Shown here in pieces: positions 1-64,000 of a stretch of 64,000 nucleotides of DNA (the stretch's first letter is position 1; every line of letters starts with the position of its first letter). The stretch comes from Candidatus Saccharimonadales bacterium (GTDB lineage Bacteria; Patescibacteriota; Saccharimonadia; Saccharimonadales; DATKHC01), in assembly GCA_038317055.1 (NCBI GenBank), contig JBBQBA010000001.1, positions 280,153-344,152 of the forward strand, in the 5' to 3' direction. Below the pieces are notes generated by a model that saw nothing but the letters and a program-made list of their open reading frames with translations, did no database searches and was not told where the DNA came from. Both the position numbers and the translations under genes were made by a program.

Positions 1-190
1 ATGCAAGAAGCAATAATAATATTTGTGAACTGTGCCTATATGAGGCAACTTTATATAACGATCTTGCGGGTTCTTGGCCTAAACGTGCTCTTCGTTTTAG
101 TTCAATTATAGGAATCGACTTATATACTTTCGCAACACTAATAAATAGAATAACCAGCAAGGCTAAAATAACTATCAATATTACGTACAT
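1..190 (-). CDS. partial CDS (5' end only, runs off window): membrane protein N-terminus
   Basis: Hand translation from ATG at 190..188 (minus) gives MYVILIVILALLVILFISVAKVYKSIPIIELKRRARLGQEPARSLYKVASYRHSSQILLLLLA..., open to position 1. It has a hydrophobic N-terminal helix followed by a basic segment. It is truncated and absent from the supplied ORF track. Function is not assignable. Confidence 0.3.
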   Translation of the reverse strand, partial: MYVILIVILALLVILFISVAKVYKSIPIIELKRRARLGQEPARSLYKVASYRHSSQILLLLLA

Positions 191-499
191 GAAATCAGTC
201 TAACACGCTAAAGCATTAGATATTAATTACCTTTTAATACTTTATAAATTGTTGCCATCTTGGACGGCGAATCTTAACTTCCACTTTGGCACCTCGTGAG
301 GGTATTATTTTTATTTTTATGGGCATAGCCCACACCTCCCACTCAAAATGTTCCACCATAAAACATCTTGAGATTTTTTTATTATGTTTTTGTCTTCAAT
401 ACAGAGAAACAACTCTGCTTTTTAGAAGTACTTATATTTTTACATAAGCGTTAAGTAAAGTCAATTGATTTTATAGACTCAATTTTCTTATAAAAACAT

Positions 500-3094
500 T
501 TACTGAGGCTTTTTATATTGTCTATATAAGTAGAAGCCAAATGTACTATTACTATTACATTGCCCTATCGACTGACATACTGCTGTGTCATGTTTTGCGT
601 ATTCCAAGTATGCGTCTACTTTGTGATCTAATAAAGTGCCTGAAACATTTACAGGAAAGTCGCGAATAGGATAACCAATATAGTAAGTAAGTGGAATTAT
701 AACCTGTCCCGCATATTGCTGTTGCTCGTAGTGTGTATAAGCAGTCTTAACCAACCTTCCAACAGCTATATGATCGACATGATCGGGAAATGTAGTGCTT
801 AAATAGGAAGCTTGAGTCCTAATTTCAGAAGGTTGATAAACGTGCATAATGGTCGTTATGGCAGATGTCAATTGTGGCAAGCTATAATAAGATTGCCCAT
901 CAACTGAATTAATAGTTTTAATTTTACTCTGCTCTAAAGCTTGCAGACTCTGGTAATGATTCGATTGAAAACCTTCGCCCTTTAGATTACCGTCTGGTAA
1001 ATGCATAAATATCAACGAGATTTCAGTGTTGTGTTTTGGATTAGCAATAGTAACAAATTCATTTTTGCTAATTTGAACAATTTTTTGGATCCATATACCT
1101 TTATAGCCAATCATTTGAGAATAAGCTGCTTCCGCACCTTGCTCACGAGCTAACCAATAAAACTTACCGGTTCCCGCATCCCCTGCAGTTAAATACACTG
1201 TTCGAATACAGTCTTTATTAGCTATGCTATTTAGTAAATCTGGACTCATAAATAATAGATCGTCATCCTGATGAGCAACAATATTCATGACAGTAGGTTT
1301 TGGACATACTGTATTTAATAGACCACTCAAATTTATCGGGAAAATAGTAGCTAGTAGCTGGGGATTATAAGTAACTGGAGCTGGTTTCTTGGTCTGTATA
1401 CCATTATCATAGAACAACAGTAGTTCAGTGGGCTTACTTAAGCTGCCCTCAATAAGAGTACTTGAGTTTGGTTTACCGTATTGCTTAATTACCTGGTTTA
1501 CATTACATGTCGGGTAATCTGTAAGGCTCTTATCAAATGATATTAGATATGCAAAACTGTGTTTAGTAAGATTAGTTTGCCAAGCTAAGCTTGTTAGAGT
1601 ATTTCGCGGATCCGTACAGCTAGCAAGTGGCATTACATTAAAGCTACTTTTAGTTATTAGTTTTGTTGGTATAACTCGCCAATAATCACCAATAAGTGTA
1701 TCAATTTGGTGATGATTTAATATTTCAGCAATTTGACTATCTCGTTGGTTTACGTCTTTGACGGCAGATGAATCTTCGTGGTAAAAATGTAGTGTATTAA
1801 ATGCTCCTAGAAATATTCCAATAGTAATAATTGCTCCGACAATAACTACATCTCGAGCCAACCATTTCCGGCTTCGTAGATAAACTGCTCCAGAAATAAA
1901 CAAAGTAAAAAATGAAATTGTCAGATATCTAGAATCCACAGCATAGTCGTGCTGAGTGAATATAAATAAACCTGCAGCTATAACTGTCGTCCATATGAGC
2001 ATGATTGCTAAACTATTAGATTTTGTAAAACGAGATTGCATTTTTATTTTTGAGAAACTATTTCTTGTAACTACAAATACTGCATAAATAGCGGCGACAA
2101 ATAATACTGCATTAATTACAATGGCTAATCCGCCAAGGCTAAATAAACCATGTAATGTTTGACTTGGCACATTTCTTAAAATTGTGTAGTTGCTTGCTGG
2201 ATTTGCTCCAAAGTTAGTTAGTAATCCAAAAAATCCATAAACAATTCCGAGAGCTAAAGAGTGAACATTTTGGACTAAACCATACGGGCTATTGGATGAC
2301 TGACCAATAATATTAGTAAAGTGAGTTACATTTATTATCCACAATATTAACGATGCAAGAGTTGCACCGACTAAACTTGTGATGATCCAGTTTACGGAAA
2401 TGCTAACGTAATGCCATTTTTTGATGAGACTATAAATTATTAGCGCTAAGAATGCTCCGGCAATACTTAGGCTTAGGAATAATTTATCACTTGCAAAAAG
2501 TATTGATAAACCAAGTATGGCAAATATTAAATTCCTGTCTTTAATCCTTGGCGTCTTGGTTATTAAAATTAGGCTTCCGATATAAAGCAGATATTCTAAA
2601 TTACGAGTAGATATCATAGCCATATTTGCCGGTAACAATGCACCAGCATAAGGTTGAGCTGGGATACTAATAAGAACAGATGCTAGCGCCAAACAAAGGG
2701 TACCGAAAACCAATGGTCTATTTTCTATTTTATGGAGTATATAAGTAAATGCAGCGACAGTTATTGTAACTATTATGACCGTGAATGCAGTGATCATTAC
2801 AGGGGAAGAACCCAGTAATCTAATCAATAAGAAGAAAGGCCATTTTAGTAAAAACGTATGTTGGCCTGGTATTAATGCACCATGAAATGTCTTAGAATGT
2901 TCAAATAACAATGTGTTTACAAGTTGGTCAGCATTTCCTTGCTGTACTTTGGCACTTAATAATGACCAAAATATAGTTGTCGCAAATAGTAATATTAGTG
3001 AGCCAATTACATATGCTTTAAGAAATACTGGTAGCTTAATTAGGTCATTAAAACTGTTTAAAAGCTTTGTGCTTTTCTTATTTAGATCGACCAT
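500..3094 (-). CDS. polytopic membrane protein (GT-C/ArnT-like N-terminal half) fused to a C-terminal PIG-L/LmbE-family de-N-acetylase domain
   Basis: 864-aa ORF with many hydrophobic helices through about aa 440. The C-terminal third carries the PIG-L signature series VAHQDDDLLFMSPD (AHPDDE-type), VYLTAGDAG, HLPDGNL and FPDHVDHIAVG (HxDH). Confidence 0.75.
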   Translation of the reverse strand: MVDLNKKSTKLLNSFNDLIKLPVFLKAYVIGSLILLFATTIFWSLLSAKVQQGNADQLVNTLLFEHSKTFHGALIPGQHTFLLKWPFFLLIRLLGSSPVMITAFTVIIVTITVAAFTYILHKIENRPLVFGTLCLALASVLISIPAQPYAGALLPANMAMISTRNLEYLLYIGSLILITKTPRIKDRNLIFAILGLSILFASDKLFLSLSIAGAFLALIIYSLIKKWHYVSISVNWIITSLVGATLASLILWIINVTHFTNIIGQSSNSPYGLVQNVHSLALGIVYGFFGLLTNFGANPASNYTILRNVPSQTLHGLFSLGGLAIVINAVLFVAAIYAVFVVTRNSFSKIKMQSRFTKSNSLAIMLIWTTVIAAGLFIFTQHDYAVDSRYLTISFFTLFISGAVYLRSRKWLARDVVIVGAIITIGIFLGAFNTLHFYHEDSSAVKDVNQRDSQIAEILNHHQIDTLIGDYWRVIPTKLITKSSFNVMPLASCTDPRNTLTSLAWQTNLTKHSFAYLISFDKSLTDYPTCNVNQVIKQYGKPNSSTLIEGSLSKPTELLLFYDNGIQTKKPAPVTYNPQLLATIFPINLSGLLNTVCPKPTVMNIVAHQDDDLLFMSPDLLNSIANKDCIRTVYLTAGDAGTGKFYWLAREQGAEAAYSQMIGYKGIWIQKIVQISKNEFVTIANPKHNTEISLIFMHLPDGNLKGEGFQSNHYQSLQALEQSKIKTINSVDGQSYYSLPQLTSAITTIMHVYQPSEIRTQASYLSTTFPDHVDHIAVGRLVKTAYTHYEQQQYAGQVIIPLTYYIGYPIRDFPVNVSGTLLDHKVDAYLEYAKHDTAVCQSIGQCNSNSTFGFYLYRQYKKPQ

Positions 3095-3162
3095 AAATTT
3101 ATAATTGGACCCTTCATGATTAGCTGAAATACTGTATTAATCCAGAAAGTCTCATTTGATTA

Positions 3163-3606
3163 CTAGTAAATAATTTCATTGGTGTTAGCGTTAGCAAAAA
3201 TATGCGTCCGGTATAGATAAAAATTCCAAATTGTAGTTATCGCAATAGCAACTGTGCGAATTAAAACTGCTGGCAGAATGTGGGCAAATAGCTTTGCTAA
3301 AAGAATTGTGAACCCAAAATTGAAAATAACTAAAACTAAGAACGCTAGTGTTTGAGTCAATAGTACTTTTCTATGAATTCTTTTATCGTTAAAAGTAACT
3401 AGTTTTTGGAGCATAAATGATAGTAATAAACCTACCCAAAAACTGACACCAATTGAAATTATACTGTTATAGCCAATTTTTTGCATTACATAGATCACAA
3501 GCAATTCAAACAAATACACGCTACCACCGATTAAAATATATCGGTGTAGTTCGTTTCTAGCTATCACTATCTTTAGCCTCAATTCCCAGAGATGAATCAT
3601 GGTCAA
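3163..3606 (-). CDS. GtrA-family small membrane protein (candidate lipid-linked sugar translocase)
   Basis: 147 aa with 4 predicted TM helices. It has GtrA-like C-terminal motifs (...LQKLVTFNDKR..., ...WNFYLYRTHIF). It overlaps the 3' end of the upstream GT2 gene by about 50 nt, consistent with co-transcription. Confidence 0.6.
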   Translation of the reverse strand: MTMIHLWELRLKIVIARNELHRYILIGGSVYLFELLVIYVMQKIGYNSIISIGVSFWVGLLLSFMLQKLVTFNDKRIHRKVLLTQTLAFLVLVIFNFGFTILLAKLFAHILPAVLIRTVAIAITTIWNFYLYRTHIFANANTNEIIY

Positions 3607-4540
3607 TTATATACAATGGCCGTCCTCGTGTTTGGCTTTGAATATGAGATATATAAAGTGACAAGATTCCTTGGGACGAAAGTATTATACCAACTAAAAA
3701 TAGTATTAATATCCCTAACATTGCAGAGCCCGTAAAATTCCAATTCCATGGGTCATTTAATAATATCTGTTCAATGAACACCGTTATACCTAAGATAAAC
3801 GATATACCCGTAATAATTACACCTAAGTAACCAAATAAATAAAGTGGTGTAGGCGTTAAAGATACAAAACTATTTGCTGCTAATTTAAATAATTTATTTT
3901 TTCCATACGAAGCAGTTCCGTTAACTCTAGCACTTGCATGGAAATGTATATATGCGCGTTTGAAACCAAGCCAATCAATTAAACCTCTAGTAATTCGATC
4001 TGATTCAGTTAGTTTCAGAAATTCATTACGTACAACTTTATCAATTAACCGATAGTCTGTGGATCCGGGAATTAATTTTTGCTTGGTTAGACTATTAAAT
4101 ATAGAGTAAAACAACTTAGAACCAATTTGCTTAAAAAGACCTTCTCCTTCATTACCAACCCTTATACCAACTACGACTTTAGCTCCATCTTCCCAGCTTC
4201 TAATAAAATTAGGAATTAAGTTTACGGGATGTTGACCGTCTCCATCTAACATTATTACTGCATCACCCCGCGATGCTGCAATTCCAGCTGAAAGCGCATT
4301 TTCTTTACCGAAATTTCTAGACAATTGGAGGTATTTTATCTTTGTATTATTTTTATGCCAGGTTGAGATCGTTTCGAAAGTATTATCTGTGCTACCGTCA
4401 TCACAGTAAATTAACTCATAAGTATAGTTTTCCAGATTTTTTAGTATTTCAACTATTTGATTGTGAAACACATTTAATCCTTCTGCCTCATTGAAAATGG
4501 GCACAACCACAGACACCATAGATTTCTTTAAATCACTCAC
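3557..4540 (-). CDS. GT2 polyprenyl-phosphate glycosyltransferase (GtrB/ArnC/DPM1-like) with C-terminal TM helices
   Basis: Motifs VSVVVPIFNEAEGL, YCDDGSTDNT and MLDGDGQHP, plus two C-terminal hydrophobic helices. This is the typical bactoprenol-phosphate hexose synthase architecture. Confidence 0.8.
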   Translation of the reverse strand: MSDLKKSMVSVVVPIFNEAEGLNVFHNQIVEILKNLENYTYELIYCDDGSTDNTFETISTWHKNNTKIKYLQLSRNFGKENALSAGIAASRGDAVIMLDGDGQHPVNLIPNFIRSWEDGAKVVVGIRVGNEGEGLFKQIGSKLFYSIFNSLTKQKLIPGSTDYRLIDKVVRNEFLKLTESDRITRGLIDWLGFKRAYIHFHASARVNGTASYGKNKLFKLAANSFVSLTPTPLYLFGYLGVIITGISFILGITVFIEQILLNDPWNWNFTGSAMLGILILFLVGIILSSQGILSLYISHIQSQTRGRPLYIIDHDSSLGIEAKDSDS

Positions 4541-4686
4541 TTTGAGGCTAAGTATAACAGATGTAATGTCTAATAAACTAACAGTATTTCAACATGATTT
4601 TTTATGGAAACATAATGATAATGCTTTTTTGATATGTAGGCTTATCAAGGTAAACTATTAACAGGTTAGAATTTAAAAAAATACAA

Positions 4687-6384
4687 ATGCACGAAAGCGT
4701 CTTTACAGCCCTAAGTATCGTTATAGTCATCGCATCCGGAATGGCACTGTTGATGAGGCTTTTAAAACAGCCCTTAATAATTGGCCATATCCTAACTGGA
4801 ATAGTCGTTGGGCCTCTGGTTTTTCACGTTCTTAACTCTGTTAATACTATTCAAACTTTTTCTAACATTGGTATAGCCTTATTGTTATTTATAATCGGAC
4901 TCGGGCTTAATCCTAGAGTTATTAAAGAAGTCGGTAAAATTGCTGCTGTTGCTGGTTTTATTGAAGTTGGAATTATTTCATTTGTAAGTATTATAGTGGC
5001 AAAAGAGTTGGGCTTTAATTATAAACAAGCAATTTTTCTAGGTATAGCTCTATCATTTAGTAGTACTATTATTATTTTAAAACTCTTAAGCGATAAGAAA
5101 GAAAGTAACCGCCTATACGGCAAAATAACTATTGGAATTCTTATAATTCAAGATCTTGTAGCTGTGGTTGCTCTATTATTTGTAACCTCACAAGGGAATA
5201 ATTCAACCATTTCTCTATCTGAACTAGATTGGTTAGCTGTCAAAGGACTACTAGCTGCTCTACCACTCTTTCTTATTGGTGGATATGTGTTGCCAAAATT
5301 TAGTAAATTTATTTCTAGCTCTCAGGAATTCTTATTTTTATTTGCAATCGGTTGGGGTTTTGGAGCTGCTGCACTTTTTCAAGGAATTGGATTTTCTTTA
5401 GAGATTGGCGCATTACTAGGTGGTGTAGCCCTGGCTTCACTTCCGTTTAGTCAAGAAATAAGTGCTAGATTGAGACCACTTAGAGACTTTTTTATTGTTG
5501 TTTTCTTTATATCTCTCGGCAGTCGGCTGACTTTTTCTACCATCGGAACAGAACTTAAACTTCTGATAATTTGTGCGCTTATAGTCATAATTTTAAAACC
5601 CTTTGTAGTCTTACTAACTATGAGTGTTATGAGATACACAAAACAAACTAGCTTTAAAACCGCAATTAGTTTGGGTCAAATAAGTGAATTCTCATTAGTT
5701 TTAGTTCTTTTAGGAAATTCTGCGGGTATAGTTCCAGCAAGCATGGTTAATGTAATTACATTTATTGCATTAATAACAATCGCAAGTTCTACCTACCTTA
5801 TTAATTATGCAAACGGCATATACAAAGTAGTAGAGAAACCATTAAGACTACTCGAAAGAGCCAGAACTCATACTGAGAGCGCCCTTTCCAAACATCGATA
5901 TGAACTAGTCCTGTTTGGTTATAGAAAAGGAGGACAGGAATTTATTCAGTTATTTAAAAGAATGAAAAAAGATTTCGTTGTTGTAGATTACGACCCAGAA
6001 GTAATTGAGACAATGGAACAGCAAAAAATTAATTGTATATACGGTGATGCTACTGACATTGAGTTACTAGAAGAAATTGGAATAGAAAAATCTAAACTAA
6101 TAGTTTCGGCTGTAACAGATCATAATGCAAACGTATTCTTGCTAAAACTTATTACTAAGATAAACCCACGAGCGATTATTATTGTTCATGCGGAATCAAT
6201 TAAAAAAGCTACAGAATTATATGATCTTGGAGCAAGCTATGTAGTCATGCCACATTACATTGGTAGCGATAATATTGCTGCATTTATTAGGAAGAGTGAG
6301 CTTAAAAAGAGTGAGTTCATTAAATATCAGGAGAAACACAAAGCTTATATTCAAAAGCACTATGCGCTTGATACAGAAGCATAA
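4687..6384 (+). CDS. CPA2 cation:proton antiporter with C-terminal RCK/TrkA-N domain (KefB/KefC-like)
   Basis: 565 aa. The N-terminal ~380 aa is a multi-TM Na+/H+-exchanger-type domain. The C-terminal part is a Rossmann-like RCK domain (ELVLFGYRKGGQEF...VVVDYDPE...YGDATD). Confidence 0.8.
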   Translation: MHESVFTALSIVIVIASGMALLMRLLKQPLIIGHILTGIVVGPLVFHVLNSVNTIQTFSNIGIALLLFIIGLGLNPRVIKEVGKIAAVAGFIEVGIISFVSIIVAKELGFNYKQAIFLGIALSFSSTIIILKLLSDKKESNRLYGKITIGILIIQDLVAVVALLFVTSQGNNSTISLSELDWLAVKGLLAALPLFLIGGYVLPKFSKFISSSQEFLFLFAIGWGFGAAALFQGIGFSLEIGALLGGVALASLPFSQEISARLRPLRDFFIVVFFISLGSRLTFSTIGTELKLLIICALIVIILKPFVVLLTMSVMRYTKQTSFKTAISLGQISEFSLVLVLLGNSAGIVPASMVNVITFIALITIASSTYLINYANGIYKVVEKPLRLLERARTHTESALSKHRYELVLFGYRKGGQEFIQLFKRMKKDFVVVDYDPEVIETMEQQKINCIYGDATDIELLEEIGIEKSKLIVSAVTDHNANVFLLKLITKINPRAIIIVHAESIKKATELYDLGASYVVMPHYIGSDNIAAFIRKSELKKSEFIKYQEKHKAYIQKHYALDTEA

Positions 6385-6962
6385 AGTTTCTGACTAACAA
6401 TATAGTCGTATACTGACTTTGGTATTTCCTCGGGAATAATACCGTTTTTAAGTTTTTTCTTAATGTCTGTACTACTTATTATTAGTGTCTTTACCTTAAA
6501 CCAGGAATATTTAAATTTAAGACCACTTGTGTCACTGAGTAGTTTTAATCTTAGATTAATTTCGTCAGGTGATTGTTTACTTAGTCCCACAATAATATCC
6601 ATGTTAGAAAAGTTATAACTTAATAGATTAGGCAAACTAAAGAATCTTTTTAGTGCATAATCTGGAATTATTAATGCCAGCTTTTGACCGTTAAACCTTG
6701 ATTGGATTAACTTTATATATTGTTCCAAACTAACACGTGATTTAGTCACAATTGTTCCCAGTTTTGGGTTATTAGCAACACCCAGTATTGCCATGTTAAC
6801 CCTGTGATCAAAAGCTTTAACCCCTTGCCTGTATTTTGGTGTAGGTTCTACTAGGAAATATAACTTATCTAAATTGTGTTTCTTCAAAGCATCTTCAGCA
6901 AAGTCTAAATGACCTTTATGAATTGGATCAAAAGCACTTATATATATACCTATTTTCTTCAT
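6360..6962 (-). CDS. nadD: nicotinate/nicotinamide-nucleotide adenylyltransferase (NadD-like cytidylyltransferase fold)
   Basis: GIYISAFDPIHKGHLDFAE carries the (H/T)xGH nucleotidyltransferase motif. The C-terminal ISSTDIKKKL matches the ISSTxxR-type NadD motif. Size is 200 aa. Confidence 0.7.
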   Translation of the reverse strand: MKKIGIYISAFDPIHKGHLDFAEDALKKHNLDKLYFLVEPTPKYRQGVKAFDHRVNMAILGVANNPKLGTIVTKSRVSLEQYIKLIQSRFNGQKLALIIPDYALKRFFSLPNLLSYNFSNMDIIVGLSKQSPDEINLRLKLLSDTSGLKFKYSWFKVKTLIISSTDIKKKLKNGIIPEEIPKSVYDYIVSQKLYASVSSA

Positions 6963-7027
6963 TTAACTAACCCGGTTCTGTGAATTACGCTTTAATATTA
7001 AACAGTATCTTCATTATACTTCTTATT

Positions 7028-8167
7028 TTATTTTTTTGACTTTCTAACTCTACAACCGCATGATCCGAAAACATGAGTCTTAGTTACGGTGGTCCTGACG
7101 TTAGTGGCAGTACAATGTGGACATTTCTTTGATATAAAAGTACATTCTGTGTCCTCATCAGAGTCATCATCACCATAACCTGCTTCTTTTAACCCAAATT
7201 CTTTTGTAAAACCCTCTGCAATTAAAGTTGCACCACAGGCACTAAAAGATTTACCTAAATATCTAGCGTTTTCACCATTACGTTCTAACTCTCGAATAAG
7301 TATATTAGGATCAAGCTGAGAAAGTTGTGACCTAAGTATTTGACTATTAATTTCTTCATGCTCAAATCGTTTCTGCATAGTAGCGGCAGCATTGTACATA
7401 ATTGTATCTGACAGTTCACCAGCATGTTGTAGTCGAACACAAGCTTCGATTAAGTCTCTTTGCCTACATACAAAATCGTAAGTATTACGAATATCGGCAG
7501 TCTTTCTTCCGGCAAACCATTTACCTCCAAATTGTTTTGTAAGACTTTGGTCATAAGTTTGCCTTAAATCACCAACTAGTTGTAACTGATCACCCTCAGA
7601 TAATTCTGAACGAATACGTTGTCCCAGTAGTTCTCCTGTTTCTGTTTCCTTTCCAAATTTTCTATAAATTTCTTCAAGAGCTTTTCTATTAGATCCATCA
7701 AGGCTAAGAGAATGCATTTTTATTTTGCCGTTTGGGTGTCTATTAAAGACACGCAACATTGTTTGTTTACGAGTAACGTTATAGCCACCAATATCTTTTG
7801 TGGCGTGCATTAATTCTTCAGGATAATCCGATACAACAATCATAGTGTTGGGACCATAACCTCTAGCCATTTCTATTAATTCGGTACGTTCTTCACGTTC
7901 AATTCGGCTTCGACGAACATTGAACCACATATCCGGATTTTGCCTGACGTATTTTTTTGCATGATCTAAGCCTTTTTGAGTAACTTCATCCAAACCTCGG
8001 CCGTCCGGACCATAAAGGTCAATACCATCAAATAATAAATCAAATTCTGTATGCATTGCACCATCAACTAGTTCACTAAACTGTGTTTCTAGATCATATT
8101 GAGCTTCAAGTTTTGTTTCTTCTATTTGTAAGAATTCTATTCGGACAGCTGAGCTTTCCACTAACAC
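7028..8167 (-). CDS. hypothetical acidic protein with C-terminal Cys-rich zinc-ribbon-like tail
   Basis: 379-aa ORF with a GTG start as given by the track; the start is uncertain. The C-terminus reads ...DDDSDEDTECTFISKKCPHCTATNV...GSCGCRVRKSKK (C-x7-CxxC ... CxC). I recognise no family. Confidence 0.5.
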   Translation of the reverse strand: MLVESSAVRIEFLQIEETKLEAQYDLETQFSELVDGAMHTEFDLLFDGIDLYGPDGRGLDEVTQKGLDHAKKYVRQNPDMWFNVRRSRIEREERTELIEMARGYGPNTMIVVSDYPEELMHATKDIGGYNVTRKQTMLRVFNRHPNGKIKMHSLSLDGSNRKALEEIYRKFGKETETGELLGQRIRSELSEGDQLQLVGDLRQTYDQSLTKQFGGKWFAGRKTADIRNTYDFVCRQRDLIEACVRLQHAGELSDTIMYNAAATMQKRFEHEEINSQILRSQLSQLDPNILIRELERNGENARYLGKSFSACGATLIAEGFTKEFGLKEAGYGDDDSDEDTECTFISKKCPHCTATNVRTTVTKTHVFGSCGCRVRKSKK

Positions 8168-8342
8168 ACCTTTATCTGTTTCCGAGCTAGAGAGTTAGAA
8201 ACTATATGTTCTTGCTCCTGCTCGGGAGACTTTTAGTAAGCTGTATCTGACTTTTTGTATAAAACAAATTTACAGTTGCGGCACAGTGTAGGCTTTTCAC
8301 CTAACTTCCAGCTCTATTTTATTTACCACTCATATATTATCA

Positions 8343-9050
8343 TTACTTGGCCTTAAAGCTAGTGAGTATTGCATAAAATATAGCGTAGTCAGTTGATATA
8401 TTTCTGTCTTTATAAAGAAAGAAATAGTGCTTTGCACCACTCTGTGGTCCAGTTAATGTTACCGAATTTATTGAGCCAATCGTGCCAGTTCCTATTTGAA
8501 CATCAACAAAGCCTGGAATATTACAGTAGAAATCCACTCCACTCCATCTAGCTAAAACCGGGACTAATGATTTTGTACTTCCTGCACTAGTAAAGTTTTT
8601 ACAATTATCGGATATATTTCCATAACTAATTGTTGAACCATTTGAAGTTAATGGTAATTCATAAGTAACTGGATAAGTTGCAGGAATGGGATCAGAATAA
8701 ATTGTTAATTCTCTACCTATTTTTTTGGGATCCGTCGTTCCCGAGTGCCAAGTATAAATCTGAGTATTATTAATTACTGACTTTGTCTGTTGCCAGTCCA
8801 ATGGCAGTTGAAAAGTATAGTTCGGTTCATTAATGGTTTGAGTGACCAAGTTAGAATTACTTGCCTTTAACACAGTTTTTTGAGTAGGTCCTGTTATTAT
8901 TTTAGGTTTCTTTTCAGTTTTGGATATTACAAAAACAATTGTAGCTACTAATATTACGGTAATTAGAATTGAAATAAATAATCCTTTAAATATTTTTCGC
9001 TTACGGTGTCTTGGTGCTCTCCGATCATAGCGGTATTTTCTTCTTCTCAT
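8343..9050 (-). CDS. hypothetical membrane-anchored extracytoplasmic protein
   Basis: 235 aa. It has a very basic N-terminus (MRRRKYRYDRRAPRHRKRK), one TM helix (LFISILITVILVATIVFVI), and a soluble domain of ~180 aa. Confidence 0.5.
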   Translation of the reverse strand: MRRRKYRYDRRAPRHRKRKIFKGLFISILITVILVATIVFVISKTEKKPKIITGPTQKTVLKASNSNLVTQTINEPNYTFQLPLDWQQTKSVINNTQIYTWHSGTTDPKKIGRELTIYSDPIPATYPVTYELPLTSNGSTISYGNISDNCKNFTSAGSTKSLVPVLARWSGVDFYCNIPGFVDVQIGTGTIGSINSVTLTGPQSGAKHYFFLYKDRNISTDYAIFYAILTSFKAK

Positions 9051-9066
9051 AGTTTTAGATTAAGAT

Positions 9067-9519
9067 TTACTGAGCCCTGGCTTTAATTTCGGTAAGTCTT
9101 GGAATAAAACTCTGTGCTGCTCCTGACAGTCCAAGTACTTTTAGTGCTCCAATCAATACATACAGTTCATCTACTAACGCGACTTCAATAACAGAACTAT
9201 CTTCAATTTTTTTAAAATAATACTCAACTTTTTCTATAAGCCATTTTTCTTCTTCTGGCCGGATCTGATTAGATTTTACGCTACTTGTTTTTAGATTTGG
9301 GGCAACTACTTCAAGTGAACGTGCTGAATGATCACGTTTCTTTAAGTGTCCACGTTTGATTAAATTATTTACATGAAGTGAAACAGTAGCGACAGAAGTA
9401 TAATTGAGAGCTTTCATTATCTCTCGATAACTAGGGCTATAGCCGTGTGCTTCAATGAAATCGACAATGTAATTTAATAATTCTTTTTGCTTTTTAGTAG
9501 GTTGAATTGGTTCACTCAT
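9067..9519 (-). CDS. LexA-type winged-helix DNA-binding protein lacking the S24 autopeptidase domain
   Basis: The N-terminal 65 aa (TKKQKELLNYIVDFIEAHGYSPSYREIMKALNYTSVATVSLHVNNLIKRGHLKK) match the LexA DNA-binding domain pattern. The remaining ~80 aa show no Ala-Gly cleavage site and no Ser/Lys S24 motifs. Confidence 0.7.
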   Translation of the reverse strand: MSEPIQPTKKQKELLNYIVDFIEAHGYSPSYREIMKALNYTSVATVSLHVNNLIKRGHLKKRDHSARSLEVVAPNLKTSSVKSNQIRPEEEKWLIEKVEYYFKKIEDSSVIEVALVDELYVLIGALKVLGLSGAAQSFIPRLTEIKARAQ

Positions 9520-9953
9520 GATATTTTTTTAGCTGCTTTCTTCTCAGGAAAAACCCAATATTTATACCAAAAATAGTTCCAAATTGTAAAGAAACCAGAT
9601 GAAACAAATTGACCAATGTATGGACTTACACCAAAGTTCTTTAGACTTTTAACAATCACATAATCAATCAAAAAGTCTACTGCGGTTATTATAAGATACC
9701 TACCAGTAACAGCGGTTTTATGTTTATCAAGATCGTCACTTTTAAATACCCAGTATCGTTGTAGTAAGTAGTTAACTATCCAACCAACCAAATCAGCACC
9801 AATTTTTGCATAAAAAAGCGACCAATGAAGTCCTTTATCGAATATAAAGAATGCTAAATATCCACTCCAAAAATAAGCACCACCACTAATAAGATATTCG
9901 GCAATTTGTTTAGCTGTTTTTCGATTATTTTTAGCTTTTTTTGTCTGATTCAT
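9516..9953 (-). CDS. GtrA-family small membrane protein
   Basis: 145 aa with 4 TM helices and the GtrA-type motifs LLQRYWVFK and WNYFWYKYWVF. Its stop overlaps the start of the next gene (ATGA). Confidence 0.65.
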   Translation of the reverse strand: MNQTKKAKNNRKTAKQIAEYLISGGAYFWSGYLAFFIFDKGLHWSLFYAKIGADLVGWIVNYLLQRYWVFKSDDLDKHKTAVTGRYLIITAVDFLIDYVIVKSLKNFGVSPYIGQFVSSGFFTIWNYFWYKYWVFPEKKAAKKIS

Positions 9954-9966
9954 AACCGTATTTTAG

Positions 9967-11268
9967 TTACTCTTTACCGGGCTTAATTATAGCAGGTGTT
10001 AGCATAATTCCGGCCATACCCCACCAGATCAGACTCAAGGTATCGTCGGCCCATTCATGGGAGATTAGATTAACAAAGCTAATGCCAACTAAGCTAGCCA
10101 AAAGTAGACAAGCTAATGGATCATTTTGTTTTTTATAAAGCTTAACACCAACTAATATATTAATTGTAATAAACAGAATTACTCCTAACCAGCCAGTTTC
10201 TTGGGCAACTTGTATGTAATAATTCTCGGCAATTTTCGGATGTTGAGCGTTATGTACCGAGGCTGGTCCGGCGGTACCAGGTCCTTGTCCGAATGGATGA
10301 TGTTCTGCATCATGAAGCCCAGCGCTAAGGGCGCTTAACCTAGTTGAATTTGAACTGGCTGCACTAGTTGATGATTTTGAGGTATGAAATAAAACATTTT
10401 CGGCAGTATTATTGTTTCGTAGTGCCAATGTAAAAGACGCAAGGACTATAAATAATACACCGCAGATTACAACAAACTGTTTGCGCCATTTCTTATTTAA
10501 TTTAATTAAGTAATACAAAGTTACCAATGTAATAACCACACCTATGTAAGCACTTCTTGAATAAGTGAAAAAAAGTGCAATAACCGAAAGACATAAAAGA
10601 GTGATTTTAAACCATTTTTGTTTTTTTAGATTAATAAAACATGCAGATATAATCAGAATTAAATATGCGCCAAACGGATTAGGACCACGCAATGTAGATT
10701 TTATTCGATGATACTGTAATTTTTGGTCTACAGTTTCGTATGATGGCGTAGTTTTAGGTCCATAACCAAAATGACGAAGGAAATTTATAGGTATAAATAA
10801 TTCTATTATTCCAAATAAAACCACTAGCGCTGCGGGCAAAAGTAATATCATTTGCCAATTATTCTTAAGAAATTTTGCTCTGTATGCTGCAACAGCAGCA
10901 AATATAAAGAATACCGGGAATCTTAAATCAATTATAAGACCATCAACAAGTGCAAAGCTACTAACCCTATTGGTACTATATGACCAAATTTCCGTAAGAA
11001 TATTTAGAGCTATGTACAAAAAAATAAGTCTTATCAACCAATCATTAATAAACCATTTTTTTATTATCGGAGATTTATAAATAATATATAAGATTAGAGG
11101 AGTTATAAGAAGTAACACTACCTCTTTCCAAACCCGAAAAAGATCATAATGATTGAAGTTACTTGCTGTCCAAGTAGTTAAAAATTCATGAAAAGGCAGT
11201 AAAATAATAATTGATGCTACAACAATGCCAACAATATTTGATAAACGAGTAGTTAATGATTGATTCAT
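9967..11268 (-). CDS. O-antigen ligase/polymerase-like (Wzy_C domain) polytopic membrane protein
   Basis: 433 aa and multi-TM. It carries FFTYSRSAYIG and a periplasmic loop HHPFGQGPGTAG...HNAQHPKIAENYYIQVAQETGWLG, typical of the Wzy_C/O-antigen ligase family. Confidence 0.75.
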   Translation of the reverse strand: MNQSLTTRLSNIVGIVVASIIILLPFHEFLTTWTASNFNHYDLFRVWKEVVLLLITPLILYIIYKSPIIKKWFINDWLIRLIFLYIALNILTEIWSYSTNRVSSFALVDGLIIDLRFPVFFIFAAVAAYRAKFLKNNWQMILLLPAALVVLFGIIELFIPINFLRHFGYGPKTTPSYETVDQKLQYHRIKSTLRGPNPFGAYLILIISACFINLKKQKWFKITLLCLSVIALFFTYSRSAYIGVVITLVTLYYLIKLNKKWRKQFVVICGVLFIVLASFTLALRNNNTAENVLFHTSKSSTSAASSNSTRLSALSAGLHDAEHHPFGQGPGTAGPASVHNAQHPKIAENYYIQVAQETGWLGVILFITINILVGVKLYKKQNDPLACLLLASLVGISFVNLISHEWADDTLSLIWWGMAGIMLTPAIIKPGKE

Positions 11269-11292
11269 GAATGCTACAATCTAGTATAGCTT

Positions 11293-12741
11293 ATGAAAAG
11301 TAATGCCTCGTCAGTTTATAGCCTGCTACTAGTTATCGGTGATTTTTTTACATTAGTGCTTTCTTTTGGAATCGCATATATATTGAGAGTCACGCTAGAT
11401 CACCAACAACTTGCTCACACTGTATACGCTTCAGATTATCTAGCGGCTTTTTTATTGATATTGCCTATTTGGATTCTGATATTTGCGCTTATTGGACTTT
11501 ATAATAGCAATATATATGAGAATCGCTTCTCTGAGGCTGGTAGATTATTAATGGGCTCACTAATAGGTATTCTTTTTGTAATTGGTTATAGCTATGCATT
11601 TAATAAAGTAATATTTCCAGCCCATTTAGTTGCACTTTATGGTTTAGTATTATCTTTCTTTTTACTTTTAGTTTTTCGAAACTTAGCTAGATACACCAGA
11701 AGTACTTTATTTAACTATAGTATTGGCATAACTGATGTACTAATAGTCGGTAATACCAAGATAACCCACGAATTAATTAAGCTCTTATACAACTACAAAG
11801 CGTCTGGCTACAGAGTTATTGGTGTAGTTGGGCCTAAACAGCATATAGAAGAAAAATATAATAAGATCCCTTTATTTTCATCATTTGAAGAAGCTACTAA
11901 AAGATTAGGTGCAAATAGAATAGAAAATATTCTCCAAACCCAACTTTTTTCCAATGAAGATATGAATAAAGAAATCTTAGAATACGCTCAAACTCATCAT
12001 ATAGGTTATAGATTTACACCAGGCAATAGTGAATTATTTACAGGAAATATTGAAGTCGAATTATTCAGGTCTTCATTGCCCGTAATATCCGTACATCAAA
12101 CCCCACTTTTTGGATGGGGCAGCGTAGTTAAGCGATTATCGGACTTATTATTTGGTGGATTTCTTTTTGTAATAACCCTACCCTTTATGTTAATAATTAT
12201 TATTTTGATAATTATATTTGGTGGACGAGGAAAAATCTTCTATCGGCAAACCAGACTAACCCGCTATGATCAAAAATTTAGAGTATATAAATTTAGAACA
12301 ATGAAAAAGCAATATAGTACAGGAATAACACCGGAACAATCTTTTGAATTAATGGGCAAGCCCGAACTATCAAAGAAGTATAGGGAAAACGGCGATTATC
12401 TTCCTAAAGATCCACGAATAACTAAACTTGGTAGAATTCTTAGAAAATTAAGCTTAGACGAATTACCTCAACTATTTAATGTTCTACGGGGTGATATTAG
12501 TCTTGTGGGCCCAAGAGCATTAATACCAGAGGAATTAGAAAGTTATGGTAAGAGACATTCTATCCTTAGTGTTAAATCAGGACTTACTGGCCTTGCTCAA
12601 GTATCTGGAAGATTAGAAATTGGTTTCGAGGAAAGACGCCAACTAGATATATTTTATGTTCAGAATTGGAGTTTCTGGTTGGACTGTATCATTTTAATGA
12701 AAACAGTAAGGGTTGTTTTAACTAATCAAGGTTCGAAGTGA
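11293..12741 (+). CDS. polyprenyl-phosphate glycosyl-1-phosphate transferase (WbaP/EPS initiating sugar transferase, Bac_transf)
   Basis: 482 aa with N-terminal TM helices and a central Rossmann-like region. The C-terminal signature is KFRTM...PRITKLGRILRKLSLDELPQLFNVLRGDISLVGPRA. Confidence 0.88.
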   Translation: MKSNASSVYSLLLVIGDFFTLVLSFGIAYILRVTLDHQQLAHTVYASDYLAAFLLILPIWILIFALIGLYNSNIYENRFSEAGRLLMGSLIGILFVIGYSYAFNKVIFPAHLVALYGLVLSFFLLLVFRNLARYTRSTLFNYSIGITDVLIVGNTKITHELIKLLYNYKASGYRVIGVVGPKQHIEEKYNKIPLFSSFEEATKRLGANRIENILQTQLFSNEDMNKEILEYAQTHHIGYRFTPGNSELFTGNIEVELFRSSLPVISVHQTPLFGWGSVVKRLSDLLFGGFLFVITLPFMLIIIILIIIFGGRGKIFYRQTRLTRYDQKFRVYKFRTMKKQYSTGITPEQSFELMGKPELSKKYRENGDYLPKDPRITKLGRILRKLSLDELPQLFNVLRGDISLVGPRALIPEELESYGKRHSILSVKSGLTGLAQVSGRLEIGFEERRQLDIFYVQNWSFWLDCIILMKTVRVVLTNQGSK

Positions 12742-13835
12742 AACTAAACAAAGACTTAAAAGTTGCCATAGTTTGTGATTGGCTTACTGGCATAGGTGGA
12801 GCTGAGTTAGTGGTTTTAGAATTACACAAAATGTTTCCGAAAGCACCAATATATACATCTCAGTATGACCCTACAAAAATTGACTGGTTTAAAGATGCGG
12901 ACGTTCGAACTACATGGATAAACAAACTTCCAAAAAGACTAAAGAAATTCCTACCAGTTTTAAGAGCTGTAAGTTTTTCAAGACTAGATCTAAGTAATTA
13001 TGACTTGGTTATTTCAGCAAGTGGGGCTGAGGCTAAAGGAATCAGCACTGGCGCAAATACTATCCATGTTTCATACTGTCACTCACCTACACATTATTAT
13101 TGGACCAGGTTCGAAGTATATCTAGAAAACCCTGGATTTGGTATGTTTGATTGGTTAGCAAGATTTGGTTTAAAAATACTAATTGGCCCAATGAGAAAAT
13201 GGGATTTTAGGGCAGCACAAAAACCAAATTACTTAATAGCAAATTCTACCTACACTCAAAAAAATATTAAGAAATATTATAAGAGAGATTCTGTAATTAT
13301 TTTTCCTCCTGTAAATATTGAGCAATATAAACCTAGCAAAGATTCAACCAGGAACGGATATATTGTGGTTGGAAGGCAAACTCCTTATAAGCGAATAGAC
13401 TTAGCCGTGTCTGCATGTACAAAACTCGGACTTGATTTGGTTGTTGTCGGTAATGGTCCTGAAAACAAAAAACTGCATTCACTAGCAGGACCTACTATTA
13501 CCTTTCTCGGTCAAATCAGCGATAAAGAGAAAAATAAATACCTTCACTCTGCTAAAGCTTTTATATTTCCAGGCATAGACGATTTTGGAATAGCTGCGGT
13601 TGAAGCACTAGCGGCTGGCACTCCAGTTATCGCGTATAGTGTTGGCGGAGTGCTCGACTATATAGATAAGAGTAATGGCCTACTATTTAATACCCAGTCA
13701 GTTGGAGTACTTTGTAAGTCGATTGAAGAATCTAAGAAAATAACTTTCAATGATCAGACTGTGCATTATAGTTCAAGAAAATTTTCTGAAGAGAATTTTA
13801 GTCAAAACCTAATTAGCTTATTAACCTCACTATAA
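12738..13835 (+). CDS. GT4 (GT-B, group 1) glycosyltransferase
   Basis: 365 aa. Motifs GGAELVVLELHK and the EX7E-type C-terminal region DDFGIAAVEALAAGTPVIA. The start is coupled to the upstream stop (GTGA overlap). Confidence 0.75.
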   Translation: MKLNKDLKVAIVCDWLTGIGGAELVVLELHKMFPKAPIYTSQYDPTKIDWFKDADVRTTWINKLPKRLKKFLPVLRAVSFSRLDLSNYDLVISASGAEAKGISTGANTIHVSYCHSPTHYYWTRFEVYLENPGFGMFDWLARFGLKILIGPMRKWDFRAAQKPNYLIANSTYTQKNIKKYYKRDSVIIFPPVNIEQYKPSKDSTRNGYIVVGRQTPYKRIDLAVSACTKLGLDLVVVGNGPENKKLHSLAGPTITFLGQISDKEKNKYLHSAKAFIFPGIDDFGIAAVEALAAGTPVIAYSVGGVLDYIDKSNGLLFNTQSVGVLCKSIEESKKITFNDQTVHYSSRKFSEENFSQNLISLLTSL

Positions 13836-16469
13836 AATAGGAGGTAGTGTACTTATGCCCACGTAACTTGGGTTTGTGCTTGGAACACCACCCGAAGTGA
13901 ATGGATTTACCAGCCAAACATTTGGATTGTAGGTAAAAGTTTCGGCAGCACCGTTGGCTAAAGTTACGTCACCATATGCTCTGTTTAATCTTACTTGTCT
14001 TGCAACTACCGCTCCATCAATAGTTATTTGCTCAGCACCCACAGGAGGTGGTCCGCCGCAAAACGTGAACAGATTAGAGGACTTGTAGGCAGTATCGTTG
14101 TTTGAGCAAGTAGTAATAACGCCAGCAAGCGGGTTTGCTGCGTTTGGTTCTGCAACATATACCCCATCCAATTTGTTAGCTCCATCGTCAATCGTTATAT
14201 TCCCACTTACTACTAAGTAAAAACTTGGTATAGATGAAACGTTGGTGAAGCCGGTCTTTTTTAGGGTAACTGAACTATGAAGGATTACTACATCTCCCTG
14301 TACATATAGTACCTCTTGGCCAGCGAAGTTAGCTGTAGAATCAACATTCACAAAACCACCTGGACCTCCTGGTGCTGCTATTGAACAATAGGTTACTGTT
14401 GCTGGAGGCGTCGGAGGAGTACAGCCCGTGTTAGTGGAACCAACAGTGAAAGATGCTACAGTCACAGGAGCATGACCAGTCTCTGCGGCAGCAGTGCCGT
14501 AATAATCTGGCGAACAATCACCTGGTCCTTGTGAACCAAGATTACCACCATATGGTAGTCCCGGAACCGTATTTGCAAAACTAAGACCCGTCGGCATCGG
14601 CACACCTAATTTATAGGCATTTTGTCCATTGCTTGATGCAAAGCCATTTATTACGGAAGGTGCTAACGCCGCTAGATTTGTTCCAGACCCCGTATACGCT
14701 CCGGATCCCTGGTTGAAAGCTAGAATACCTGCAGTTGATATTGGCGTACAGTTATTACTGAAACCTCCGCTACCGGTCGATACATTACCGCCTTGCACAT
14801 TAAAGTATGGTGTACTTCCGACAACGATAGTGACAGCTGGACACGGTGTATATACTCCATTAATATTACTGCCAGTTACATTATAAGTTATTGAGTATAT
14901 ACCAGTTGCAGTTGCCTTGAATTTATAGCTTTTTGTATATGTACCTACTGGTATTGGATTTGGTGTTGCACCAACTGGCGTAATGGTTACTCCCGCCGCG
15001 GGTGCTGAGGTAACTGTGATATTTGGATTATAAAGTGGATTATTGGTTACATTTACACCAGCACCAAAATTATAGGTAGTATTAATTGCAGCTTGAGCCG
15101 GCAATCCACTTAAGCCTGCGCACGATAGATTTGCGAATTGCTTATATTTAAAGTTATAGCCAGAATTAATTGCCCTATTGCAAGTAGATGGGTTGGCATT
15201 TGCTATTTGACCCTGATAGGAAGCTGCTGAACATCCTCCCCTAGGATAAGCCAGTCCTCCAACTGGCGTTAGACTCTGAAAAGTATCATTAGCGGGAACT
15301 CCAGATATTATAAAGGTGCAAAAACCTTGATCTTGTGGAACATTGAAATTAAATGTACCAGTGAGATCCGTTGTTCCGCTTAGACCCACATTACAGGTGC
15401 CTAAAGTAACTCCTTGGACCCCAACAAGGACTCCGTCTCCCCTGTCCACCTTAACGGTACCAGAGATATTATGCGGTGGTGGAGTTGGTGCTTGAACCCA
15501 AAAACCGAAACTAATTGATGCCGAAGGACAAGGGCTAGGATCTTCTATGTCTCCTCCGGGTAAATGATCAAAGTTAAATTGGTCAGTCCAAGCCGCACCA
15601 AAAGTACATTGAAAGACGTTATATATAGGTCCAAATGGACCCCAAAAAGCCCATGGATCTGACGCCGTAGACTGCCCCTGACCCTCTGTAAACCAGTTCG
15701 CTTCAACGTAAGGTATTTTTATTTGTACAGGTGTTGGATTTGTATAGCTTAAGCCAGCTGGAGCATTCCATGTCAACACAGGTGGTGGTGCTCCAGCACA
15801 TCCATTACAGAATTGTGGAAACCAATATCTTGTACCAAGTTGGAAATAAATGGATTGTGGGTTAGGGCCCCCAGTGTATCCAGGATTAACTGAACCCACA
15901 TTAGTGGATGGCGATTGAAGCAAAAAGTTTGCTTGTTGAGTTAAATAAGCCCCTGGCACTCTTGCTAAGAAGCCCGTTGAGTCAGTAGTGTTAGTGTATG
16001 CACAGATTATTCCAAATGCACAAGTATCAGCAGGTGCAGTACCAGGAGTTAACTGTGTGTCCATACCGGTAGCTGTATGACATAGAAAACTAAAGTTATT
16101 TACATTAAATCCTAAACTAGTTCCAGCGTTAACAATAATCGGTGATGCCGAAGTATTTCCATCAACATTAGTTGGTTGACCTACCGGCGAAAGCCATGAC
16201 ATATTTGCCTCATAAATAGTCAGTCCCCCTGATGTACAACCGTTATCGTAGCTGTATAAAGAGTTCTGAACATCGGTAGGTATAAGACCAAAGTTAACCG
16301 CAAATGCTTTACTGTTACTTGAGATTGTTAGTGCAATGATCCCAGCAAATAAAATAATTGCAATTCCAGCGACAAACTTAAACTGTTTAGAACTACAACG
16401 ATCAGATAACTTATTAAATATTCCGTTTTTATTCTTTGACTGGCTGTTTTTTTCAAATAAAATAAACAT
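13830..16469 (-). CDS. large secreted/surface protein, paralog A (variable N-terminal half, conserved C-terminal ~430 aa)
   Basis: 879 aa with an N-terminal signal/anchor (FKFVAGIAIILFAGIIALTISSNSKAFA). It is G/T/P/N-rich. The C-terminal half aligns by eye with ORF 18704..21037, for example GSTPYFNVQGGNVSTGSGGFSNNCTP versus GTSPYLDVQGGNVSTGSGGFTNSCTP, and the tail IDGAVVARQVRLNR...PPIL versus IDGAVVARQLRLNR...PPVL. Confidence 0.7.
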   Translation of the reverse strand: MFILFEKNSQSKNKNGIFNKLSDRCSSKQFKFVAGIAIILFAGIIALTISSNSKAFAVNFGLIPTDVQNSLYSYDNGCTSGGLTIYEANMSWLSPVGQPTNVDGNTSASPIIVNAGTSLGFNVNNFSFLCHTATGMDTQLTPGTAPADTCAFGIICAYTNTTDSTGFLARVPGAYLTQQANFLLQSPSTNVGSVNPGYTGGPNPQSIYFQLGTRYWFPQFCNGCAGAPPPVLTWNAPAGLSYTNPTPVQIKIPYVEANWFTEGQGQSTASDPWAFWGPFGPIYNVFQCTFGAAWTDQFNFDHLPGGDIEDPSPCPSASISFGFWVQAPTPPPHNISGTVKVDRGDGVLVGVQGVTLGTCNVGLSGTTDLTGTFNFNVPQDQGFCTFIISGVPANDTFQSLTPVGGLAYPRGGCSAASYQGQIANANPSTCNRAINSGYNFKYKQFANLSCAGLSGLPAQAAINTTYNFGAGVNVTNNPLYNPNITVTSAPAAGVTITPVGATPNPIPVGTYTKSYKFKATATGIYSITYNVTGSNINGVYTPCPAVTIVVGSTPYFNVQGGNVSTGSGGFSNNCTPISTAGILAFNQGSGAYTGSGTNLAALAPSVINGFASSNGQNAYKLGVPMPTGLSFANTVPGLPYGGNLGSQGPGDCSPDYYGTAAAETGHAPVTVASFTVGSTNTGCTPPTPPATVTYCSIAAPGGPGGFVNVDSTANFAGQEVLYVQGDVVILHSSVTLKKTGFTNVSSIPSFYLVVSGNITIDDGANKLDGVYVAEPNAANPLAGVITTCSNNDTAYKSSNLFTFCGGPPPVGAEQITIDGAVVARQVRLNRAYGDVTLANGAAETFTYNPNVWLVNPFTSGGVPSTNPSYVGISTLPPIL

Positions 16470-16470
16470 C

Positions 16471-17034
16471 TTAATTCTTTACTTCCATTGGTTTAGGTGA
16501 GAGAGCTTTAATGTTATTTACATTTTGGCTGGCTTTTTGATTCATTGCATTTACTGCTTCCGTTAACATTGCCACACTTAGATGAAATGTCAGATTTTGA
16601 CTTAGATTATTACCATTTATATCACTTTTTAATTGTGCCAAACTTGCTTGAGCGTCTCCAACGTTATAAGCATTAATATTATCTACCGTTATTATGTACA
16701 TACAATTCGGATCATGTTGATAATTTGATTGGTTTTTAATTGAGTCCGAAATAACTTTTAGTTGTGCGGTTTTATCTGCGCTAAATGAATTAACTGCCGA
16801 CTGAATCGTAGAATATGAACAAACTTTTGAATTTACTGTAGCTGCTTTTGTTACTATTGTAGTTTTCTTATGATGATTAATTAACAATACTACTCCTAAT
16901 AAAACAACTATTAATAAGACTAGTAGGATTAAAGCATAGTACTTTTTTTCACTAGTCTTTGCTTTGGGTTTTTTGATTTCACCCCCTATTACTGGGCTAA
17001 TAGGCACTTTTGTATCTTTCTCAATCATACTCAT
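16471..17034 (-). CDS. small bitopic membrane protein, cassette partner A
   Basis: The track ORF begins at a TTG (17073). The first ATG (MSMIEKD) is at 17034, so the start is ambiguous. It has a single TM (YALILLVLLIVVLLGVVLLI) followed by HHKKTTIVTKAATV, resembling the partner of paralog B. Its stop lies 1 nt before the ATG of the large gene (TAAGATG). Confidence 0.5.
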   Translation of the reverse strand: MSMIEKDTKVPISPVIGGEIKKPKAKTSEKKYYALILLVLLIVVLLGVVLLINHHKKTTIVTKAATVNSKVCSYSTIQSAVNSFSADKTAQLKVISDSIKNQSNYQHDPNCMYIITVDNINAYNVGDAQASLAQLKSDINGNNLSQNLTFHLSVAMLTEAVNAMNQKASQNVNNIKALSPKPMEVKN

Positions 17035-17130
17035 GCTCACTGTAAATATACCAAACCATAAGCTATACGGCAATCTATATACATCAGTTAGCGATATAAA
17101 ATTTATATTGCCTTAGTTATATATAGTTAA

Positions 17131-17145
17131 TGACATATCAGACTT
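17131..17145. repeat. left arm of perfect 15-bp inverted repeat (TGACATATCAGACTT)
   Basis: Read directly from the sequence. Its exact reverse complement, AAGTCTGATATGTCA, occurs at 18544..18558. The pair brackets the high-GC gene. Confidence 0.8.
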
Positions 17146-17184
17146 GAGATTTTTATCCAAAGAGGATAATCCTTTTTATGAGAT

Positions 17185-17259
17185 GACCAAATGGTCGGGG
17201 AGTATTAGCAGCAAGCTGCAATTATCGAGTGTGTAATACTCGCTCCCCAGACCATGGTC
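17185..17259 (-). terminator. long imperfect GC-rich stem-loop 3' of the high-GC gene (possible terminator or structured element)
   Basis: The arms GACCAAATGGTCGGGGAGTATTA (17185-17207) and TAATACTCGCTCCCCAGACCATGGTC (17234-17259) are largely complementary. The element lies 15 nt downstream of the stop at 17274. No clear U-tract follows, so terminator function is uncertain. Confidence 0.4.
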
Positions 17260-17273
17260 GAATCTCCTCTCTA

Positions 17274-18392
17274 CTAGCCGGCACTACCGTAAAACTGTGC
17301 GTCTCCAAAAGAGAAGATGCCACCATCACTAGCAACAAAGCGATAACCCATACCGGTTAAGGTATTAGTCATGCCAACAATCGGTTGGTTTAGTTTGATC
17401 GCGCCGGTTGAGCCGAAGAATGGCGCATTGAAGGAGAAAATTCCTCCATCCGCTGCAACTTCCCAGTAGCCCCCTGTGACGGGATCGATTGACATTCCAA
17501 CGACTGGCTTGGTGAGTGGCGTTCCCCCCATTGAACCGTGGAACTGCGCATCCCCGAAAGCAAAGATTCCTCCATCACTGGCATCCATGTAATAACCAAG
17601 TCCGTCTGGAGTAGCCGTCATGCCCACCACTGGTTTGTTCAGGCGAAGATTACCGGTTGAGCCGAAAAATGGTGCATCCCCGAAGGAAAAAATACCACCA
17701 TCTCTGCCCAATAGCCAATAACCAAGTCCGTCTGCTGAAGGAGCCATGCTGACAATCGGACCATTAAGTTTCTGTCCTGACATATCACCATAGTACAATG
17801 CGTCACCAAAGGCTTGCACCGATCCATCAGCTCCTACCAACCAATATCCTCCTCCGTCATGCGTACGAGCCATGTCAACGACAGGCTTATTTACCGTGCC
17901 CATATTTATTGGAGGCAAGGTTGTTCCACACGATGTAGGCGGAGCAAGTGTGCTGCCTGGATCACCAACGTTCAAGCTGAACGTGGCAACCTTGGGAATA
18001 CCACCACCAGCAAACGGAAACAGTGCAACATCACCGGCATATTGATTTGGTCCAAGTGGTAGAAATACTGAACCTGAACTTCCGTTGCAACTTATACTCA
18101 GGTACATCAACTGCGAGCCGGAAAAGGCATATTCCAAAAGCCCCGTAGTCGTTTTGTACCCAGCAAAACCAGACAAACTGATCGTTAGACCATTTGACCA
18201 GCTCTGCACACAAGCCGTAAGTGGACCAAAAGCTCCTGGAGTCGACCCACATGTGGGATTCTCCGTAACAAACTTTGGTGAAACACTGTTTTGGCTTGCG
18301 CTGGCAGTTGCACCACTAAATCCGAACAAAGTGGTTACCAACACGAGTGTGCCTACTATCACTAGTAGTCTTTTTAAAAAGTTAATTTTCAT
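17274..18392 (-). CDS. secreted repeat (beta-propeller-like, 5 x ~41 aa) protein with markedly higher GC than its surroundings
   Basis: Signal peptide MKINFLKRLLVIVGTLVLVTTLFGFSGATASA. I prefer the ATG at 18392, 8 nt after GGAGG, over the track start at 18398. There are five repeats of the form P[IV]VGM...DG.GYW....DGGIFSFGDA.F[FY]GS.G. Hand counts of sample lines give about 47-55% GC, against about 25-35% nearby. Confidence 0.8.
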   Translation of the reverse strand: MKINFLKRLLVIVGTLVLVTTLFGFSGATASASQNSVSPKFVTENPTCGSTPGAFGPLTACVQSWSNGLTISLSGFAGYKTTTGLLEYAFSGSQLMYLSISCNGSSGSVFLPLGPNQYAGDVALFPFAGGGIPKVATFSLNVGDPGSTLAPPTSCGTTLPPINMGTVNKPVVDMARTHDGGGYWLVGADGSVQAFGDALYYGDMSGQKLNGPIVSMAPSADGLGYWLLGRDGGIFSFGDAPFFGSTGNLRLNKPVVGMTATPDGLGYYMDASDGGIFAFGDAQFHGSMGGTPLTKPVVGMSIDPVTGGYWEVAADGGIFSFNAPFFGSTGAIKLNQPIVGMTNTLTGMGYRFVASDGGIFSFGDAQFYGSAG

Positions 18393-18398
18393 TTCCAT

Positions 18399-18520
18399 GA
18401 CCTCCTTCCCCTAGGGGAAATAATCAGTACAGACGCATTGTCTGCACAGGCTCTCCCCATGGGTAGGAGTAGCAGCCATCAATCAATGTTTTAATTGTTA
18501 GCTGCTACCCCTATAAAAGT
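18399..18520 (-). promoter_or_regulatory. structured, palindrome-rich 5' leader of the high-GC gene
   Basis: SD GGAGG (18401-18405, minus). Perfect palindromes TTCCCCTAGGGGAA (18406-18419) and CCCATGGG (18456-18463). Small hairpin CAGAC-GCATT-GTCTG (~18430-18444). An 11-bp stem GGAGTAGCAGC (18466-18476) pairs with GCTGCTACCCC (18501-18511). Confidence 0.45.
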
Positions 18521-18543
18521 AAGTCGAGTTAATGAAATAGTTT

Positions 18544-18558
18544 AAGTCTGATATGTCA
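18544..18558. repeat. right arm of perfect 15-bp inverted repeat (AAGTCTGATATGTCA)
   Basis: Exact reverse complement of 17131..17145. Confidence 0.8.
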
Positions 18559-18703
18559 ATGTACAAGTCTAGATAAGCGAGTAAAAAAGCGCTCAGGGTA
18601 ATCACCTTTGCGCCACTCTAGCTAAAACTCTAGCTGTAAGATATATTTTCCCATTAAATTAATAAAAAAGCAAGCATGAGCAAGTCTGTTGTTTATTGAT
18701 TAA

Positions 18704-21037
18704 TCAAAGTACTGGTGGCAAGAATTTAATGCCAGCATATGAAGGGTTCGATGCAGTAGTGCCCCCTGCGGCTAATGAATTAACAATCCATGTATTCGGG
18801 TTATAGCTGAAAGTTTCTGCGGCATTATTTATTGTTTTTACGTCACCGAATACTCGATTTAGTCTTAGTTGACGAGCAACTACAGCACCATCGATTCTTA
18901 ATCGGTTATTACAATTGGTATATAAAGTTGCAGCTGAATATTCTAGATTATTGTTAGTACAGGTGGTCATCACTCCGGCCAAAGTGTTAGCAGCACTCGG
19001 TTGGGCAACATAAACTCCATCTATTTCAGAATTAATCGGGCTATTGGAGACGTTAATATTTCCTTTTGTAATCAAATAAAACTTAGGTATACCAGCCGTG
19101 CTAGCGTAGTTTTGGTTAAGTAAAATATTCCCTTTAATTACCACATCACCCTCGACAAATAAAACCATGCGACCGCCATACGGAGCTCCACTATTTACTA
19201 TATTTACATAGTTATTACCGACTGTAGGTTTGATCCAGCAATAGCTGGTTCCAATAACGACTCTGCATGCAGGTGGGCTATTAAGATTGAAGGTGTTTCC
19301 CGCAACAGGTGTAGCAACACTAGCTGTTTCAGCCGCTGCCGCTCCATAATAATCTGGCGAACAATCACCTCGTCCTTGTGACCCGAGACTGCCTCCATAA
19401 ATACTTGGTACCCCAACATTCGCAAAAGAAAGTCCCTTAGGTGTTGCGGCCTTATATCCATTGTGTCCATCACTTGAGACGAATCCATTAATAATTGATG
19501 GTGCAAGTGTAGCCAAATTTGTGCCTGAACCGGTGTAGGATGGACCACCCTGATTATATGCTAAGATTCCGGGAGTGTTATTTGGAGTACAGCTATTAGT
19601 AAAACCACCGCTGCCAGTCGAGACATTACCACCTTGTACATCTAGATATGGCGATGTTCCAACAATTACAGTAGTAGTACAGGGACCAGCAGTATTAGAG
19701 ACGTTTCCTCCTGATACTGAATAGCTAATTGTATATACACCAGCAGACGTTGCTTTAAATGAGAAAGATGGTGATGTTACAGTTCCAACCGGACCACTAG
19801 TAGCAGCCGATCCAGGGGTAACTGTTGATCCAACAGGACTAGAAGTTACTGTAATAGTTCCTCCAGTAAATGCAGCGGTTGCAACATCATAATCCATAGT
19901 AAACGGATATGAAGTACCGACCGTTGCGCTAGATGGTAATCCATTAAATACTGAACTACAAGATAGCACTGGCTGAGGCGGCGGTGTCGCATTAAGTTCA
20001 TAGGTTATAATCTGGCCTACTCTATCAGCAACATATGGATCTCTAGTGTTTGATGGTGAAGCACCTAGGGGACAAGATCCATTTCCAGGCGTCCATGTAA
20101 AACACGATCCATATGAAAATCCGGGGAATAAATTATCTCTCGTATTAACTCCATTCAAATCAAGATTAATTAAGGAAGGACCTGTAGCGAATGGTGTGGG
20201 TGCAGCAGAAGTATCACTTGCGATCATAGATTGCCAACCGTTTGCTCCAGTTATATTTCCAAGAGAATTAACGTTATTAGCAGAAATGTAGCCCGCATAA
20301 TCTCCTCCTGCTACGTAGCTTCTGGCAACTTCTCCTCCCCGACATACCGGATCGCCCGGATTAACTTCTACGCACCATAGCGTTTGACCGTTAAGGGTAA
20401 CTAGACCTGCATCATTTATAAGTCCATAAACACTATCGTCTCCTGGATTAGAAAAACAACTAATAATCCCATGGAACGGTCTACCTAATTGACCAAAGCC
20501 GGCGTTACCTGGGTCACCAATAACTGTGTCGTTAACCCCTACTCCACTTCCACAATAATTGTCTCCAGTTCCTACAAAAGCTGGAGGCCCGGGTGGAGCA
20601 GCGTTATATCCCGCGCCTAAACCAGTAGGAGTTCCCAGATAAACATTCTTAATACTGCTACCACCTAGCCCATTAAATAACGCCGTATAATATGCATTAC
20701 CATCGTCAATTTGTGTACCTGTCCACTGAAGATTTGTCAGTGCCCCGGCTGGAGTACAAGAATTACTATCGATTTGTGCACCGTTTTCATAATAATATGT
20801 TCCAAAAATATCAAAATAACGAGCATAGTCATCACCTGCAATTGTATATTGAAGTGAGATATATGGATTTCCATTAGTTAACGTTCCTTGGCTCGAAATA
20901 GATACATAATATCGGCAGTAGTTAGAAGTGTCGGTCCTGGCAGTAGCAGCAGATGCACTATGTTTTCCTAGACCAAAGAAAATCAACATTAATAATGTAG
21001 GCAACAATATGTATAGAATGCTTCTTTTTAAGCTCAT
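18704..21037 (-). CDS. large secreted/surface protein, paralog B
   Basis: The track ORF starts at 21091. I prefer the ATG at 21037, which gives a classical signal peptide (MSLKRSILYILLPTLLMLIFFGLGKHSASAA). The C-terminal ~430 aa are homologous to 13830..16469. Confidence 0.7.
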   Translation of the reverse strand: MSLKRSILYILLPTLLMLIFFGLGKHSASAATARTDTSNYCRYYVSISSQGTLTNGNPYISLQYTIAGDDYARYFDIFGTYYYENGAQIDSNSCTPAGALTNLQWTGTQIDDGNAYYTALFNGLGGSSIKNVYLGTPTGLGAGYNAAPPGPPAFVGTGDNYCGSGVGVNDTVIGDPGNAGFGQLGRPFHGIISCFSNPGDDSVYGLINDAGLVTLNGQTLWCVEVNPGDPVCRGGEVARSYVAGGDYAGYISANNVNSLGNITGANGWQSMIASDTSAAPTPFATGPSLINLDLNGVNTRDNLFPGFSYGSCFTWTPGNGSCPLGASPSNTRDPYVADRVGQIITYELNATPPPQPVLSCSSVFNGLPSSATVGTSYPFTMDYDVATAAFTGGTITVTSSPVGSTVTPGSAATSGPVGTVTSPSFSFKATSAGVYTISYSVSGGNVSNTAGPCTTTVIVGTSPYLDVQGGNVSTGSGGFTNSCTPNNTPGILAYNQGGPSYTGSGTNLATLAPSIINGFVSSDGHNGYKAATPKGLSFANVGVPSIYGGSLGSQGRGDCSPDYYGAAAAETASVATPVAGNTFNLNSPPACRVVIGTSYCWIKPTVGNNYVNIVNSGAPYGGRMVLFVEGDVVIKGNILLNQNYASTAGIPKFYLITKGNINVSNSPINSEIDGVYVAQPSAANTLAGVMTTCTNNNLEYSAATLYTNCNNRLRIDGAVVARQLRLNRVFGDVKTINNAAETFSYNPNTWIVNSLAAGGTTASNPSYAGIKFLPPVL

Positions 21038-21053
21038 GTAAATATTTACTTGT

Positions 21054-21593
21054 TCAGTTTGCTGTAGCATAGTCGCCCTTACTGATTGCAATTAGTTTCG
21101 TTTTAACTATATCTGTATAGCCTTTCGCGGCTGGTGTATTTGAATTATTAGGTGGGTATAACTTTAATGCCTCCGTAGCATATTGTTTCGCTATGGGATT
21201 ACTTACTTGTGCTGCAACTTGTGCTGCACTTATGTTGAGGATTAATAGTCTATTCTTATCTGTTGATGGGGTTTTACTTATTTCGCTTTGTAGATTATTT
21301 AAAGCGTTGGTGACAGTTGGTTGTACATTTGGTGCTGTCTTATATGCTGCACCCATATTCGCCAAAGCTGATTCCTTCTCAGCAGCAGTTACAGTAGGTG
21401 GTTTACTAACAACTACTTTTGGTTTTTTATGCCCGGTAATAAATACACCTATAAGTACTATTAAAATAACAATTATTAATAATCCTACATGCGCTACAGT
21501 TAAATAACTTTTATGATCTTTATCAATGATGTGGTTATTCTTTGACAATATAACTTCAGTATTTGTAAATGAAGCTTGTTTTTTCTCACCCAT
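21054..21593 (-). CDS. small bitopic membrane protein, cassette partner B
   Basis: 179 aa with one TM (VGLLIIVILIVLIGVFI) followed by GHKKPKVVVSKPPTV (compare HHKKTTIVTKAATV in partner A). It lies immediately upstream of paralog B. Confidence 0.55.
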   Translation of the reverse strand: MGEKKQASFTNTEVILSKNNHIIDKDHKSYLTVAHVGLLIIVILIVLIGVFITGHKKPKVVVSKPPTVTAAEKESALANMGAAYKTAPNVQPTVTNALNNLQSEISKTPSTDKNRLLILNISAAQVAAQVSNPIAKQYATEALKLYPPNNSNTPAAKGYTDIVKTKLIAISKGDYATAN

Positions 21594-21758
21594 ATCTGTT
21601 TTAAATTATAACAAAAGCATAAGTTTAAAGGTAATTGTTTTCCTTATTCCTATGTCCTGTTATAGTTTGTATTTTTTAAGAAGTTAAAATCTTACTCTAT
21701 TAGTCGCAGTTATAGATTACAATTTAACTTCCTACAAAAGTTAACTGATATAATATAG

Positions 21759-23620
<1,862 letters not shown>

Positions 23621-23633
23621 TAAGTATCTCTTT

Positions 23634-26039
23634 ATGACATCACTAAATAAATTAATTCACCGAATATATTACACAAGATTTATTCGTTATTTGTTTGTAG
23701 GATTTAGTACATTTGCACTTGATCTAGGTTTACTTTATATTCTACATGGTCGATTTAAACTTGCTCTACCGATAGCAGTTTCTATTGCTTATTTATTTTC
23801 AGTTTTTTATAACTTCACCCTTAGCTTAAGATGGACATTTACCAATAAAGAAAAGAAAAGTCTATATCTTCACCTTACTCAATATTTAATTCTATTGGGC
23901 TTTAATTATCTTTTTACACTTTTCTTTGTAAGTATTGTTGGCCAACATATCAATTATGCTATTGCAAAAACAATTGCAGCTGCATTCCAGGTACTTTGGA
24001 CCTATCCAATATATCGATATATTATTTTTAAACCACCAATTCCTAAAAATTCACTAAAAAAAGATCAGAAACCATATGATATTGAAGAAAAATTAATTTC
24101 CATTGCTATAAATCTATACAAAAGTATTTGGTTTTTTCCAGTCATATGTATTGTAATGCTGTGTATCCTTACAGGATTAAAAATTAGCGGAAGTTCTACT
24201 GGAAATTATTACAAGGTATTAAATGGTGGTAATGCTCATGATAGTCATTTAATTGCAGGTGAACCTCGTTCAATTAGGTCAGATGAATGGGAATGGGAAT
24301 CTAATATGTTGTTAGCCCAATCTGCGACTAATTACCCAAGTACAAACTCAAATATAGGCGACAAACAAGATATGCAAATTATTGTAGATGTTCCATATAA
24401 GAGTTGGTCTGTAGTATTCAAACCACAAAATTTATCATTTTTCATATTACCTTTTTCATATGCGTTTGCCTTTAAGTGGTGGCTCTTATCGTGCTTACTA
24501 GTAATAAGTACATACTTTTTTATACTAATATTGCTGCCGAAAAAGAGACTAATTGCGGCAACATTAGCAACCTGTTTATTACTAAGCCCATTTATTCAAT
24601 GGTGGTATCAAACAATAACAATTGTACCGATCATATTTAGTTTTATGATTGCTATTTCACTCATTAATTTGTGGAAAGCTAAACAAAAACATAAAATTTG
24701 GTGGACTGTGTTGCTAACTTATTCTCTGGCAAGCTTCACGGTAGTTTTATATCCACCTTTCCAAATCCCATGTTTAATAGCAATATCTGTTTTTTTGTTA
24801 GGTTATTTTATAGATAAAAAATATTTAACCAAGAATTTAATTTTAGCTAATTTTAAATATATTATAGTTGCGATTGTTATTTTTGGCGCAATAACTCTTG
24901 GATTTGTAGCAAATAATAAAATAGCAATTCATGCTACGCAGAATAGCATTTATCCCGGGAAAAGAATCTCAACTAGTGGATATTTTGATTCTAGAATATT
25001 TCTTGGTAACTTTCTTGAATCTCAACTCCAGTTAACAAGACATGCAAAATATTATGTCGCTAATCAAAGTGAAGCTTCAAATTTCTTATTATTGGCACCT
25101 TTTCTTACACTCCCAGCAGTATGGTATATATTCCAGACAAAACGATATTCCAAGAAAATAGATTGGGCACTCTTACTTGTTACGATTATGTTCTTATTAT
25201 TTATGGTTCGCTTATTTATTCCTGGAACAGATTCATTATTTAAAGCATTTTTCCTAGATTCGGTACCAAATAATAGGCTCATTATAGGTATTGGTTTAAT
25301 TGGTTTCATTCAAATAATTTTAATTATTAGACATTTATTAAATAATAAAGTTAAAAATATCCGGTTAATAGCAATTCTTGGATCATTAACGGCATTAATA
25401 TGTAATTTGTACATTGGGTTTTCAACACGACATTATTACCCTGGATATGTTCATAATATAGGTTTGATAGTGGTATTGGCTTTATTCCCTGTAGTTATTA
25501 TTTATCTGCTTCTAAATAAAAAATTTGTATTATCAGCATTAGTATTCTTAGTTTTTTCGGCCGGATCAGCTAGTTTAGTAAATCCTATATATAGAACTCC
25601 CGGTCCATTATACAATTCAAATATAGTTAATTCAGTTCATCAAATATATCTGAAAGATAAGTCCGCAAAATGGGCTGTAGTAGATGATTTGATATTTGAA
25701 AACTTACCTGCATCAGCAGGAGCTCCTTCAATTACAGGTACATACGCATATCCACAATTAGGTCTTTGGGGTAAAACTAATCTAACTAAAAGTCAAAATA
25801 TAACATTTAACAGATTTGCTCATACTATTGTACATTTTAGTAATAATGAAGTGTCCCTAATACTTAAACAGCCTGATTTTTTTGAAATATATGGATCACC
25901 TTGCTCAGAATTCTTTAAAAAAGAAAATGTAAAATACTTCATTGCTGAAAAACAATATAGTCAAACTTATAGTTGCTTAACGTTGAAGAAGACGATTTCA
26001 TATCCTAACTTGAAGTTCTATATCTTAGAGAAAAACTAA
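23634..26039 (+). CDS. GtrA-like domain fused to a large polytopic GT-C-like membrane protein (paralog of 34434..36389)
   Basis: The N-terminal ~130 aa are GtrA-like (FIRYLFVGFSTFALD...LRWTF...YRYIIF). A multi-TM body follows, with the first-loop acidic motif PRSIRSDEW. It aligns by eye with ORF 34434: SGSS.G...PR.IRSDEW...DVPYK.WS.VFKP.NL.FF.LP...AFA.KWWL. Confidence 0.6.
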   Translation: MTSLNKLIHRIYYTRFIRYLFVGFSTFALDLGLLYILHGRFKLALPIAVSIAYLFSVFYNFTLSLRWTFTNKEKKSLYLHLTQYLILLGFNYLFTLFFVSIVGQHINYAIAKTIAAAFQVLWTYPIYRYIIFKPPIPKNSLKKDQKPYDIEEKLISIAINLYKSIWFFPVICIVMLCILTGLKISGSSTGNYYKVLNGGNAHDSHLIAGEPRSIRSDEWEWESNMLLAQSATNYPSTNSNIGDKQDMQIIVDVPYKSWSVVFKPQNLSFFILPFSYAFAFKWWLLSCLLVISTYFFILILLPKKRLIAATLATCLLLSPFIQWWYQTITIVPIIFSFMIAISLINLWKAKQKHKIWWTVLLTYSLASFTVVLYPPFQIPCLIAISVFLLGYFIDKKYLTKNLILANFKYIIVAIVIFGAITLGFVANNKIAIHATQNSIYPGKRISTSGYFDSRIFLGNFLESQLQLTRHAKYYVANQSEASNFLLLAPFLTLPAVWYIFQTKRYSKKIDWALLLVTIMFLLFMVRLFIPGTDSLFKAFFLDSVPNNRLIIGIGLIGFIQIILIIRHLLNNKVKNIRLIAILGSLTALICNLYIGFSTRHYYPGYVHNIGLIVVLALFPVVIIYLLLNKKFVLSALVFLVFSAGSASLVNPIYRTPGPLYNSNIVNSVHQIYLKDKSAKWAVVDDLIFENLPASAGAPSITGTYAYPQLGLWGKTNLTKSQNITFNRFAHTIVHFSNNEVSLILKQPDFFEIYGSPCSEFFKKENVKYFIAEKQYSQTYSCLTLKKTISYPNLKFYILEKN

Positions 26040-26108
26040 TAATTTGCTATGATTATAGAAGTTTAATGGACTTATTAATTATTTGTTGACTGGAAGAAAA
26101 AGAGATAT

Positions 26109-26807
26109 ATGAATATGAAAATTGCTTTTGTCATACCAGCATATAATGAGGGTTCAGTTATTGGCATCGTTATTAAAGATTTAAATAAATCGTTGATTTC
26201 AAAAAAGATGAATTTTGAAATCATTGTTGTGAACGATGGTTCTAACGATAACACTTCAACAGTTGCCAGAAATTCTGGGGTTCATGTTATTGACCATATC
26301 CTTAATACTGGAAGTGGAGGTGCTACAGCTACTGGTCTAAGTTATGCTCAACAAAATAATTTTGATATTGCAGTAACTCTAGATGCTGACGGTCAGCATC
26401 ACCCACAAGACGTAATTAAGGGTATTGAGATAATGGCCAAGGATGGTGGAGATTTATTGATAGGTAGTAGATTAATGAATCCTGAAGGAATGTCTAAAAT
26501 AAAAATATTTGGCAATAAAGGTTTAAGCACTATAACAAATATTTTATTCGGAGTTCATGTAACTGACTCACAGTCAGGATTGCGCATATTTTCAAGAAAT
26601 ACTTTAGATGTACTAACTTGGAAAACTAGTGGCTTTGAATACTGTTCTGAGATGCTTTGGCGCGCAAAGCAACTTGGCCTAGAAATTAGAGAGTATCCGA
26701 TTAAAGCAATATACACCGAATATTCACAAGGTAAAGGTCAAAATAATTGGAATTCAATAAACATAATTAAAACTTTATTACAAAGAAGAATAATGGAGCT
26801 TTTTTAG
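26109..26807 (+). CDS. GT2 polyprenyl-phosphate glycosyltransferase (DPM1/GtrB-like, soluble form)
   Basis: KIAFVIPAYNEGSVIG, VVNDGSNDNT, LDADGQHHPQD and TDSQSGLR. At 232 aa it has no C-terminal TM helix. Confidence 0.8.
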   Translation: MNMKIAFVIPAYNEGSVIGIVIKDLNKSLISKKMNFEIIVVNDGSNDNTSTVARNSGVHVIDHILNTGSGGATATGLSYAQQNNFDIAVTLDADGQHHPQDVIKGIEIMAKDGGDLLIGSRLMNPEGMSKIKIFGNKGLSTITNILFGVHVTDSQSGLRIFSRNTLDVLTWKTSGFEYCSEMLWRAKQLGLEIREYPIKAIYTEYSQGKGQNNWNSINIIKTLLQRRIMELF

Positions 26808-27164
26808 GTGAGTAGGTATTTAGTTCTAATAATACTTAACACTCCATTAATTATGGTTGCTATTTTGAGTGCAACTGTTTCATATAAATTAAAAAAAATA
26901 GACCGTCGACGTTATATTTTGCGACTGATACTTTGGTTAGGAATATTTGCCGGACTTGTATTCGCTCAACCTATATACCGCTTATTGTATTCCAATAATC
27001 TAACCCAAACCGAAGCACTTAGTTTATTCGATGTAATACAAATAACTGGTATAATTATTACTCTATTTATAGCTAATCAAGCCTATTTGAAGGCAGATGT
27101 CCTTGAAAGAAGAGTTCAAGATCTACACCAAGAATTATCTATTCGTCTTTCAAAAGATAAATAA
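26808..27164 (+). CDS. small membrane protein (DUF2304-like partner of GT2)
   Basis: 118 aa with a GTG start directly after the GT2 stop. It has three to four TM helices and a C-terminal amphipathic tail (LERRVQDLHQELSIRLSK). As I recall, this is the architecture of DUF2304 proteins that accompany GT2 genes. Confidence 0.5.
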   Translation: MSRYLVLIILNTPLIMVAILSATVSYKLKKIDRRRYILRLILWLGIFAGLVFAQPIYRLLYSNNLTQTEALSLFDVIQITGIIITLFIANQAYLKADVLERRVQDLHQELSIRLSKDK

Positions 27165-27212
27165 GAATAATTGCTTAGTTGTACTTTCGATGTTATAAAT
27201 TATGTACTAGTT

Positions 27213-28421
27213 ATGATGAAAAATGAGAGTTATGTAGAATTTGATGCTCTTGTTGTGGGTGCAGGAGCAGTTGGAATTAGTGCTGCCTATCACTTGGCGC
27301 ATGAAGGAATTAGTGTTGCCGTTTTAGAAAAAGAGTCTGGTCCTGCAATGCACCAGAGTGGTCGTAACTCAGGGGTATTACATGCTGGTTACAACCCCAA
27401 ACCTGGAACACTGAAAGCTGAATATTGTGTGCAAGGTAATAGACAACTTAGAGAATACTGTTATGAAAGAGGTATACCAATTCGTGAGGGGGGAATTTTA
27501 ATTGTAGGAAGTACTGAAGCTGAATTCGCGACAATAGAAGAACTAGCAAAAAGAGGTCATGAAAATGGAACTACTATCGAAATTCTAGAGGAAGATAGAA
27601 TTCGAGAATATGAGCCACATGCTGTTGGTATTATGGGCCTTTTGGCATTAGATGCTGCATCTATTGATTCCCGTGGCTATGTTCAAACTCTTGCAAGTGA
27701 TGCAAGTAATGCTGGCGCTAAACTCCTATATGATACAAAAGTAAAATCTATTAATGAAAGTGAAGAAATAGTTGTAGCCAACACAAACAAAGGTCCAATT
27801 AGGGCAAAAATTATATTGAATGCTGCAGGTCTATATGCTGATGAGTTAGCAGAAGAATTATCATTAGATATGAGAGTAATACCTTTTAGAGGTTATTATG
27901 CAGAATTAAAACCAAATAAAACTAGTTTAGTAAAAAGTCATATTTACGCCACTCCAGACTTAAAGTTCCCTTTTCTTGGAGTACATTTATCTCATCGAGT
28001 TGACGGCAGAGTAATTGTAGGCCCAGGAGCAATGCTAGCATTTGGTAGAGAAGCATATAATTTTAAAAGTTTCCAAGGCGGAAAATTAAGTAAAACATTG
28101 AGTTGGCCTGGTTTTTATAGAATGATGAAGAAACCAGAATTTCAAAATTTGATGAGATCAGAAATTAAAAAATCATTAATGATAGGGGCAATAGGTCAGG
28201 AGGCTATGAAATTAGTACCTGCACTTAATGAAAGTGATTTTGTTCGATCATATGCAGGTAATCGCGCCCAACTCGTAGATATCGATGGAAATTTAGTAGA
28301 TGATATTGTAGTTCGTGAAACACCTAGAACGGTACACGTTTTAAATGCGGTTAGCCCAGGGTTAACATGCTCATTACCTTTTGGTAAAAAATTATCTGAG
28401 CAAGTTTTACAAAAATTATAA
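27213..28421 (+). CDS. FAD-dependent oxidoreductase of the DAO family, L-2-hydroxyglutarate oxidase (LhgO)-like
   Basis: FDALVVGAGAVGISAAYHLA (FAD GxGxxG), HQSGRNSGVLHAG, PFRGYY, FPFLGVHL, GPGAMLAFGREAY, AGNRAQ and HVLNAVSPGLT. This series parallels E. coli LhgO as I recall it. I prefer the ATG at 27213 to the track's TTG at 27171. Confidence 0.7.
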   Translation: MMKNESYVEFDALVVGAGAVGISAAYHLAHEGISVAVLEKESGPAMHQSGRNSGVLHAGYNPKPGTLKAEYCVQGNRQLREYCYERGIPIREGGILIVGSTEAEFATIEELAKRGHENGTTIEILEEDRIREYEPHAVGIMGLLALDAASIDSRGYVQTLASDASNAGAKLLYDTKVKSINESEEIVVANTNKGPIRAKIILNAAGLYADELAEELSLDMRVIPFRGYYAELKPNKTSLVKSHIYATPDLKFPFLGVHLSHRVDGRVIVGPGAMLAFGREAYNFKSFQGGKLSKTLSWPGFYRMMKKPEFQNLMRSEIKKSLMIGAIGQEAMKLVPALNESDFVRSYAGNRAQLVDIDGNLVDDIVVRETPRTVHVLNAVSPGLTCSLPFGKKLSEQVLQKL

Positions 28422-29495
28422 ATAATAACTAAGAACTATTTTAGTAACAATATCACTCACATTTTTAGTGAGATAATCTTGTGGTGGGGTCCAATTATTT
28501 TCACTTTCAGTTACCGTCTTAATACCCCTGAGTATATCTTCAGGTTCACAGCCAGATATGAAATTACTACCTGCTTCCATAGTTTCGGGTCGTTCAGTAA
28601 CATCTCTCAGTGTAACAGTTGGAACATCAAAAATTGAACATTCTTCTTGTGCTGTTCCACTATCACTTAACACGCAGTAGGCATTCTTTTGTAAGTTATT
28701 AAATTCAAAAAGCCCTAATGGGTCAACTAGCTTAATGCCTTTATTTATTTTGAGTGATGGGTTTTCGCTTAGACGTTTTTTAGTACGCGGATGGACACTC
28801 CATATCATAGGCATTTTATAATTATCATGTGTTTCATTAAAAGCTTCAACGAACTTTGCAAGCCTTACTTCAGGATCAACATTTTCTGCTCGATGTAGTG
28901 TCATTAAAAAATATTTGTTTTTCTGTAATCCAAGTTTTTGAATTATATTACTCTTGTCGATTTCTTTTTTGAAATGATCTAGTACTTCTTTAATTGGGTT
29001 TCCAGTAACATAAATTCTATTTCCATCTACCCCTTCTCTTATTAAATTAGCTCTACTTCTTTCGCTATATGGTAATAAAATATCACTTTGACTATCGATA
29101 ATTCGTCGATTATTTTCTTCTGGTACACGATCGTCGTAACAACGATTACCAGCTTCCATATGGAATACACGTACGCCTAACCTTTTTGCCATTATTGCAC
29201 CTAAACTACTATTTGTATCACCCAAGACCAGGAAAGCATCTGGTTTCTCTTTATTGATTATATCTTCTAGTTTTGTAAGTATTATTCCTGCCTGTTCACC
29301 AAAGCTGCCTTTTGCTTCTAAAAAATAGTCTGCTTTTCTGATACCTAGTTGTTTAATGAAAATATCATTTAAATTTGGGTCATAATTCTGACCGGTATGT
29401 ACCAATACCTGATCACATAACTTGTCTAATTTTTTTACAATTAAACAAAGCCGAATCAATTCTGGACGAGTGCCCAAAATAGTCATTACTTTCAT
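28416..29495 (-). CDS. UDP-N-acetylhexosamine 2-epimerase (WecB superfamily, Cap5G/FnlC-like subtype)
   Basis: MKVMTILGTRPELIRL...LVHTGQNYDPNLNDIF...GIRKADYFL...VLGDTNS. The PE[IL]IRL / HTGQNYD pattern resembles the non-hydrolysing FnlC/CapG type. Size is 359 aa. Confidence 0.75.
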   Translation of the reverse strand: MKVMTILGTRPELIRLCLIVKKLDKLCDQVLVHTGQNYDPNLNDIFIKQLGIRKADYFLEAKGSFGEQAGIILTKLEDIINKEKPDAFLVLGDTNSSLGAIMAKRLGVRVFHMEAGNRCYDDRVPEENNRRIIDSQSDILLPYSERSRANLIREGVDGNRIYVTGNPIKEVLDHFKKEIDKSNIIQKLGLQKNKYFLMTLHRAENVDPEVRLAKFVEAFNETHDNYKMPMIWSVHPRTKKRLSENPSLKINKGIKLVDPLGLFEFNNLQKNAYCVLSDSGTAQEECSIFDVPTVTLRDVTERPETMEAGSNFISGCEPEDILRGIKTVTESENNWTPPQDYLTKNVSDIVTKIVLSYYL

Positions 29496-30421
29496 TATTT
29501 AGTATCTCTAGGAAATCCATACTTTGCTAATTCAGCTACCATTTGTTCTATGGTTGGAGCTATTTTATAACCAGCTGCTTCCCATATTTTCTTATTTAGT
29601 TCTTCGTTTTCTGTTGCAAGTGTTCGGTCTACTACTACAGCTGCTTCACCATCTTTAATAGTTAAGTCTGCTCTACCAAATTCTTTTGCAAAACTCCTAA
29701 GTAGATTTGCTTTTGAAATTGTATTCCCAGGTATTAAATGTTGACTATGTGGAATTGCAATTTTGTTTTTAATTATCCCTTGGGCAATTTTAGCAAAATG
29801 TAGTGTTGTTACTCCGTTCCATTGATGGTTTGTATATCCCGGGACTTCAGCACCTTTGGGGTTAGATAAGAACCAATCTAATAAAGACACGTGAGCTTTA
29901 AGCTCTGGCCCAATTATTGATGCTCGAATATGAACAATATTATCCAAGTGTGCTTCACCTAAACTTTTAGTTTTACCATAAACATCAATTGCGTCATGCT
30001 GGTCTGACTCAACATATTTACCTTGTCGACCCGAATATACACAATCAGTAGCAATTTGAATTACTTTTGCACTTGATTTTGCTGCTGATGCTGCAAGTTT
30101 ATATGGGAAAAGTGAATTTACATTAATTGCTCTTTGAGTTTCTGTTGGGTTGTCGTCATGAATATAGGGTTTTATTACACCGGCAGCATTCACTACCCAT
30201 TCAGCTTCGTCTAGTGCAACATCAATATCTTCACTAGATGCAGCTTCAGCATCTAGCTCTCTGAATTCAGTTTCAGGATAGGACTTTCTTAGAGCTTCAA
30301 CTGCACCAACATCTCTATATGTTCCAACAACATCAAAATCTCCACTTTGCACGAAAGAATCTAGGGTAATTGCACCTAACATTCCTGTACAACCAATAAT
30401 TACTACTTTAGGTTTTTCCAT
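29495..30421 (-). CDS. SDR-family NDP-4-keto-6-deoxyhexose reductase (RmlD-like)
   Basis: KVVIIGCTGMLGA (Rossmann fold) and ATDCVYSG...YVESD....DVYGKTKSLGE (RmlD_sub_bind-type S..YxxxK). Size is 308 aa. Confidence 0.6.
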   Translation of the reverse strand: MEKPKVVIIGCTGMLGAITLDSFVQSGDFDVVGTYRDVGAVEALRKSYPETEFRELDAEAASSEDIDVALDEAEWVVNAAGVIKPYIHDDNPTETQRAINVNSLFPYKLAASAAKSSAKVIQIATDCVYSGRQGKYVESDQHDAIDVYGKTKSLGEAHLDNIVHIRASIIGPELKAHVSLLDWFLSNPKGAEVPGYTNHQWNGVTTLHFAKIAQGIIKNKIAIPHSQHLIPGNTISKANLLRSFAKEFGRADLTIKDGEAAVVVDRTLATENEELNKKIWEAAGYKIAPTIEQMVAELAKYGFPRDTK

Positions 30422-30454
30422 AAAAATTATCTCCTCTGATGATTTTCGTTACTA

Positions 30455-30910
30455 TTATCTTTCTTCAACCGACCATATATCCCAATGCCTAGAGTCATAT
30501 CTAAAATCATCGCCCTGTGACTCTTCAAGAGTTGTAGTTGAAAAGAATATTAGTTGAGCATCAGGAGTAAGTGACATGAAACCATTTGCATACCCTGCTG
30601 GAATATACAGAACTTTTGGATTCTTTTCTGAAAATACGTATTGGTTTACCTCAGCTTCTTTAGAGGGTGCATCCCAGTTATCGATTGCTACGGCTCCTAT
30701 TTTTGCTGCTCCTTTAACTACAAAGACATACTTTGCTTCTTTCTGATGAGCATGCCAAGCTCTGACAAAACCTTCACTATGATTAGAAACCATATAAAAC
30801 CTTTTGACTCCCTCGAATGCAAACCCATTTACAAATGAAACTTGGCCTCTATCATCAACTGATAATCCGCCATCTAATACTGTTGGCTCCTCAAAACTTT
30901 GCTTTACCAT
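30455..30910 (-). CDS. cupin-fold NDP-sugar epimerase/isomerase (RmlC/WxcM/CapF-C-terminal-like)
   Basis: 151 aa. DDRGQVSFVN, VRAWHAHQKEAKYVFVVKGAAKIGAVAID and LYIPAGYANGF form a cupin His/Lys pattern like the 3,5-epimerase/ketoisomerase families. Confidence 0.6.
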   Translation of the reverse strand: MVKQSFEEPTVLDGGLSVDDRGQVSFVNGFAFEGVKRFYMVSNHSEGFVRAWHAHQKEAKYVFVVKGAAKIGAVAIDNWDAPSKEAEVNQYVFSEKNPKVLYIPAGYANGFMSLTPDAQLIFFSTTTLEESQGDDFRYDSRHWDIWSVEER

Positions 30911-30911
30911 G

Positions 30912-31865
30912 TTATACCTCTTCCTTTAACTTATGTGTCTGAAAAATTTCTAGATAACCTTGATTATTATATCTAGGATTATTGACGTCTCGAATACGCC
31001 CAGCTTCCATTAGTGCTTTGACCTCTTTAATACCATCTATGGATCCTAAAAGAGGTTTAAAATTGAATGCTTTCTTAGCTTTATTACTATTAGCTTTGTA
31101 GTTTCGTGAATCTTGAAACTTCATATCTACTGTTTCCATTTCAGTACCTGGAACGAATTTTGCAACATCATGAGCAAGTTCTAGAATCTTTACGTTTTGT
31201 TTATGAAGGTTGAACACTCCGGTATGAATAGTATCAAGATTATCGGCAACTGCTTGAGCAGCATCTCTTACATGTAGAAGAGGTCTATATTGGTCTCCAC
31301 CAAAAACTTTTAATTTTCCTTCAATAATTGCTCTTGTTGTTAACGTATTTACGACTAGGTCTAAACGAATTCTTGAGTAGGTATCACCTAATCCAAATAA
31401 TGTACCTAACCTAAATATAATTGCATTTTTATCTTTGAGATAATTTTCAGCTGCTAACTTTGTTGTGGCATAAACAGAAAGTGGACCAGTTGGTGCATCT
31501 TCATCAAGCTCACCATCTTGAGCACCATACACTGAACAAGTTGACATAAAAACTATACGTCCATCAAAATTTTTAGATAACCATTTCACCATGCTCTGAT
31601 TAAGTTCCATAGTAATTTCAGGGTTTATAGCGCATGCACCATCACCAACTAAGGCGGCTAACCAAACTACAGCATCAGCCCACTCAAGATGTTTCTTCAA
31701 TTCTATTTTATCTCGAATGTCTCCCAGGACAAAAGGCACTTTTTTTAAATATGCTTCTTCATACATTAGTGCATCAAAAACTCGTACTTCGTGATTTGAA
31801 TTCATTAATATATCGGTTAAAGCCCCGCCTAAATATCCCGCACCACCTGTAATAAGTACCTTCAA
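30912..31865 (-). CDS. extended-SDR NAD-dependent NDP-sugar epimerase/dehydratase
   Basis: MKVLITGGAGYLGGAL and STCSVYG...SVYATTKLAAE (S...YxxxK). Size is 317 aa. It is the first gene of the minus-strand sugar operon. Confidence 0.7.
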   Translation of the reverse strand: MKVLITGGAGYLGGALTDILMNSNHEVRVFDALMYEEAYLKKVPFVLGDIRDKIELKKHLEWADAVVWLAALVGDGACAINPEITMELNQSMVKWLSKNFDGRIVFMSTCSVYGAQDGELDEDAPTGPLSVYATTKLAAENYLKDKNAIIFRLGTLFGLGDTYSRIRLDLVVNTLTTRAIIEGKLKVFGGDQYRPLLHVRDAAQAVADNLDTIHTGVFNLHKQNVKILELAHDVAKFVPGTEMETVDMKFQDSRNYKANSNKAKKAFNFKPLLGSIDGIKEVKALMEAGRIRDVNNPRYNNQGYLEIFQTHKLKEEV

Positions 31866-32065
31866 ACTATACCTCCTTGTTGTCTATCAATTATCCCATG
31901 AATAGGAACAATATATCAAGCAACAGCACTTTAAAAATAAATCAAGTTGTTGTTTTAATATATATTTAATTGGGGTTGATAGGTATAAGTTATAAAATAT
32001 CAATTAGATATTGTTAATATAGACAAGTTGAGTCAATTTATTTTTTGGAGAAAGGTATAACCTGA

Positions 32066-32836
32066 GTGAATAGTGTCGAAATAAATCAAAAGTATTACAA
32101 ATCCTACTGGAACGAAAACATGATTAAATATCTTGAAAAAAGTGCTGGGAGCAGATGGTTTGATTATTTATTGGAATTGACATTATCAGAAATACCAAAG
32201 AGCTCAATTAATAACGTGGCAGATGTTGGTTGCGGAGTCGGAAATAAAACCGCCTATATGGCACGTTATTTCAAAAAAGCCCAAGTGTATGGAAGTGATT
32301 TTTCTGAAGAAGGGATAGCAGCAGCAACTAAATACCATAAGGTTAAAAACATTCATTTTGTAACTGAAGACATCACAAAAGCTAAGACTAAAAAGAAATA
32401 TGATTTGATAACTGCTTTTGATGTATTAGAGCATATTGTGGATTGGAAAGTCTTAACAAAAAAACTTATTGAAGTTAATAACAAATATATGTTGATATCA
32501 TCACCTGTCGGTAGAATGAGAGACTACGAAGTACATATTGGACATGTAAGAAATTTCAAGAAATATGAAATTGAAACTTTTATGGAATCTCAGGGTTATA
32601 GCACCGTTAAGACATTCTATGCAGGTTTCCCTTTCCAGTCACCAATACTTAGAGAACTAACGAATAAGCTATATAAAAACGTGTCAGGTATGCCAGAGAC
32701 CGAGATGAGCAAAATGTCTGAGATAATGCACAATATTTGGTATTTCCTTTTTCGTTATTGTTCATTTAAAAATAAGGGTGATATTTTTGTCGGACTATTC
32801 GAAAAGGATATAGTGGTAGTTAAGAAATCTAAATGA
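32066..32836 (+). CDS. class I SAM-dependent methyltransferase
   Basis: VADVGCGVGNKT (motif I) and LITAFDVLEHI (motif II/III region). Size is 256 aa. The start is GTG and uncertain. Confidence 0.65.
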   Translation: MNSVEINQKYYKSYWNENMIKYLEKSAGSRWFDYLLELTLSEIPKSSINNVADVGCGVGNKTAYMARYFKKAQVYGSDFSEEGIAAATKYHKVKNIHFVTEDITKAKTKKKYDLITAFDVLEHIVDWKVLTKKLIEVNNKYMLISSPVGRMRDYEVHIGHVRNFKKYEIETFMESQGYSTVKTFYAGFPFQSPILRELTNKLYKNVSGMPETEMSKMSEIMHNIWYFLFRYCSFKNKGDIFVGLFEKDIVVVKKSK

Positions 32837-34059
32837 AGAATAAAAAAATATTAGTTGTTACTCAGCATTATTGGCCTGAGAATTTCAGAATAAATGACAT
32901 TACTGATTATCTAGTTGAGCATAATTGTGACATAGATGTACTATGCGGAATTCCAAACTATCCAAAAGGTAAATTCTTTGAAGGATATTCGTATTTAAAG
33001 AATAAGCATCAAAATCATAATGGGATTAATGTTAATCGAGTATTTGAATTACCACGTGGTAATAATTCAAATCTCTCAATATTCCTAAACTATATATCAT
33101 TCCCGTTGGCTAGCCTTTTTCATATACCGAAACTATTAACATTAAAGTATGACAAGATATTTCTTTTTCAAACTTCACCGGTCATGATGGCAATTGCAGG
33201 AATTATAGTTGGAAGAATAAAAAAAACCGAAACAACTATGTATGTATTAGACCTCTGGCCAGAGAACTTATTTTCGGTGCTTAATGTTAAAAGTACTATA
33301 TTAAGAAAGCTAGCAGCGAGAGTATCACTTTGGCATTACAATCACGTAAATAAATTAATTGTATTGTCAGAAAAAATGAAATCGCTTTTAATAGCTGCTA
33401 CAAATTTACCTGAAGAAAAAATAATTGTTATACCTCAAGTATGTGAAAAAATTTATGAAAAAGATATTCAAGATAAAACATTATCTTCACGATTCAAAGA
33501 AAATTTCAATATTGTTTTTACGGGGAACATCAGCCCAGCTCAATCGTTTGAGACAATCGTAGATGCAGCTAAAAAACTGAAAATTTCAGGTATAAAAGAC
33601 ATTAATTGGATCATCGTTGGTGACGGAATGTACCGAGGATGGTTAGAAGATAGAGTTAAAAAAGCGGGTTTAAGTGATTGTTTTTATTTCGAGGGTATGA
33701 AGCCAATTACAGATATACCGAAATATACAACCGTTGCAGATATGTTAATTGGATGTTTAGTAAAAAGTGATCTACTTGAAGCTACAATCCCCGCAAAAGT
33801 AATGTCTTATATTGCAGCTGGGCGTCCAATCGTCTTGGCTATGGATGGTGAAGTGCAAGACTTAATAAATAAAAAAATTAAATGCGGGTACGCTGGACCC
33901 ACAAATGATGTTGATAAGCTAGTGAACAATATTAAGAAAGTAAGGTCAATGTCGAAAATTGATAGAGCCAAAATGGGTAAACGCGCAAAGAATTATCATT
34001 TCAAACATTTTGAACGAAATATGAATCATAAAAAGCTTTATAATTTTGTCTTTGGCTAG
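32833..34059 (+). CDS. GT4 glycosyltransferase, WbuB/WcaI-like subtype
   Basis: The N-terminus KILVVTQHYWPENFRINDITDYL resembles WbuB-type (L-FucNAc-type) transferases. The C-terminal half is GT-B. Size is 408 aa. Confidence 0.65.
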   Translation: MKNKKILVVTQHYWPENFRINDITDYLVEHNCDIDVLCGIPNYPKGKFFEGYSYLKNKHQNHNGINVNRVFELPRGNNSNLSIFLNYISFPLASLFHIPKLLTLKYDKIFLFQTSPVMMAIAGIIVGRIKKTETTMYVLDLWPENLFSVLNVKSTILRKLAARVSLWHYNHVNKLIVLSEKMKSLLIAATNLPEEKIIVIPQVCEKIYEKDIQDKTLSSRFKENFNIVFTGNISPAQSFETIVDAAKKLKISGIKDINWIIVGDGMYRGWLEDRVKKAGLSDCFYFEGMKPITDIPKYTTVADMLIGCLVKSDLLEATIPAKVMSYIAAGRPIVLAMDGEVQDLINKKIKCGYAGPTNDVDKLVNNIKKVRSMSKIDRAKMGKRAKNYHFKHFERNMNHKKLYNFVFG

Positions 34060-34080
34060 ATATTAGATAAAATACAGACT

Positions 34081-34434
34081 GTGTCAAAAATAATTCTAGC
34101 GCTTTATGTAGTTACCACCTCCCTAGGATTAATTGCCCTTAAATTAGGTACAAAAACTGGGTTACCAATAAGTTACGTCGCAAATAAACTTCATTATAAT
34201 TTCAATGCATATGCTATCTCCGGGTTAGTTTTATATGGTTTAAGTTTTTTGTTATACATGTATCTAATTTCGAAAAATGATTTAGGATATATTATCCCAG
34301 TAGCTGCGTCATTTGTTTATATACTTGTTTTCGTCTCTTCCTATTTTGTTTTTCATGAAGTATTTACTCCTCTAAAGATAGTTGGCATATTCCTAATAAT
34401 GTCCGGTTTGATATTCATTAATTTACACAAGTAA
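34081..34434 (+). CDS. small 4-TM DMT/SMR-like membrane protein (ArnE/ArnF-like candidate lipid-sugar flippase)
   Basis: 117 aa with four evenly spaced hydrophobic helices. It has a GTG start and abuts the GT-C-like gene: its TAA stop (34432-34434) overlaps that gene's ATG (34434-36) by one base, TAATG. Confidence 0.5.
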   Translation: MSKIILALYVVTTSLGLIALKLGTKTGLPISYVANKLHYNFNAYAISGLVLYGLSFLLYMYLISKNDLGYIIPVAASFVYILVFVSSYFVFHEVFTPLKIVGIFLIMSGLIFINLHK

Positions 34435-36389
34435 TGCATAAACATATTAAAAGGTTTTATAAAAGTATTTGGCTTTTTCCGCTAGTTTTATTAGTTCCAC
34501 TTATTTTTTTATCAGTTAACAAAATTAGCGGGAGTTCGATTGGGACTTTACATAATATTCTGTATGGCAATCAAAATGACCCAAATTTGTTAGCTAATAA
34601 ACCACGAGATATACGTTCGGATGAATGGTTAGTAAATACTCAATTAACAGTTGCTCAATATAATAGTAGTTTTCCTAAGATAAACCATAATATTGGAAAC
34701 GGTGAAGATGTTTCAGTCCAAGATGTACCTTATAAAGATTGGAGCATCGTTTTTAAGCCACACAACTTAGTGTTCTTCACGCTGCCACTCGAAAATGCTT
34801 TTGCCCTGAAATGGTGGTTAATGGGCTATTTGCTTATCGTTAGTAGTTACTTTTTTATACTTACCCTGTTACCGGGAAGAAAAAAACTGGCAATACTATT
34901 ATCTCTTTCTTTGTTCTTTAGCGCATTTGTTCAATGGTGGTATGCGTATGGGACACTCGGTTCACTTTATTATTCACTGTTCATTGCGATAAATGTTATT
35001 TATCTTTGGAAACAAAAAACACTAAAAAAGAAGCTAATATTAGCAGCACCTCTGATTTATTTGATATCTTGCTTTAGTTTAGTTTTGTACCCTCCATTCC
35101 AAATAGCTTGTGGTCTTGTATTGGCAGTATTTTTAATCAGCTACGGTATTCAAGAAAATAAAAGCTGGAATCGAAGTACTTTAATTAGTAATATTTCAAT
35201 TGCATTAGGCGCAGGGTTAGTTGCTGGTTTAATTTTTGGGGCATTTTTATTTACACGATCTGAAGTTATACAGTCAATAAACCACACTGCTTATCCAGGA
35301 ACTAGAATATTAAAAAGCGGCGGCATACAACCAGACCATTTCCTCTCATCACAACTAGGGCATCAATTTATTTCTGATAACAAAACAGCCAGCTATTTAA
35401 TAGATAACAAGGCTAGATCGAACCAAAGTGAAGCATCTAATTTTCTACTGTTAGCACCATTTTTATTTATACCTTCTGCCTTTTTAATTTACATAGATAA
35501 GAAAAAAAAGAAACCCACTGACTGGCCATTACTTGGATTATTGATTCTGTTTCTTGTTTATTTATTAGAACTATTCGTTAGACAGTTTTCACAGTTATCT
35601 AGAGTATTACTATTAGATAAAGTTGGATCTGGTAGAGTTCTCATTGGTGTAGGCTTACTCAACTTTATGTTACTGGTTTTATTTATACGAAACTTGTCTT
35701 CTAGAAAATTTAATTTCCCAGTTGTTCCATCAATAATTTATTTTTTAATATTAGTAATTATTGAGCTTGCTGTAAATTTACATGCTCACTATAATTTTGG
35801 TACATTTATAGGCCTAAAATTAGCCATACTACTATCTATTCCTCTCCCGTTAATTACCTACATGATCATAAAAAAACAATTTATTTTAGCTGCATCAATA
35901 TACTTTATTTTCTCAATATACATTGGTATAAAGGTTAATCCACTATACAAAGGACTAGCTATAATTCAAAAGAACCCAATAAGTATCACTATAAAAAAAG
36001 TTTCTTCTGGTTCTAATCTTCGATGGGCAAATGAAGGTGGTTATGAAGAGAATTTAGCGATAATAAATAATAAGCCTTCTATTTCCAGTGTCTACGATTA
36101 CCCACAGTTTAATATGTGGCAATCAATACCTAATACTCCTAAACAAATATATAATCGATATGCACATGTTGGTGTTGAGGTTTACAACGATAATTCAACT
36201 CCGACTAAATTAAATCTACTTACTCCAGATAGTTTTACGCTTCAAACAAGTAGCTGTAGCAAGTACTTACGGAATGAAAAAGTTGGCTTCGTATTAACGG
36301 CAACTATCCTTACCGGAAATTGTATTAAGTTAAAAGATACATTATCATTTCCAATTACAACGCTATATATTTATCAGATACAAAATTAA
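34434..36389 (+). CDS. polytopic GT-C-like membrane protein (paralog of 23634..26039, no GtrA fusion)
   Basis: 651 aa and multi-TM. It shares motifs with the 801-aa paralog: SGSSIG...PRDIRSDEW...DVPYKDWSIVFKPHNLVFFTLP...AFALKWWL, then LYPPFQIACGL, SEASNFLLLAPF and INHTAYPGTR. Confidence 0.6.
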   Translation: MHKHIKRFYKSIWLFPLVLLVPLIFLSVNKISGSSIGTLHNILYGNQNDPNLLANKPRDIRSDEWLVNTQLTVAQYNSSFPKINHNIGNGEDVSVQDVPYKDWSIVFKPHNLVFFTLPLENAFALKWWLMGYLLIVSSYFFILTLLPGRKKLAILLSLSLFFSAFVQWWYAYGTLGSLYYSLFIAINVIYLWKQKTLKKKLILAAPLIYLISCFSLVLYPPFQIACGLVLAVFLISYGIQENKSWNRSTLISNISIALGAGLVAGLIFGAFLFTRSEVIQSINHTAYPGTRILKSGGIQPDHFLSSQLGHQFISDNKTASYLIDNKARSNQSEASNFLLLAPFLFIPSAFLIYIDKKKKKPTDWPLLGLLILFLVYLLELFVRQFSQLSRVLLLDKVGSGRVLIGVGLLNFMLLVLFIRNLSSRKFNFPVVPSIIYFLILVIIELAVNLHAHYNFGTFIGLKLAILLSIPLPLITYMIIKKQFILAASIYFIFSIYIGIKVNPLYKGLAIIQKNPISITIKKVSSGSNLRWANEGGYEENLAIINNKPSISSVYDYPQFNMWQSIPNTPKQIYNRYAHVGVEVYNDNSTPTKLNLLTPDSFTLQTSSCSKYLRNEKVGFVLTATILTGNCIKLKDTLSFPITTLYIYQIQN

Positions 36390-36463
36390 CAAAAACTTCT
36401 TACGTAAATATTGCCTAAATACACTTATGGTTATATAATCATATTACTATTAGTAAAAATATA

Positions 36464-37081
36464 ATGAGCAAGCAGAAAAAGACTAACAAAGCCCCTTTTA
36501 AGGCCACTCGATTTCGAAAAACTAAGATTTTATGTCTAGTTTTATTAGGAGTTTTTCTAATTATTTTTGTTCTAGAAATAACCAATACAACGCATTGGTT
36601 CCATAAACAAAAGGCTATTTCTGGGACCATTCCAAGTTCAGGCATACCTTCACATACAACCTCAAGTAGTGTAAATACCCAAGCTAAAACTAATTCAGTA
36701 CAACCTAAAGTAGATACAACTGCACCATCTTCTTCAAAAGTAACTACCCCGACAAGTAGTAGTGGAAACTTAGTATCACCATATGGTTCGTTTGTAAGTA
36801 ATCACGGTCCAACTTTAAGTAATAGCCCAAGTGCACCAAGTAGCGAACAATCTGTTTGTATAACTTCACCTGGTGCTAGCTGTACCATAACATTTACAAT
36901 GGATGGTGTGATTAAGACATTAGATGCTAAAACCGCAGATAGCCAAGGAGCTGCATATTGGAACTGGGACATTATAAGTGCAGGTTTTACAGAAGGATCG
37001 TGGACTATAAATGCTACAGCAACTTCAGACGGTCAATCAAAAACAGTTAAAGATCCACTTGTGCTACAGGTAGGACCATGA
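36464..37081 (+). CDS. membrane-anchored Ser/Thr-rich surface protein
   Basis: 205 aa. It has a basic N-terminus plus a TM helix (ILCLVLLGVFLIIFVL), an S/T/P-rich linker and a C-terminal ~80-aa Cys-containing beta-type domain. Confidence 0.55.
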   Translation: MSKQKKTNKAPFKATRFRKTKILCLVLLGVFLIIFVLEITNTTHWFHKQKAISGTIPSSGIPSHTTSSSVNTQAKTNSVQPKVDTTAPSSSKVTTPTSSSGNLVSPYGSFVSNHGPTLSNSPSAPSSEQSVCITSPGASCTITFTMDGVIKTLDAKTADSQGAAYWNWDIISAGFTEGSWTINATATSDGQSKTVKDPLVLQVGP

Positions 37082-38838
37082 AAAAGATTACGATATTCGT
37101 TTTAGTTTTAATGATTTCTGTATTCAGTTTAATGGGCATTTTTCATCCTAAAGTTAATGCAGCCTTCAACCAGAATCAGTTAATTGGAGACAATACATTT
37201 AGCGATTCAAACTCTATGAGTTCAGCAAGTATTGATGCGTTCTTAAATCAGTTCGGGAATAGTTGTATTAGTACAAATAGTGGTTTTGCGGCTATACTCC
37301 CCACCGGCTATTCACCGGCAGGTGGATTTACTTATGGAGGGTATTCGACTGCAGGTCAAGTAATCGCTGCTGCTGCACAAGTTTACGGTATAAATCCAAA
37401 AGTACTAATAGTCACATTACAAAAAGAACAAAGCCTAGTAACGGGAGGTGTTAATTTCTGTAACAATGGAGATAATAATAAATATGCTGCTGCGGTAGGC
37501 TATGGTTGTCCTGATAGCGGCACAACATATTCTTATAGCGGAGTAAGTCTTTATCGAAGAAACGGTGTAGTTGTCTCAACTGTTGGACCAACTTGTGTTA
37601 ACAGCGCTGCTAAAGCAGGATTTTCTCAACAAGTTATCCGTGCTGCATGGTTATTAAGATTTGGGCAACAACGTTCTTTAGGTAACACGGGTTGGGCTGT
37701 AATAACTGGAAGTTGGGACAATTCCGACGATCTCACTACCTGTTACGCTGGACCAATGACACAAGGTTCATTTAGTCGATGTCGAGGAAACGCTCCTACA
37801 TTCTTCGATGGTTACACAACTATCGATGGTACAGCAGTACATATGAATTCTGGTGCAACAGCTGCACTTTATTGGTATACACCTCATTTTAATGGCAATC
37901 AAAATTTTTATAATATTTATACTGGTTGGTTTGGTGATCCAAACTCAGGTTGTCCTAATGCATCAAATGTTACTGGAGCAACATCCGGTTCCAAGCTTAT
38001 GACATATAAAATTGGTGGTGCGCCAAGATTAACATTTACGCAATTAAACAATACTGGTTCAGGTTGTACAGAACTTCATTCAATGAACGCTGGATTCCAA
38101 AGCTGGTTACTACATAGCGCTACTGCTATGAATGCTACAGACCCAGCTACTGGTACAATCGTTGCCCTCCAATCGCCTATTGATAATCAAGAAGGGCTGG
38201 TGAATGTATTATATAGCGGGTCTAATGGCAATGTAGAAATCCATCGCATGAGTCCAAACCTACTAAATTTCCCCGGTTATTATGATGTACCTACAAACCT
38301 TGGAGGTGTAACTCCAACTACTGGTAAATTTGTTTCAGGAGATTATCTAGGGCGAGGTTATCAACAACTTGCTTATGTTCTATTCAGTAATGGTACGGGT
38401 CATGTAGAAGTTCATTTATTTGATCCATCACTTAGAACAGCAGTCGGTTACTACGATGTAGCAACTAATCTATCAAATGTAAGTTCTACCACCGGAACTT
38501 TTGTGTCAGGAGACTTCTTGGGCAGAGGTTATGATCAACTAGCATACGTTCTATACAGCAATGGAACAGGCCATGCTGAGGTACATTTATTTGATCCATC
38601 ACTTAGAACAGCAGTCGGTTACTACGATGTAGTTACTAATTTAACGAACGTAAGTGCTACAAATAGTTCATTTGTTTCAGGCAATTACCTTGGCAGAACT
38701 TATGACCAGCTAATATACGGTATTGATAGCAACGGTACAGGCCAAGTTGAAACTCATATGTTTAATCCTCAACTTACACTAGCTACTGGCTACCAAGATA
38801 TTGTTACAACTCTTGGCGGATTCAACCCTACATTATAA
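37078..38838 (+). CDS. secreted protein: conserved N-terminal domain (..GINPKVLIVTLQKEQSLV..) plus C-terminal FG-GAP-like 57-aa repeats
   Basis: Signal peptide MKKITIFVLVLMISVFSLMGIFHPKVNA. The C-terminus carries about 4 repeats of the form ..SNGTGH.EVHLFDPSLRTAVGYYDV.TNL.NVS.T...FVSGD[FY]LGRGY.QLAYVL. The N-terminal domain may be a cell-wall hydrolase, but that is a weak recollection of the motif only. Confidence 0.6.
   Translation: MKKITIFVLVLMISVFSLMGIFHPKVNAAFNQNQLIGDNTFSDSNSMSSASIDAFLNQFGNSCISTNSGFAAILPTGYSPAGGFTYGGYSTAGQVIAAAAQVYGINPKVLIVTLQKEQSLVTGGVNFCNNGDNNKYAAAVGYGCPDSGTTYSYSGVSLYRRNGVVVSTVGPTCVNSAAKAGFSQQVIRAAWLLRFGQQRSLGNTGWAVITGSWDNSDDLTTCYAGPMTQGSFSRCRGNAPTFFDGYTTIDGTAVHMNSGATAALYWYTPHFNGNQNFYNIYTGWFGDPNSGCPNASNVTGATSGSKLMTYKIGGAPRLTFTQLNNTGSGCTELHSMNAGFQSWLLHSATAMNATDPATGTIVALQSPIDNQEGLVNVLYSGSNGNVEIHRMSPNLLNFPGYYDVPTNLGGVTPTTGKFVSGDYLGRGYQQLAYVLFSNGTGHVEVHLFDPSLRTAVGYYDVATNLSNVSSTTGTFVSGDFLGRGYDQLAYVLYSNGTGHAEVHLFDPSLRTAVGYYDVVTNLTNVSATNSSFVSGNYLGRTYDQLIYGIDSNGTGQVETHMFNPQLTLATGYQDIVTTLGGFNPTL
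38197..38835 (+). repeat. in-frame tandem repeat, period 171 bp, ~3.7 copies
   Basis: A 48-bp perfect duplicate, catttatttgatccatcacttagaacagcagtcggttactacgatgta, occurs at 38413-38460 and 38584-38631. The flanking copies are more diverged. Confidence 0.8.
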
Positions 38839-38845
38839 TTTTGTT

Positions 38846-39826
38846 TTAATAACCTTTGCGCATTAAATGCCAAAGATAATCTCGATCAATATTAGAAACT
38901 TTCCTAATTTTATTACGCTTCAATAAAAATAATGGGCTTCTAAAAATTCCTGCTATCCTCCCCTTAGGAATTATCCATGATGTTTTATTCTTACCAAGTC
39001 GCCGTAAATGTCTAAACGTTTCAATGTCTGATAAAAATATTCTTGGGGTAAGTTTGCAAATGGTAATAAATGGAAGATTTTTAAAAATAAGTCCCGTGTT
39101 ATTTCTAAATGTTAAGTATAACGAGAACCCGGGATTTTTACCTGAACTTGCTGAACCCATGTGGTAAGCCTTTGTACCTGGTACTAAATAGTTGTCCCAA
39201 CCCATTACGGTTGCTCTAACAGCAATATCTACATCTTCTAAATACATAAACATAGTTTCATCAAAAAATTCTTTTTTATATGGTTGTTCATCAATAAAAG
39301 CTCTGGTGATTAAACAAGCTGCTGCGTTTACTCCAAAAACTTTCATGGGCCCCATTTCCGATTCATAATCATCTCTCCATGAACCCTGAGTTGCTTGCCC
39401 GTTTTGTGCAATATATATATGTGTTGAATCTATTATGCTTTGATCATAATAATCCAATGTAGTACTTTGCAAGCATGCAGCTTTAGGTTTATTTTCTGTA
39501 AATATAATAAGCTTTTCTAGCCAGTCATTATCTAATCGAGCATCAGTATTTAGAAGCGCGATGAAACCAACTTCTTGATCCTTAAGGGCTTCATTTATTC
39601 CAACATTATTTCCTTTAGCAAATCCTAAGTTCTTTTTTGATTCAATTACAATTGCTTCTGGCATTATTTTTTTAATCGTAATGACTGAGTCGTCAGTAGA
39701 CCCATTATCAACTATTATAGTTTTATGATTCTTGAATGTTTGATTTTTTATAGAGTCTAAGCATTCTTCTAGAAGATCATTATTATTCCAGCACACTATT
39801 ACAAAGGCAGCATTTGGTTTATTCAT
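38846..39826 (-). CDS. GT2 glycosyltransferase (WbbL/rhamnosyltransferase-like)
   Basis: AAFVIVCWNNNDLLEECLDSIKNQT, VDNGSTDDS, LNTDARLDNDW and MYLEDVDIAVRA. Size is 326 aa. Confidence 0.75.
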   Translation of the reverse strand: MNKPNAAFVIVCWNNNDLLEECLDSIKNQTFKNHKTIIVDNGSTDDSVITIKKIMPEAIVIESKKNLGFAKGNNVGINEALKDQEVGFIALLNTDARLDNDWLEKLIIFTENKPKAACLQSTTLDYYDQSIIDSTHIYIAQNGQATQGSWRDDYESEMGPMKVFGVNAAACLITRAFIDEQPYKKEFFDETMFMYLEDVDIAVRATVMGWDNYLVPGTKAYHMGSASSGKNPGFSLYLTFRNNTGLIFKNLPFITICKLTPRIFLSDIETFRHLRRLGKNKTSWIIPKGRIAGIFRSPLFLLKRNKIRKVSNIDRDYLWHLMRKGY

Positions 39827-41513
39827 TGTAGTCTACCTCGGGTGGTATATTTGGTAGCTTTTGTAAACCATACTCAACCTTATATTCTATAAAGTTAGGA
39901 GTAAAGTATTTAGTACTAGTTGCCGATAGTTTTGAGTCGCCAACATACTTGAACTCAACGGATCCATTAAGACAAACTTGCAGGTTTTCTTCCAGCATTA
40001 TTTTTTCAAATTGTCGTGGATTAAATAAATTCTTTGTATAGCAATCAGATAAATTCTCAACAATATTTCTTCTAACAACAAGGCATCTTCCAGTTAGACT
40101 ATCAAGATTTCGCATCCAATTACTATTACCAAAATAAGTGTGTGCATTTTTACTGTACCCTTTAAATATTTCTAAGTATTGATTGTCGACTTTAATTAAT
40201 CCTGTGTCTCGAATAGTGCATTTATCATTTTCTAGAATCATTGGTGCAATTGCACCAACCAATTTATCTTGAGAAAGTTGAGAAGCAAGATTTGTAATTG
40301 TATTTTCCTTAATCGGAATTACTCCTGCTCCTAATACTACAAATAGATTGGCATCTGTTTTATTTAAAGATTCACTTATAAATTTTGAATAATCTTTCTC
40401 ATTTAAATATATTATCTCGTCATTTTGGTCTGCTTTGTCTTTCTCTCCATAAGTAATTATTTGTATGGCTGGATCAGTTTTATGTATATATTGAGTAAGT
40501 AAAGCCCCTTGATGTTTAGAAGATAGTGGGAGGATTAATACAGCAACCTTAAAATTGTCGTCCATCTCATATTTTATGTGATAGTATCCTGGTTGTTTAT
40601 AGTCAGGTATTACCTTAGCATTAATATTATTTCTCTTAAGATGATCTGCTAGCACACTTTCACCTGCTAAACGTATGTTGTCCTTAATTGAGAAATCATT
40701 GGCAGTTGAAGTTTCTGTCGTCCTCCAATGATAGAGAACCTTAGGTACGTGAACTATATTAGGATTTTCATCAATAATACGCAAATATAAGTCATAATCT
40801 TGCGCACCGTCAAAACCAGATCGATAACCTTCAATTTTATTAAGTACTTGACGTCTTATTAATGAAAAGTGGTTTATGTAATTTGCGTGCCTAAGCAATT
40901 GAGGTGACCAGTCTGGTTTAAAATGTGGGTCGAATCGGTCCGTCCCACTAGCATTAATTTTATCTTCATCGCTGTATATTAGACCAGCATCTTGATTGTC
41001 TTGTACTGAATTAATCATTTCAAACAATGCCTCTGGTGCTAGGAGGTCATCATGATCTAGTAATGCAACATATTTGCCTATAGCTACTTTGATACCAGCA
41101 TTCGTATTTCCTGCAATACCTTCATTTCTTGAAATATTGACAGTTTTAATTCTTGTATCTATAAGCGTGCACTTTTCTGTTTGTCTACGACAATCCATTG
41201 AAGAAGAAGCATTTACTAAAATTAACTCCCAGTTTTGATAAGTTTGATTTACTACGGAATAGATCATAGGCATGAAATATTTAGCCGGTGGATTAAATAC
41301 AGGAACTACAATACTAACTTTAGGTTCGTAATCGAGGTTTTTATATTTAACCCAAGTATAGGGTTCAGTTCTTTCTATCCATTCTTTATAATTAACATCT
41401 ACCGGTATTGGTTCTACTATTTTAAATATTTGAGCAATTCTTCTTGCGAATCTAAAGCGACGAGAGCCTGGAGGTAGAAATAATTTTCCAGTATTTTTTA
41501 ATTTTGTTTTCAT
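39819..41513 (-). CDS. two-domain GT2 glycosyltransferase
   Basis: KVSIVVPVFNPPAKYF...VVNQTYQNWELILVNASS...ALLDHDDLLAPEAL...GAQDYD forms a GT2 domain. A second Rossmann-like region follows. Size is 564 aa. Confidence 0.75.
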   Translation of the reverse strand: MKTKLKNTGKLFLPPGSRRFRFARRIAQIFKIVEPIPVDVNYKEWIERTEPYTWVKYKNLDYEPKVSIVVPVFNPPAKYFMPMIYSVVNQTYQNWELILVNASSSMDCRRQTEKCTLIDTRIKTVNISRNEGIAGNTNAGIKVAIGKYVALLDHDDLLAPEALFEMINSVQDNQDAGLIYSDEDKINASGTDRFDPHFKPDWSPQLLRHANYINHFSLIRRQVLNKIEGYRSGFDGAQDYDLYLRIIDENPNIVHVPKVLYHWRTTETSTANDFSIKDNIRLAGESVLADHLKRNNINAKVIPDYKQPGYYHIKYEMDDNFKVAVLILPLSSKHQGALLTQYIHKTDPAIQIITYGEKDKADQNDEIIYLNEKDYSKFISESLNKTDANLFVVLGAGVIPIKENTITNLASQLSQDKLVGAIAPMILENDKCTIRDTGLIKVDNQYLEIFKGYSKNAHTYFGNSNWMRNLDSLTGRCLVVRRNIVENLSDCYTKNLFNPRQFEKIMLEENLQVCLNGSVEFKYVGDSKLSATSTKYFTPNFIEYKVEYGLQKLPNIPPEVDYNE

Positions 41514-42388
41514 TTATATATGTTTCTAACTTTACTAATTTTTTTTGCCATCTTCCACGATTTAGAATTCTTAATCTCGTTTATTTCTTTTTCTAGTAAT
41601 TGAATTCGTTGGTCTTTAACTATGATCTTTTGATCACGTGCTGTTATCACCTGCATTAACTCATCATGTGGATTTATATATTGTAGCTTTCTTGAGCTTA
41701 CTCGCAAATTACTATCAACTTTTGCAGTACCAATAAACTGAAATACAAAAGCTTTAGTGTCTTTTAAATGTTCGTAAAATTTACTGTTTGCCTCAAGACC
41801 ATTATCCTTTAGCCATTCATCAATTACACTTTTTGGATATTCATAAACCGTTGGTTTCATAAGTTCAATTTTGTAACCTGCAGTATTAAAGATATTAAAA
41901 ACTTCTTGTTCATCATAATAATGTAAGTGAGTCCTATCCAATAAACCCGTACTTGTATATTCAAAAAAACCTTTTAATAAACTTAAACGTATAGACACAT
42001 GTGCCATATTTGGTATAGAGAAAAGAATTTTACCATTTGGTTTTAATGATTTTTTTATCTTCTTAAGAGCATTAACTGGATTTAATAAATGTTCTAGAAC
42101 ATCAGCAAAAATAATTATATCGAACTTTCCTAAATCTTTGATATCGTCGGTTTCAATATTTCTTACATATGCTTTGTTTAGAACTTTTTTTGCTTTTTGT
42201 ATATCGTCATTATCAATATCTATGCCGATAACTTCACTGTTTTTGTCATTAACTAAAACTTCTCCGAAATGTCCACTACTACAACCAATATCAAGTATTC
42301 TACTTTTCGGTGTAATGAAAGAGTATAAATTTGCCCAACTATTATTCTCAGAGTCTGGTACAAATAAATTGTTTGTGTAATTAGACAA
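41510..42388 (-). CDS. class I SAM methyltransferase with C-terminal coiled coil
   Basis: ILDIGCSSGHFG and IIIFADVLEHL. The C-terminus is DQKIIVKDQRIQLLEKEINEIKNSKSWKMAKKI. Size is 292 aa. Confidence 0.7.
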   Translation of the reverse strand: MSNYTNNLFVPDSENNSWANLYSFITPKSRILDIGCSSGHFGEVLVNDKNSEVIGIDIDNDDIQKAKKVLNKAYVRNIETDDIKDLGKFDIIIFADVLEHLLNPVNALKKIKKSLKPNGKILFSIPNMAHVSIRLSLLKGFFEYTSTGLLDRTHLHYYDEQEVFNIFNTAGYKIELMKPTVYEYPKSVIDEWLKDNGLEANSKFYEHLKDTKAFVFQFIGTAKVDSNLRVSSRKLQYINPHDELMQVITARDQKIIVKDQRIQLLEKEINEIKNSKSWKMAKKISKVRNIYK

Positions 42389-42389
42389 T

Positions 42390-43061
42390 TTAGTAACCTA
42401 CTGTTTCGTGGCCTGTCATATGATGAGAAGGTTCATCCACCTGGGCCTTATCAAAGACTATAATACTGTCATAAACATGAAATCCTTTAATCGTTCTTGT
42501 GTAATTATTTACTACGAAACTTTCTGCATCTTTCGAATGCCAAGCATTAATATCATCCATTATTCTTTTAGCATATTCTATAAAAGTTCCAGACTTTCTG
42601 TAGCCACCGTCATAATCTTTCCAGTAACTCGTGTGCAAATCTTCGATTAAAAAAACACCGTCATCATTTACATAAGGATATACTTCTTCGAAAGTATTAA
42701 TCTGTTGATTCATAGTGTGCCCACCATCTTCAATTACTACATCAACGTTGCCTATCTTTTTCATAAGCTTTCGTAGAAAATCTCTATCTTCTTGATCACC
42801 AATGTATATTTCTATACCTTTCTCTTCCAGTGACTTACATTTAGGATTTATATCGACCCCAATTATGCGCGCCTTTTTACCAAAATAATCACGCCACATC
42901 TGAAGAGAACCACCTTGAAATACTCCAAATTCTAAAACAGTAATTGGTTTGTTACGATATTTCTCAAAGTGATTATTATAAATATCAAAATAATGTAACC
43001 ACTTATGAATTAGTTTGCCATCATTTTTCTCAAAATATTTTTGTAATGGATTATTTGACAT
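42390..43061 (-). CDS. CmcI/'cephalosporin hydroxylase'-family SAM methyltransferase (sugar O-methyltransferase-like)
   Basis: IHKWLHYFDIYNNHFEKYRNKPITVLEFGVFQGGSLQMWRDYFG...IEDGGH. I prefer the ATG at 43061, 2 nt after the wzt stop, over the track's TTG at 43073. Confidence 0.65.
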   Translation of the reverse strand: MSNNPLQKYFEKNDGKLIHKWLHYFDIYNNHFEKYRNKPITVLEFGVFQGGSLQMWRDYFGKKARIIGVDINPKCKSLEEKGIEIYIGDQEDRDFLRKLMKKIGNVDVVIEDGGHTMNQQINTFEEVYPYVNDDGVFLIEDLHTSYWKDYDGGYRKSGTFIEYAKRIMDDINAWHSKDAESFVVNNYTRTIKGFHVYDSIIVFDKAQVDEPSHHMTGHETVGY

Positions 43062-43063
43062 AT

Positions 43064-44230
43064 TTACTCCCAATCACCCTTTAGTCTAACTAGACCTTGA
43101 AATTTATCATTTGGGTTCATCTTAATAATAAACTCAGGTCCATGGTGTTCAAAATCAATAGTATCTCTAGCAGTTTCACCAAATAAACCAGCTACTAGAT
43201 GATATTTCCCTGGACCTAGTGCTAATTTAACCTTATAAGTGACTACCCTTTTGGATACATCAATATCTTTATCTAGGGTATTATCACCAAACATATATTC
43301 GCCGCTATTTTTATGAATCGCTAAGCCTAAGTTTTTCACTGAGCTTAACTGTTCGGGCCAACTTATTTTTATTTTCATTTCTTCAAAAATATCAAAATCC
43401 GTCTTAGATTTGTTGTCTTCACTGTTGATCTTTAAGTCAATATTTGTACCGGGTTTCCTATCGTTACTACTTCGAATTGCTTGTTCTGTTTTCTCCATGT
43501 TTAGTTTTGAGTATTCAGTTGCAATCTCTTGGGGATCTCCAGATTTTACAATTTTTCCGTTATTTATAAGTATAGCTCTGTTACAAAATTTCCTTACAAT
43601 CTCCATATCGTGAGTTACCAATACAACCGTTCTACCATCAGCTTTATATTTTTCAAATATATCAATACATTTTTGTTGAAAAGCTTCGTCACCTACAGCT
43701 AACACTTCGTCAAGAATTAGAATATCCGTATCTGCTCTGATTGCGATAGAAAAAGCTAATCTTACCTGCATCCCAGAGGAATAATTTTTGAGTTTTTGAT
43801 CCATAAATTTTTCTAATTCAGCAAACGCAACAATCTCTTTATACATACGACTTACTTCTTTACGATTAAAACCAAGTAATGCACCATTTAAAAATACGTT
43901 TTCGCGCCCTGTTAATTCTGGATTAAATCCCACTCCAAGTTCTATGAATGGAGTTAGTTTCCCGTTTACGTCAATCCTTCCCTTGGTAGGAGTGTAAATA
44001 CCAGCAAGTATTTTTAATAAAGTGCTTTTACCACTACCATTCCTACCCACTATCCCATAGAAGTCACCTTTGTTTATATCAAGCGAAATATCCTTTAATA
44101 CTTCTTGTATTTCGAAAGTCCTTTTAGATCTGTAGAAGTTAATTATTGCTGACTTTATTGAGCCCTGCTTTTCGTGTGGCAACTTAAATGTCTTGCTTAG
44201 TTCTTTTACAGAGATAACAATTTCACTCAT
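43064..44230 (-). CDS. wzt: polysaccharide ABC exporter ATPase (Wzt/TagH-type) with C-terminal extra domain (~140 aa, Wzt_C-like)
   Basis: Walker A GRNGSGKST, ELGVGFNPELTGRENVFLNG, signature YSSGMQVRL and Walker B ILILDE. A beta-rich tail follows (..KISWPEQLSS..LVAGLFGE..). Confidence 0.8.
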   Translation of the reverse strand: MSEIVISVKELSKTFKLPHEKQGSIKSAIINFYRSKRTFEIQEVLKDISLDINKGDFYGIVGRNGSGKSTLLKILAGIYTPTKGRIDVNGKLTPFIELGVGFNPELTGRENVFLNGALLGFNRKEVSRMYKEIVAFAELEKFMDQKLKNYSSGMQVRLAFSIAIRADTDILILDEVLAVGDEAFQQKCIDIFEKYKADGRTVVLVTHDMEIVRKFCNRAILINNGKIVKSGDPQEIATEYSKLNMEKTEQAIRSSNDRKPGTNIDLKINSEDNKSKTDFDIFEEMKIKISWPEQLSSVKNLGLAIHKNSGEYMFGDNTLDKDIDVSKRVVTYKVKLALGPGKYHLVAGLFGETARDTIDFEHHGPEFIIKMNPNDKFQGLVRLKGDWE

Positions 44231-44232
44231 AA

Positions 44233-45036
44233 CTAAATATTCTCCGCAAAATACTTAGATTCTTTTCGGAAATAATAAATACCGCCAACGAAAGCGAGAA
44301 TAACGATTGCAAATGGGATATATACATACCAACCACCATTAAATAATTGTTGGGCAGTTACCGTAGATTTTGTTACTGTAAAATATCTTGCTGATTGAAT
44401 AGCTTGGGCCATTGGATTAATAATTAGAAATTTCTGAAGACTTATATTAGTAATTCTTGATAGTGGGTATAATATTGGCGTTAAGTAAAATCCAGCTTGC
44501 AGAAAAACTTCCCAAACATAAACAACATCTCGATATTTTACAAATGCTGCGGACAAAAATAATGATACACCAAATGAAAATATATAAACTTCGAGTAAAA
44601 TTAGCGGTAGGATCACCACTGATATGTGAATTGGAACATGATTTATATACATAAAAAATGCTACAACCACTAAGTTAAGAGTAAGGTTTATGACCGCAGC
44701 TATACTACTAGATAAAACGATAATCCACCGAGGAATTTTTATTTTACGGATTAAATCACCTCTACCAACTATCGAGCCTAAACTTTGGAGAGTCATTTCA
44801 CTGAAGAAATTCCAGATGACAATCCCCAGTAATAGATAGACTGGATAATGTGGTACTCCCGTACCAAGTTTTAAAAACTTAACAAATACAATGTAAAGAA
44901 TTATGAATATTAACAGGGGCCGTAACAGAGACCAAGCATATCCTAGAACAGAGCCTTGGTAGCGAAGCTTAAAGTCCGTTCGAACAAGTTCTGAGAGTAA
45001 TGCCCTGTTCTGTTTAGATATGATACGTTTAAACAT
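44233..45036 (-). CDS. wzm: polysaccharide ABC exporter permease (ABC-2 type, Wzm/TagG-like)
   Basis: 267 aa with six TM helices. The N-terminus LVRTDFKLRYQGSVLGYAWSLLRPLL is the classic ABC-2 permease motif. Confidence 0.85.
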   Translation of the reverse strand: MFKRIISKQNRALLSELVRTDFKLRYQGSVLGYAWSLLRPLLIFIILYIVFVKFLKLGTGVPHYPVYLLLGIVIWNFFSEMTLQSLGSIVGRGDLIRKIKIPRWIIVLSSSIAAVINLTLNLVVVAFFMYINHVPIHISVVILPLILLEVYIFSFGVSLFLSAAFVKYRDVVYVWEVFLQAGFYLTPILYPLSRITNISLQKFLIINPMAQAIQSARYFTVTKSTVTAQQLFNGGWYVYIPFAIVILAFVGGIYYFRKESKYFAENI

Positions 45037-45076
45037 ACAGTATGAGTTATTATAGAGAAAATGAGAACTGAAGTCG

Positions 45077-46075
45077 ATGATTAAAACAGCTGTCGTTATA
45101 CCAAATTGGAACGGTAAAAGTTCGTTGGGTACATGTTTAGATTCACTAATAATTCAATCTATTAAAACTACTATCATTGTAGTTGAAAATGGTTCGAAAG
45201 ACGGGTCGTTAGAATTTCTTCAAAATAACTACCCTGATATACAAATTATTATTAATAAGCAAAACTTAGGTTTTGCAGGTGGAGTGAATTTAGGAATAAA
45301 ACATGCTATCGGGTTAAAGGTTGATTATGTAGCATTATTCAATAATGATGCAGTTGCAGATAAGAATTGGTTAAGCTCATTAGTTAAGGTAATTGATGAT
45401 GATAAAAATATTGGAATAGTAACCTGCAAATTGCTAAGCATAGACAAAAAACATATCGACAGTACCGGAGATTTATATACAGTCTGGGGATTACCATACC
45501 CACGCGGTCGTGGCGAGATTTCTAGTAATAAATATGATGATATGCGTAACGTTTTTGCAGCAAGTGGCGGAGCTAGTTTGTATAGAACAGAATTATTTAA
45601 AGATATTGGATATTTTGACGAAGATTTTTTTGCATATTATGAAGATGTCGATCTTAGCTTTCGTGCTCAACTTCGCGGCTGGAAAATTCAGTATGTTCCG
45701 GAAGCAACAGCTTTTCATCAAATTGGTGCAACAAGTAAAAAAATAAAAGGGTTTACTACCTATCACACTATGAAGAATCTACCTTGGTTATTTTGGAAAA
45801 ATGTACCAACTCGATATTTATTTATTATTGGCTGGCGTCTAAGTTTTGCTTATTTCCTATTTTTAATAAGTTCGTTACTTCGAGGTAATGGATGGTCTGC
45901 AATAAAAGGCTTAATTGTGTCGGTTTTATTCTCACCAAAAAAATTAATGCAAAGATTATCGATCCAGTCTCATAAACAAGTTAAGTCAAATTATATTTGG
46001 GATATAATCGTTCATGATTTACCTCCCAATGCGAGTAAGCTTAAAGCACTTAGATTAAAATGGCATAAAACCTAA
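45077..46075 (+). CDS. GT2 glycosyltransferase (WbbL/rhamnosyltransferase-like) with C-terminal TM region
   Basis: TAVVIPNWNGKSSL, VENGSKDGS, FNNDAVADKNW and YYEDVDLSFRAQLRGWKIQYVPEATAFH. Size is 332 aa. Confidence 0.75.
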   Translation: MIKTAVVIPNWNGKSSLGTCLDSLIIQSIKTTIIVVENGSKDGSLEFLQNNYPDIQIIINKQNLGFAGGVNLGIKHAIGLKVDYVALFNNDAVADKNWLSSLVKVIDDDKNIGIVTCKLLSIDKKHIDSTGDLYTVWGLPYPRGRGEISSNKYDDMRNVFAASGGASLYRTELFKDIGYFDEDFFAYYEDVDLSFRAQLRGWKIQYVPEATAFHQIGATSKKIKGFTTYHTMKNLPWLFWKNVPTRYLFIIGWRLSFAYFLFLISSLLRGNGWSAIKGLIVSVLFSPKKLMQRLSIQSHKQVKSNYIWDIIVHDLPPNASKLKALRLKWHKT

Positions 46076-46133
46076 GGGAGTTTAAATATCTTTAGGTTTG
46101 GATATGTCTTATGGTTGTTATAACATTCTATTT

Positions 46134-47960
46134 ATGTGCGGCATCGTAGCTTATAGCGGAAAATCAACTCAAACACTAGATACTTTAATATCTGGTTTAA
46201 AAAGACTTGAGTATAGAGGATATGATTCATCAGGAATTGCAGTAATTAGTGATAATGGCGTCTATTGTCAAAAATCTATTGGAAAAATCGTAGAGCTTGA
46301 AGAGGCGATTAACAATAACCCACCAGGTAACCTAGGCAATATTGGTATTGCGCATACTCGTTGGGCAACTCACGGTTTAGCAACAGTTGAAAATGCACAT
46401 CCTCAACAAAGTTTTGATAAAAAAATATCAGTAGTCCATAACGGTATTATAGAAAACTATCAGGAGCTCAAAAGTAAGCTTGAAAAGTCCGGAATTGTTT
46501 TTAAAAGTGAGACGGATACTGAAGTAGTTGCTCAACTCATTGCTAGTTTATACAAAGATGATCTTCGAGATGCTGTACTCGAAGCATCTGATTTACTGGT
46601 GGGAGCTTTTTCTCTAGCTATTATTTGTGCAGATGAACCACATAGATTAATTGGCGTAAAAGTATCAAGCCCTCTTGTAGTTGGTGTAACACCCGAGGAA
46701 GTTATTTTAGCCTCTGATGTTTCAGCAATCATAGAAAGAACTAAGGAAGTTATTTACCTAGAAGATGGTGAACTTATAGATATTAAAGGTCATGAATTTG
46801 AAGTAGTTAATTTAGATAACGAGACTAAAGATAAGTCTTTTACACATGTAGATTGGGATGTTGAAACTGCAAATAAAGGCGGTTTTGAACATTATTTAAT
46901 TAAAGAAATTATGGAGCAACCTAAAGTAATTGAAGACTCTATTAGAGGTAGGTTTATTGAATCTGAAGCAGATATTAGGTTTGGTGGCTTGATAGATGTT
47001 CGTAACAAACTTAAGAAAATAAATAGAATTGTATTACTAGGTGTTGGTACTTCATATTACTCTGCAAAGTTAGGTGAATTATATTTTAATGCTTTATCTG
47101 GAATCCCAACCACAGCACTTATGTCACCAGAATTTAGATATACAAAAAACATAATAGATAAAAATACTTGGGTTATTGCAGTATCACAATCAGGAGAAAC
47201 ATCAGATACAATTGCAGCAATAAATGAAGCAAAAAAACATGGAGCACTTGTAACTGGGGTTGTAAACGTTGTTGGTTCAACTGTTTCGAGAATAACAAAT
47301 GCCGGAGTCTATAATCATATAGGCCCAGAAATATCTGTTGCATCTACAAAAGCATTTACTTCACAAAGCTTAATTCTACTCATGCATGCTGTGTTACTTG
47401 GACGATCTAAAGATCTTGGATATTCTGAGAGTTTAGAAATCATCATGGCTATTAAAAAGTTACCTAATGTTATAGCTGAGCTATTAAAAGAAAAAGGAAA
47501 GATCGAAAAAGTCGCACAATCTATCAAGGAATCGACGAGCTTACTATATATAGGCCGTCAATATAACTATCCTATCGCCCTAGAAGGTGCACTTAAATTA
47601 AAAGAAATATCGTATATACATGCGGAAGGTTTAAGTGGCGGTGAGTTAAAGCACGGCTTTATAGCATTAATCGATGACAAACTAACTACTATTGCCCTTG
47701 CAACACAAGACACAGTAACCAGTAAAATGCTTTCAAATATAGCTGAAGTAAAAGCTAGGGGTGGCCGAGTGATAGCAGTAACAAATAATGAAATTGATGG
47801 CATTGATGAAATTATTAAAGTTCCATACGTAGGATCAGATTATATTCAACCTCTAGTTAACAATGTAGCCTTACAGCTTCTTGCGTATAACGTAGCTAAA
47901 ATTAAAGATCTTGATGTAGATCAACCTAGAAATCTTGCAAAAAGCGTAACAGTAGAATAA
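46134..47960 (+). CDS. glmS: glutamine--fructose-6-phosphate aminotransferase (isomerising)
   Basis: MCGIVAY, with the catalytic Cys directly after Met, sets the start at the ATG at 46134 rather than the track's 46098. Other motifs are GIAHTRWATHG, two SIS domains and the C-terminal ...PRNLAKSVTVE. Confidence 0.92.
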   Translation: MCGIVAYSGKSTQTLDTLISGLKRLEYRGYDSSGIAVISDNGVYCQKSIGKIVELEEAINNNPPGNLGNIGIAHTRWATHGLATVENAHPQQSFDKKISVVHNGIIENYQELKSKLEKSGIVFKSETDTEVVAQLIASLYKDDLRDAVLEASDLLVGAFSLAIICADEPHRLIGVKVSSPLVVGVTPEEVILASDVSAIIERTKEVIYLEDGELIDIKGHEFEVVNLDNETKDKSFTHVDWDVETANKGGFEHYLIKEIMEQPKVIEDSIRGRFIESEADIRFGGLIDVRNKLKKINRIVLLGVGTSYYSAKLGELYFNALSGIPTTALMSPEFRYTKNIIDKNTWVIAVSQSGETSDTIAAINEAKKHGALVTGVVNVVGSTVSRITNAGVYNHIGPEISVASTKAFTSQSLILLMHAVLLGRSKDLGYSESLEIIMAIKKLPNVIAELLKEKGKIEKVAQSIKESTSLLYIGRQYNYPIALEGALKLKEISYIHAEGLSGGELKHGFIALIDDKLTTIALATQDTVTSKMLSNIAEVKARGGRVIAVTNNEIDGIDEIIKVPYVGSDYIQPLVNNVALQLLAYNVAKIKDLDVDQPRNLAKSVTVE

Positions 47961-47990
47961 TTATCTTTGTGACATAATAAAGGGCAATAT

Positions 47991-49115
47991 ATGAAACTAG
48001 TAATAGATGCTCGAGAATCTGGAACTTCAACTGGAAGATACATAGATAAATTAATTGAGCATTTACATAAATCTCCAACAAACTTTGAAGTAATTATTTT
48101 AACTAAAAAACATAGAATTGATTTTTTTAATAAATTTGCAACTAAATATCATGTAGTTGAATCTCCATATAAAGAATTTACATTTGCTGAACAATTAAAG
48201 CTAAATCGACAACTCAATAAAATATCACCTGACTTAGTGCATTTTGGGATGGTACAACAACCAGTCTTATATAAAGGCACCGTTATTACAACTATGCATG
48301 ATCTAACAACGACAAGATTTAAAAATCCTTCTAAGAACCCGCTTGTTTATGCGTTTAAGCAAATGATATATAAATGGGTAAATCGGGTTGCAGCACTAAA
48401 ATCTAACGCAATCATTACACCCTCTGAGTTTGTTAAAGACGATGTTGCTAAATTCGCAAAGATTAATAGTCGAAAGATTAGCGTGATTTATCAAGCAGCC
48501 GACAAGATTACAGACAAAGCAGAACCAATCGAAGAACTGATTAATATCAAATTCATAATGTATGTTGGACGACCACAACCGCACAAAAACTTGTATAGAC
48601 TAGTAACTGCTTTTGCTGATTTAAAGAAGAAGAACCCAGAACTAAAGTTGGTCCTAGTCGGAAAAGAGGATGTAGTTTATGACCAATTGAAAACCTGGGT
48701 AAGGGGTAATAACATTAAAGACGTAGTATTTACGGGTTTTATTAGTGAGGGTAGTCTGAAATGGTTATATGAAAACTGTAGAGCATATGTATTCCCAAGT
48801 CTGAGTGAGGGTTTTGGTTTACCTGGACTAGAGGCAATGCGACATGGCGCTCCGGTTGTTAGCAGTAATGCTACATGCTTACCGGAAATATATGGTGACG
48901 CAGCCCATTATTTTGATCCAAATAGCACTGAGGATATTACAGCTAAGATAAGTGAGGTATTGAAAAGCAGCAGCCTAAGGACTGAACTAACTAGAAAAGG
49001 TCATATTCAGGCAAATAAGTATTCTTGGAATAAAACGGCAGAGCAAACACTTGAGCTATATAAGGCTGTTTTAAAAGAAAGTAGTCTATCTACTTCTGAA
49101 CCGGCTTCAAAATAA
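47991..49115 (+). CDS. GT4 (group 1) glycosyltransferase
   Basis: The C-terminal region is PSLSEGFGLPGLEAMRHGAPVVSSN...PEIYGDAA (EX7E type). Size is 374 aa. Confidence 0.75.
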   Translation: MKLVIDARESGTSTGRYIDKLIEHLHKSPTNFEVIILTKKHRIDFFNKFATKYHVVESPYKEFTFAEQLKLNRQLNKISPDLVHFGMVQQPVLYKGTVITTMHDLTTTRFKNPSKNPLVYAFKQMIYKWVNRVAALKSNAIITPSEFVKDDVAKFAKINSRKISVIYQAADKITDKAEPIEELINIKFIMYVGRPQPHKNLYRLVTAFADLKKKNPELKLVLVGKEDVVYDQLKTWVRGNNIKDVVFTGFISEGSLKWLYENCRAYVFPSLSEGFGLPGLEAMRHGAPVVSSNATCLPEIYGDAAHYFDPNSTEDITAKISEVLKSSSLRTELTRKGHIQANKYSWNKTAEQTLELYKAVLKESSLSTSEPASK

Positions 49116-49545
49116 CGTAACGGTCCCTACCTTCACCGGTTGATTCAGTTTCAAGACCGGCTTCAGTTGCAACTTTGTGAACTACTCGCCTATCAGCGGA
49201 ATTCATTGGTCTTAAATTCATAGGTTCATTAGATTTCTTAACTGCTTCAACCCATTCATTGACAATCTCAGCTAGTCTATCGGCTTTAGCTTTCTTGTAA
49301 TCAGCAATATCTACGTTTACTCGGCTATACTCATGACCACCATTTCTTAGTGCACTACCGACCAGATATTGTAGGGCACGCATTGTTTCACCTTTTTGAC
49401 CTATTAAGAATCCATTTAAATGAGTAGATGGTACATTAAGCTCAATTACTTCCTCTTCCGAAGTTGCGTGAACATCTGTATTTAAACCAAAGAAAGACAA
49501 TATATCTTCAAGATATTTCTTGGCGAATTGAATAGATTCTTCCAC
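49090..49545 (-). CDS. jag: KH + R3H RNA-binding protein (Jag/KhpB, short form)
   Basis: LIGQKGETMRALQYL is KH-like, and MNSADRRVVHKVATEAGLETESTGEGRDRYVILKP is an R3H domain. The position downstream of yidC is canonical. Confidence 0.8.
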   Translation of the reverse strand: MEESIQFAKKYLEDILSFFGLNTDVHATSEEEVIELNVPSTHLNGFLIGQKGETMRALQYLVGSALRNGGHEYSRVNVDIADYKKAKADRLAEIVNEWVEAVKKSNEPMNLRPMNSADRRVVHKVATEAGLETESTGEGRDRYVILKPVQK

Positions 49546-50504
49546 TACTTTTTCCTCCTCTTATTCTTTGAGGATTTTTTTACTGGTTTTTTCTTGGGAG
49601 TACTTGTTGGTTTTTTAGTGATAACTTCGCTCTCAACAACTGTTCTTTTGGATTTTCCTTTTGAGGGTTTGTCTGCAATAACTTCCATTTCGGTTTCATC
49701 TTTTCGAAGTACATATCCCTGTTGCAAGAACGCTACCAGTCCTCCAACGAACCAGTAAAGACTTAGAGCTGATGCGATATTAACCGTAAATAAGAATATA
49801 AGTACCGGGATAAAGTACCTTGTACTCCTTCCGACTGCGGCATTAACTTCAGATTGATCAGCTTTATTACCACTGCCAGCTTCTTTGAGTATTTTCCTAA
49901 GACCTTTCTTTTCTTTTGCATCTGGTAGTAGTTGTTTACTGGAATAGTATTGAGTAATAGCACTTGCAATAACTATAACCATTGCAGGCCAATAAATACC
50001 GGCTTTACCGAGAGCTGCTTTGGATAAATCTACAATCCCCAGTAGCGTAGGGTCGAACAAGTGAATGTTTGCAGCTAGTTCTTTTATCCAACTGAGGTTA
50101 GCTATAAATGAATATGAGTTCTTGACTATAATTTCCGGATTACCGATTACTCCACGAAGCCCGGAATATAGACCAATCAAAACTACAAACTGAACCGCAA
50201 GCGTACCTAGTGAACCAAAGGGGCTAATCTCTTTTTCTTTATATAGTTCCATCAGCATTTTAGATTCGGCTTGCTTATTGCCCTTTGTTGCAGCTTTAAT
50301 CTTTTTGATCTCGGGTTGCAATGTTCGCATTGCCTTAGCTTGGTGAAGTTGCTTTTTAACCAGTGGCCACATTAATAGACGAACGACTACTGTAAAGATT
50401 ATTAAGGCTAACCCAAAGTTATGACCAGGTAGAATGGCATATATTAAAACCAGTAGGTTGAAAATTGGTTTAACTATTAATACTTGAAAAATGGACGCAA
50501 ACAT
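49545..50504 (-). CDS. yidC: membrane protein insertase YidC (Gram-positive short type, Lys-rich C-tail)
   Basis: GLALIIFTVVVRLLMWPL..KQ....M..LQPEIKKI...YKEKEISPFGS. The C-terminus KKPTSTPKKKPVKKSSKNKRRKK is a basic, ribosome-binding-type tail. Synteny with rnpA supports the call. Confidence 0.88.
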   Translation of the reverse strand: MFASIFQVLIVKPIFNLLVLIYAILPGHNFGLALIIFTVVVRLLMWPLVKKQLHQAKAMRTLQPEIKKIKAATKGNKQAESKMLMELYKEKEISPFGSLGTLAVQFVVLIGLYSGLRGVIGNPEIIVKNSYSFIANLSWIKELAANIHLFDPTLLGIVDLSKAALGKAGIYWPAMVIVIASAITQYYSSKQLLPDAKEKKGLRKILKEAGSGNKADQSEVNAAVGRSTRYFIPVLIFLFTVNIASALSLYWFVGGLVAFLQQGYVLRKDETEMEVIADKPSKGKSKRTVVESEVITKKPTSTPKKKPVKKSSKNKRRKK

Positions 50505-50550
50505 ACAGGCTCCTGTTAGATATTACAAATATAATATCACGGTATAACGC

Positions 50551-50907
50551 TTAAGATTTAGAAGTTATGACCCCAGCTTGAAAAAGTTGTGCCTTGATTA
50601 AGCGATTTAAGTCCTCAGGAGTTAAATCATTGATCTGATCGCTGAAGATAGTGAAAACCAAATCGTATGGCTCAAGTATTAGATTTTCGCTTAATCTTAC
50701 CTGCTCGTAAAGCCTTCTTCTAATTCGATTCCGAGCGACCGCAGAGCGGTTAACTTTTTTGTTTACTACTACTGATAGACGGTAAGATTTACGTCGTTTA
50801 TTTTGGATATATTTAAGTGAGCAAAGTGGCCCTCTAACGGTCTTTCCGTGTCGATATATATATCGAAGTGAACCATAACCATGGAAACGGTGTGTTCTTG
50901 TTATCAT
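50551..50907 (-). CDS. rnpA: ribonuclease P protein component
   Basis: 118 aa and basic, with ...RLSVVVNKKVNRSAVARNRIRRRLYE (the RNR motif). It sits between rpmH and yidC. Confidence 0.88.
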   Translation of the reverse strand: MITRTHRFHGYGSLRYIYRHGKTVRGPLCSLKYIQNKRRKSYRLSVVVNKKVNRSAVARNRIRRRLYEQVRLSENLILEPYDLVFTIFSDQINDLTPEDLNRLIKAQLFQAGVITSKS

Positions 50908-50924
50908 GTTCTTCTTATATTACT

Positions 50925-51062
50925 CTAGTGTGAAATTCGAGTACGTCCTTTAAGACGTCTATTCGCTAAAATAGTTCTTCCAGATTTCGAAGACATTCTC
51001 TTCATAAAACCGTGCACTCTGGCGCGGTGTCGCTTCTTTGGTTGGTATGTACGTTTAGGCAT
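50925..51062 (-). CDS. rpmH: 50S ribosomal protein L34
   Basis: Not in the ORF track because it is below the size cutoff. Hand translation gives [45 protein letters not shown], which matches the L34 consensus. It lies 17 nt upstream of rnpA. Confidence 0.9.
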
Positions 51063-51155
51063 AAGTATTAATGGTATGTGGCTTCAGCTATATAAGTCAA
51101 GCTGCTTATTAAGCACACGTTAAATTGACAATATTTATTCACTTATCTTAACAGG

Positions 51156-51282
51156 TTATCCACGTTTACTCAAACCTTTTCCACTGTTTTTATAGATAGA
51201 GCTTTTAGCTGTGCACAATTTTGCATCTGTTTATGGTTTTTTATGATTTTCAGTTATGCGTAATAAACTTTGCTGTGGAAAA
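51156..51282. promoter_or_regulatory. DnaA-box cluster in rpmH-dnaA spacer (oriC part 1 / dnaA promoter region)
   Basis: TTATCCACG (51156-51164), TTTTCCACT (51177-51185) and TGTGGAAAA (51274-51282, equal to TTTTCCACA on the minus strand). Each has 1-2 mismatches to TTATCCACA. Confidence 0.6.
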
Positions 51283-51355
51283 GTGAGACTGTTCTGCGCT
51301 ATAGTAAATAGATACTAATAAAACTTTAGTTGGGGAATTGGGGATTTGAGAACTT

Positions 51356-52723
51356 ATGCAGGATAACCTGTGGCAAGCTGTGTTGGGCGAGATTGAGCTT
51401 AGTATTTCTCATGCTAGTTTTATAACTTGGTTTAAAAACACAAAACTATTAAGGCAAAAAGACCATGTATTAATTGTGGGTGTGCCAAATGTCTTTATAA
51501 AACAGCAGCTTGAACGGAAATATAACCAATTAATCGTAGACGTTCTGGCAAAAAATGGTGTTAAGCCAGAAAAAGTCGAATACAAGATACATTCTTTTAC
51601 CCCAAGTCTTGAAATAGATGAAAAGGACATGAACGAGCCAGTGTTAGTAATGAAAAACGAACCTGCCTATGCATCTCGTCAATCAAGTGAACTATCACAC
51701 ACCTACAGACAAGGTTTAAATGAACGTTATACTTTTGATAATTTTATTGTTGGTTCAGGAAATGAACTAGCTTATGCTGCATGTCAGTCAATTAGCCTAT
51801 TACCTGGTACAAAATATAATCCTTTGTTTGTTTATGGCGGCGTCGGTATTGGTAAGACTCATTTAATTCAAGCAGTTGGTAACAGTATTTTGAGTCAGCA
51901 ACCGGAAAAACGTGTAGTTTATATGTCTACCGAACAGTTTGTTCAAGAGTTTGTCGATGCGCTTAGGTTTAAGAAAACTAACGAGTTTGCTAAGTATTAT
52001 CGTAGTCCGGATGTACTGATAATTGATGATGTTCAATTTATCGCTGGCAAAGAAAAGATGCAAGAAGAGTTCTTTCATACCTTTAACGCGTTGCATCAAG
52101 CTAATAAACAAATAATCCTTAGTAGTGATAAACCCCCAAGAGACATACCTACATTAGAAGAACGACTTCGAAGCCGGTTTGCGTGGGGAATGACTATAGA
52201 CATGCAAACACCTGATTTTGAAACAAGATGTGCGATTATTCAAAGTAAAGCTCATGGCCATAACATAACTCTACCTAATGATGTTGTGGAGTATTTGGCA
52301 ACTCTAGTACAAACCAACATTCGAGAACTTGAAGGTGTACTAAATCAGTTACTAGCTTTCTGTGAAATGAGAAATATCGAGCCTAATTTAGTTGTAGCGA
52401 CAAACCTTCTTGGTAACAGTAAACTACGACCAAAACATATAAGTGCAAAACAGGTCATAGATAAGACCGCTAAGCACTTCCAGATATCGCTTGAAGATAT
52501 ATTAGGACCAAAGAGAGACAAAGACATAGTTGTGCCTAGACAAGTTGCTATGTACATCCTCAGAAGCGACCTACACCTTAGTTTTCCAAAAATTGCCCAC
52601 GAGCTAGGCCGAAAAGATCACACCACCGCTATTCACTCCGTCGAAAAGATTGAAAAAGAGTTGAGCTATGACAGTTCTATTAAGGCAGCAGTAACGGAAA
52701 TTAAGGAGCATTTATATGCATAA
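51356..52723 (+). CDS. dnaA: chromosomal replication initiator protein DnaA
   Basis: 455 aa. YTFDNFIVGSGNELAYAA, Walker A GGVGIGKTHL, LIIDDVQF and the C-terminal HTH ...VAMYILRSDLHLSFPKIAHELGRKDHTTAIHS. Confidence 0.95.
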   Translation: MQDNLWQAVLGEIELSISHASFITWFKNTKLLRQKDHVLIVGVPNVFIKQQLERKYNQLIVDVLAKNGVKPEKVEYKIHSFTPSLEIDEKDMNEPVLVMKNEPAYASRQSSELSHTYRQGLNERYTFDNFIVGSGNELAYAACQSISLLPGTKYNPLFVYGGVGIGKTHLIQAVGNSILSQQPEKRVVYMSTEQFVQEFVDALRFKKTNEFAKYYRSPDVLIIDDVQFIAGKEKMQEEFFHTFNALHQANKQIILSSDKPPRDIPTLEERLRSRFAWGMTIDMQTPDFETRCAIIQSKAHGHNITLPNDVVEYLATLVQTNIRELEGVLNQLLAFCEMRNIEPNLVVATNLLGNSKLRPKHISAKQVIDKTAKHFQISLEDILGPKRDKDIVVPRQVAMYILRSDLHLSFPKIAHELGRKDHTTAIHSVEKIEKELSYDSSIKAAVTEIKEHLYA

Positions 52724-52864
52724 TGTTAGTGCTTTTGCTGTGTTTAACATGTGGTTTGTTAGTGGGTTAACTTTCTTCGTTTACATGGCAGTTTGTGTAT
52801 ATCTTTATGTGAGGTGTATAAATCAGCAAGTTGTACAAGCCATGAGCACAATTAAAGCCCATGC

Positions 52865-52974
52865 TTTCCCACACGTAAATTACTTAATTAACAGATTATT
52901 TCATGGACTTACCCACATTACCCACAGGACCTATAAGAACAATGACTATTTATATAACTATATTATTATTAACT
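52865..52974. promoter_or_regulatory. DnaA boxes plus AT-rich tract in dnaA-dnaN spacer (oriC part 2 / candidate DUE)
   Basis: TTTCCCACA (52865-52873). Two directly abutting TTACCCACA boxes follow (52909-52917 and 52918-52926), then an AT-rich run at ~52932-52974 (ctataagaacaatgactatttatataactatattattattaac). Confidence 0.6.
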
Positions 52975-52987
52975 CGGCGGAGGTCTT

Positions 52988-54082
52988 ATGAAATTACAAG
53001 TAACTCAGGAAAATCTAAACAAAGCACTAAACAGTGTGGCCCGAATTGCTAGTGGTCGTTCTACCCTTCCAATCCTATCCAATGTTTTATTCAAAACAGT
53101 TAACAATCGGCTCAGCGTTGCGGCTACGAATCTAGATATTGCTGTCACTCACTACATTGGCGCCAAAGTAGCAACCGAAGGATCGATTACTATTCCAGCC
53201 AGACTTATTCAGGACTTTGTAAATAACCTACCCAATGATGTAATTGAACTTGAGCTAGAAGACAAGAAACTTCACATCAATTCAAAAATGTACAAATCAG
53301 TCATAAATGGCATTAGTGCTGACGAATTTCCGGTTATGCCAGCAATCGACAAGGGCGAAAGCTGGAAAATAGACGCCCAGAATCTTAAGCAAGCACTCCA
53401 ACAAGTAGTAGTTGCCGCATCTAGCGATGATTCCCGACCGGTTTTAACGGGGGTATATTTTAACTCACATGAAGGTCAACTATACGCTGTTGCAACCGAT
53501 AGTTATCGTCTTGCTGAAAGACAACTTATCGCTACAAAAAAGGAAATCAACCTACTAATTCCGGCTACAGCTATACAAGATCTACTTAGATTAATTGCTG
53601 ACTTTAACGGCGAAGTTGTAATAACCTATGACGATCAACAAGTACTTTTTAAGGTTGGCGATGTTGAGTTAGTAGCTAGATTAATTGAAGGTAAATACCC
53701 TGACTACAGGCAACTAATTCCCAGTAAGTTTTCAACTACTATTAGCTTACCGAAAAGTGAGCTTACTAACATCACGAAAGTATCAGCACTGTTCGCAAGA
53801 GAAAGTGCTGGAAGTATAACAATTAATGTTAACGAAGCTTCACAAGATATTAGTATCCATTCAGTTGCATCTCAGCTAGGTGAGAACACCGCAACTGCAA
53901 AAGCTAAGGTATCAGGTGAAGGAATGGTTACTATGAACTCTAGGTACTTACTTGAAGCTCTACATGCACTTGTTGGTGATGACGTAGCATGTAGTTTCAA
54001 CGGAAAGCTTGAGCCGATTGTAATTAATAACACCCAAAAGTCTTCAAACTATCTTCATATAATAATGCCGCTTAAAAGTTAA
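52988..54082 (+). CDS. dnaN: DNA polymerase III beta sliding clamp
   Basis: MKLQVTQENLNKALNSVARIASGRSTLPILSNVLF..., ...TDSYRLAE... and IEGKYPDY. Size is 364 aa. A GGAGG SD lies 4 nt upstream. Confidence 0.93.
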   Translation: MKLQVTQENLNKALNSVARIASGRSTLPILSNVLFKTVNNRLSVAATNLDIAVTHYIGAKVATEGSITIPARLIQDFVNNLPNDVIELELEDKKLHINSKMYKSVINGISADEFPVMPAIDKGESWKIDAQNLKQALQQVVVAASSDDSRPVLTGVYFNSHEGQLYAVATDSYRLAERQLIATKKEINLLIPATAIQDLLRLIADFNGEVVITYDDQQVLFKVGDVELVARLIEGKYPDYRQLIPSKFSTTISLPKSELTNITKVSALFARESAGSITINVNEASQDISIHSVASQLGENTATAKAKVSGEGMVTMNSRYLLEALHALVGDDVACSFNGKLEPIVINNTQKSSNYLHIIMPLKS

Positions 54083-54117
54083 TCTTTCGGAGATGACGAA
54101 AGTGGTAATCTTTTAAT

Positions 54118-55182
54118 ATGATTACTGACATTCATTTACAAAATTTTCGCTCTTATATTGATGAGTCATTTGAGTTGTCACCTAACGTAAATATCATAGT
54201 TGGCCCTAACGCCAGTGGAAAAACTAACTTACTTGAAGCTTTGCTGGTATCTGCCAGAGGCAGTTCATTTCGAGCAAAAGATAACGAACTAATTAACAAC
54301 ACAAAAGACTGGGCTAGGGTTGAGACGAATACCGAAAATACAAATAGAGTTATAAAGATAGAGAAAATAGAAGATGAAAAAACATCTAAAACATTTGTTA
54401 TAAACACAAAAAACTCTAAAAGACTCAACCTTTCTCAAACTATCCCGGTAGTACTTTTTGAGCCAGATCACCTTAGGCTACTAACTGGCTCACCCGAATT
54501 TAGGCGTAGTTATCTTGATGATATTCTTGATCAAACGGTGGCTGGTTATAAAACACTAAAAGCTCAATATCGCAGAGCTCTCGCACAGAGAAACTATCTG
54601 CTAAAAAGAAGTGAATTAAAAAATCCAGAATTATTCGTTTGGAATATTCGGCTATCGGAGCTTGGCGGCAAGATGTTTAAGGAAAGAAATAGCTTAATCG
54701 AAATCTTAAACACAGATATTAGTAAACTATATGATTCTCTCTCCGGCGGAAAAGAAACTCTAACATTGTTATATAAGACAAAAGTAAACATAAAGAATTA
54801 TGAGACTGATTTACTAAGAAAATTAGAAGATGTAATCGAATCCGATCGCCAACGCGGATTTACTTCTCATGGACCACACAGGGATGATTTACAGATACTT
54901 ATTAACGAAAAACTAGCAGGCGACATTGCATCTAGGGGAGAAACCAGAACAATACTTCTAGCTCTTAAAATGATTGAAACCCAAGTTATAGAGCGGGCTC
55001 GACAACAAAAACCGCTTCTACTTTTTGACGATGTTTTCAGTGAGCTAGATGGTGCTAGGCGTTTAGCTCTGACAAATATCTTAAATAGTTATCAAACGAT
55101 AATAACTACCACGGATGCTGATATTGTAATGCATCATTTTATGGAAACCGCTAATATTATTCCCACCCAAAGAAATAGCTAA
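54118..55182 (+). CDS. recF: DNA replication and repair protein RecF
   Basis: L.NFRSY, Walker A GPNASGKTNLLEAL, the SMC-type signature region and Walker B LLLFDDVFSELD. Size is 354 aa. Confidence 0.9.
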   Translation: MITDIHLQNFRSYIDESFELSPNVNIIVGPNASGKTNLLEALLVSARGSSFRAKDNELINNTKDWARVETNTENTNRVIKIEKIEDEKTSKTFVINTKNSKRLNLSQTIPVVLFEPDHLRLLTGSPEFRRSYLDDILDQTVAGYKTLKAQYRRALAQRNYLLKRSELKNPELFVWNIRLSELGGKMFKERNSLIEILNTDISKLYDSLSGGKETLTLLYKTKVNIKNYETDLLRKLEDVIESDRQRGFTSHGPHRDDLQILINEKLAGDIASRGETRTILLALKMIETQVIERARQQKPLLLFDDVFSELDGARRLALTNILNSYQTIITTTDADIVMHHFMETANIIPTQRNS

Positions 55183-55187
55183 ATGGT

Positions 55188-55796
55188 TTAAGGCTGACCT
55201 ATAACATATTGTATGTCTAGTTTAGATGTGTCATAACCCTGGCTCTTCATCCATGCTTGTGCCTCTTGCTGACCACTAGAATCTGGAGCGGTAATGTAAA
55301 TGATGGGTTTATTAGCGTTTGCACCCGCCGGGGTGCCATAGTCTATACGATAAGCGAAGTCCGGACCGGTGAAAGGAAGTATTTTTATTATTGGTGCATT
55401 TTCAGATGACTGCTGATATAGAACGTCGTTATTATATCCAGAAATTCCTTCGGCTATGCTTTCGTCACCCGGGTGCGCAGAATACCAGTTACTAGTACTC
55501 GCAGAGTTTGAAGACAATGCCAAACCTACCTGGATACTATCCCCCTTCTTAACTGTTACGGTTTTTGAGCTTAATGCAAAACCGTTCATTGTTCCGATAA
55601 CAGTATATGTGCCTGGCTTAACCCTGATTGTGCCGGGCGAGACTACTTTGTTGTTTATTGTCAGTCTTGCCACAGAAGGTGCAATTACTAACTTAACTTT
55701 CACTGATAAAGACCTGGAATGGAGTACAAAAACTAACATAAAAATTAAAATAAATATCAAGCTAACTATGATATATATTTTTTTCTTGTTATCCAT
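55188..55796 (-). CDS. membrane-anchored protein with PEGA-like beta domain
   Basis: 202 aa with an N-terminal TM (IYIIVSLIFILIFMLVFVL). The segment LTINNKVVSPGTIRVKPGTYTVIGTMNGFALSSKTVTVKKGDSIQV resembles a PEGA domain. It is the last gene of the T4SS-like operon. Confidence 0.45.
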   Translation of the reverse strand: MDNKKKIYIIVSLIFILIFMLVFVLHSRSLSVKVKLVIAPSVARLTINNKVVSPGTIRVKPGTYTVIGTMNGFALSSKTVTVKKGDSIQVGLALSSNSASTSNWYSAHPGDESIAEGISGYNNDVLYQQSSENAPIIKILPFTGPDFAYRIDYGTPAGANANKPIIYITAPDSSGQQEAQAWMKSQGYDTSKLDIQYVIGQP

Positions 55797-58006
55797 TATT
55801 TCAACCTCGCTATTAAATATGAACCTCTATTATCTGATAACTGAGTTCCTCCAAGATTGGCTGTTCGATCTCCCAGGGATGCGCTGGCAGCATTATAGCC
55901 TCCGGCTTGCGGTCCAACATATATGAAAGTGTGGCCAGCACCACCAGCACCATTTCCGATATTAATGGTGCCGTTTGCACTCTGAGTAGTTCCCTCATTA
56001 AGAATCAATATATCGCCTGGCTGAAGTTGAGCAGTACTGGTGGCTGGATAAATAACTAAATATTTCTCAGGGTGTGCAATTACGTACTTAGCCTGTGTTA
56101 CGGTTGATACTACGGGGTAATTTGGGTCTGCACCACTTGCACGCATAACCGTAGCTATAAAGACACCGCAGTCATCACCTGTTCCGCTGGTTGCCTTAAA
56201 CTCACTATTGTTAAATAACTGAAGGGCAGCTACATATGCAGCATTTGGTGTTGTGGCAGTCGTTCTACCCTCCGAGGGTTTTCTGTTCGCGAAAGGTTCG
56301 GGCCATGAAAGATTTAGTGCTGTTTGGACAATACTACCACCACCACTATTTAGGCCACCACAACTACTTGTAGTCGAAATTGGTGCTAACAATTTCGTAA
56401 ACACCGACTGAAGTAATTGTTCTCCTGCAGCCTGACTAGCACTACCGAACGAAACCATCGCTACACCTAGTTCTTGCCCCGTTCCGCCACTATTTGGTAC
56501 AACTAAAGCGCCTTGATTTAGTATCCAATTATTACTTGGTGGTTCTTGCTTCCAGCCAGCCTTGCTGTATACGGTAGCAGGAAGGTTAGCTGACAAAATA
56601 CCCCATCTATCAGCAGCTGATATTCCGGTTAATAGACTTTGCGCATAAGCAATTTGCGTCGAAGGTATTAATTTATTTATCTGACCGAATAACTTAGCCT
56701 GATCATTTGCAGTAACTTTACTCTCGCCAAGTACGTATAACGGATCAGAAGTATCGAGTGTAAAGTGCGACATTCCAGCATCGTTTGCAACTTTTTGAAC
56801 TGCTGTAGCTTCTACCTGTGCAAAGGTTGCATTTGCTGCTGCATTATCACTGTTTTCTATCATTGCTGTGAGTTGGGTGTTCTCTGCACCAGTTGGAGGC
56901 TGAGCACCCGCTTGTCTTAAATAAGCAACAAGAAGCATAGCTTTGGTAATTGACGCACCAGACTCTTGCATATCACCTTGGTAACTGGCAATTATATTTC
57001 CGTTGCTATCAGCTGCAGCAAAACCAACTTGCACACCTGATATTGCCGTCGCCGCGGCTTGGGCTCCGGCTAAATCTACTGATGACGTACTTGGCGCGGT
57101 GGTTGAGCTTGCTCCCAATCCACCTCCGGACGGACAACCACAAGTATTGTTGGTTTGTGTGGGGCTAGCTGTAGCCTGAGTAGCACCAGCTCCCGACGTA
57201 CCAGTAGTTAGGTTTATTAACGAGCTTATCCAGCCCTGTAAGTTTGCAACATATGAAGCTGTATTATTTTCAGAAGGAGGAGCATAGGCTTCCATGAAAG
57301 ATAACAAGTTATTACTGTCTATTAGGCTTCCAAACCTTTGACGAATATAAGTTGCCATATCGCCACCTCCAGCAGCGTTTATATTTTCTGGTGCAGTATA
57401 ATCAACACTAGCTTTTACCGATGTCCATTTATACCAGGCTCTAGATCCTTGAAAACTTGGTTGACCTGGACCAGCTGAACGACCAAACGAGTTATTACCT
57501 GTTGATACATTAAAATCGCTTGGGCTAGATAACGATGATTCTTCATGGGCAATCGATACAATCAGAAACGGATTAATATTAGAGTTTTTTGCGCTGGCAA
57601 CAATCGTTGACCCGAGACCTGCAAGTTCGCTTTTAGGATTTTGCTGGGTAATCCAAGTATTGATTGCATTTGCCATAGCTGTCGGGTCTAGATTAGGAAA
57701 AGAAGAACCATTAGGATCACCAGTTCCAGGAGTTAGCGGGGCGGTACTTGCCTGTGTCGCACTACTATCACATGCTGCTGACGGATCATAAAATGGTGTT
57801 TTAGTAATTATAGAATTAATATCATTTCCCGTGTTAATATAACTACTCGTTCCCACAGGTACATTAGTGGAATTAAGCGCACTACTCGGAAGAGCATATA
57901 CACTTACTGCGTCTGTGGGCAGAACTAGGAATATACATAAAACTAAAACCGTTCTAGAAAAAATTACTTTAAACTTATTGTGTAACAGCTGCATTTGATA
58001 TTCCAT
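55796..58006 (-). CDS. secreted multi-domain cell-wall hydrolase: lysozyme-like region + class-A beta-lactamase/DD-peptidase-like domain + NlpC/P60-CHAP-like papain-fold domain
   Basis: 736 aa with a signal/anchor. IVSIAHEESSL is a candidate glycosidase Glu. SITK (SxxK), ENSDNAA (SDN) and YSKAGW (K[TA]G) are present. The C-terminal DDCGVFIATVM ... GHTFIYVG forms a Cys/His pair. The position after ConG-like and VirB4 equals the CwlT/Orf14 slot. Confidence 0.65.
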   Translation of the reverse strand: MEYQMQLLHNKFKVIFSRTVLVLCIFLVLPTDAVSVYALPSSALNSTNVPVGTSSYINTGNDINSIITKTPFYDPSAACDSSATQASTAPLTPGTGDPNGSSFPNLDPTAMANAINTWITQQNPKSELAGLGSTIVASAKNSNINPFLIVSIAHEESSLSSPSDFNVSTGNNSFGRSAGPGQPSFQGSRAWYKWTSVKASVDYTAPENINAAGGGDMATYIRQRFGSLIDSNNLLSFMEAYAPPSENNTASYVANLQGWISSLINLTTGTSGAGATQATASPTQTNNTCGCPSGGGLGASSTTAPSTSSVDLAGAQAAATAISGVQVGFAAADSNGNIIASYQGDMQESGASITKAMLLVAYLRQAGAQPPTGAENTQLTAMIENSDNAAANATFAQVEATAVQKVANDAGMSHFTLDTSDPLYVLGESKVTANDQAKLFGQINKLIPSTQIAYAQSLLTGISAADRWGILSANLPATVYSKAGWKQEPPSNNWILNQGALVVPNSGGTGQELGVAMVSFGSASQAAGEQLLQSVFTKLLAPISTTSSCGGLNSGGGSIVQTALNLSWPEPFANRKPSEGRTTATTPNAAYVAALQLFNNSEFKATSGTGDDCGVFIATVMRASGADPNYPVVSTVTQAKYVIAHPEKYLVIYPATSTAQLQPGDILILNEGTTQSANGTINIGNGAGGAGHTFIYVGPQAGGYNAASASLGDRTANLGGTQLSDNRGSYLIARLK

Positions 58007-60686
58007 TTAATTGATCAAGAGTATTGTTATAAGATTGGGCCAGTCTCCACCTAAACACTAGGTCGTTACCATAACTTCCGTCGTGTGTATTGAGGTCTCC
58101 ACTATTAGGTCCCAAATAAGTCTCGCTACATAATCCACCGGTCACATCTCCGATATTACTTCTCAATATATATGCCAATTGTCCAGGGTCAGGGTTTGTA
58201 TAGGTTGTTCCTGTTGTTGTACTTGTAAATTTGTCAGGTGGTTTGGTTGTTAATAATGTACCCATAGTTGTACTTGGCGAAAAACAGTTTCCATATACGG
58301 TCTGTAGATAATCTTCTTGCCCACTATTGTGTAATATCAATTGGTTTTCAAGTGGTTGATAACTAGCCGCAGTGGCGTGGTTGTCCAATAGGGCAGTCTC
58401 TTGGCTCGTATAACCCCATTGAACAATACCGTAATTACTAGAATCCACAGATTCTGCTGCGGATGCTTTTGATCCAGAGAAGCTGCCAAATAAATGCGAG
58501 CTAACACTGACCGGATTTAAGAAGCTGACAATATTTGAAAAAGATTTAGAAATAGTCGAAGTATTAAACACGCTCGCAACATCCATTGAAAGCTTAGAAA
58601 CTAACGAGTTTACGTTGGTTGTAGCTAAATATCTTTGATATGCACCTTGAGATTTATTACGTGTTGCAATATATTGCGTATCTGAATTATCGTTATATGC
58701 AACCTGTGCATTTGAAAGTGGAGCGCCATAGAACTGTTGTCGCTCTGCTTCGTTCGCATTTAATCCTCCGCCAGCTTCACTTTGGTTTGCAAGGTCTGGA
58801 CCCTGGCTATAGCCATTATATGTTTCGTGTGTTTTCTGTACCACATCCATTTTTGCCAGAAGCGTTAATCCCGTTATCGCTCCAACTTTACTAAACTCTT
58901 TTAATGTAAACAATTCACGAATTTTACCTCCTGCTTTAAAAATTGGTCCGGTGACAACATTACTGGCCAATTTATCAGCAATACGTTTACCAAAAGCTAC
59001 TAGTGCATTATCTGTACTAGCTTCGACAGCTGCTTGACCTGCTGCTTCAGTGCCGGCTGCAGCTCCACCATCTGGTAGAGACAACACAATAGTAGCTATT
59101 ATTTGAGCAGCTACTAAACCTACGGCCACTCTAGGGTCGGTTAAATAAGGACAAAGTACTGCCACTTGATCTACTAGCGAACTTAGTGGTCCAGGTAGTA
59201 AAGTGTCAGCTATTGAATATTGACCACCAATTCCTGCCTGAGGACTTATGAAACTGCTACCCGTATCAACTGTTCCACCACTTGCTCTAATTTCTGGATT
59301 GGATTGGGCAATATTTCCTAATTTTGTGTTTAGAGCTCCGACTGCCCCTGGACTTGTGGCGCCTTTCTTTTGTTGATCTGCAGCACTCTCAAGATAATAA
59401 AAGGATCTTTGAAGTTCAGCTCCTTGAGTATCAATTGTTTTTCCAGCAGTAGTACTACTTAATGATCCGTCATAAACGATACAGGCCGGTACAGCTATCG
59501 CATATACTAAACTCGCTTTCGACAAAAAGTTATCAGTAATATTCTTTAATGCTGATGTCTCGACAGCTACTACGTTAGCATCGACCCCACCGTTGGCAAT
59601 TATTGCTGCTCTACCAGCAGCTGTACTTTGATCGGCTTTAGCAGTAGCATCACCTTGTTCTATAGCATCATTAACACCCTTAACAACACTACTTTCAGTT
59701 GTGTCAGAAGCAGGATTAATTTTTGCCTGAGCTTCCATGTTTACTTCGTCTAATGCTTCGGATGGAGTTTTATCTTTATATTTACTCACTGTCCAAGCTA
59801 ATAAAGATATACCTAATCGTTTCCTAATGTTTTGCTCAATTGAACTTCTGATTATTATTCCGACACTATCTCTAGTTGCGTTATTAAGTCCAGTACTAAA
59901 CTCATCAGCTGCCACTACTTGAGCGTTAAAGCTGTCGATTGGATGAATAAGTTTGTTAAATTTAGTTTTTAATTTTGAAGGATCGGTTACTGCTATTGTA
60001 CGGTCGCCCACGGTAATGCTCTTAAGTATAGGCCGCTGGAGTAATCTTGAGGGTTCGGTGTTAAATGCAAGATCACCAGTCGTTTGAAGATTTTTCATTA
60101 CACCGCCGGGGGTAAAGCTTCTCATTTTAGTCAACAGACCATCCGTAGTGTCTTTGAAGATTGAATTAACACTATCCTCTCCTGCTTTAGTAGCTACGCT
60201 ATCAAGTGCTACTTTTTCGGAATTTAACTCCAAATTATCCCTTGCGAATGATCTACTAACTCGAGCAAATTGATAAGTAAGAATATTTTGGGCGAGATTG
60301 GGAATTAACAATGAACTAACAAAGACAAAAACTATAACCGCCATAACTAATATGGCAGCACTACCACCAGCTAAAAGAGCCCATTTTTTTTTGCTACTTC
60401 CAGGAGATTTTGATTTAGTAGCCGACTTTTTCGATTTTCTATAAAAAGAATTCGAACTATTACCGCTAGATGTTCCGCTTGTCTTTTCGCTATCAGAGTT
60501 AGTAGAGCTAGCTGTACTACTTGGGCTTGTAGTTGAGCTAGTACTTGCGGAAAAGCCAGGGTTGGGCTTGTAAAATGAGTGATTAGAGGATTCTCCAGAA
60601 TTTGAATCGCTGCCACTATTAATGCCCTCTTCTTCTTTTACCTTATGAAGTACTGGGTCTTTTTCTTTGTCGTATATATTTGCCAT
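57975..60686 (-). CDS. large polytopic membrane protein, ConG/Orf15 (VirB6-like) position of a Gram-positive T4SS
   Basis: 903 aa. It has a Ser-rich disordered N-terminus, a TM at WALLAGGSAAILVMAVIVFVFV and further hydrophobic helices mid-protein (ASLVYAIAVPACIVY, VAVGLVAAQIIATIVLSL). The assignment rests mainly on gene order (VirB4 -> polytopic protein -> hydrolase). Confidence 0.45.
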   Translation of the reverse strand: MANIYDKEKDPVLHKVKEEEGINSGSDSNSGESSNHSFYKPNPGFSASTSSTTSPSSTASSTNSDSEKTSGTSSGNSSNSFYRKSKKSATKSKSPGSSKKKWALLAGGSAAILVMAVIVFVFVSSLLIPNLAQNILTYQFARVSRSFARDNLELNSEKVALDSVATKAGEDSVNSIFKDTTDGLLTKMRSFTPGGVMKNLQTTGDLAFNTEPSRLLQRPILKSITVGDRTIAVTDPSKLKTKFNKLIHPIDSFNAQVVAADEFSTGLNNATRDSVGIIIRSSIEQNIRKRLGISLLAWTVSKYKDKTPSEALDEVNMEAQAKINPASDTTESSVVKGVNDAIEQGDATAKADQSTAAGRAAIIANGGVDANVVAVETSALKNITDNFLSKASLVYAIAVPACIVYDGSLSSTTAGKTIDTQGAELQRSFYYLESAADQQKKGATSPGAVGALNTKLGNIAQSNPEIRASGGTVDTGSSFISPQAGIGGQYSIADTLLPGPLSSLVDQVAVLCPYLTDPRVAVGLVAAQIIATIVLSLPDGGAAAGTEAAGQAAVEASTDNALVAFGKRIADKLASNVVTGPIFKAGGKIRELFTLKEFSKVGAITGLTLLAKMDVVQKTHETYNGYSQGPDLANQSEAGGGLNANEAERQQFYGAPLSNAQVAYNDNSDTQYIATRNKSQGAYQRYLATTNVNSLVSKLSMDVASVFNTSTISKSFSNIVSFLNPVSVSSHLFGSFSGSKASAAESVDSSNYGIVQWGYTSQETALLDNHATAASYQPLENQLILHNSGQEDYLQTVYGNCFSPSTTMGTLLTTKPPDKFTSTTTGTTYTNPDPGQLAYILRSNIGDVTGGLCSETYLGPNSGDLNTHDGSYGNDLVFRWRLAQSYNNTLDQLNGISNAAVTQ

Positions 60687-60706
60687 AAATTAAATGATTA
60701 TTCCAA

Positions 60707-62623
60707 TCATACAGGAGGAAGTGGTGGTGCTTGCTGCGGAACATCGAAAGTACCTTGAGTTTGTGTATTTATTTGTTGTTGCTGACCTGGCTGAGGGGTT
60801 GGTGTGGTACTTATTAACCCGGACTCTGTTGGACTAGCAATAATCTGGATATGAACATGGTTCTGGCCTGCAAAAAATAAACCCTGACCTACCGGAAATT
60901 GACTTAATCGTTTCTTCTCTTCACTTGTTAATTTAAAAACATCTGCTAGTAAATCTACCGCAGTTGGGGATTGCTTAAGGAGTAATTGCATAGACGCATT
61001 GGCAACGATTGCTCTTCCCATCCTAGAACCAATAAAATCTTCAACATCTTGGCTGATAGTCGTTATTCCAAGGTTATATTTACGAGCTCTTTTAGCAAGA
61101 CTAAACATGAAGTTTGCCGAGTCTTCATATTTCATTAACTGCCAGGCTTCATCAATTATTAACATTCGTCGTTTCTGGTCTGACTTAGTTTTGTTCCAGA
61201 TGTAGTTTAATACTATATACATAGCTACAGGTCTTAATTCGTCTTCAAGGTCCCTGATATTGAAAACAACCATTGGGTTATTAATATCAATATTACTCTG
61301 TTGGGAGAATATTCCGGCGAATGTACCCGAAGTGTATTTTCTTAATCTTTGAGCAAGCTGCGGACCAGTCCCACCCATGTGTAGTAAGGTGTCATAAAGA
61401 TCAGTAATAGTAGGCGGTGTTGAGGTATGAGTTAGAGGATCGTTTGTGATTCCTGCCTTCGCGTAAGTTTGAATAAGAGCAGCATCAAGATCTGCTTCTT
61501 CAACTGGACTTAGAGCTGGAATCGATGCTGCACTTGAACCTAACATTTGAACTTGAGCTCCACCCATCATAAGCCTTAACAGACCATGTAGGGTGATCAG
61601 ATTAGTTCTAAGAGCATTCTCTGCTTCCTCGGTGTCAATTACTTCAGGAAGATCAAACGGGTTAATTCTAACGTTGGAGTTAAGGCTCAACCTAACATAA
61701 GCACCACCGACGGCTTCGGACATCTTTTGGTATTCATTTTCCGGGTCAATAATAAATATCTCAGTGCCGAACATCATGCTTCTAAGCGCTTCGAGCTTAA
61801 CCGCAAAAGACTTACCGGCTCCAGATTTAGCGAATACTACTGAGTTACTGTTCTCTAAACTAAATCTATCGAATAATACTAGCCCGGAGTTATGCATATT
61901 AACACCGTACAATATACCTTTATCGTCACTTAAGTTTGCACTTGTAAATGGAAAACTGGTGCTTAGGGCTCCAGTTCCGAAGTTTCGTCTAATTTGTAAC
62001 TGGTCAGTAAATTGCGGCAAACTACTATTTAGAGCTTGTTCTTGCTGGGCAGTTGCTGGTTTTGAATATACTAATTGTTGTCCAAGAAGTGTCTCTATCT
62101 TGTGGGAAACTATCTCTAGCTCGTCTAGGCTACCGGCATAAATCGTGAAATAGAATCCAAGCCTAAAGAAGTGTTCTTCACCTACCTGAAGCTTATCTCG
62201 CATTTCCTCGGCATCGGTGATGGCTGCCTGTTTTGCTGGATCTCTAACACGTCCTTTTTCAGCATCTATTTGAAGACCTGCTTCAAGTTGACTCACTTTC
62301 TTACGTAGGTTTTCAAGCACAACTTGACCATTAACAGGATAGATGAACAAAGATATATCCATTACTTCGTCAATGTTAATCATGCTACTTAACCAGCCAG
62401 TGTATATTTGTCTTGGATATCCATAGACATAGTAGCTTCGTGCAAAACGTGTACCAATTTGGAAATGAGTGCTTTGAAATTCAATTGAACTAGGTGCTAT
62501 AAAATCACGAAGTGCAGTCACGCCTCGATTAAATGCTTCATTTACCTCGGCTTGTTCTCGAAGCTGCTGCTGCTGTACAACATTAATTGGATCAACTTTA
62601 GTTTTTCTTTTGCCTAGTGCCAT
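60707..62623 (-). CDS. virB4: VirB4-family T4SS ATPase (Tn916 Orf16/ConE/TrsE-like), lacking the usual N-terminal ~230 aa
   Basis: FIAPSSIEFQS..FQIG..FARSYYV.GYP, Walker A FAKSGAGKSF, Walker B RRMLIIDEAWQL and TTISQDVEDF. Size is 638 aa. Confidence 0.8.
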   Translation of the reverse strand: MALGKRKTKVDPINVVQQQQLREQAEVNEAFNRGVTALRDFIAPSSIEFQSTHFQIGTRFARSYYVYGYPRQIYTGWLSSMINIDEVMDISLFIYPVNGQVVLENLRKKVSQLEAGLQIDAEKGRVRDPAKQAAITDAEEMRDKLQVGEEHFFRLGFYFTIYAGSLDELEIVSHKIETLLGQQLVYSKPATAQQEQALNSSLPQFTDQLQIRRNFGTGALSTSFPFTSANLSDDKGILYGVNMHNSGLVLFDRFSLENSNSVVFAKSGAGKSFAVKLEALRSMMFGTEIFIIDPENEYQKMSEAVGGAYVRLSLNSNVRINPFDLPEVIDTEEAENALRTNLITLHGLLRLMMGGAQVQMLGSSAASIPALSPVEEADLDAALIQTYAKAGITNDPLTHTSTPPTITDLYDTLLHMGGTGPQLAQRLRKYTSGTFAGIFSQQSNIDINNPMVVFNIRDLEDELRPVAMYIVLNYIWNKTKSDQKRRMLIIDEAWQLMKYEDSANFMFSLAKRARKYNLGITTISQDVEDFIGSRMGRAIVANASMQLLLKQSPTAVDLLADVFKLTSEEKKRLSQFPVGQGLFFAGQNHVHIQIIASPTESGLISTTPTPQPGQQQQINTQTQGTFDVPQQAPPLPPV

Positions 62624-62624
62624 T

Positions 62625-63554
62625 TTATAAACCTACTTCCCTATCCAGATTGGGTTGAGGCGCCATACCTTCACCCTTAAGTACAACCGGTGTATTAATA
62701 TCGTCGAAATTTTTTAACTCCTGACGCACTGCAGTATCTGGGTTATAAGTATCGTAATAAAGTTCAATCAATTCCTGAGTATCAAGCGGTAAACCTTGAA
62801 CGCCACATTGTTGTAAACCTCCTAAAATTGATTGAGCTCTGTTTCGTAGCTCATCTTTTGCTTTGTCTAGTGTTGGTTCATCGATAACGACATGTTTTTC
62901 GGCTGGGCTAAATATATTAACTAGGCCGCTAAAGAAATGCTTACTTTGAGTTAAGGCTTGTTGAAGTTCATCTAGAGGAGAGTAAGGAATAATTATGTAG
63001 AAGTTTTTGTTCATAATATTTGTTTGTTGCGAAATATTTAACATAAAGGTAATGTAATCATCCATGAGTAGTGCTAACAACATGTTGTCTTGCTCTAACC
63101 TGATCTTATCCAGTCTTTCAAGATATGGTCGAATATCTACTCTTTCGGAATGTGTGAATATTTGAATCGGAAAATATAGAGAATTTAAGAACCCCTGATA
63201 GGCATATTCGACACTTTCTCTTTCTTGTGGACTCATAAGATCAAAGTTAATAGCTTTCACCATAACTACTGATCTAAACGTACCATCGTTCATGATTACA
63301 ATTCCGTCACGGATTTCGGCAATTTCAAGAATGTTTTGAGTACTATTGGGGTTTTTCTTGGGTAGGGTTGATGTAGTCTTTCCGGGCTTTCCCTTTTTGC
63401 TTCTAGTGTTAAACGGTTGAGCAGGAGGTGGGTTTTGGTACTGGCTAGGATCTATGTATCCGTTTGGTTGATTTTGTTGACTATAACTATTCCCATTATT
63501 TTGGGGTGCACTACCTTGGCTTTGATCATAATTATTATTTTGCGGATCCATCAT
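62625..63554 (-). CDS. protein resembling the detached N-terminal domain of Gram-positive VirB4, with a Q/N/P-rich N-terminal extension
   Basis: The first ~75 aa are low complexity (MMDPQNNNYDQSQGSAPQNNGNSYSQQNQPNGY...). Then IRDGIVIMNDGTFRSVVMVKAINFDLMSPQERESVEYAYQGFLNSLYFPIQI ... LPLDTQELIELYYDTYNP parallels the N-terminal segment of Tn916 Orf16-type VirB4, from memory. The stop and the next start form TAAAATG. Confidence 0.5.
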   Translation of the reverse strand: MMDPQNNNYDQSQGSAPQNNGNSYSQQNQPNGYIDPSQYQNPPPAQPFNTRSKKGKPGKTTSTLPKKNPNSTQNILEIAEIRDGIVIMNDGTFRSVVMVKAINFDLMSPQERESVEYAYQGFLNSLYFPIQIFTHSERVDIRPYLERLDKIRLEQDNMLLALLMDDYITFMLNISQQTNIMNKNFYIIIPYSPLDELQQALTQSKHFFSGLVNIFSPAEKHVVIDEPTLDKAKDELRNRAQSILGGLQQCGVQGLPLDTQELIELYYDTYNPDTAVRQELKNFDDINTPVVLKGEGMAPQPNLDREVGL

Positions 63555-63581
63555 AAAACCTCAGATTGTTTAGTAGCCAGA

Positions 63582-63968
63582 TCAGTGTAGCGATATTATA
63601 ACTTCTTCGGGTGGACCATCTTTTTTTGCATCCTCATTGGCTTCATGAGCTAATGAAGCTACAGAACGATTATTGTCTCTAGCTAATGATTCAATTTTAG
63701 CATTAACAGGATGACTTGTCACCGCTGTTTGTGGACTTAATTGAGGTAACGCTTTTTTGTCTGAAAGTCGTTCGACAACGTGCATATGACCATTACGGTT
63801 TTGAGAAGTTTGTTTATGCGCTTCCAACTCTCTTAATAATTCAGGGTCATCAGGTGAAGATGCCATAGCGTAGCTACTATCATCACCCGGAAGCACCACC
63901 GGATCATCTTGAAATTGAGAATAACCTGCAGGTACTTTAGCTGAACGTTGACCGGCAACTTCATTCAT
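63582..63968 (-). CDS. hypothetical soluble acidic protein (T4SS-like operon member)
   Basis: 128-aa ORF with no TM helix, on the same strand as the operon and tightly spaced with it. I recognise no family. Confidence 0.4.
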   Translation of the reverse strand: MNEVAGQRSAKVPAGYSQFQDDPVVLPGDDSSYAMASSPDDPELLRELEAHKQTSQNRNGHMHVVERLSDKKALPQLSPQTAVTSHPVNAKIESLARDNNRSVASLAHEANEDAKKDGPPEEVIISLH

Positions 63969-64000
63969 AAACCAATAGTCAGGATTTGCTTCGGGAGTGT

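Follow-up and report, generated by a model that had tools for sequence, protein, structure and literature searches.

A putative three-gene glycosylation locus of Saccharibacteria whose ArnT-like GT-C enzyme is fused to a PIG-L domain predicted to lie outside the membrane

The 64,000-nucleotide stretch of a small Saccharibacteria genome analysed here (the window) contains a three-gene unit in which an ArnT-like GT-C membrane enzyme is fused to a PIG-L-type de-N-acetylase domain that is predicted to face the outside of the membrane. The other two genes encode a GT2 polyprenyl-phosphate glycosyltransferase and a GtrA-family protein, and we tentatively suggest that the unit constitutes a three-component (GT-A/GtrA/GT-C) system for extracytoplasmic glycosylation that includes its own finishing deacetylase, and in which the sugar is transferred before it is de-N-acetylated. 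In the ORF list of the window all three reading frames are adjacent and co-oriented on the minus strand (Table 1), at exactly the positions given in a preliminary description of this DNA, whose observation as a whole is confirmed and whose interpretation is supported by the present analysis. The GT2 and GtrA reading frames overlap by up to 50 nt. A consensus promoter scan of the intergenic region upstream of the GT2 gene performed no better than chance in locating a promoter of the trio, and none of the RNA runs contained the locus. Among the other genes of the window are dTDP-rhamnose genes, Wzm/Wzt, one resembling a Wzy_C ligase, more GT2/GT4 genes and GlmS.

Table 1. Features of the three-gene unit (positions within the window)
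Feature	Position	Strand	Basis
GT-C::PIG-L fusion gene, entire, 864 aa + stop	500..3094	-	ORF + AlphaFold model
GT-C membrane module, residues 1-461, 11 TM helices, N-terminus inside, D56 in first outside loop (predicted)	1712..3094	-	model, VIA, conservation
Extracytoplasmic alpha/beta domain of GT-C enzyme, residues 462-570, C493 + C530 (predicted)	1385..1711	-	inside ArnT-aligned range
Linker, residues 571-596	1307..1384	-	pLDDT <50 at 573-576 (model)
PIG-L/LmbE (CE14-type) de-N-acetylase domain, residues 597-864	503..1306	-	Pfam, VIA, motif
GtrA-family small membrane protein, putative lipid-linked-sugar flippase, 147 aa, TTG start	3163..3606	-	Pfam
GT2 polyprenyl-phosphate glycosyltransferase, GtrB/ArnC/DPMS type, 327 aa, membrane segment C-terminal	3557..4540	-	Pfam, solved-structure matches
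Intergenic region, divergent, GT2 gene / Na+/H+ antiporter gene; presumed promoter region of the unit	4541..4686	.	position only

The 864-residue protein was modelled with AlphaFold (pLDDT 89.2, pTM 0.86) and its helices were assigned by DSSP. In this model residues 1-570 make up an entire ArnT-like GT-C enzyme that has 11 TM helices as well as a periplasmic domain of its own. Over the whole of this part the top structural match is ArnT (VIA Z 18.1, rmsd 4.7, 425 residues aligned), the alignment running, as judged by its first and last aligned residues only, from 22 to 564 in the model and from 25 to 569 in the ArnT chain, whose C-terminal end we take to be the periplasmic domain of ArnT. ALG12 (Z 16.8) and AglB (Z 16.0) are further VIA matches, and those of the 50 VIA matches listed that fall on the membrane domain are all GT-C enzymes. 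Foldseek matched ALG9, DPY19, PglB and again ArnT, and the nearest named ESM-Atlas clusters carry PMT_2 (score 0.96). The N-terminal half, initially described as GT-C-like, is thus borne out in its fold by VIA and Foldseek, and no Pfam model matches residues 1-570. The GT-C signature residue D56 is invariant in all 51 aligned sequences, and so are C493 and C530, which are also kept in 37 of 37 PIG-L-less and other sequences compared at these positions. Relatives without a PIG-L domain stop just past the equivalent of residues 462-570. The C-terminal extension, previously estimated at ~420 aa, has to be divided: ~110 aa of it (462-570) belong to the ArnT-like fold, and what is added to the enzyme is a linker of ~26 aa and a PIG-L domain of ~270 aa.

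Within this added domain residues 603-785 match Pfam PIG-L (PF02585) at E 2.6e-13 with 51 bits, the cut-off being 28.2. Its fold is closest to that of diacetylchitobiose deacetylase (VIA Z 17.0, rmsd 3.2, 195 aligned), followed by MshB (15.9), BshB (15.8) and GalB hydratase (15.7); searches by sequence, even with a profile, found no PIG-L structure. The translation contains all three motifs named in the preliminary description (AHQDDD 607-612, LTAGDAG 635-641 and HVDH 772-775), and its assignment of the catalytic residues agrees with an alignment of 51 fusion sequences (45-56% identity), in which H608, D610, D611, D612, T636, G638, G641, D771, H772, D774 and H775 are invariant. By comparison with HXDD+H, the zinc/base motif of LmbE-like enzymes (PMC4101496), we propose that H608 and D611 are zinc ligands, D610 the general base and H775 the third ligand. 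Cysteines 597, 629, 840 and 846 are kept in 50-51 of the 51 sequences. The spacer from D611 to H775 comprises 163 residues, as compared to 97-148 in characterised LmbE-like enzymes (PMC4101496), and compared with the Pfam profile the domain has ~55 residues inserted.

On which side of the membrane does the PIG-L domain lie? The preliminary description had left this undecided; computation places it outside, a prediction that draws on the GT-C architecture of the model and its VIA matches, the positive-inside bias, six (near-)invariant cysteines and the stand-alone relatives of the domain. The density of K+R is 0.278 in inside loops and 0.049 in outside loops, with the same bias in 51 of 51 homologues, and the six cysteines are all located C-terminal of the last TM helix. 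Past residue 440 no TM helix is predicted, because the highest 19-aa hydropathy there is 1.39. Among 12 stand-alone relatives of the fusion's PIG-L clade seven have an N-terminal signal peptide or anchor, one consists of GtrA with a fifth TM helix and four are apparently N-terminally cut, while those at Patescibacteria genome loci all start with a signal peptide or anchor (5/5). Two stand-alone relatives carry lectin-like discoidin or PA14 domains.

The identities originally given to the two partner proteins, a GtrB/ArnC-like GT2 and a GtrA, were recovered with Pfam Glycos_transf_2 (E 2.5e-28) and GtrA_DPMS_TM (E 1.3e-12, 117/117 profile positions covered). In comparison with solved structures the GT2 matches Synechocystis sll0501 GtrB over its full length (E 4.5e-56), ArnC (E 4e-29) and DPMS (E 1e-13), so that the closest of its solved relatives is of the GtrB type, an enzyme whose sugar specificity is unproven. 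Its best NCBIfam matches, PgfS (218 versus 500 bits) and ArnC (125 versus 529 bits), are both under the equivalog cut-off.

Of 301 genomes sampled from the same order 41 contain the fusion, which also occurs in hundreds of metagenome proteins; it is thus widespread in the lineage yet patchy, with identities among the genome matches down to 31%. As a query, residues 1-600 retrieved only 268 matching clusters among 1.84 billion representatives. Databases name the protein only "PIG-L family deacetylase", and no study or characterisation of it was found in the literature searched. Common though its architecture is, the novelty anticipated for the fusion therefore stands, no characterisation having been found in that literature. 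Both GT2 and GtrA are found directly upstream and co-oriented at 27/46 genome and 32/56 metagenome loci, at least one of them is adjacent at 39/46 and 53/56, and neither is nearby at 7/46 and 3/56, respectively; the linkage of the trio is conserved, but not universal. ABC-2 transporter and additional GT2 genes recur close to it (12-23 of 84 loci). Moreover, GtrA is naturally fused to the N-terminus of the GT-C-PIG-L protein in 8 of 14 long representatives and in P0106, P0305 and P0309, and in the variant P0396 GtrA is joined straight to a TM helix and the PIG-L domain, without GT-C. Forms with GT-C only occur as well, on long contigs. The 21 PIG-L-less GT-C relatives all keep N54, D56, H79, K84, W85, R164, N165, E167, D203, R389 and Y390, and the transferase therefore apparently has not been retuned to a deacetylated donor. 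Conversely, none of five stand-alone PIG-L-clade relatives adjoins any GT2, GtrA or GT-C gene, so the clade can work without GT-C.

How might the three proteins act together? We infer the enzymatic activities and their order as follows, and put the scheme forward tentatively. At the cytoplasmic face the GT2 would take an N-acetyl-hexosamine from a nucleotide sugar and attach it to polyprenyl phosphate, and GtrA would assist the passage of the lipid-linked sugar across the membrane. The ArnT-like module (1-570) would then hand the sugar, on the outer side of the membrane, to an acceptor in the envelope. This would most likely be a polysaccharide of the wall, for example the rhamnose-type glycan, genes for which fill the same window. 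Finally, the tethered, outward PIG-L domain (597-864) would de-N-acetylate the residue that has just been added, leaving a cationic hexosamine. We take the sugar to be a HexNAc solely because a deacetylase is present. Substrates bound to glycan, as opposed to lipid, are suggested by those relatives of the PIG-L clade that carry lectin-like domains.

The order of the last two steps might also be reversed, PIG-L converting the flipped polyprenyl-P-HexNAc to polyprenyl-P-HexN at the outer leaflet before GT-C transfers the amino sugar. The founding enzyme of the family, PIG-L, indeed works on a lipid-linked GlcNAc, GlcNAc-PI (PMC4101496), fusion to an enzyme that binds the lipid donor would hold the deacetylase at the membrane, and the pTM suggests that the domains may be packed as one body. 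We nevertheless consider this order unlikely: the eleven positions unchanged in PIG-L-less GT-C relatives argue against a donor pocket specialised for HexN, the secreted, anchorless clade members with discoidin/PA14 cannot act on a membrane lipid, and the PIG-L domain, behind a periplasmic domain and a linker, may be distant from the membrane surface. More improbable still, in our estimation, is that the two halves are unrelated in function, GT-C adding a sugar supplied by GT2, possibly a neutral hexose, to one target and the merely tethered PIG-L deacetylating another extracytoplasmic glycan. Such a target might be the peptidoglycan or wall GlcNAc of the cell itself, or else the wall of the bacterial host that Saccharibacteria live on. 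The anchored or secreted stand-alone clade members apart from trio genes, further members in fungi (39-40% identity), the GtrB-type nearest solved relative of the GT2 and the GT-C-only forms would all fit such a division. However, the fusion persists across wide divergence, the active-site residues of both halves are invariant among the 51 sequences, and P0396 combines GtrA with PIG-L in the absence of GT-C; this last architecture links the deacetylase with the lipid-sugar pathway as such, beyond the need for a convenient anchor.

We regard it as very improbable that the PIG-L-fold domain is no de-N-acetylase at all, but some other hydrolase from the LmbE superfamily, for instance an Mca-like amidase or a GalB-like hydratase, or else a module that binds carbohydrate and holds the acceptor in position. 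While GalB is among the structural matches, amidases belong to the superfamily (PMC4101496), the spacer and the insertion are atypical and the sequence searches retrieved no PIG-L structure, the complete HXDD+H motif is invariant in 51/51 sequences, which argues for catalysis, the characterised LmbE-like enzymes all recognise a GlcNAc or GlcN core (review PMC4101496), and the top structural matches are GlcNAc deacetylases (Z 15.8-17.0). With this superfamily (PIG-L, MshB, BshB, diacetylchitobiose deacetylase, teicoplanin deacetylase) the domain shares the fold (Z 15-17), PF02585 and HXDD+H, but its clade differs in being exported or anchored outside, in its four conserved cysteines and in the longer spacer. 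The words 'extracellular' and 'secreted' have no occurrences in the superfamily review (PMC4101496).

According to a review, in GtrB/GtrA/Gtr-type systems of Shigella phages, CsbB/GtcA/YfhO, GtlA/GtcA/GtlB and GacI/GacJ/GacK/GacL a membrane GT2 makes the polyprenyl-P-sugar, which a GtrA-type protein brings across the membrane and from which a polytopic GT-C then transfers the sugar outside (PMC8035078). The locus described here has the same three components, encoded by adjacent and co-oriented genes, but its GT-C module, matched by no Pfam model, bears an outward C-terminal PIG-L deacetylase; the word 'deacetyl' is absent from the accessible text of PMC8035078 and PMC11127046. The Arn pathway of lipid A aminoarabinose (ArnC/ArnD/ArnE-F/ArnT) resembles it in that ArnT is the best structural match of its GT-C part, its GT2 is homologous to ArnC and the final product would be a cationic amino sugar on the envelope. 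In that pathway a separate NodB-type protein, ArnD, removes the acyl group from the lipid-linked donor on the cytoplasmic side before flipping, whereas the deacylase here is of another fold, predicted outside and fused to the transferase, and the GT2 stays under the ArnC cut-off. In Mycobacterium and Corynebacterium (PpgS/Rv3632/Rv3779), a GT2 assisted by a small membrane protein makes polyprenyl-P-GalNAc, a GT-C transfers the sugar, and arabinogalactan ends with free-amine GalN, the deacetylase and its location being unidentified in the available portions of PMC9671496 and PMC5964476. No sequence similarity to these proteins was detected, and no deacetylase is reported to be fused to the actinobacterial GT-C; the enzyme missing there is hard-wired to the transferase here. 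Deacetylation of the lipid-linked donor before transfer, as in the reversed order considered above, is the scheme drawn for mycobacterial arabinogalactan GalN.

Likewise, in Francisella the GT2-like FlmF2 makes a lipid donor and the GT-C-like FlmK transfers, giving lipid A GalN on the envelope (PMC2233673), and NaxD, an N-acetylgalactosamine deacetylase, exists as a protein of its own, with a cytoplasmic site of action ascribed to it (PMC9431647). The GT2-like plus GT-C-like logic is shared with the present locus. NaxD is of another family, YdjC. The principle of adding a HexNAc and then deacetylating it to obtain a cationic surface is common to the amino-sugar lipid operons HexSDF of C. difficile and GpgSDF of P. 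aeruginosa and to PplD of streptococci; the model for HexD has it work outside once flipping has taken place (PMC10128005), and PplD is a TM-anchored extracellular deacetylase of wall-glycan GlcNAc (PMC8807736). However, their deacetylases are of other families (polysaccharide deacetylase or COG3233 in the two operons, CE4 in the case of PplD), and unlike the fusion these systems consist of separate proteins, without GT-C and without a polyprenyl-P-sugar route. We suggest that, through the fusion of a sugar transferase to a deacetylase on the outer side, the cell surface is probably given a positively charged amino sugar.

The genes for the GT2, the GtrA protein and the GT-C::PIG-L fusion protein lie together on the minus strand, where the preliminary description had placed them, and the ORF listing of the window confirmed the coordinates of all three (see table). 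The GT2 and GtrA genes overlap by at most 50 nt, 68 nt separate the GtrA gene from the fusion gene, and a divergent Na+/H+ antiporter gene lies upstream of the trio. Consensus scans of positions 1-5000 gave no excess over chance either for promoters (15 found, 23.3 expected) or for terminators (4 found, 2.5 expected), and a look-up of RNA runs listed none that covers the locus. The source genome comprises 946,526 bp on 4 contigs and is 99.93% complete.

Features of the window that bear on the glycosylation trio and its surroundings
Feature	Position	Strand	Content and basis
GT2, 327 aa	3557-4540	-	ORF; Pfam, E 2.5e-28
GtrA, 147 aa	3163-3606	-	ORF; Pfam GtrA_DPMS_TM, E 1.3e-12
GT-C::PIG-L protein, 864 aa	500-3094	-	ORF; Pfam PIG-L on residues 603-785
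379-aa ORF	7028-8167		No Pfam match; C-terminus rich in cysteines, with the motifs CPHC and CGC
Envelope-glycan region, ~40 kb	9516-49115		Second GtrA, Wzy_C ligase-like protein, Bac_transf initiating transferase, RmlA/B/C/D-type (dTDP-rhamnose) genes, UDP-GlcNAc 2-epimerase, Wzm/Wzt with Wzt_C domain, several GT2/GT4, methyltransferases, GlmS
801-aa protein, then 232-aa GT2 and 118-aa ORF	23634-27164		801-aa protein: GtrA fused to DUF7657 and DUF7654
Second DUF7657-DUF7654 protein, 651 aa	34434-36389		
dnaA	51356		
Block of large ORFs	55796-63968		Most without Pfam match (903, 309 and 128 aa); 736-aa ORF with weak Beta-lactamase2 match
TraG/VirD4-like P-loop protein	60707-62623		

The GT2, GtrA and GT-C genes are linked and conserved together, as would be expected of a three-component extracytoplasmic glycosylation system. 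Related loci were counted if they had 1.5 kb or more of sequence upstream, which left 46 from genomes (8 of 54 were too short) and 56 from metagenomes (20 loci that were too short and 4 that were exact duplicates were dropped from 80). Both partner genes lie upstream and co-oriented with the GT-C gene in 27 and 32 loci, respectively, and one partner lies upstream in another 11 and 20. Both partners are adjacent downstream on the other strand in a single genome locus, a GT2 gene is elsewhere in the locus in a single metagenome case, and neither partner is found in 7 genome and 3 metagenome loci. Neighbouring ORFs were also clustered for the 84 loci that reach 9 kb or more. This revealed no further conserved partner, none being common to more than 23 of the loci, nor a conserved sugar-nucleotide gene beside the trio that would identify the sugar, a 4-epimerase for example. 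The commonest neighbours after the trio are another GT2 (23/84) and ABC-2 transporter genes (12-18/84), and genes of the origin region (KhpB, YidC, RNase P, DnaA, DnaN) are nearby at 14-19 of the 84 loci; the same recurring elements (GT2, ABC-2/Wzm-Wzt, origin genes) are present farther along in the window.

By its predicted fold the front part of the fusion protein, residues 1-570, is a member of the GT-C superfamily and is ArnT/PMT_2-like. Sequence searches of solved structures were uninformative, as the 424-aa C-terminal part gave no match at E <= 1 and a profile of the 51-sequence alignment only four chance matches to GPCRs (E 0.04-0.07), and a comparison of folds was therefore needed. The AlphaFold2 model used for this was built on the same alignment (50 homologues with 45-56% identity) and has a mean pLDDT of 89.2 and a pTM of 0.86. 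VIA-align superimposes it on ArnT with a Z-score of 18.1 (rmsd 4.7, 425 residues aligned, the first and last aligned residues being 22 and 564 of the model and 25 and 569 of the chain), and the remaining membrane-domain matches among its best 50 are all GT-C enzymes (ALG12, AglB/PglB/STT3, PMT, AftA/B, DPY19, PimE, ALG3, EmbC). Helical bundles can reach a Z-score of ~13 by chance in this program; the ArnT match scores well above this value, and its alignment takes in the alpha/beta domain at residues 462-570 and not the helices alone. Foldseek against the PDB likewise split the model in two: the front part matched the GT-C enzymes ALG9, DPY19, PglB, ALG12 and ArnT (E 1.2e-4 to 4e-3), the back part deacetylases of the LmbE fold. 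In sequence the GT-C part fits no described family and appears to be covered by no Pfam model: residues 1-600 matched neither Pfam nor NCBIfam at E <= 0.1, and 23 of 23 relatives that lack the PIG-L domain are without any Pfam match. When residues 1-600 were searched exhaustively with HMMER, only 268 clusters (50% identity) matched among 1.84 billion representatives, and the GT-C part therefore forms a small, self-contained family; an ESM-Atlas look-up of residues 1-570 led to clusters that in part carry PMT_2 (score 0.96), which serves as a lead only. Invariant in the alignment are H79, K84, W85, R164, N165, E167, D203, D387, R389 and Y390, as well as D56 (51/51; 35/37 in a wider set), which stands in an N-A-D-Q motif right after the helix formed by residues 22-51 and which we take, from its place in the first extracytoplasmic loop after TM1, to be at the position of the GT-C catalytic acid.

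The preliminary description had credited the membrane enzyme with a C-terminal extension of ~420 aa. According to the model its first part, residues 462-570, would instead be the GT-C enzyme's own outside domain, whereas a linker of ~26 residues, with low model confidence at 573-576, and the PIG-L domain (597-864) do appear to have been added. This domain adopts, in the model, the Rossmann-like alpha/beta fold of LmbE. Its Pfam match to PF02585 (residues 603-785, profile positions 1-128 of 129) has an E-value of 2.6e-13 and scores 51 bits, the gathering score being 28.2, and VIA-align pairs the domain with diacetylchitobiose deacetylase (Z 17.0, rmsd 3.2, 195 residues aligned), MshB (Z 15.9) and BshB (Z 15.8). 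In the LmbE-like superfamily, as set out in its review, the motif HXD1D2 and a further histidine make up the active site, two histidines and D2 binding the metal and D1 acting as general base (PMC4101496). The catalytic residues recognized by eye in the preliminary description hold up in the alignment, H608-Q-D610-D611 and D771-H772-V-D774-H775 being invariant in 51 of 51 sequences; by analogy, H775 rather than H772 would be the metal ligand. The spacer from D611 to H775 measures 163 residues as compared to 97-148 listed in the review (PMC4101496), which fits an insertion of ~55 residues relative to the Pfam profile. We predict the PIG-L domain to be a de-N-acetylase of a GlcNAc-type substrate.

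On which side of the membrane this domain lies had been left undecided, and several lines now agree in placing it outside. The model has 11 membrane-spanning helices, which leave the N-terminus on the inside and the C-terminus on the outside. On this helix assignment the density of lysine and arginine is 0.278 in inside loops versus 0.049 in outside loops, and more of these residues are found inside in 51 of 51 sequences, though the inside loops are half the length of the outside ones. The C-terminal domain of ArnT is periplasmic, and since the range aligned with ArnT reaches residue 564, residues 462-570 should be outside too; no membrane span follows them, and past residue 440 there is no hydrophobic stretch (maximum 19-aa hydropathy 1.39). 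Past the last TM, 50-51 of the 51 sequences share six cysteines (493, 530, 597, 629, 840, 846), which is the pattern expected of an exported, disulfide-bonded region.

Relatives of the PIG-L domain also appear to be exported. In seven of 12 short relatives the HxDD strand is immediately preceded by a signal peptide or N-in anchor; these seven include a 275-aa Aspergillus protein with 40% identity and two proteins from bacteria that carry discoidin (PF00754) or PA14 (PF07691) domains. Four of the other five appear to be cut at the N-terminus, and the fifth, P0396, consists of GtrA, a fifth TM and PIG-L. Stand-alone relatives from five Patescibacteria genomes bear an N-terminal hydrophobic anchor in 5/5 cases, and at none of these five loci (L057-L061) does a GT2, GtrA or GT-C gene lie within ~7 kb, as it would in a split system. 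Together this suggests that an exported PIG-L clade spans bacteria and fungi. As to single members, the Aspergillus proteins P0428 and P0435 are secreted 275-aa proteins with 39-40% identity over 97% of the length of the PIG-L domain, P0429 and P0430 are listed with them as PIG-L relatives, of which the bacterial ones bear discoidin or PA14 domains, and P0396 (471 aa) has GtrA joined to the PIG-L domain via one extra TM helix and no GT-C part. The preliminary description had held that characterised PIG-L enzymes are soluble or face the cytoplasm, with which it agrees that the words 'extracellular' and 'secreted' do not occur in the superfamily review (PMC4101496). Streptococcal PplD, considered as an extracellular PIG-L precedent, was ruled out as it has the CE4 fold according to PMC8807736.

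What, then, might such a protein do together with its partners? By sequence the GT2 is a polyprenyl-phosphate glycosyltransferase of the GtrB/ArnC/DPMS type with a catalytic domain and a C-terminal membrane segment (Synechocystis sll0501 GtrB, E 4.5e-56 over residues 9-313; ArnC, E 4e-29 over 8-313; DPMS, E 1e-13), and the GtrA protein matches GtrA_DPMS_TM over profile positions 1-117 of 117. The adjacent GtrB-type GT2 and GtrA genes, together with the GtrA fusions among the relatives, lend indirect support to a polyprenyl-phosphate-linked sugar as the donor of the GT-C module. That this sugar is a HexNAc is suggested by the presence of the deacetylase; the GT2 matches no NCBIfam model at equivalog level, scoring 218 against a cut-off of 500 bits for PgfS (the best), 125 against 529 for ArnC and 31 against 370 for PpgS. 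PgfS belongs to a pathway by which S. mutans adds GalNAc (PMC12041528). In the scheme we propose, the GT2 would load the lipid carrier with the sugar inside the cell, the loaded carrier would be flipped across the membrane with the assistance of GtrA, the GT-C module would transfer the sugar outside, and the tethered PIG-L domain would then remove the N-acetyl group.

Whichever the order of the last two steps, an amino-sugar decoration is probably completed outside. Transfer before deacetylation is the order that we tentatively adopt, with slightly less than even confidence. It is slightly favoured because the GT-C relatives without a PIG-L domain keep the same conserved residues (21/21 at eleven positions), and also, if again only slightly, because the exported PIG-L clade has soluble lectin-bearing members that would be unable to act on a membrane lipid. 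The reverse order, with deacetylation of the lipid donor after flipping and before transfer, is the scheme drawn for actinobacterial GalN; it is a serious rival, and the less likely of the two orders here. Transfer first, deacetylation after is also the logic of HexSDF and GpgSDF, which act however on membrane lipids and belong to other enzyme families.

Among known systems, the nearest functional analogues of the trio are routes to amino sugars. The Arn pathway follows an amino-sugar route and provides, with ArnT, the structural match of the GT-C part; its deacylase, ArnD, is a separate cytoplasmic enzyme that acts on the lipid-carrier route. The amino-sugar route of Francisella FlmF2/NaxD/FlmK is analogous as well, and deacylation there likewise falls to a separate cytoplasmic enzyme. 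In the third, the actinobacterial PpgS/Rv3632/Rv3779 route to GalN, the deacetylase is stated to be unidentified in PMC9671496 and PMC5964476. PplD resembles the proposed PIG-L role in being an outside wall-glycan deacetylase, yet differs in its CE4 fold. The frame into which the trio falls is that of the multi-component transmembrane glycosylation system (reviewed in PMC8035078), and the word 'deacetyl' is absent from this review and from PMC11127046. A study of a GT-C::PIG-L fusion or of an exported PIG-L enzyme was not found among the titles and first abstract lines that searches of the openly accessible full-text literature returned. The parts of the trio are ordinary but their assembly is unusual and, within one lineage, widespread; its function is what we infer.

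The family is modular. A word-indexed protein search returned 599 proteins at E <= 0.001, of which the best 120 are all 819-1089 aa long and contain PF02585, the named ones among them carrying no name other than 'PIG-L family' or 'LmbE family' deacetylase; all named relatives belong to Saccharibacteria/Saccharimonadales. In a Pfam scan of 48 representatives PIG-L is absent from those of 519-581 aa (23/23) and present in those of 815-886 aa (10/10), GtrA ahead and PIG-L behind are combined in 8 of the 14 of 932-1057 aa, and a single one of 679 aa has GtrA and no PIG-L. The PIG-less forms, which end right past the LLFYD strand (query residue ~563), are genuine, since the contigs that carry 9 of the 10 looked up are 5.5 to 73 kb long. 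A metagenome scan seeded with them gave 80 loci, 66 with a PIG-L match, 13 truncated at the end of a contig and a single one, L113, seemingly PIG-less. The GT-C::PIG-L module is accessory and patchy: a match was found in 5 of 401 genomes sampled across the phylum, all of the same class as the window genome, and in 50 of 301 of the same order. In 41 of these 50 the fusion is full-length (one of them has an in-frame TAA), 4 are cut or split, 4 have PIG-L only and 1 is a weak GT-C-only match. Close relatives of the window genome lack the module: two genomes of the same family listed without a match, which are 93% and 99% complete, and the sole genome of the same genus, which is only 50% complete. 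At locus L063 (G645:C10, 4669-7349) the GT2 and GtrA genes are intact and the fusion gene behind them is divided into two ORFs that abut (361 and 532 aa); this and the single in-frame TAA at G555:C2:34467-36812 may reflect decay or assembly errors. Locus L062 (G409:C1, 6851-9906) encodes a distant 685-aa paralogue in which GtrA is fused to a membrane part resembling GT-C (the tblastn segment is 27% identical) and PIG-L is missing; it lies divergent to a GT2 gene. The window genome has a second PIG-L gene (G000:C2:195913-196305, 241-aa open frame) with a Pfam score of 98.9 bits, higher than the 51 of the fusion, which is probably an ordinary stand-alone LmbE-type enzyme.

The envelope-glycan region of the window, whose far end adjoins the replication-origin genes, may supply the acceptor polymer, and because these genes are present in the same window a rhamnose-type wall polysaccharide is, by inference, the most plausible acceptor of the trio. 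The two DUF7657-DUF7654 loci resemble additional glycosylation modules of the multi-component kind, with a different, unnamed membrane family as their basis. The block of large ORFs at the end of the window may be a secretion or conjugation-type system.

Taken together, we propose that the PIG-L domain belongs to a so far unrecognised exported clade of LmbE/PIG-L enzymes, which in Saccharibacteria is hard-wired to GT-C enzymes of a new family; a single extracytoplasmic machine would then both attach an amino sugar and unmask it. For this proposal we see an even chance. It draws attention to two things that the databases miss, a GT-C sequence family without a Pfam model and an exported PIG-L/LmbE clade. 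A transferase fused to an outward-facing deacetylase of different fold would be a third solution beside a separate cytoplasmic and an unidentified deacylase, and one that is directly assayable. If true, this would be the first outward-facing LmbE-type de-N-acetylase and a working model for the deacetylation step of amino-sugar decorations that depend on polyprenyl-P-HexNAc, such as the GalN of arabinogalactan. Cationic amino sugars on bacterial envelopes change the surface charge, and in known cases the altered charge affects resistance to cationic antimicrobials, phage adsorption and host recognition. Saccharibacteria live attached to other bacteria, and it is therefore plausible that a surface decoration as variable as this one, encoded in 41 of 301 genomes of the order, is a factor in their contact with the host.
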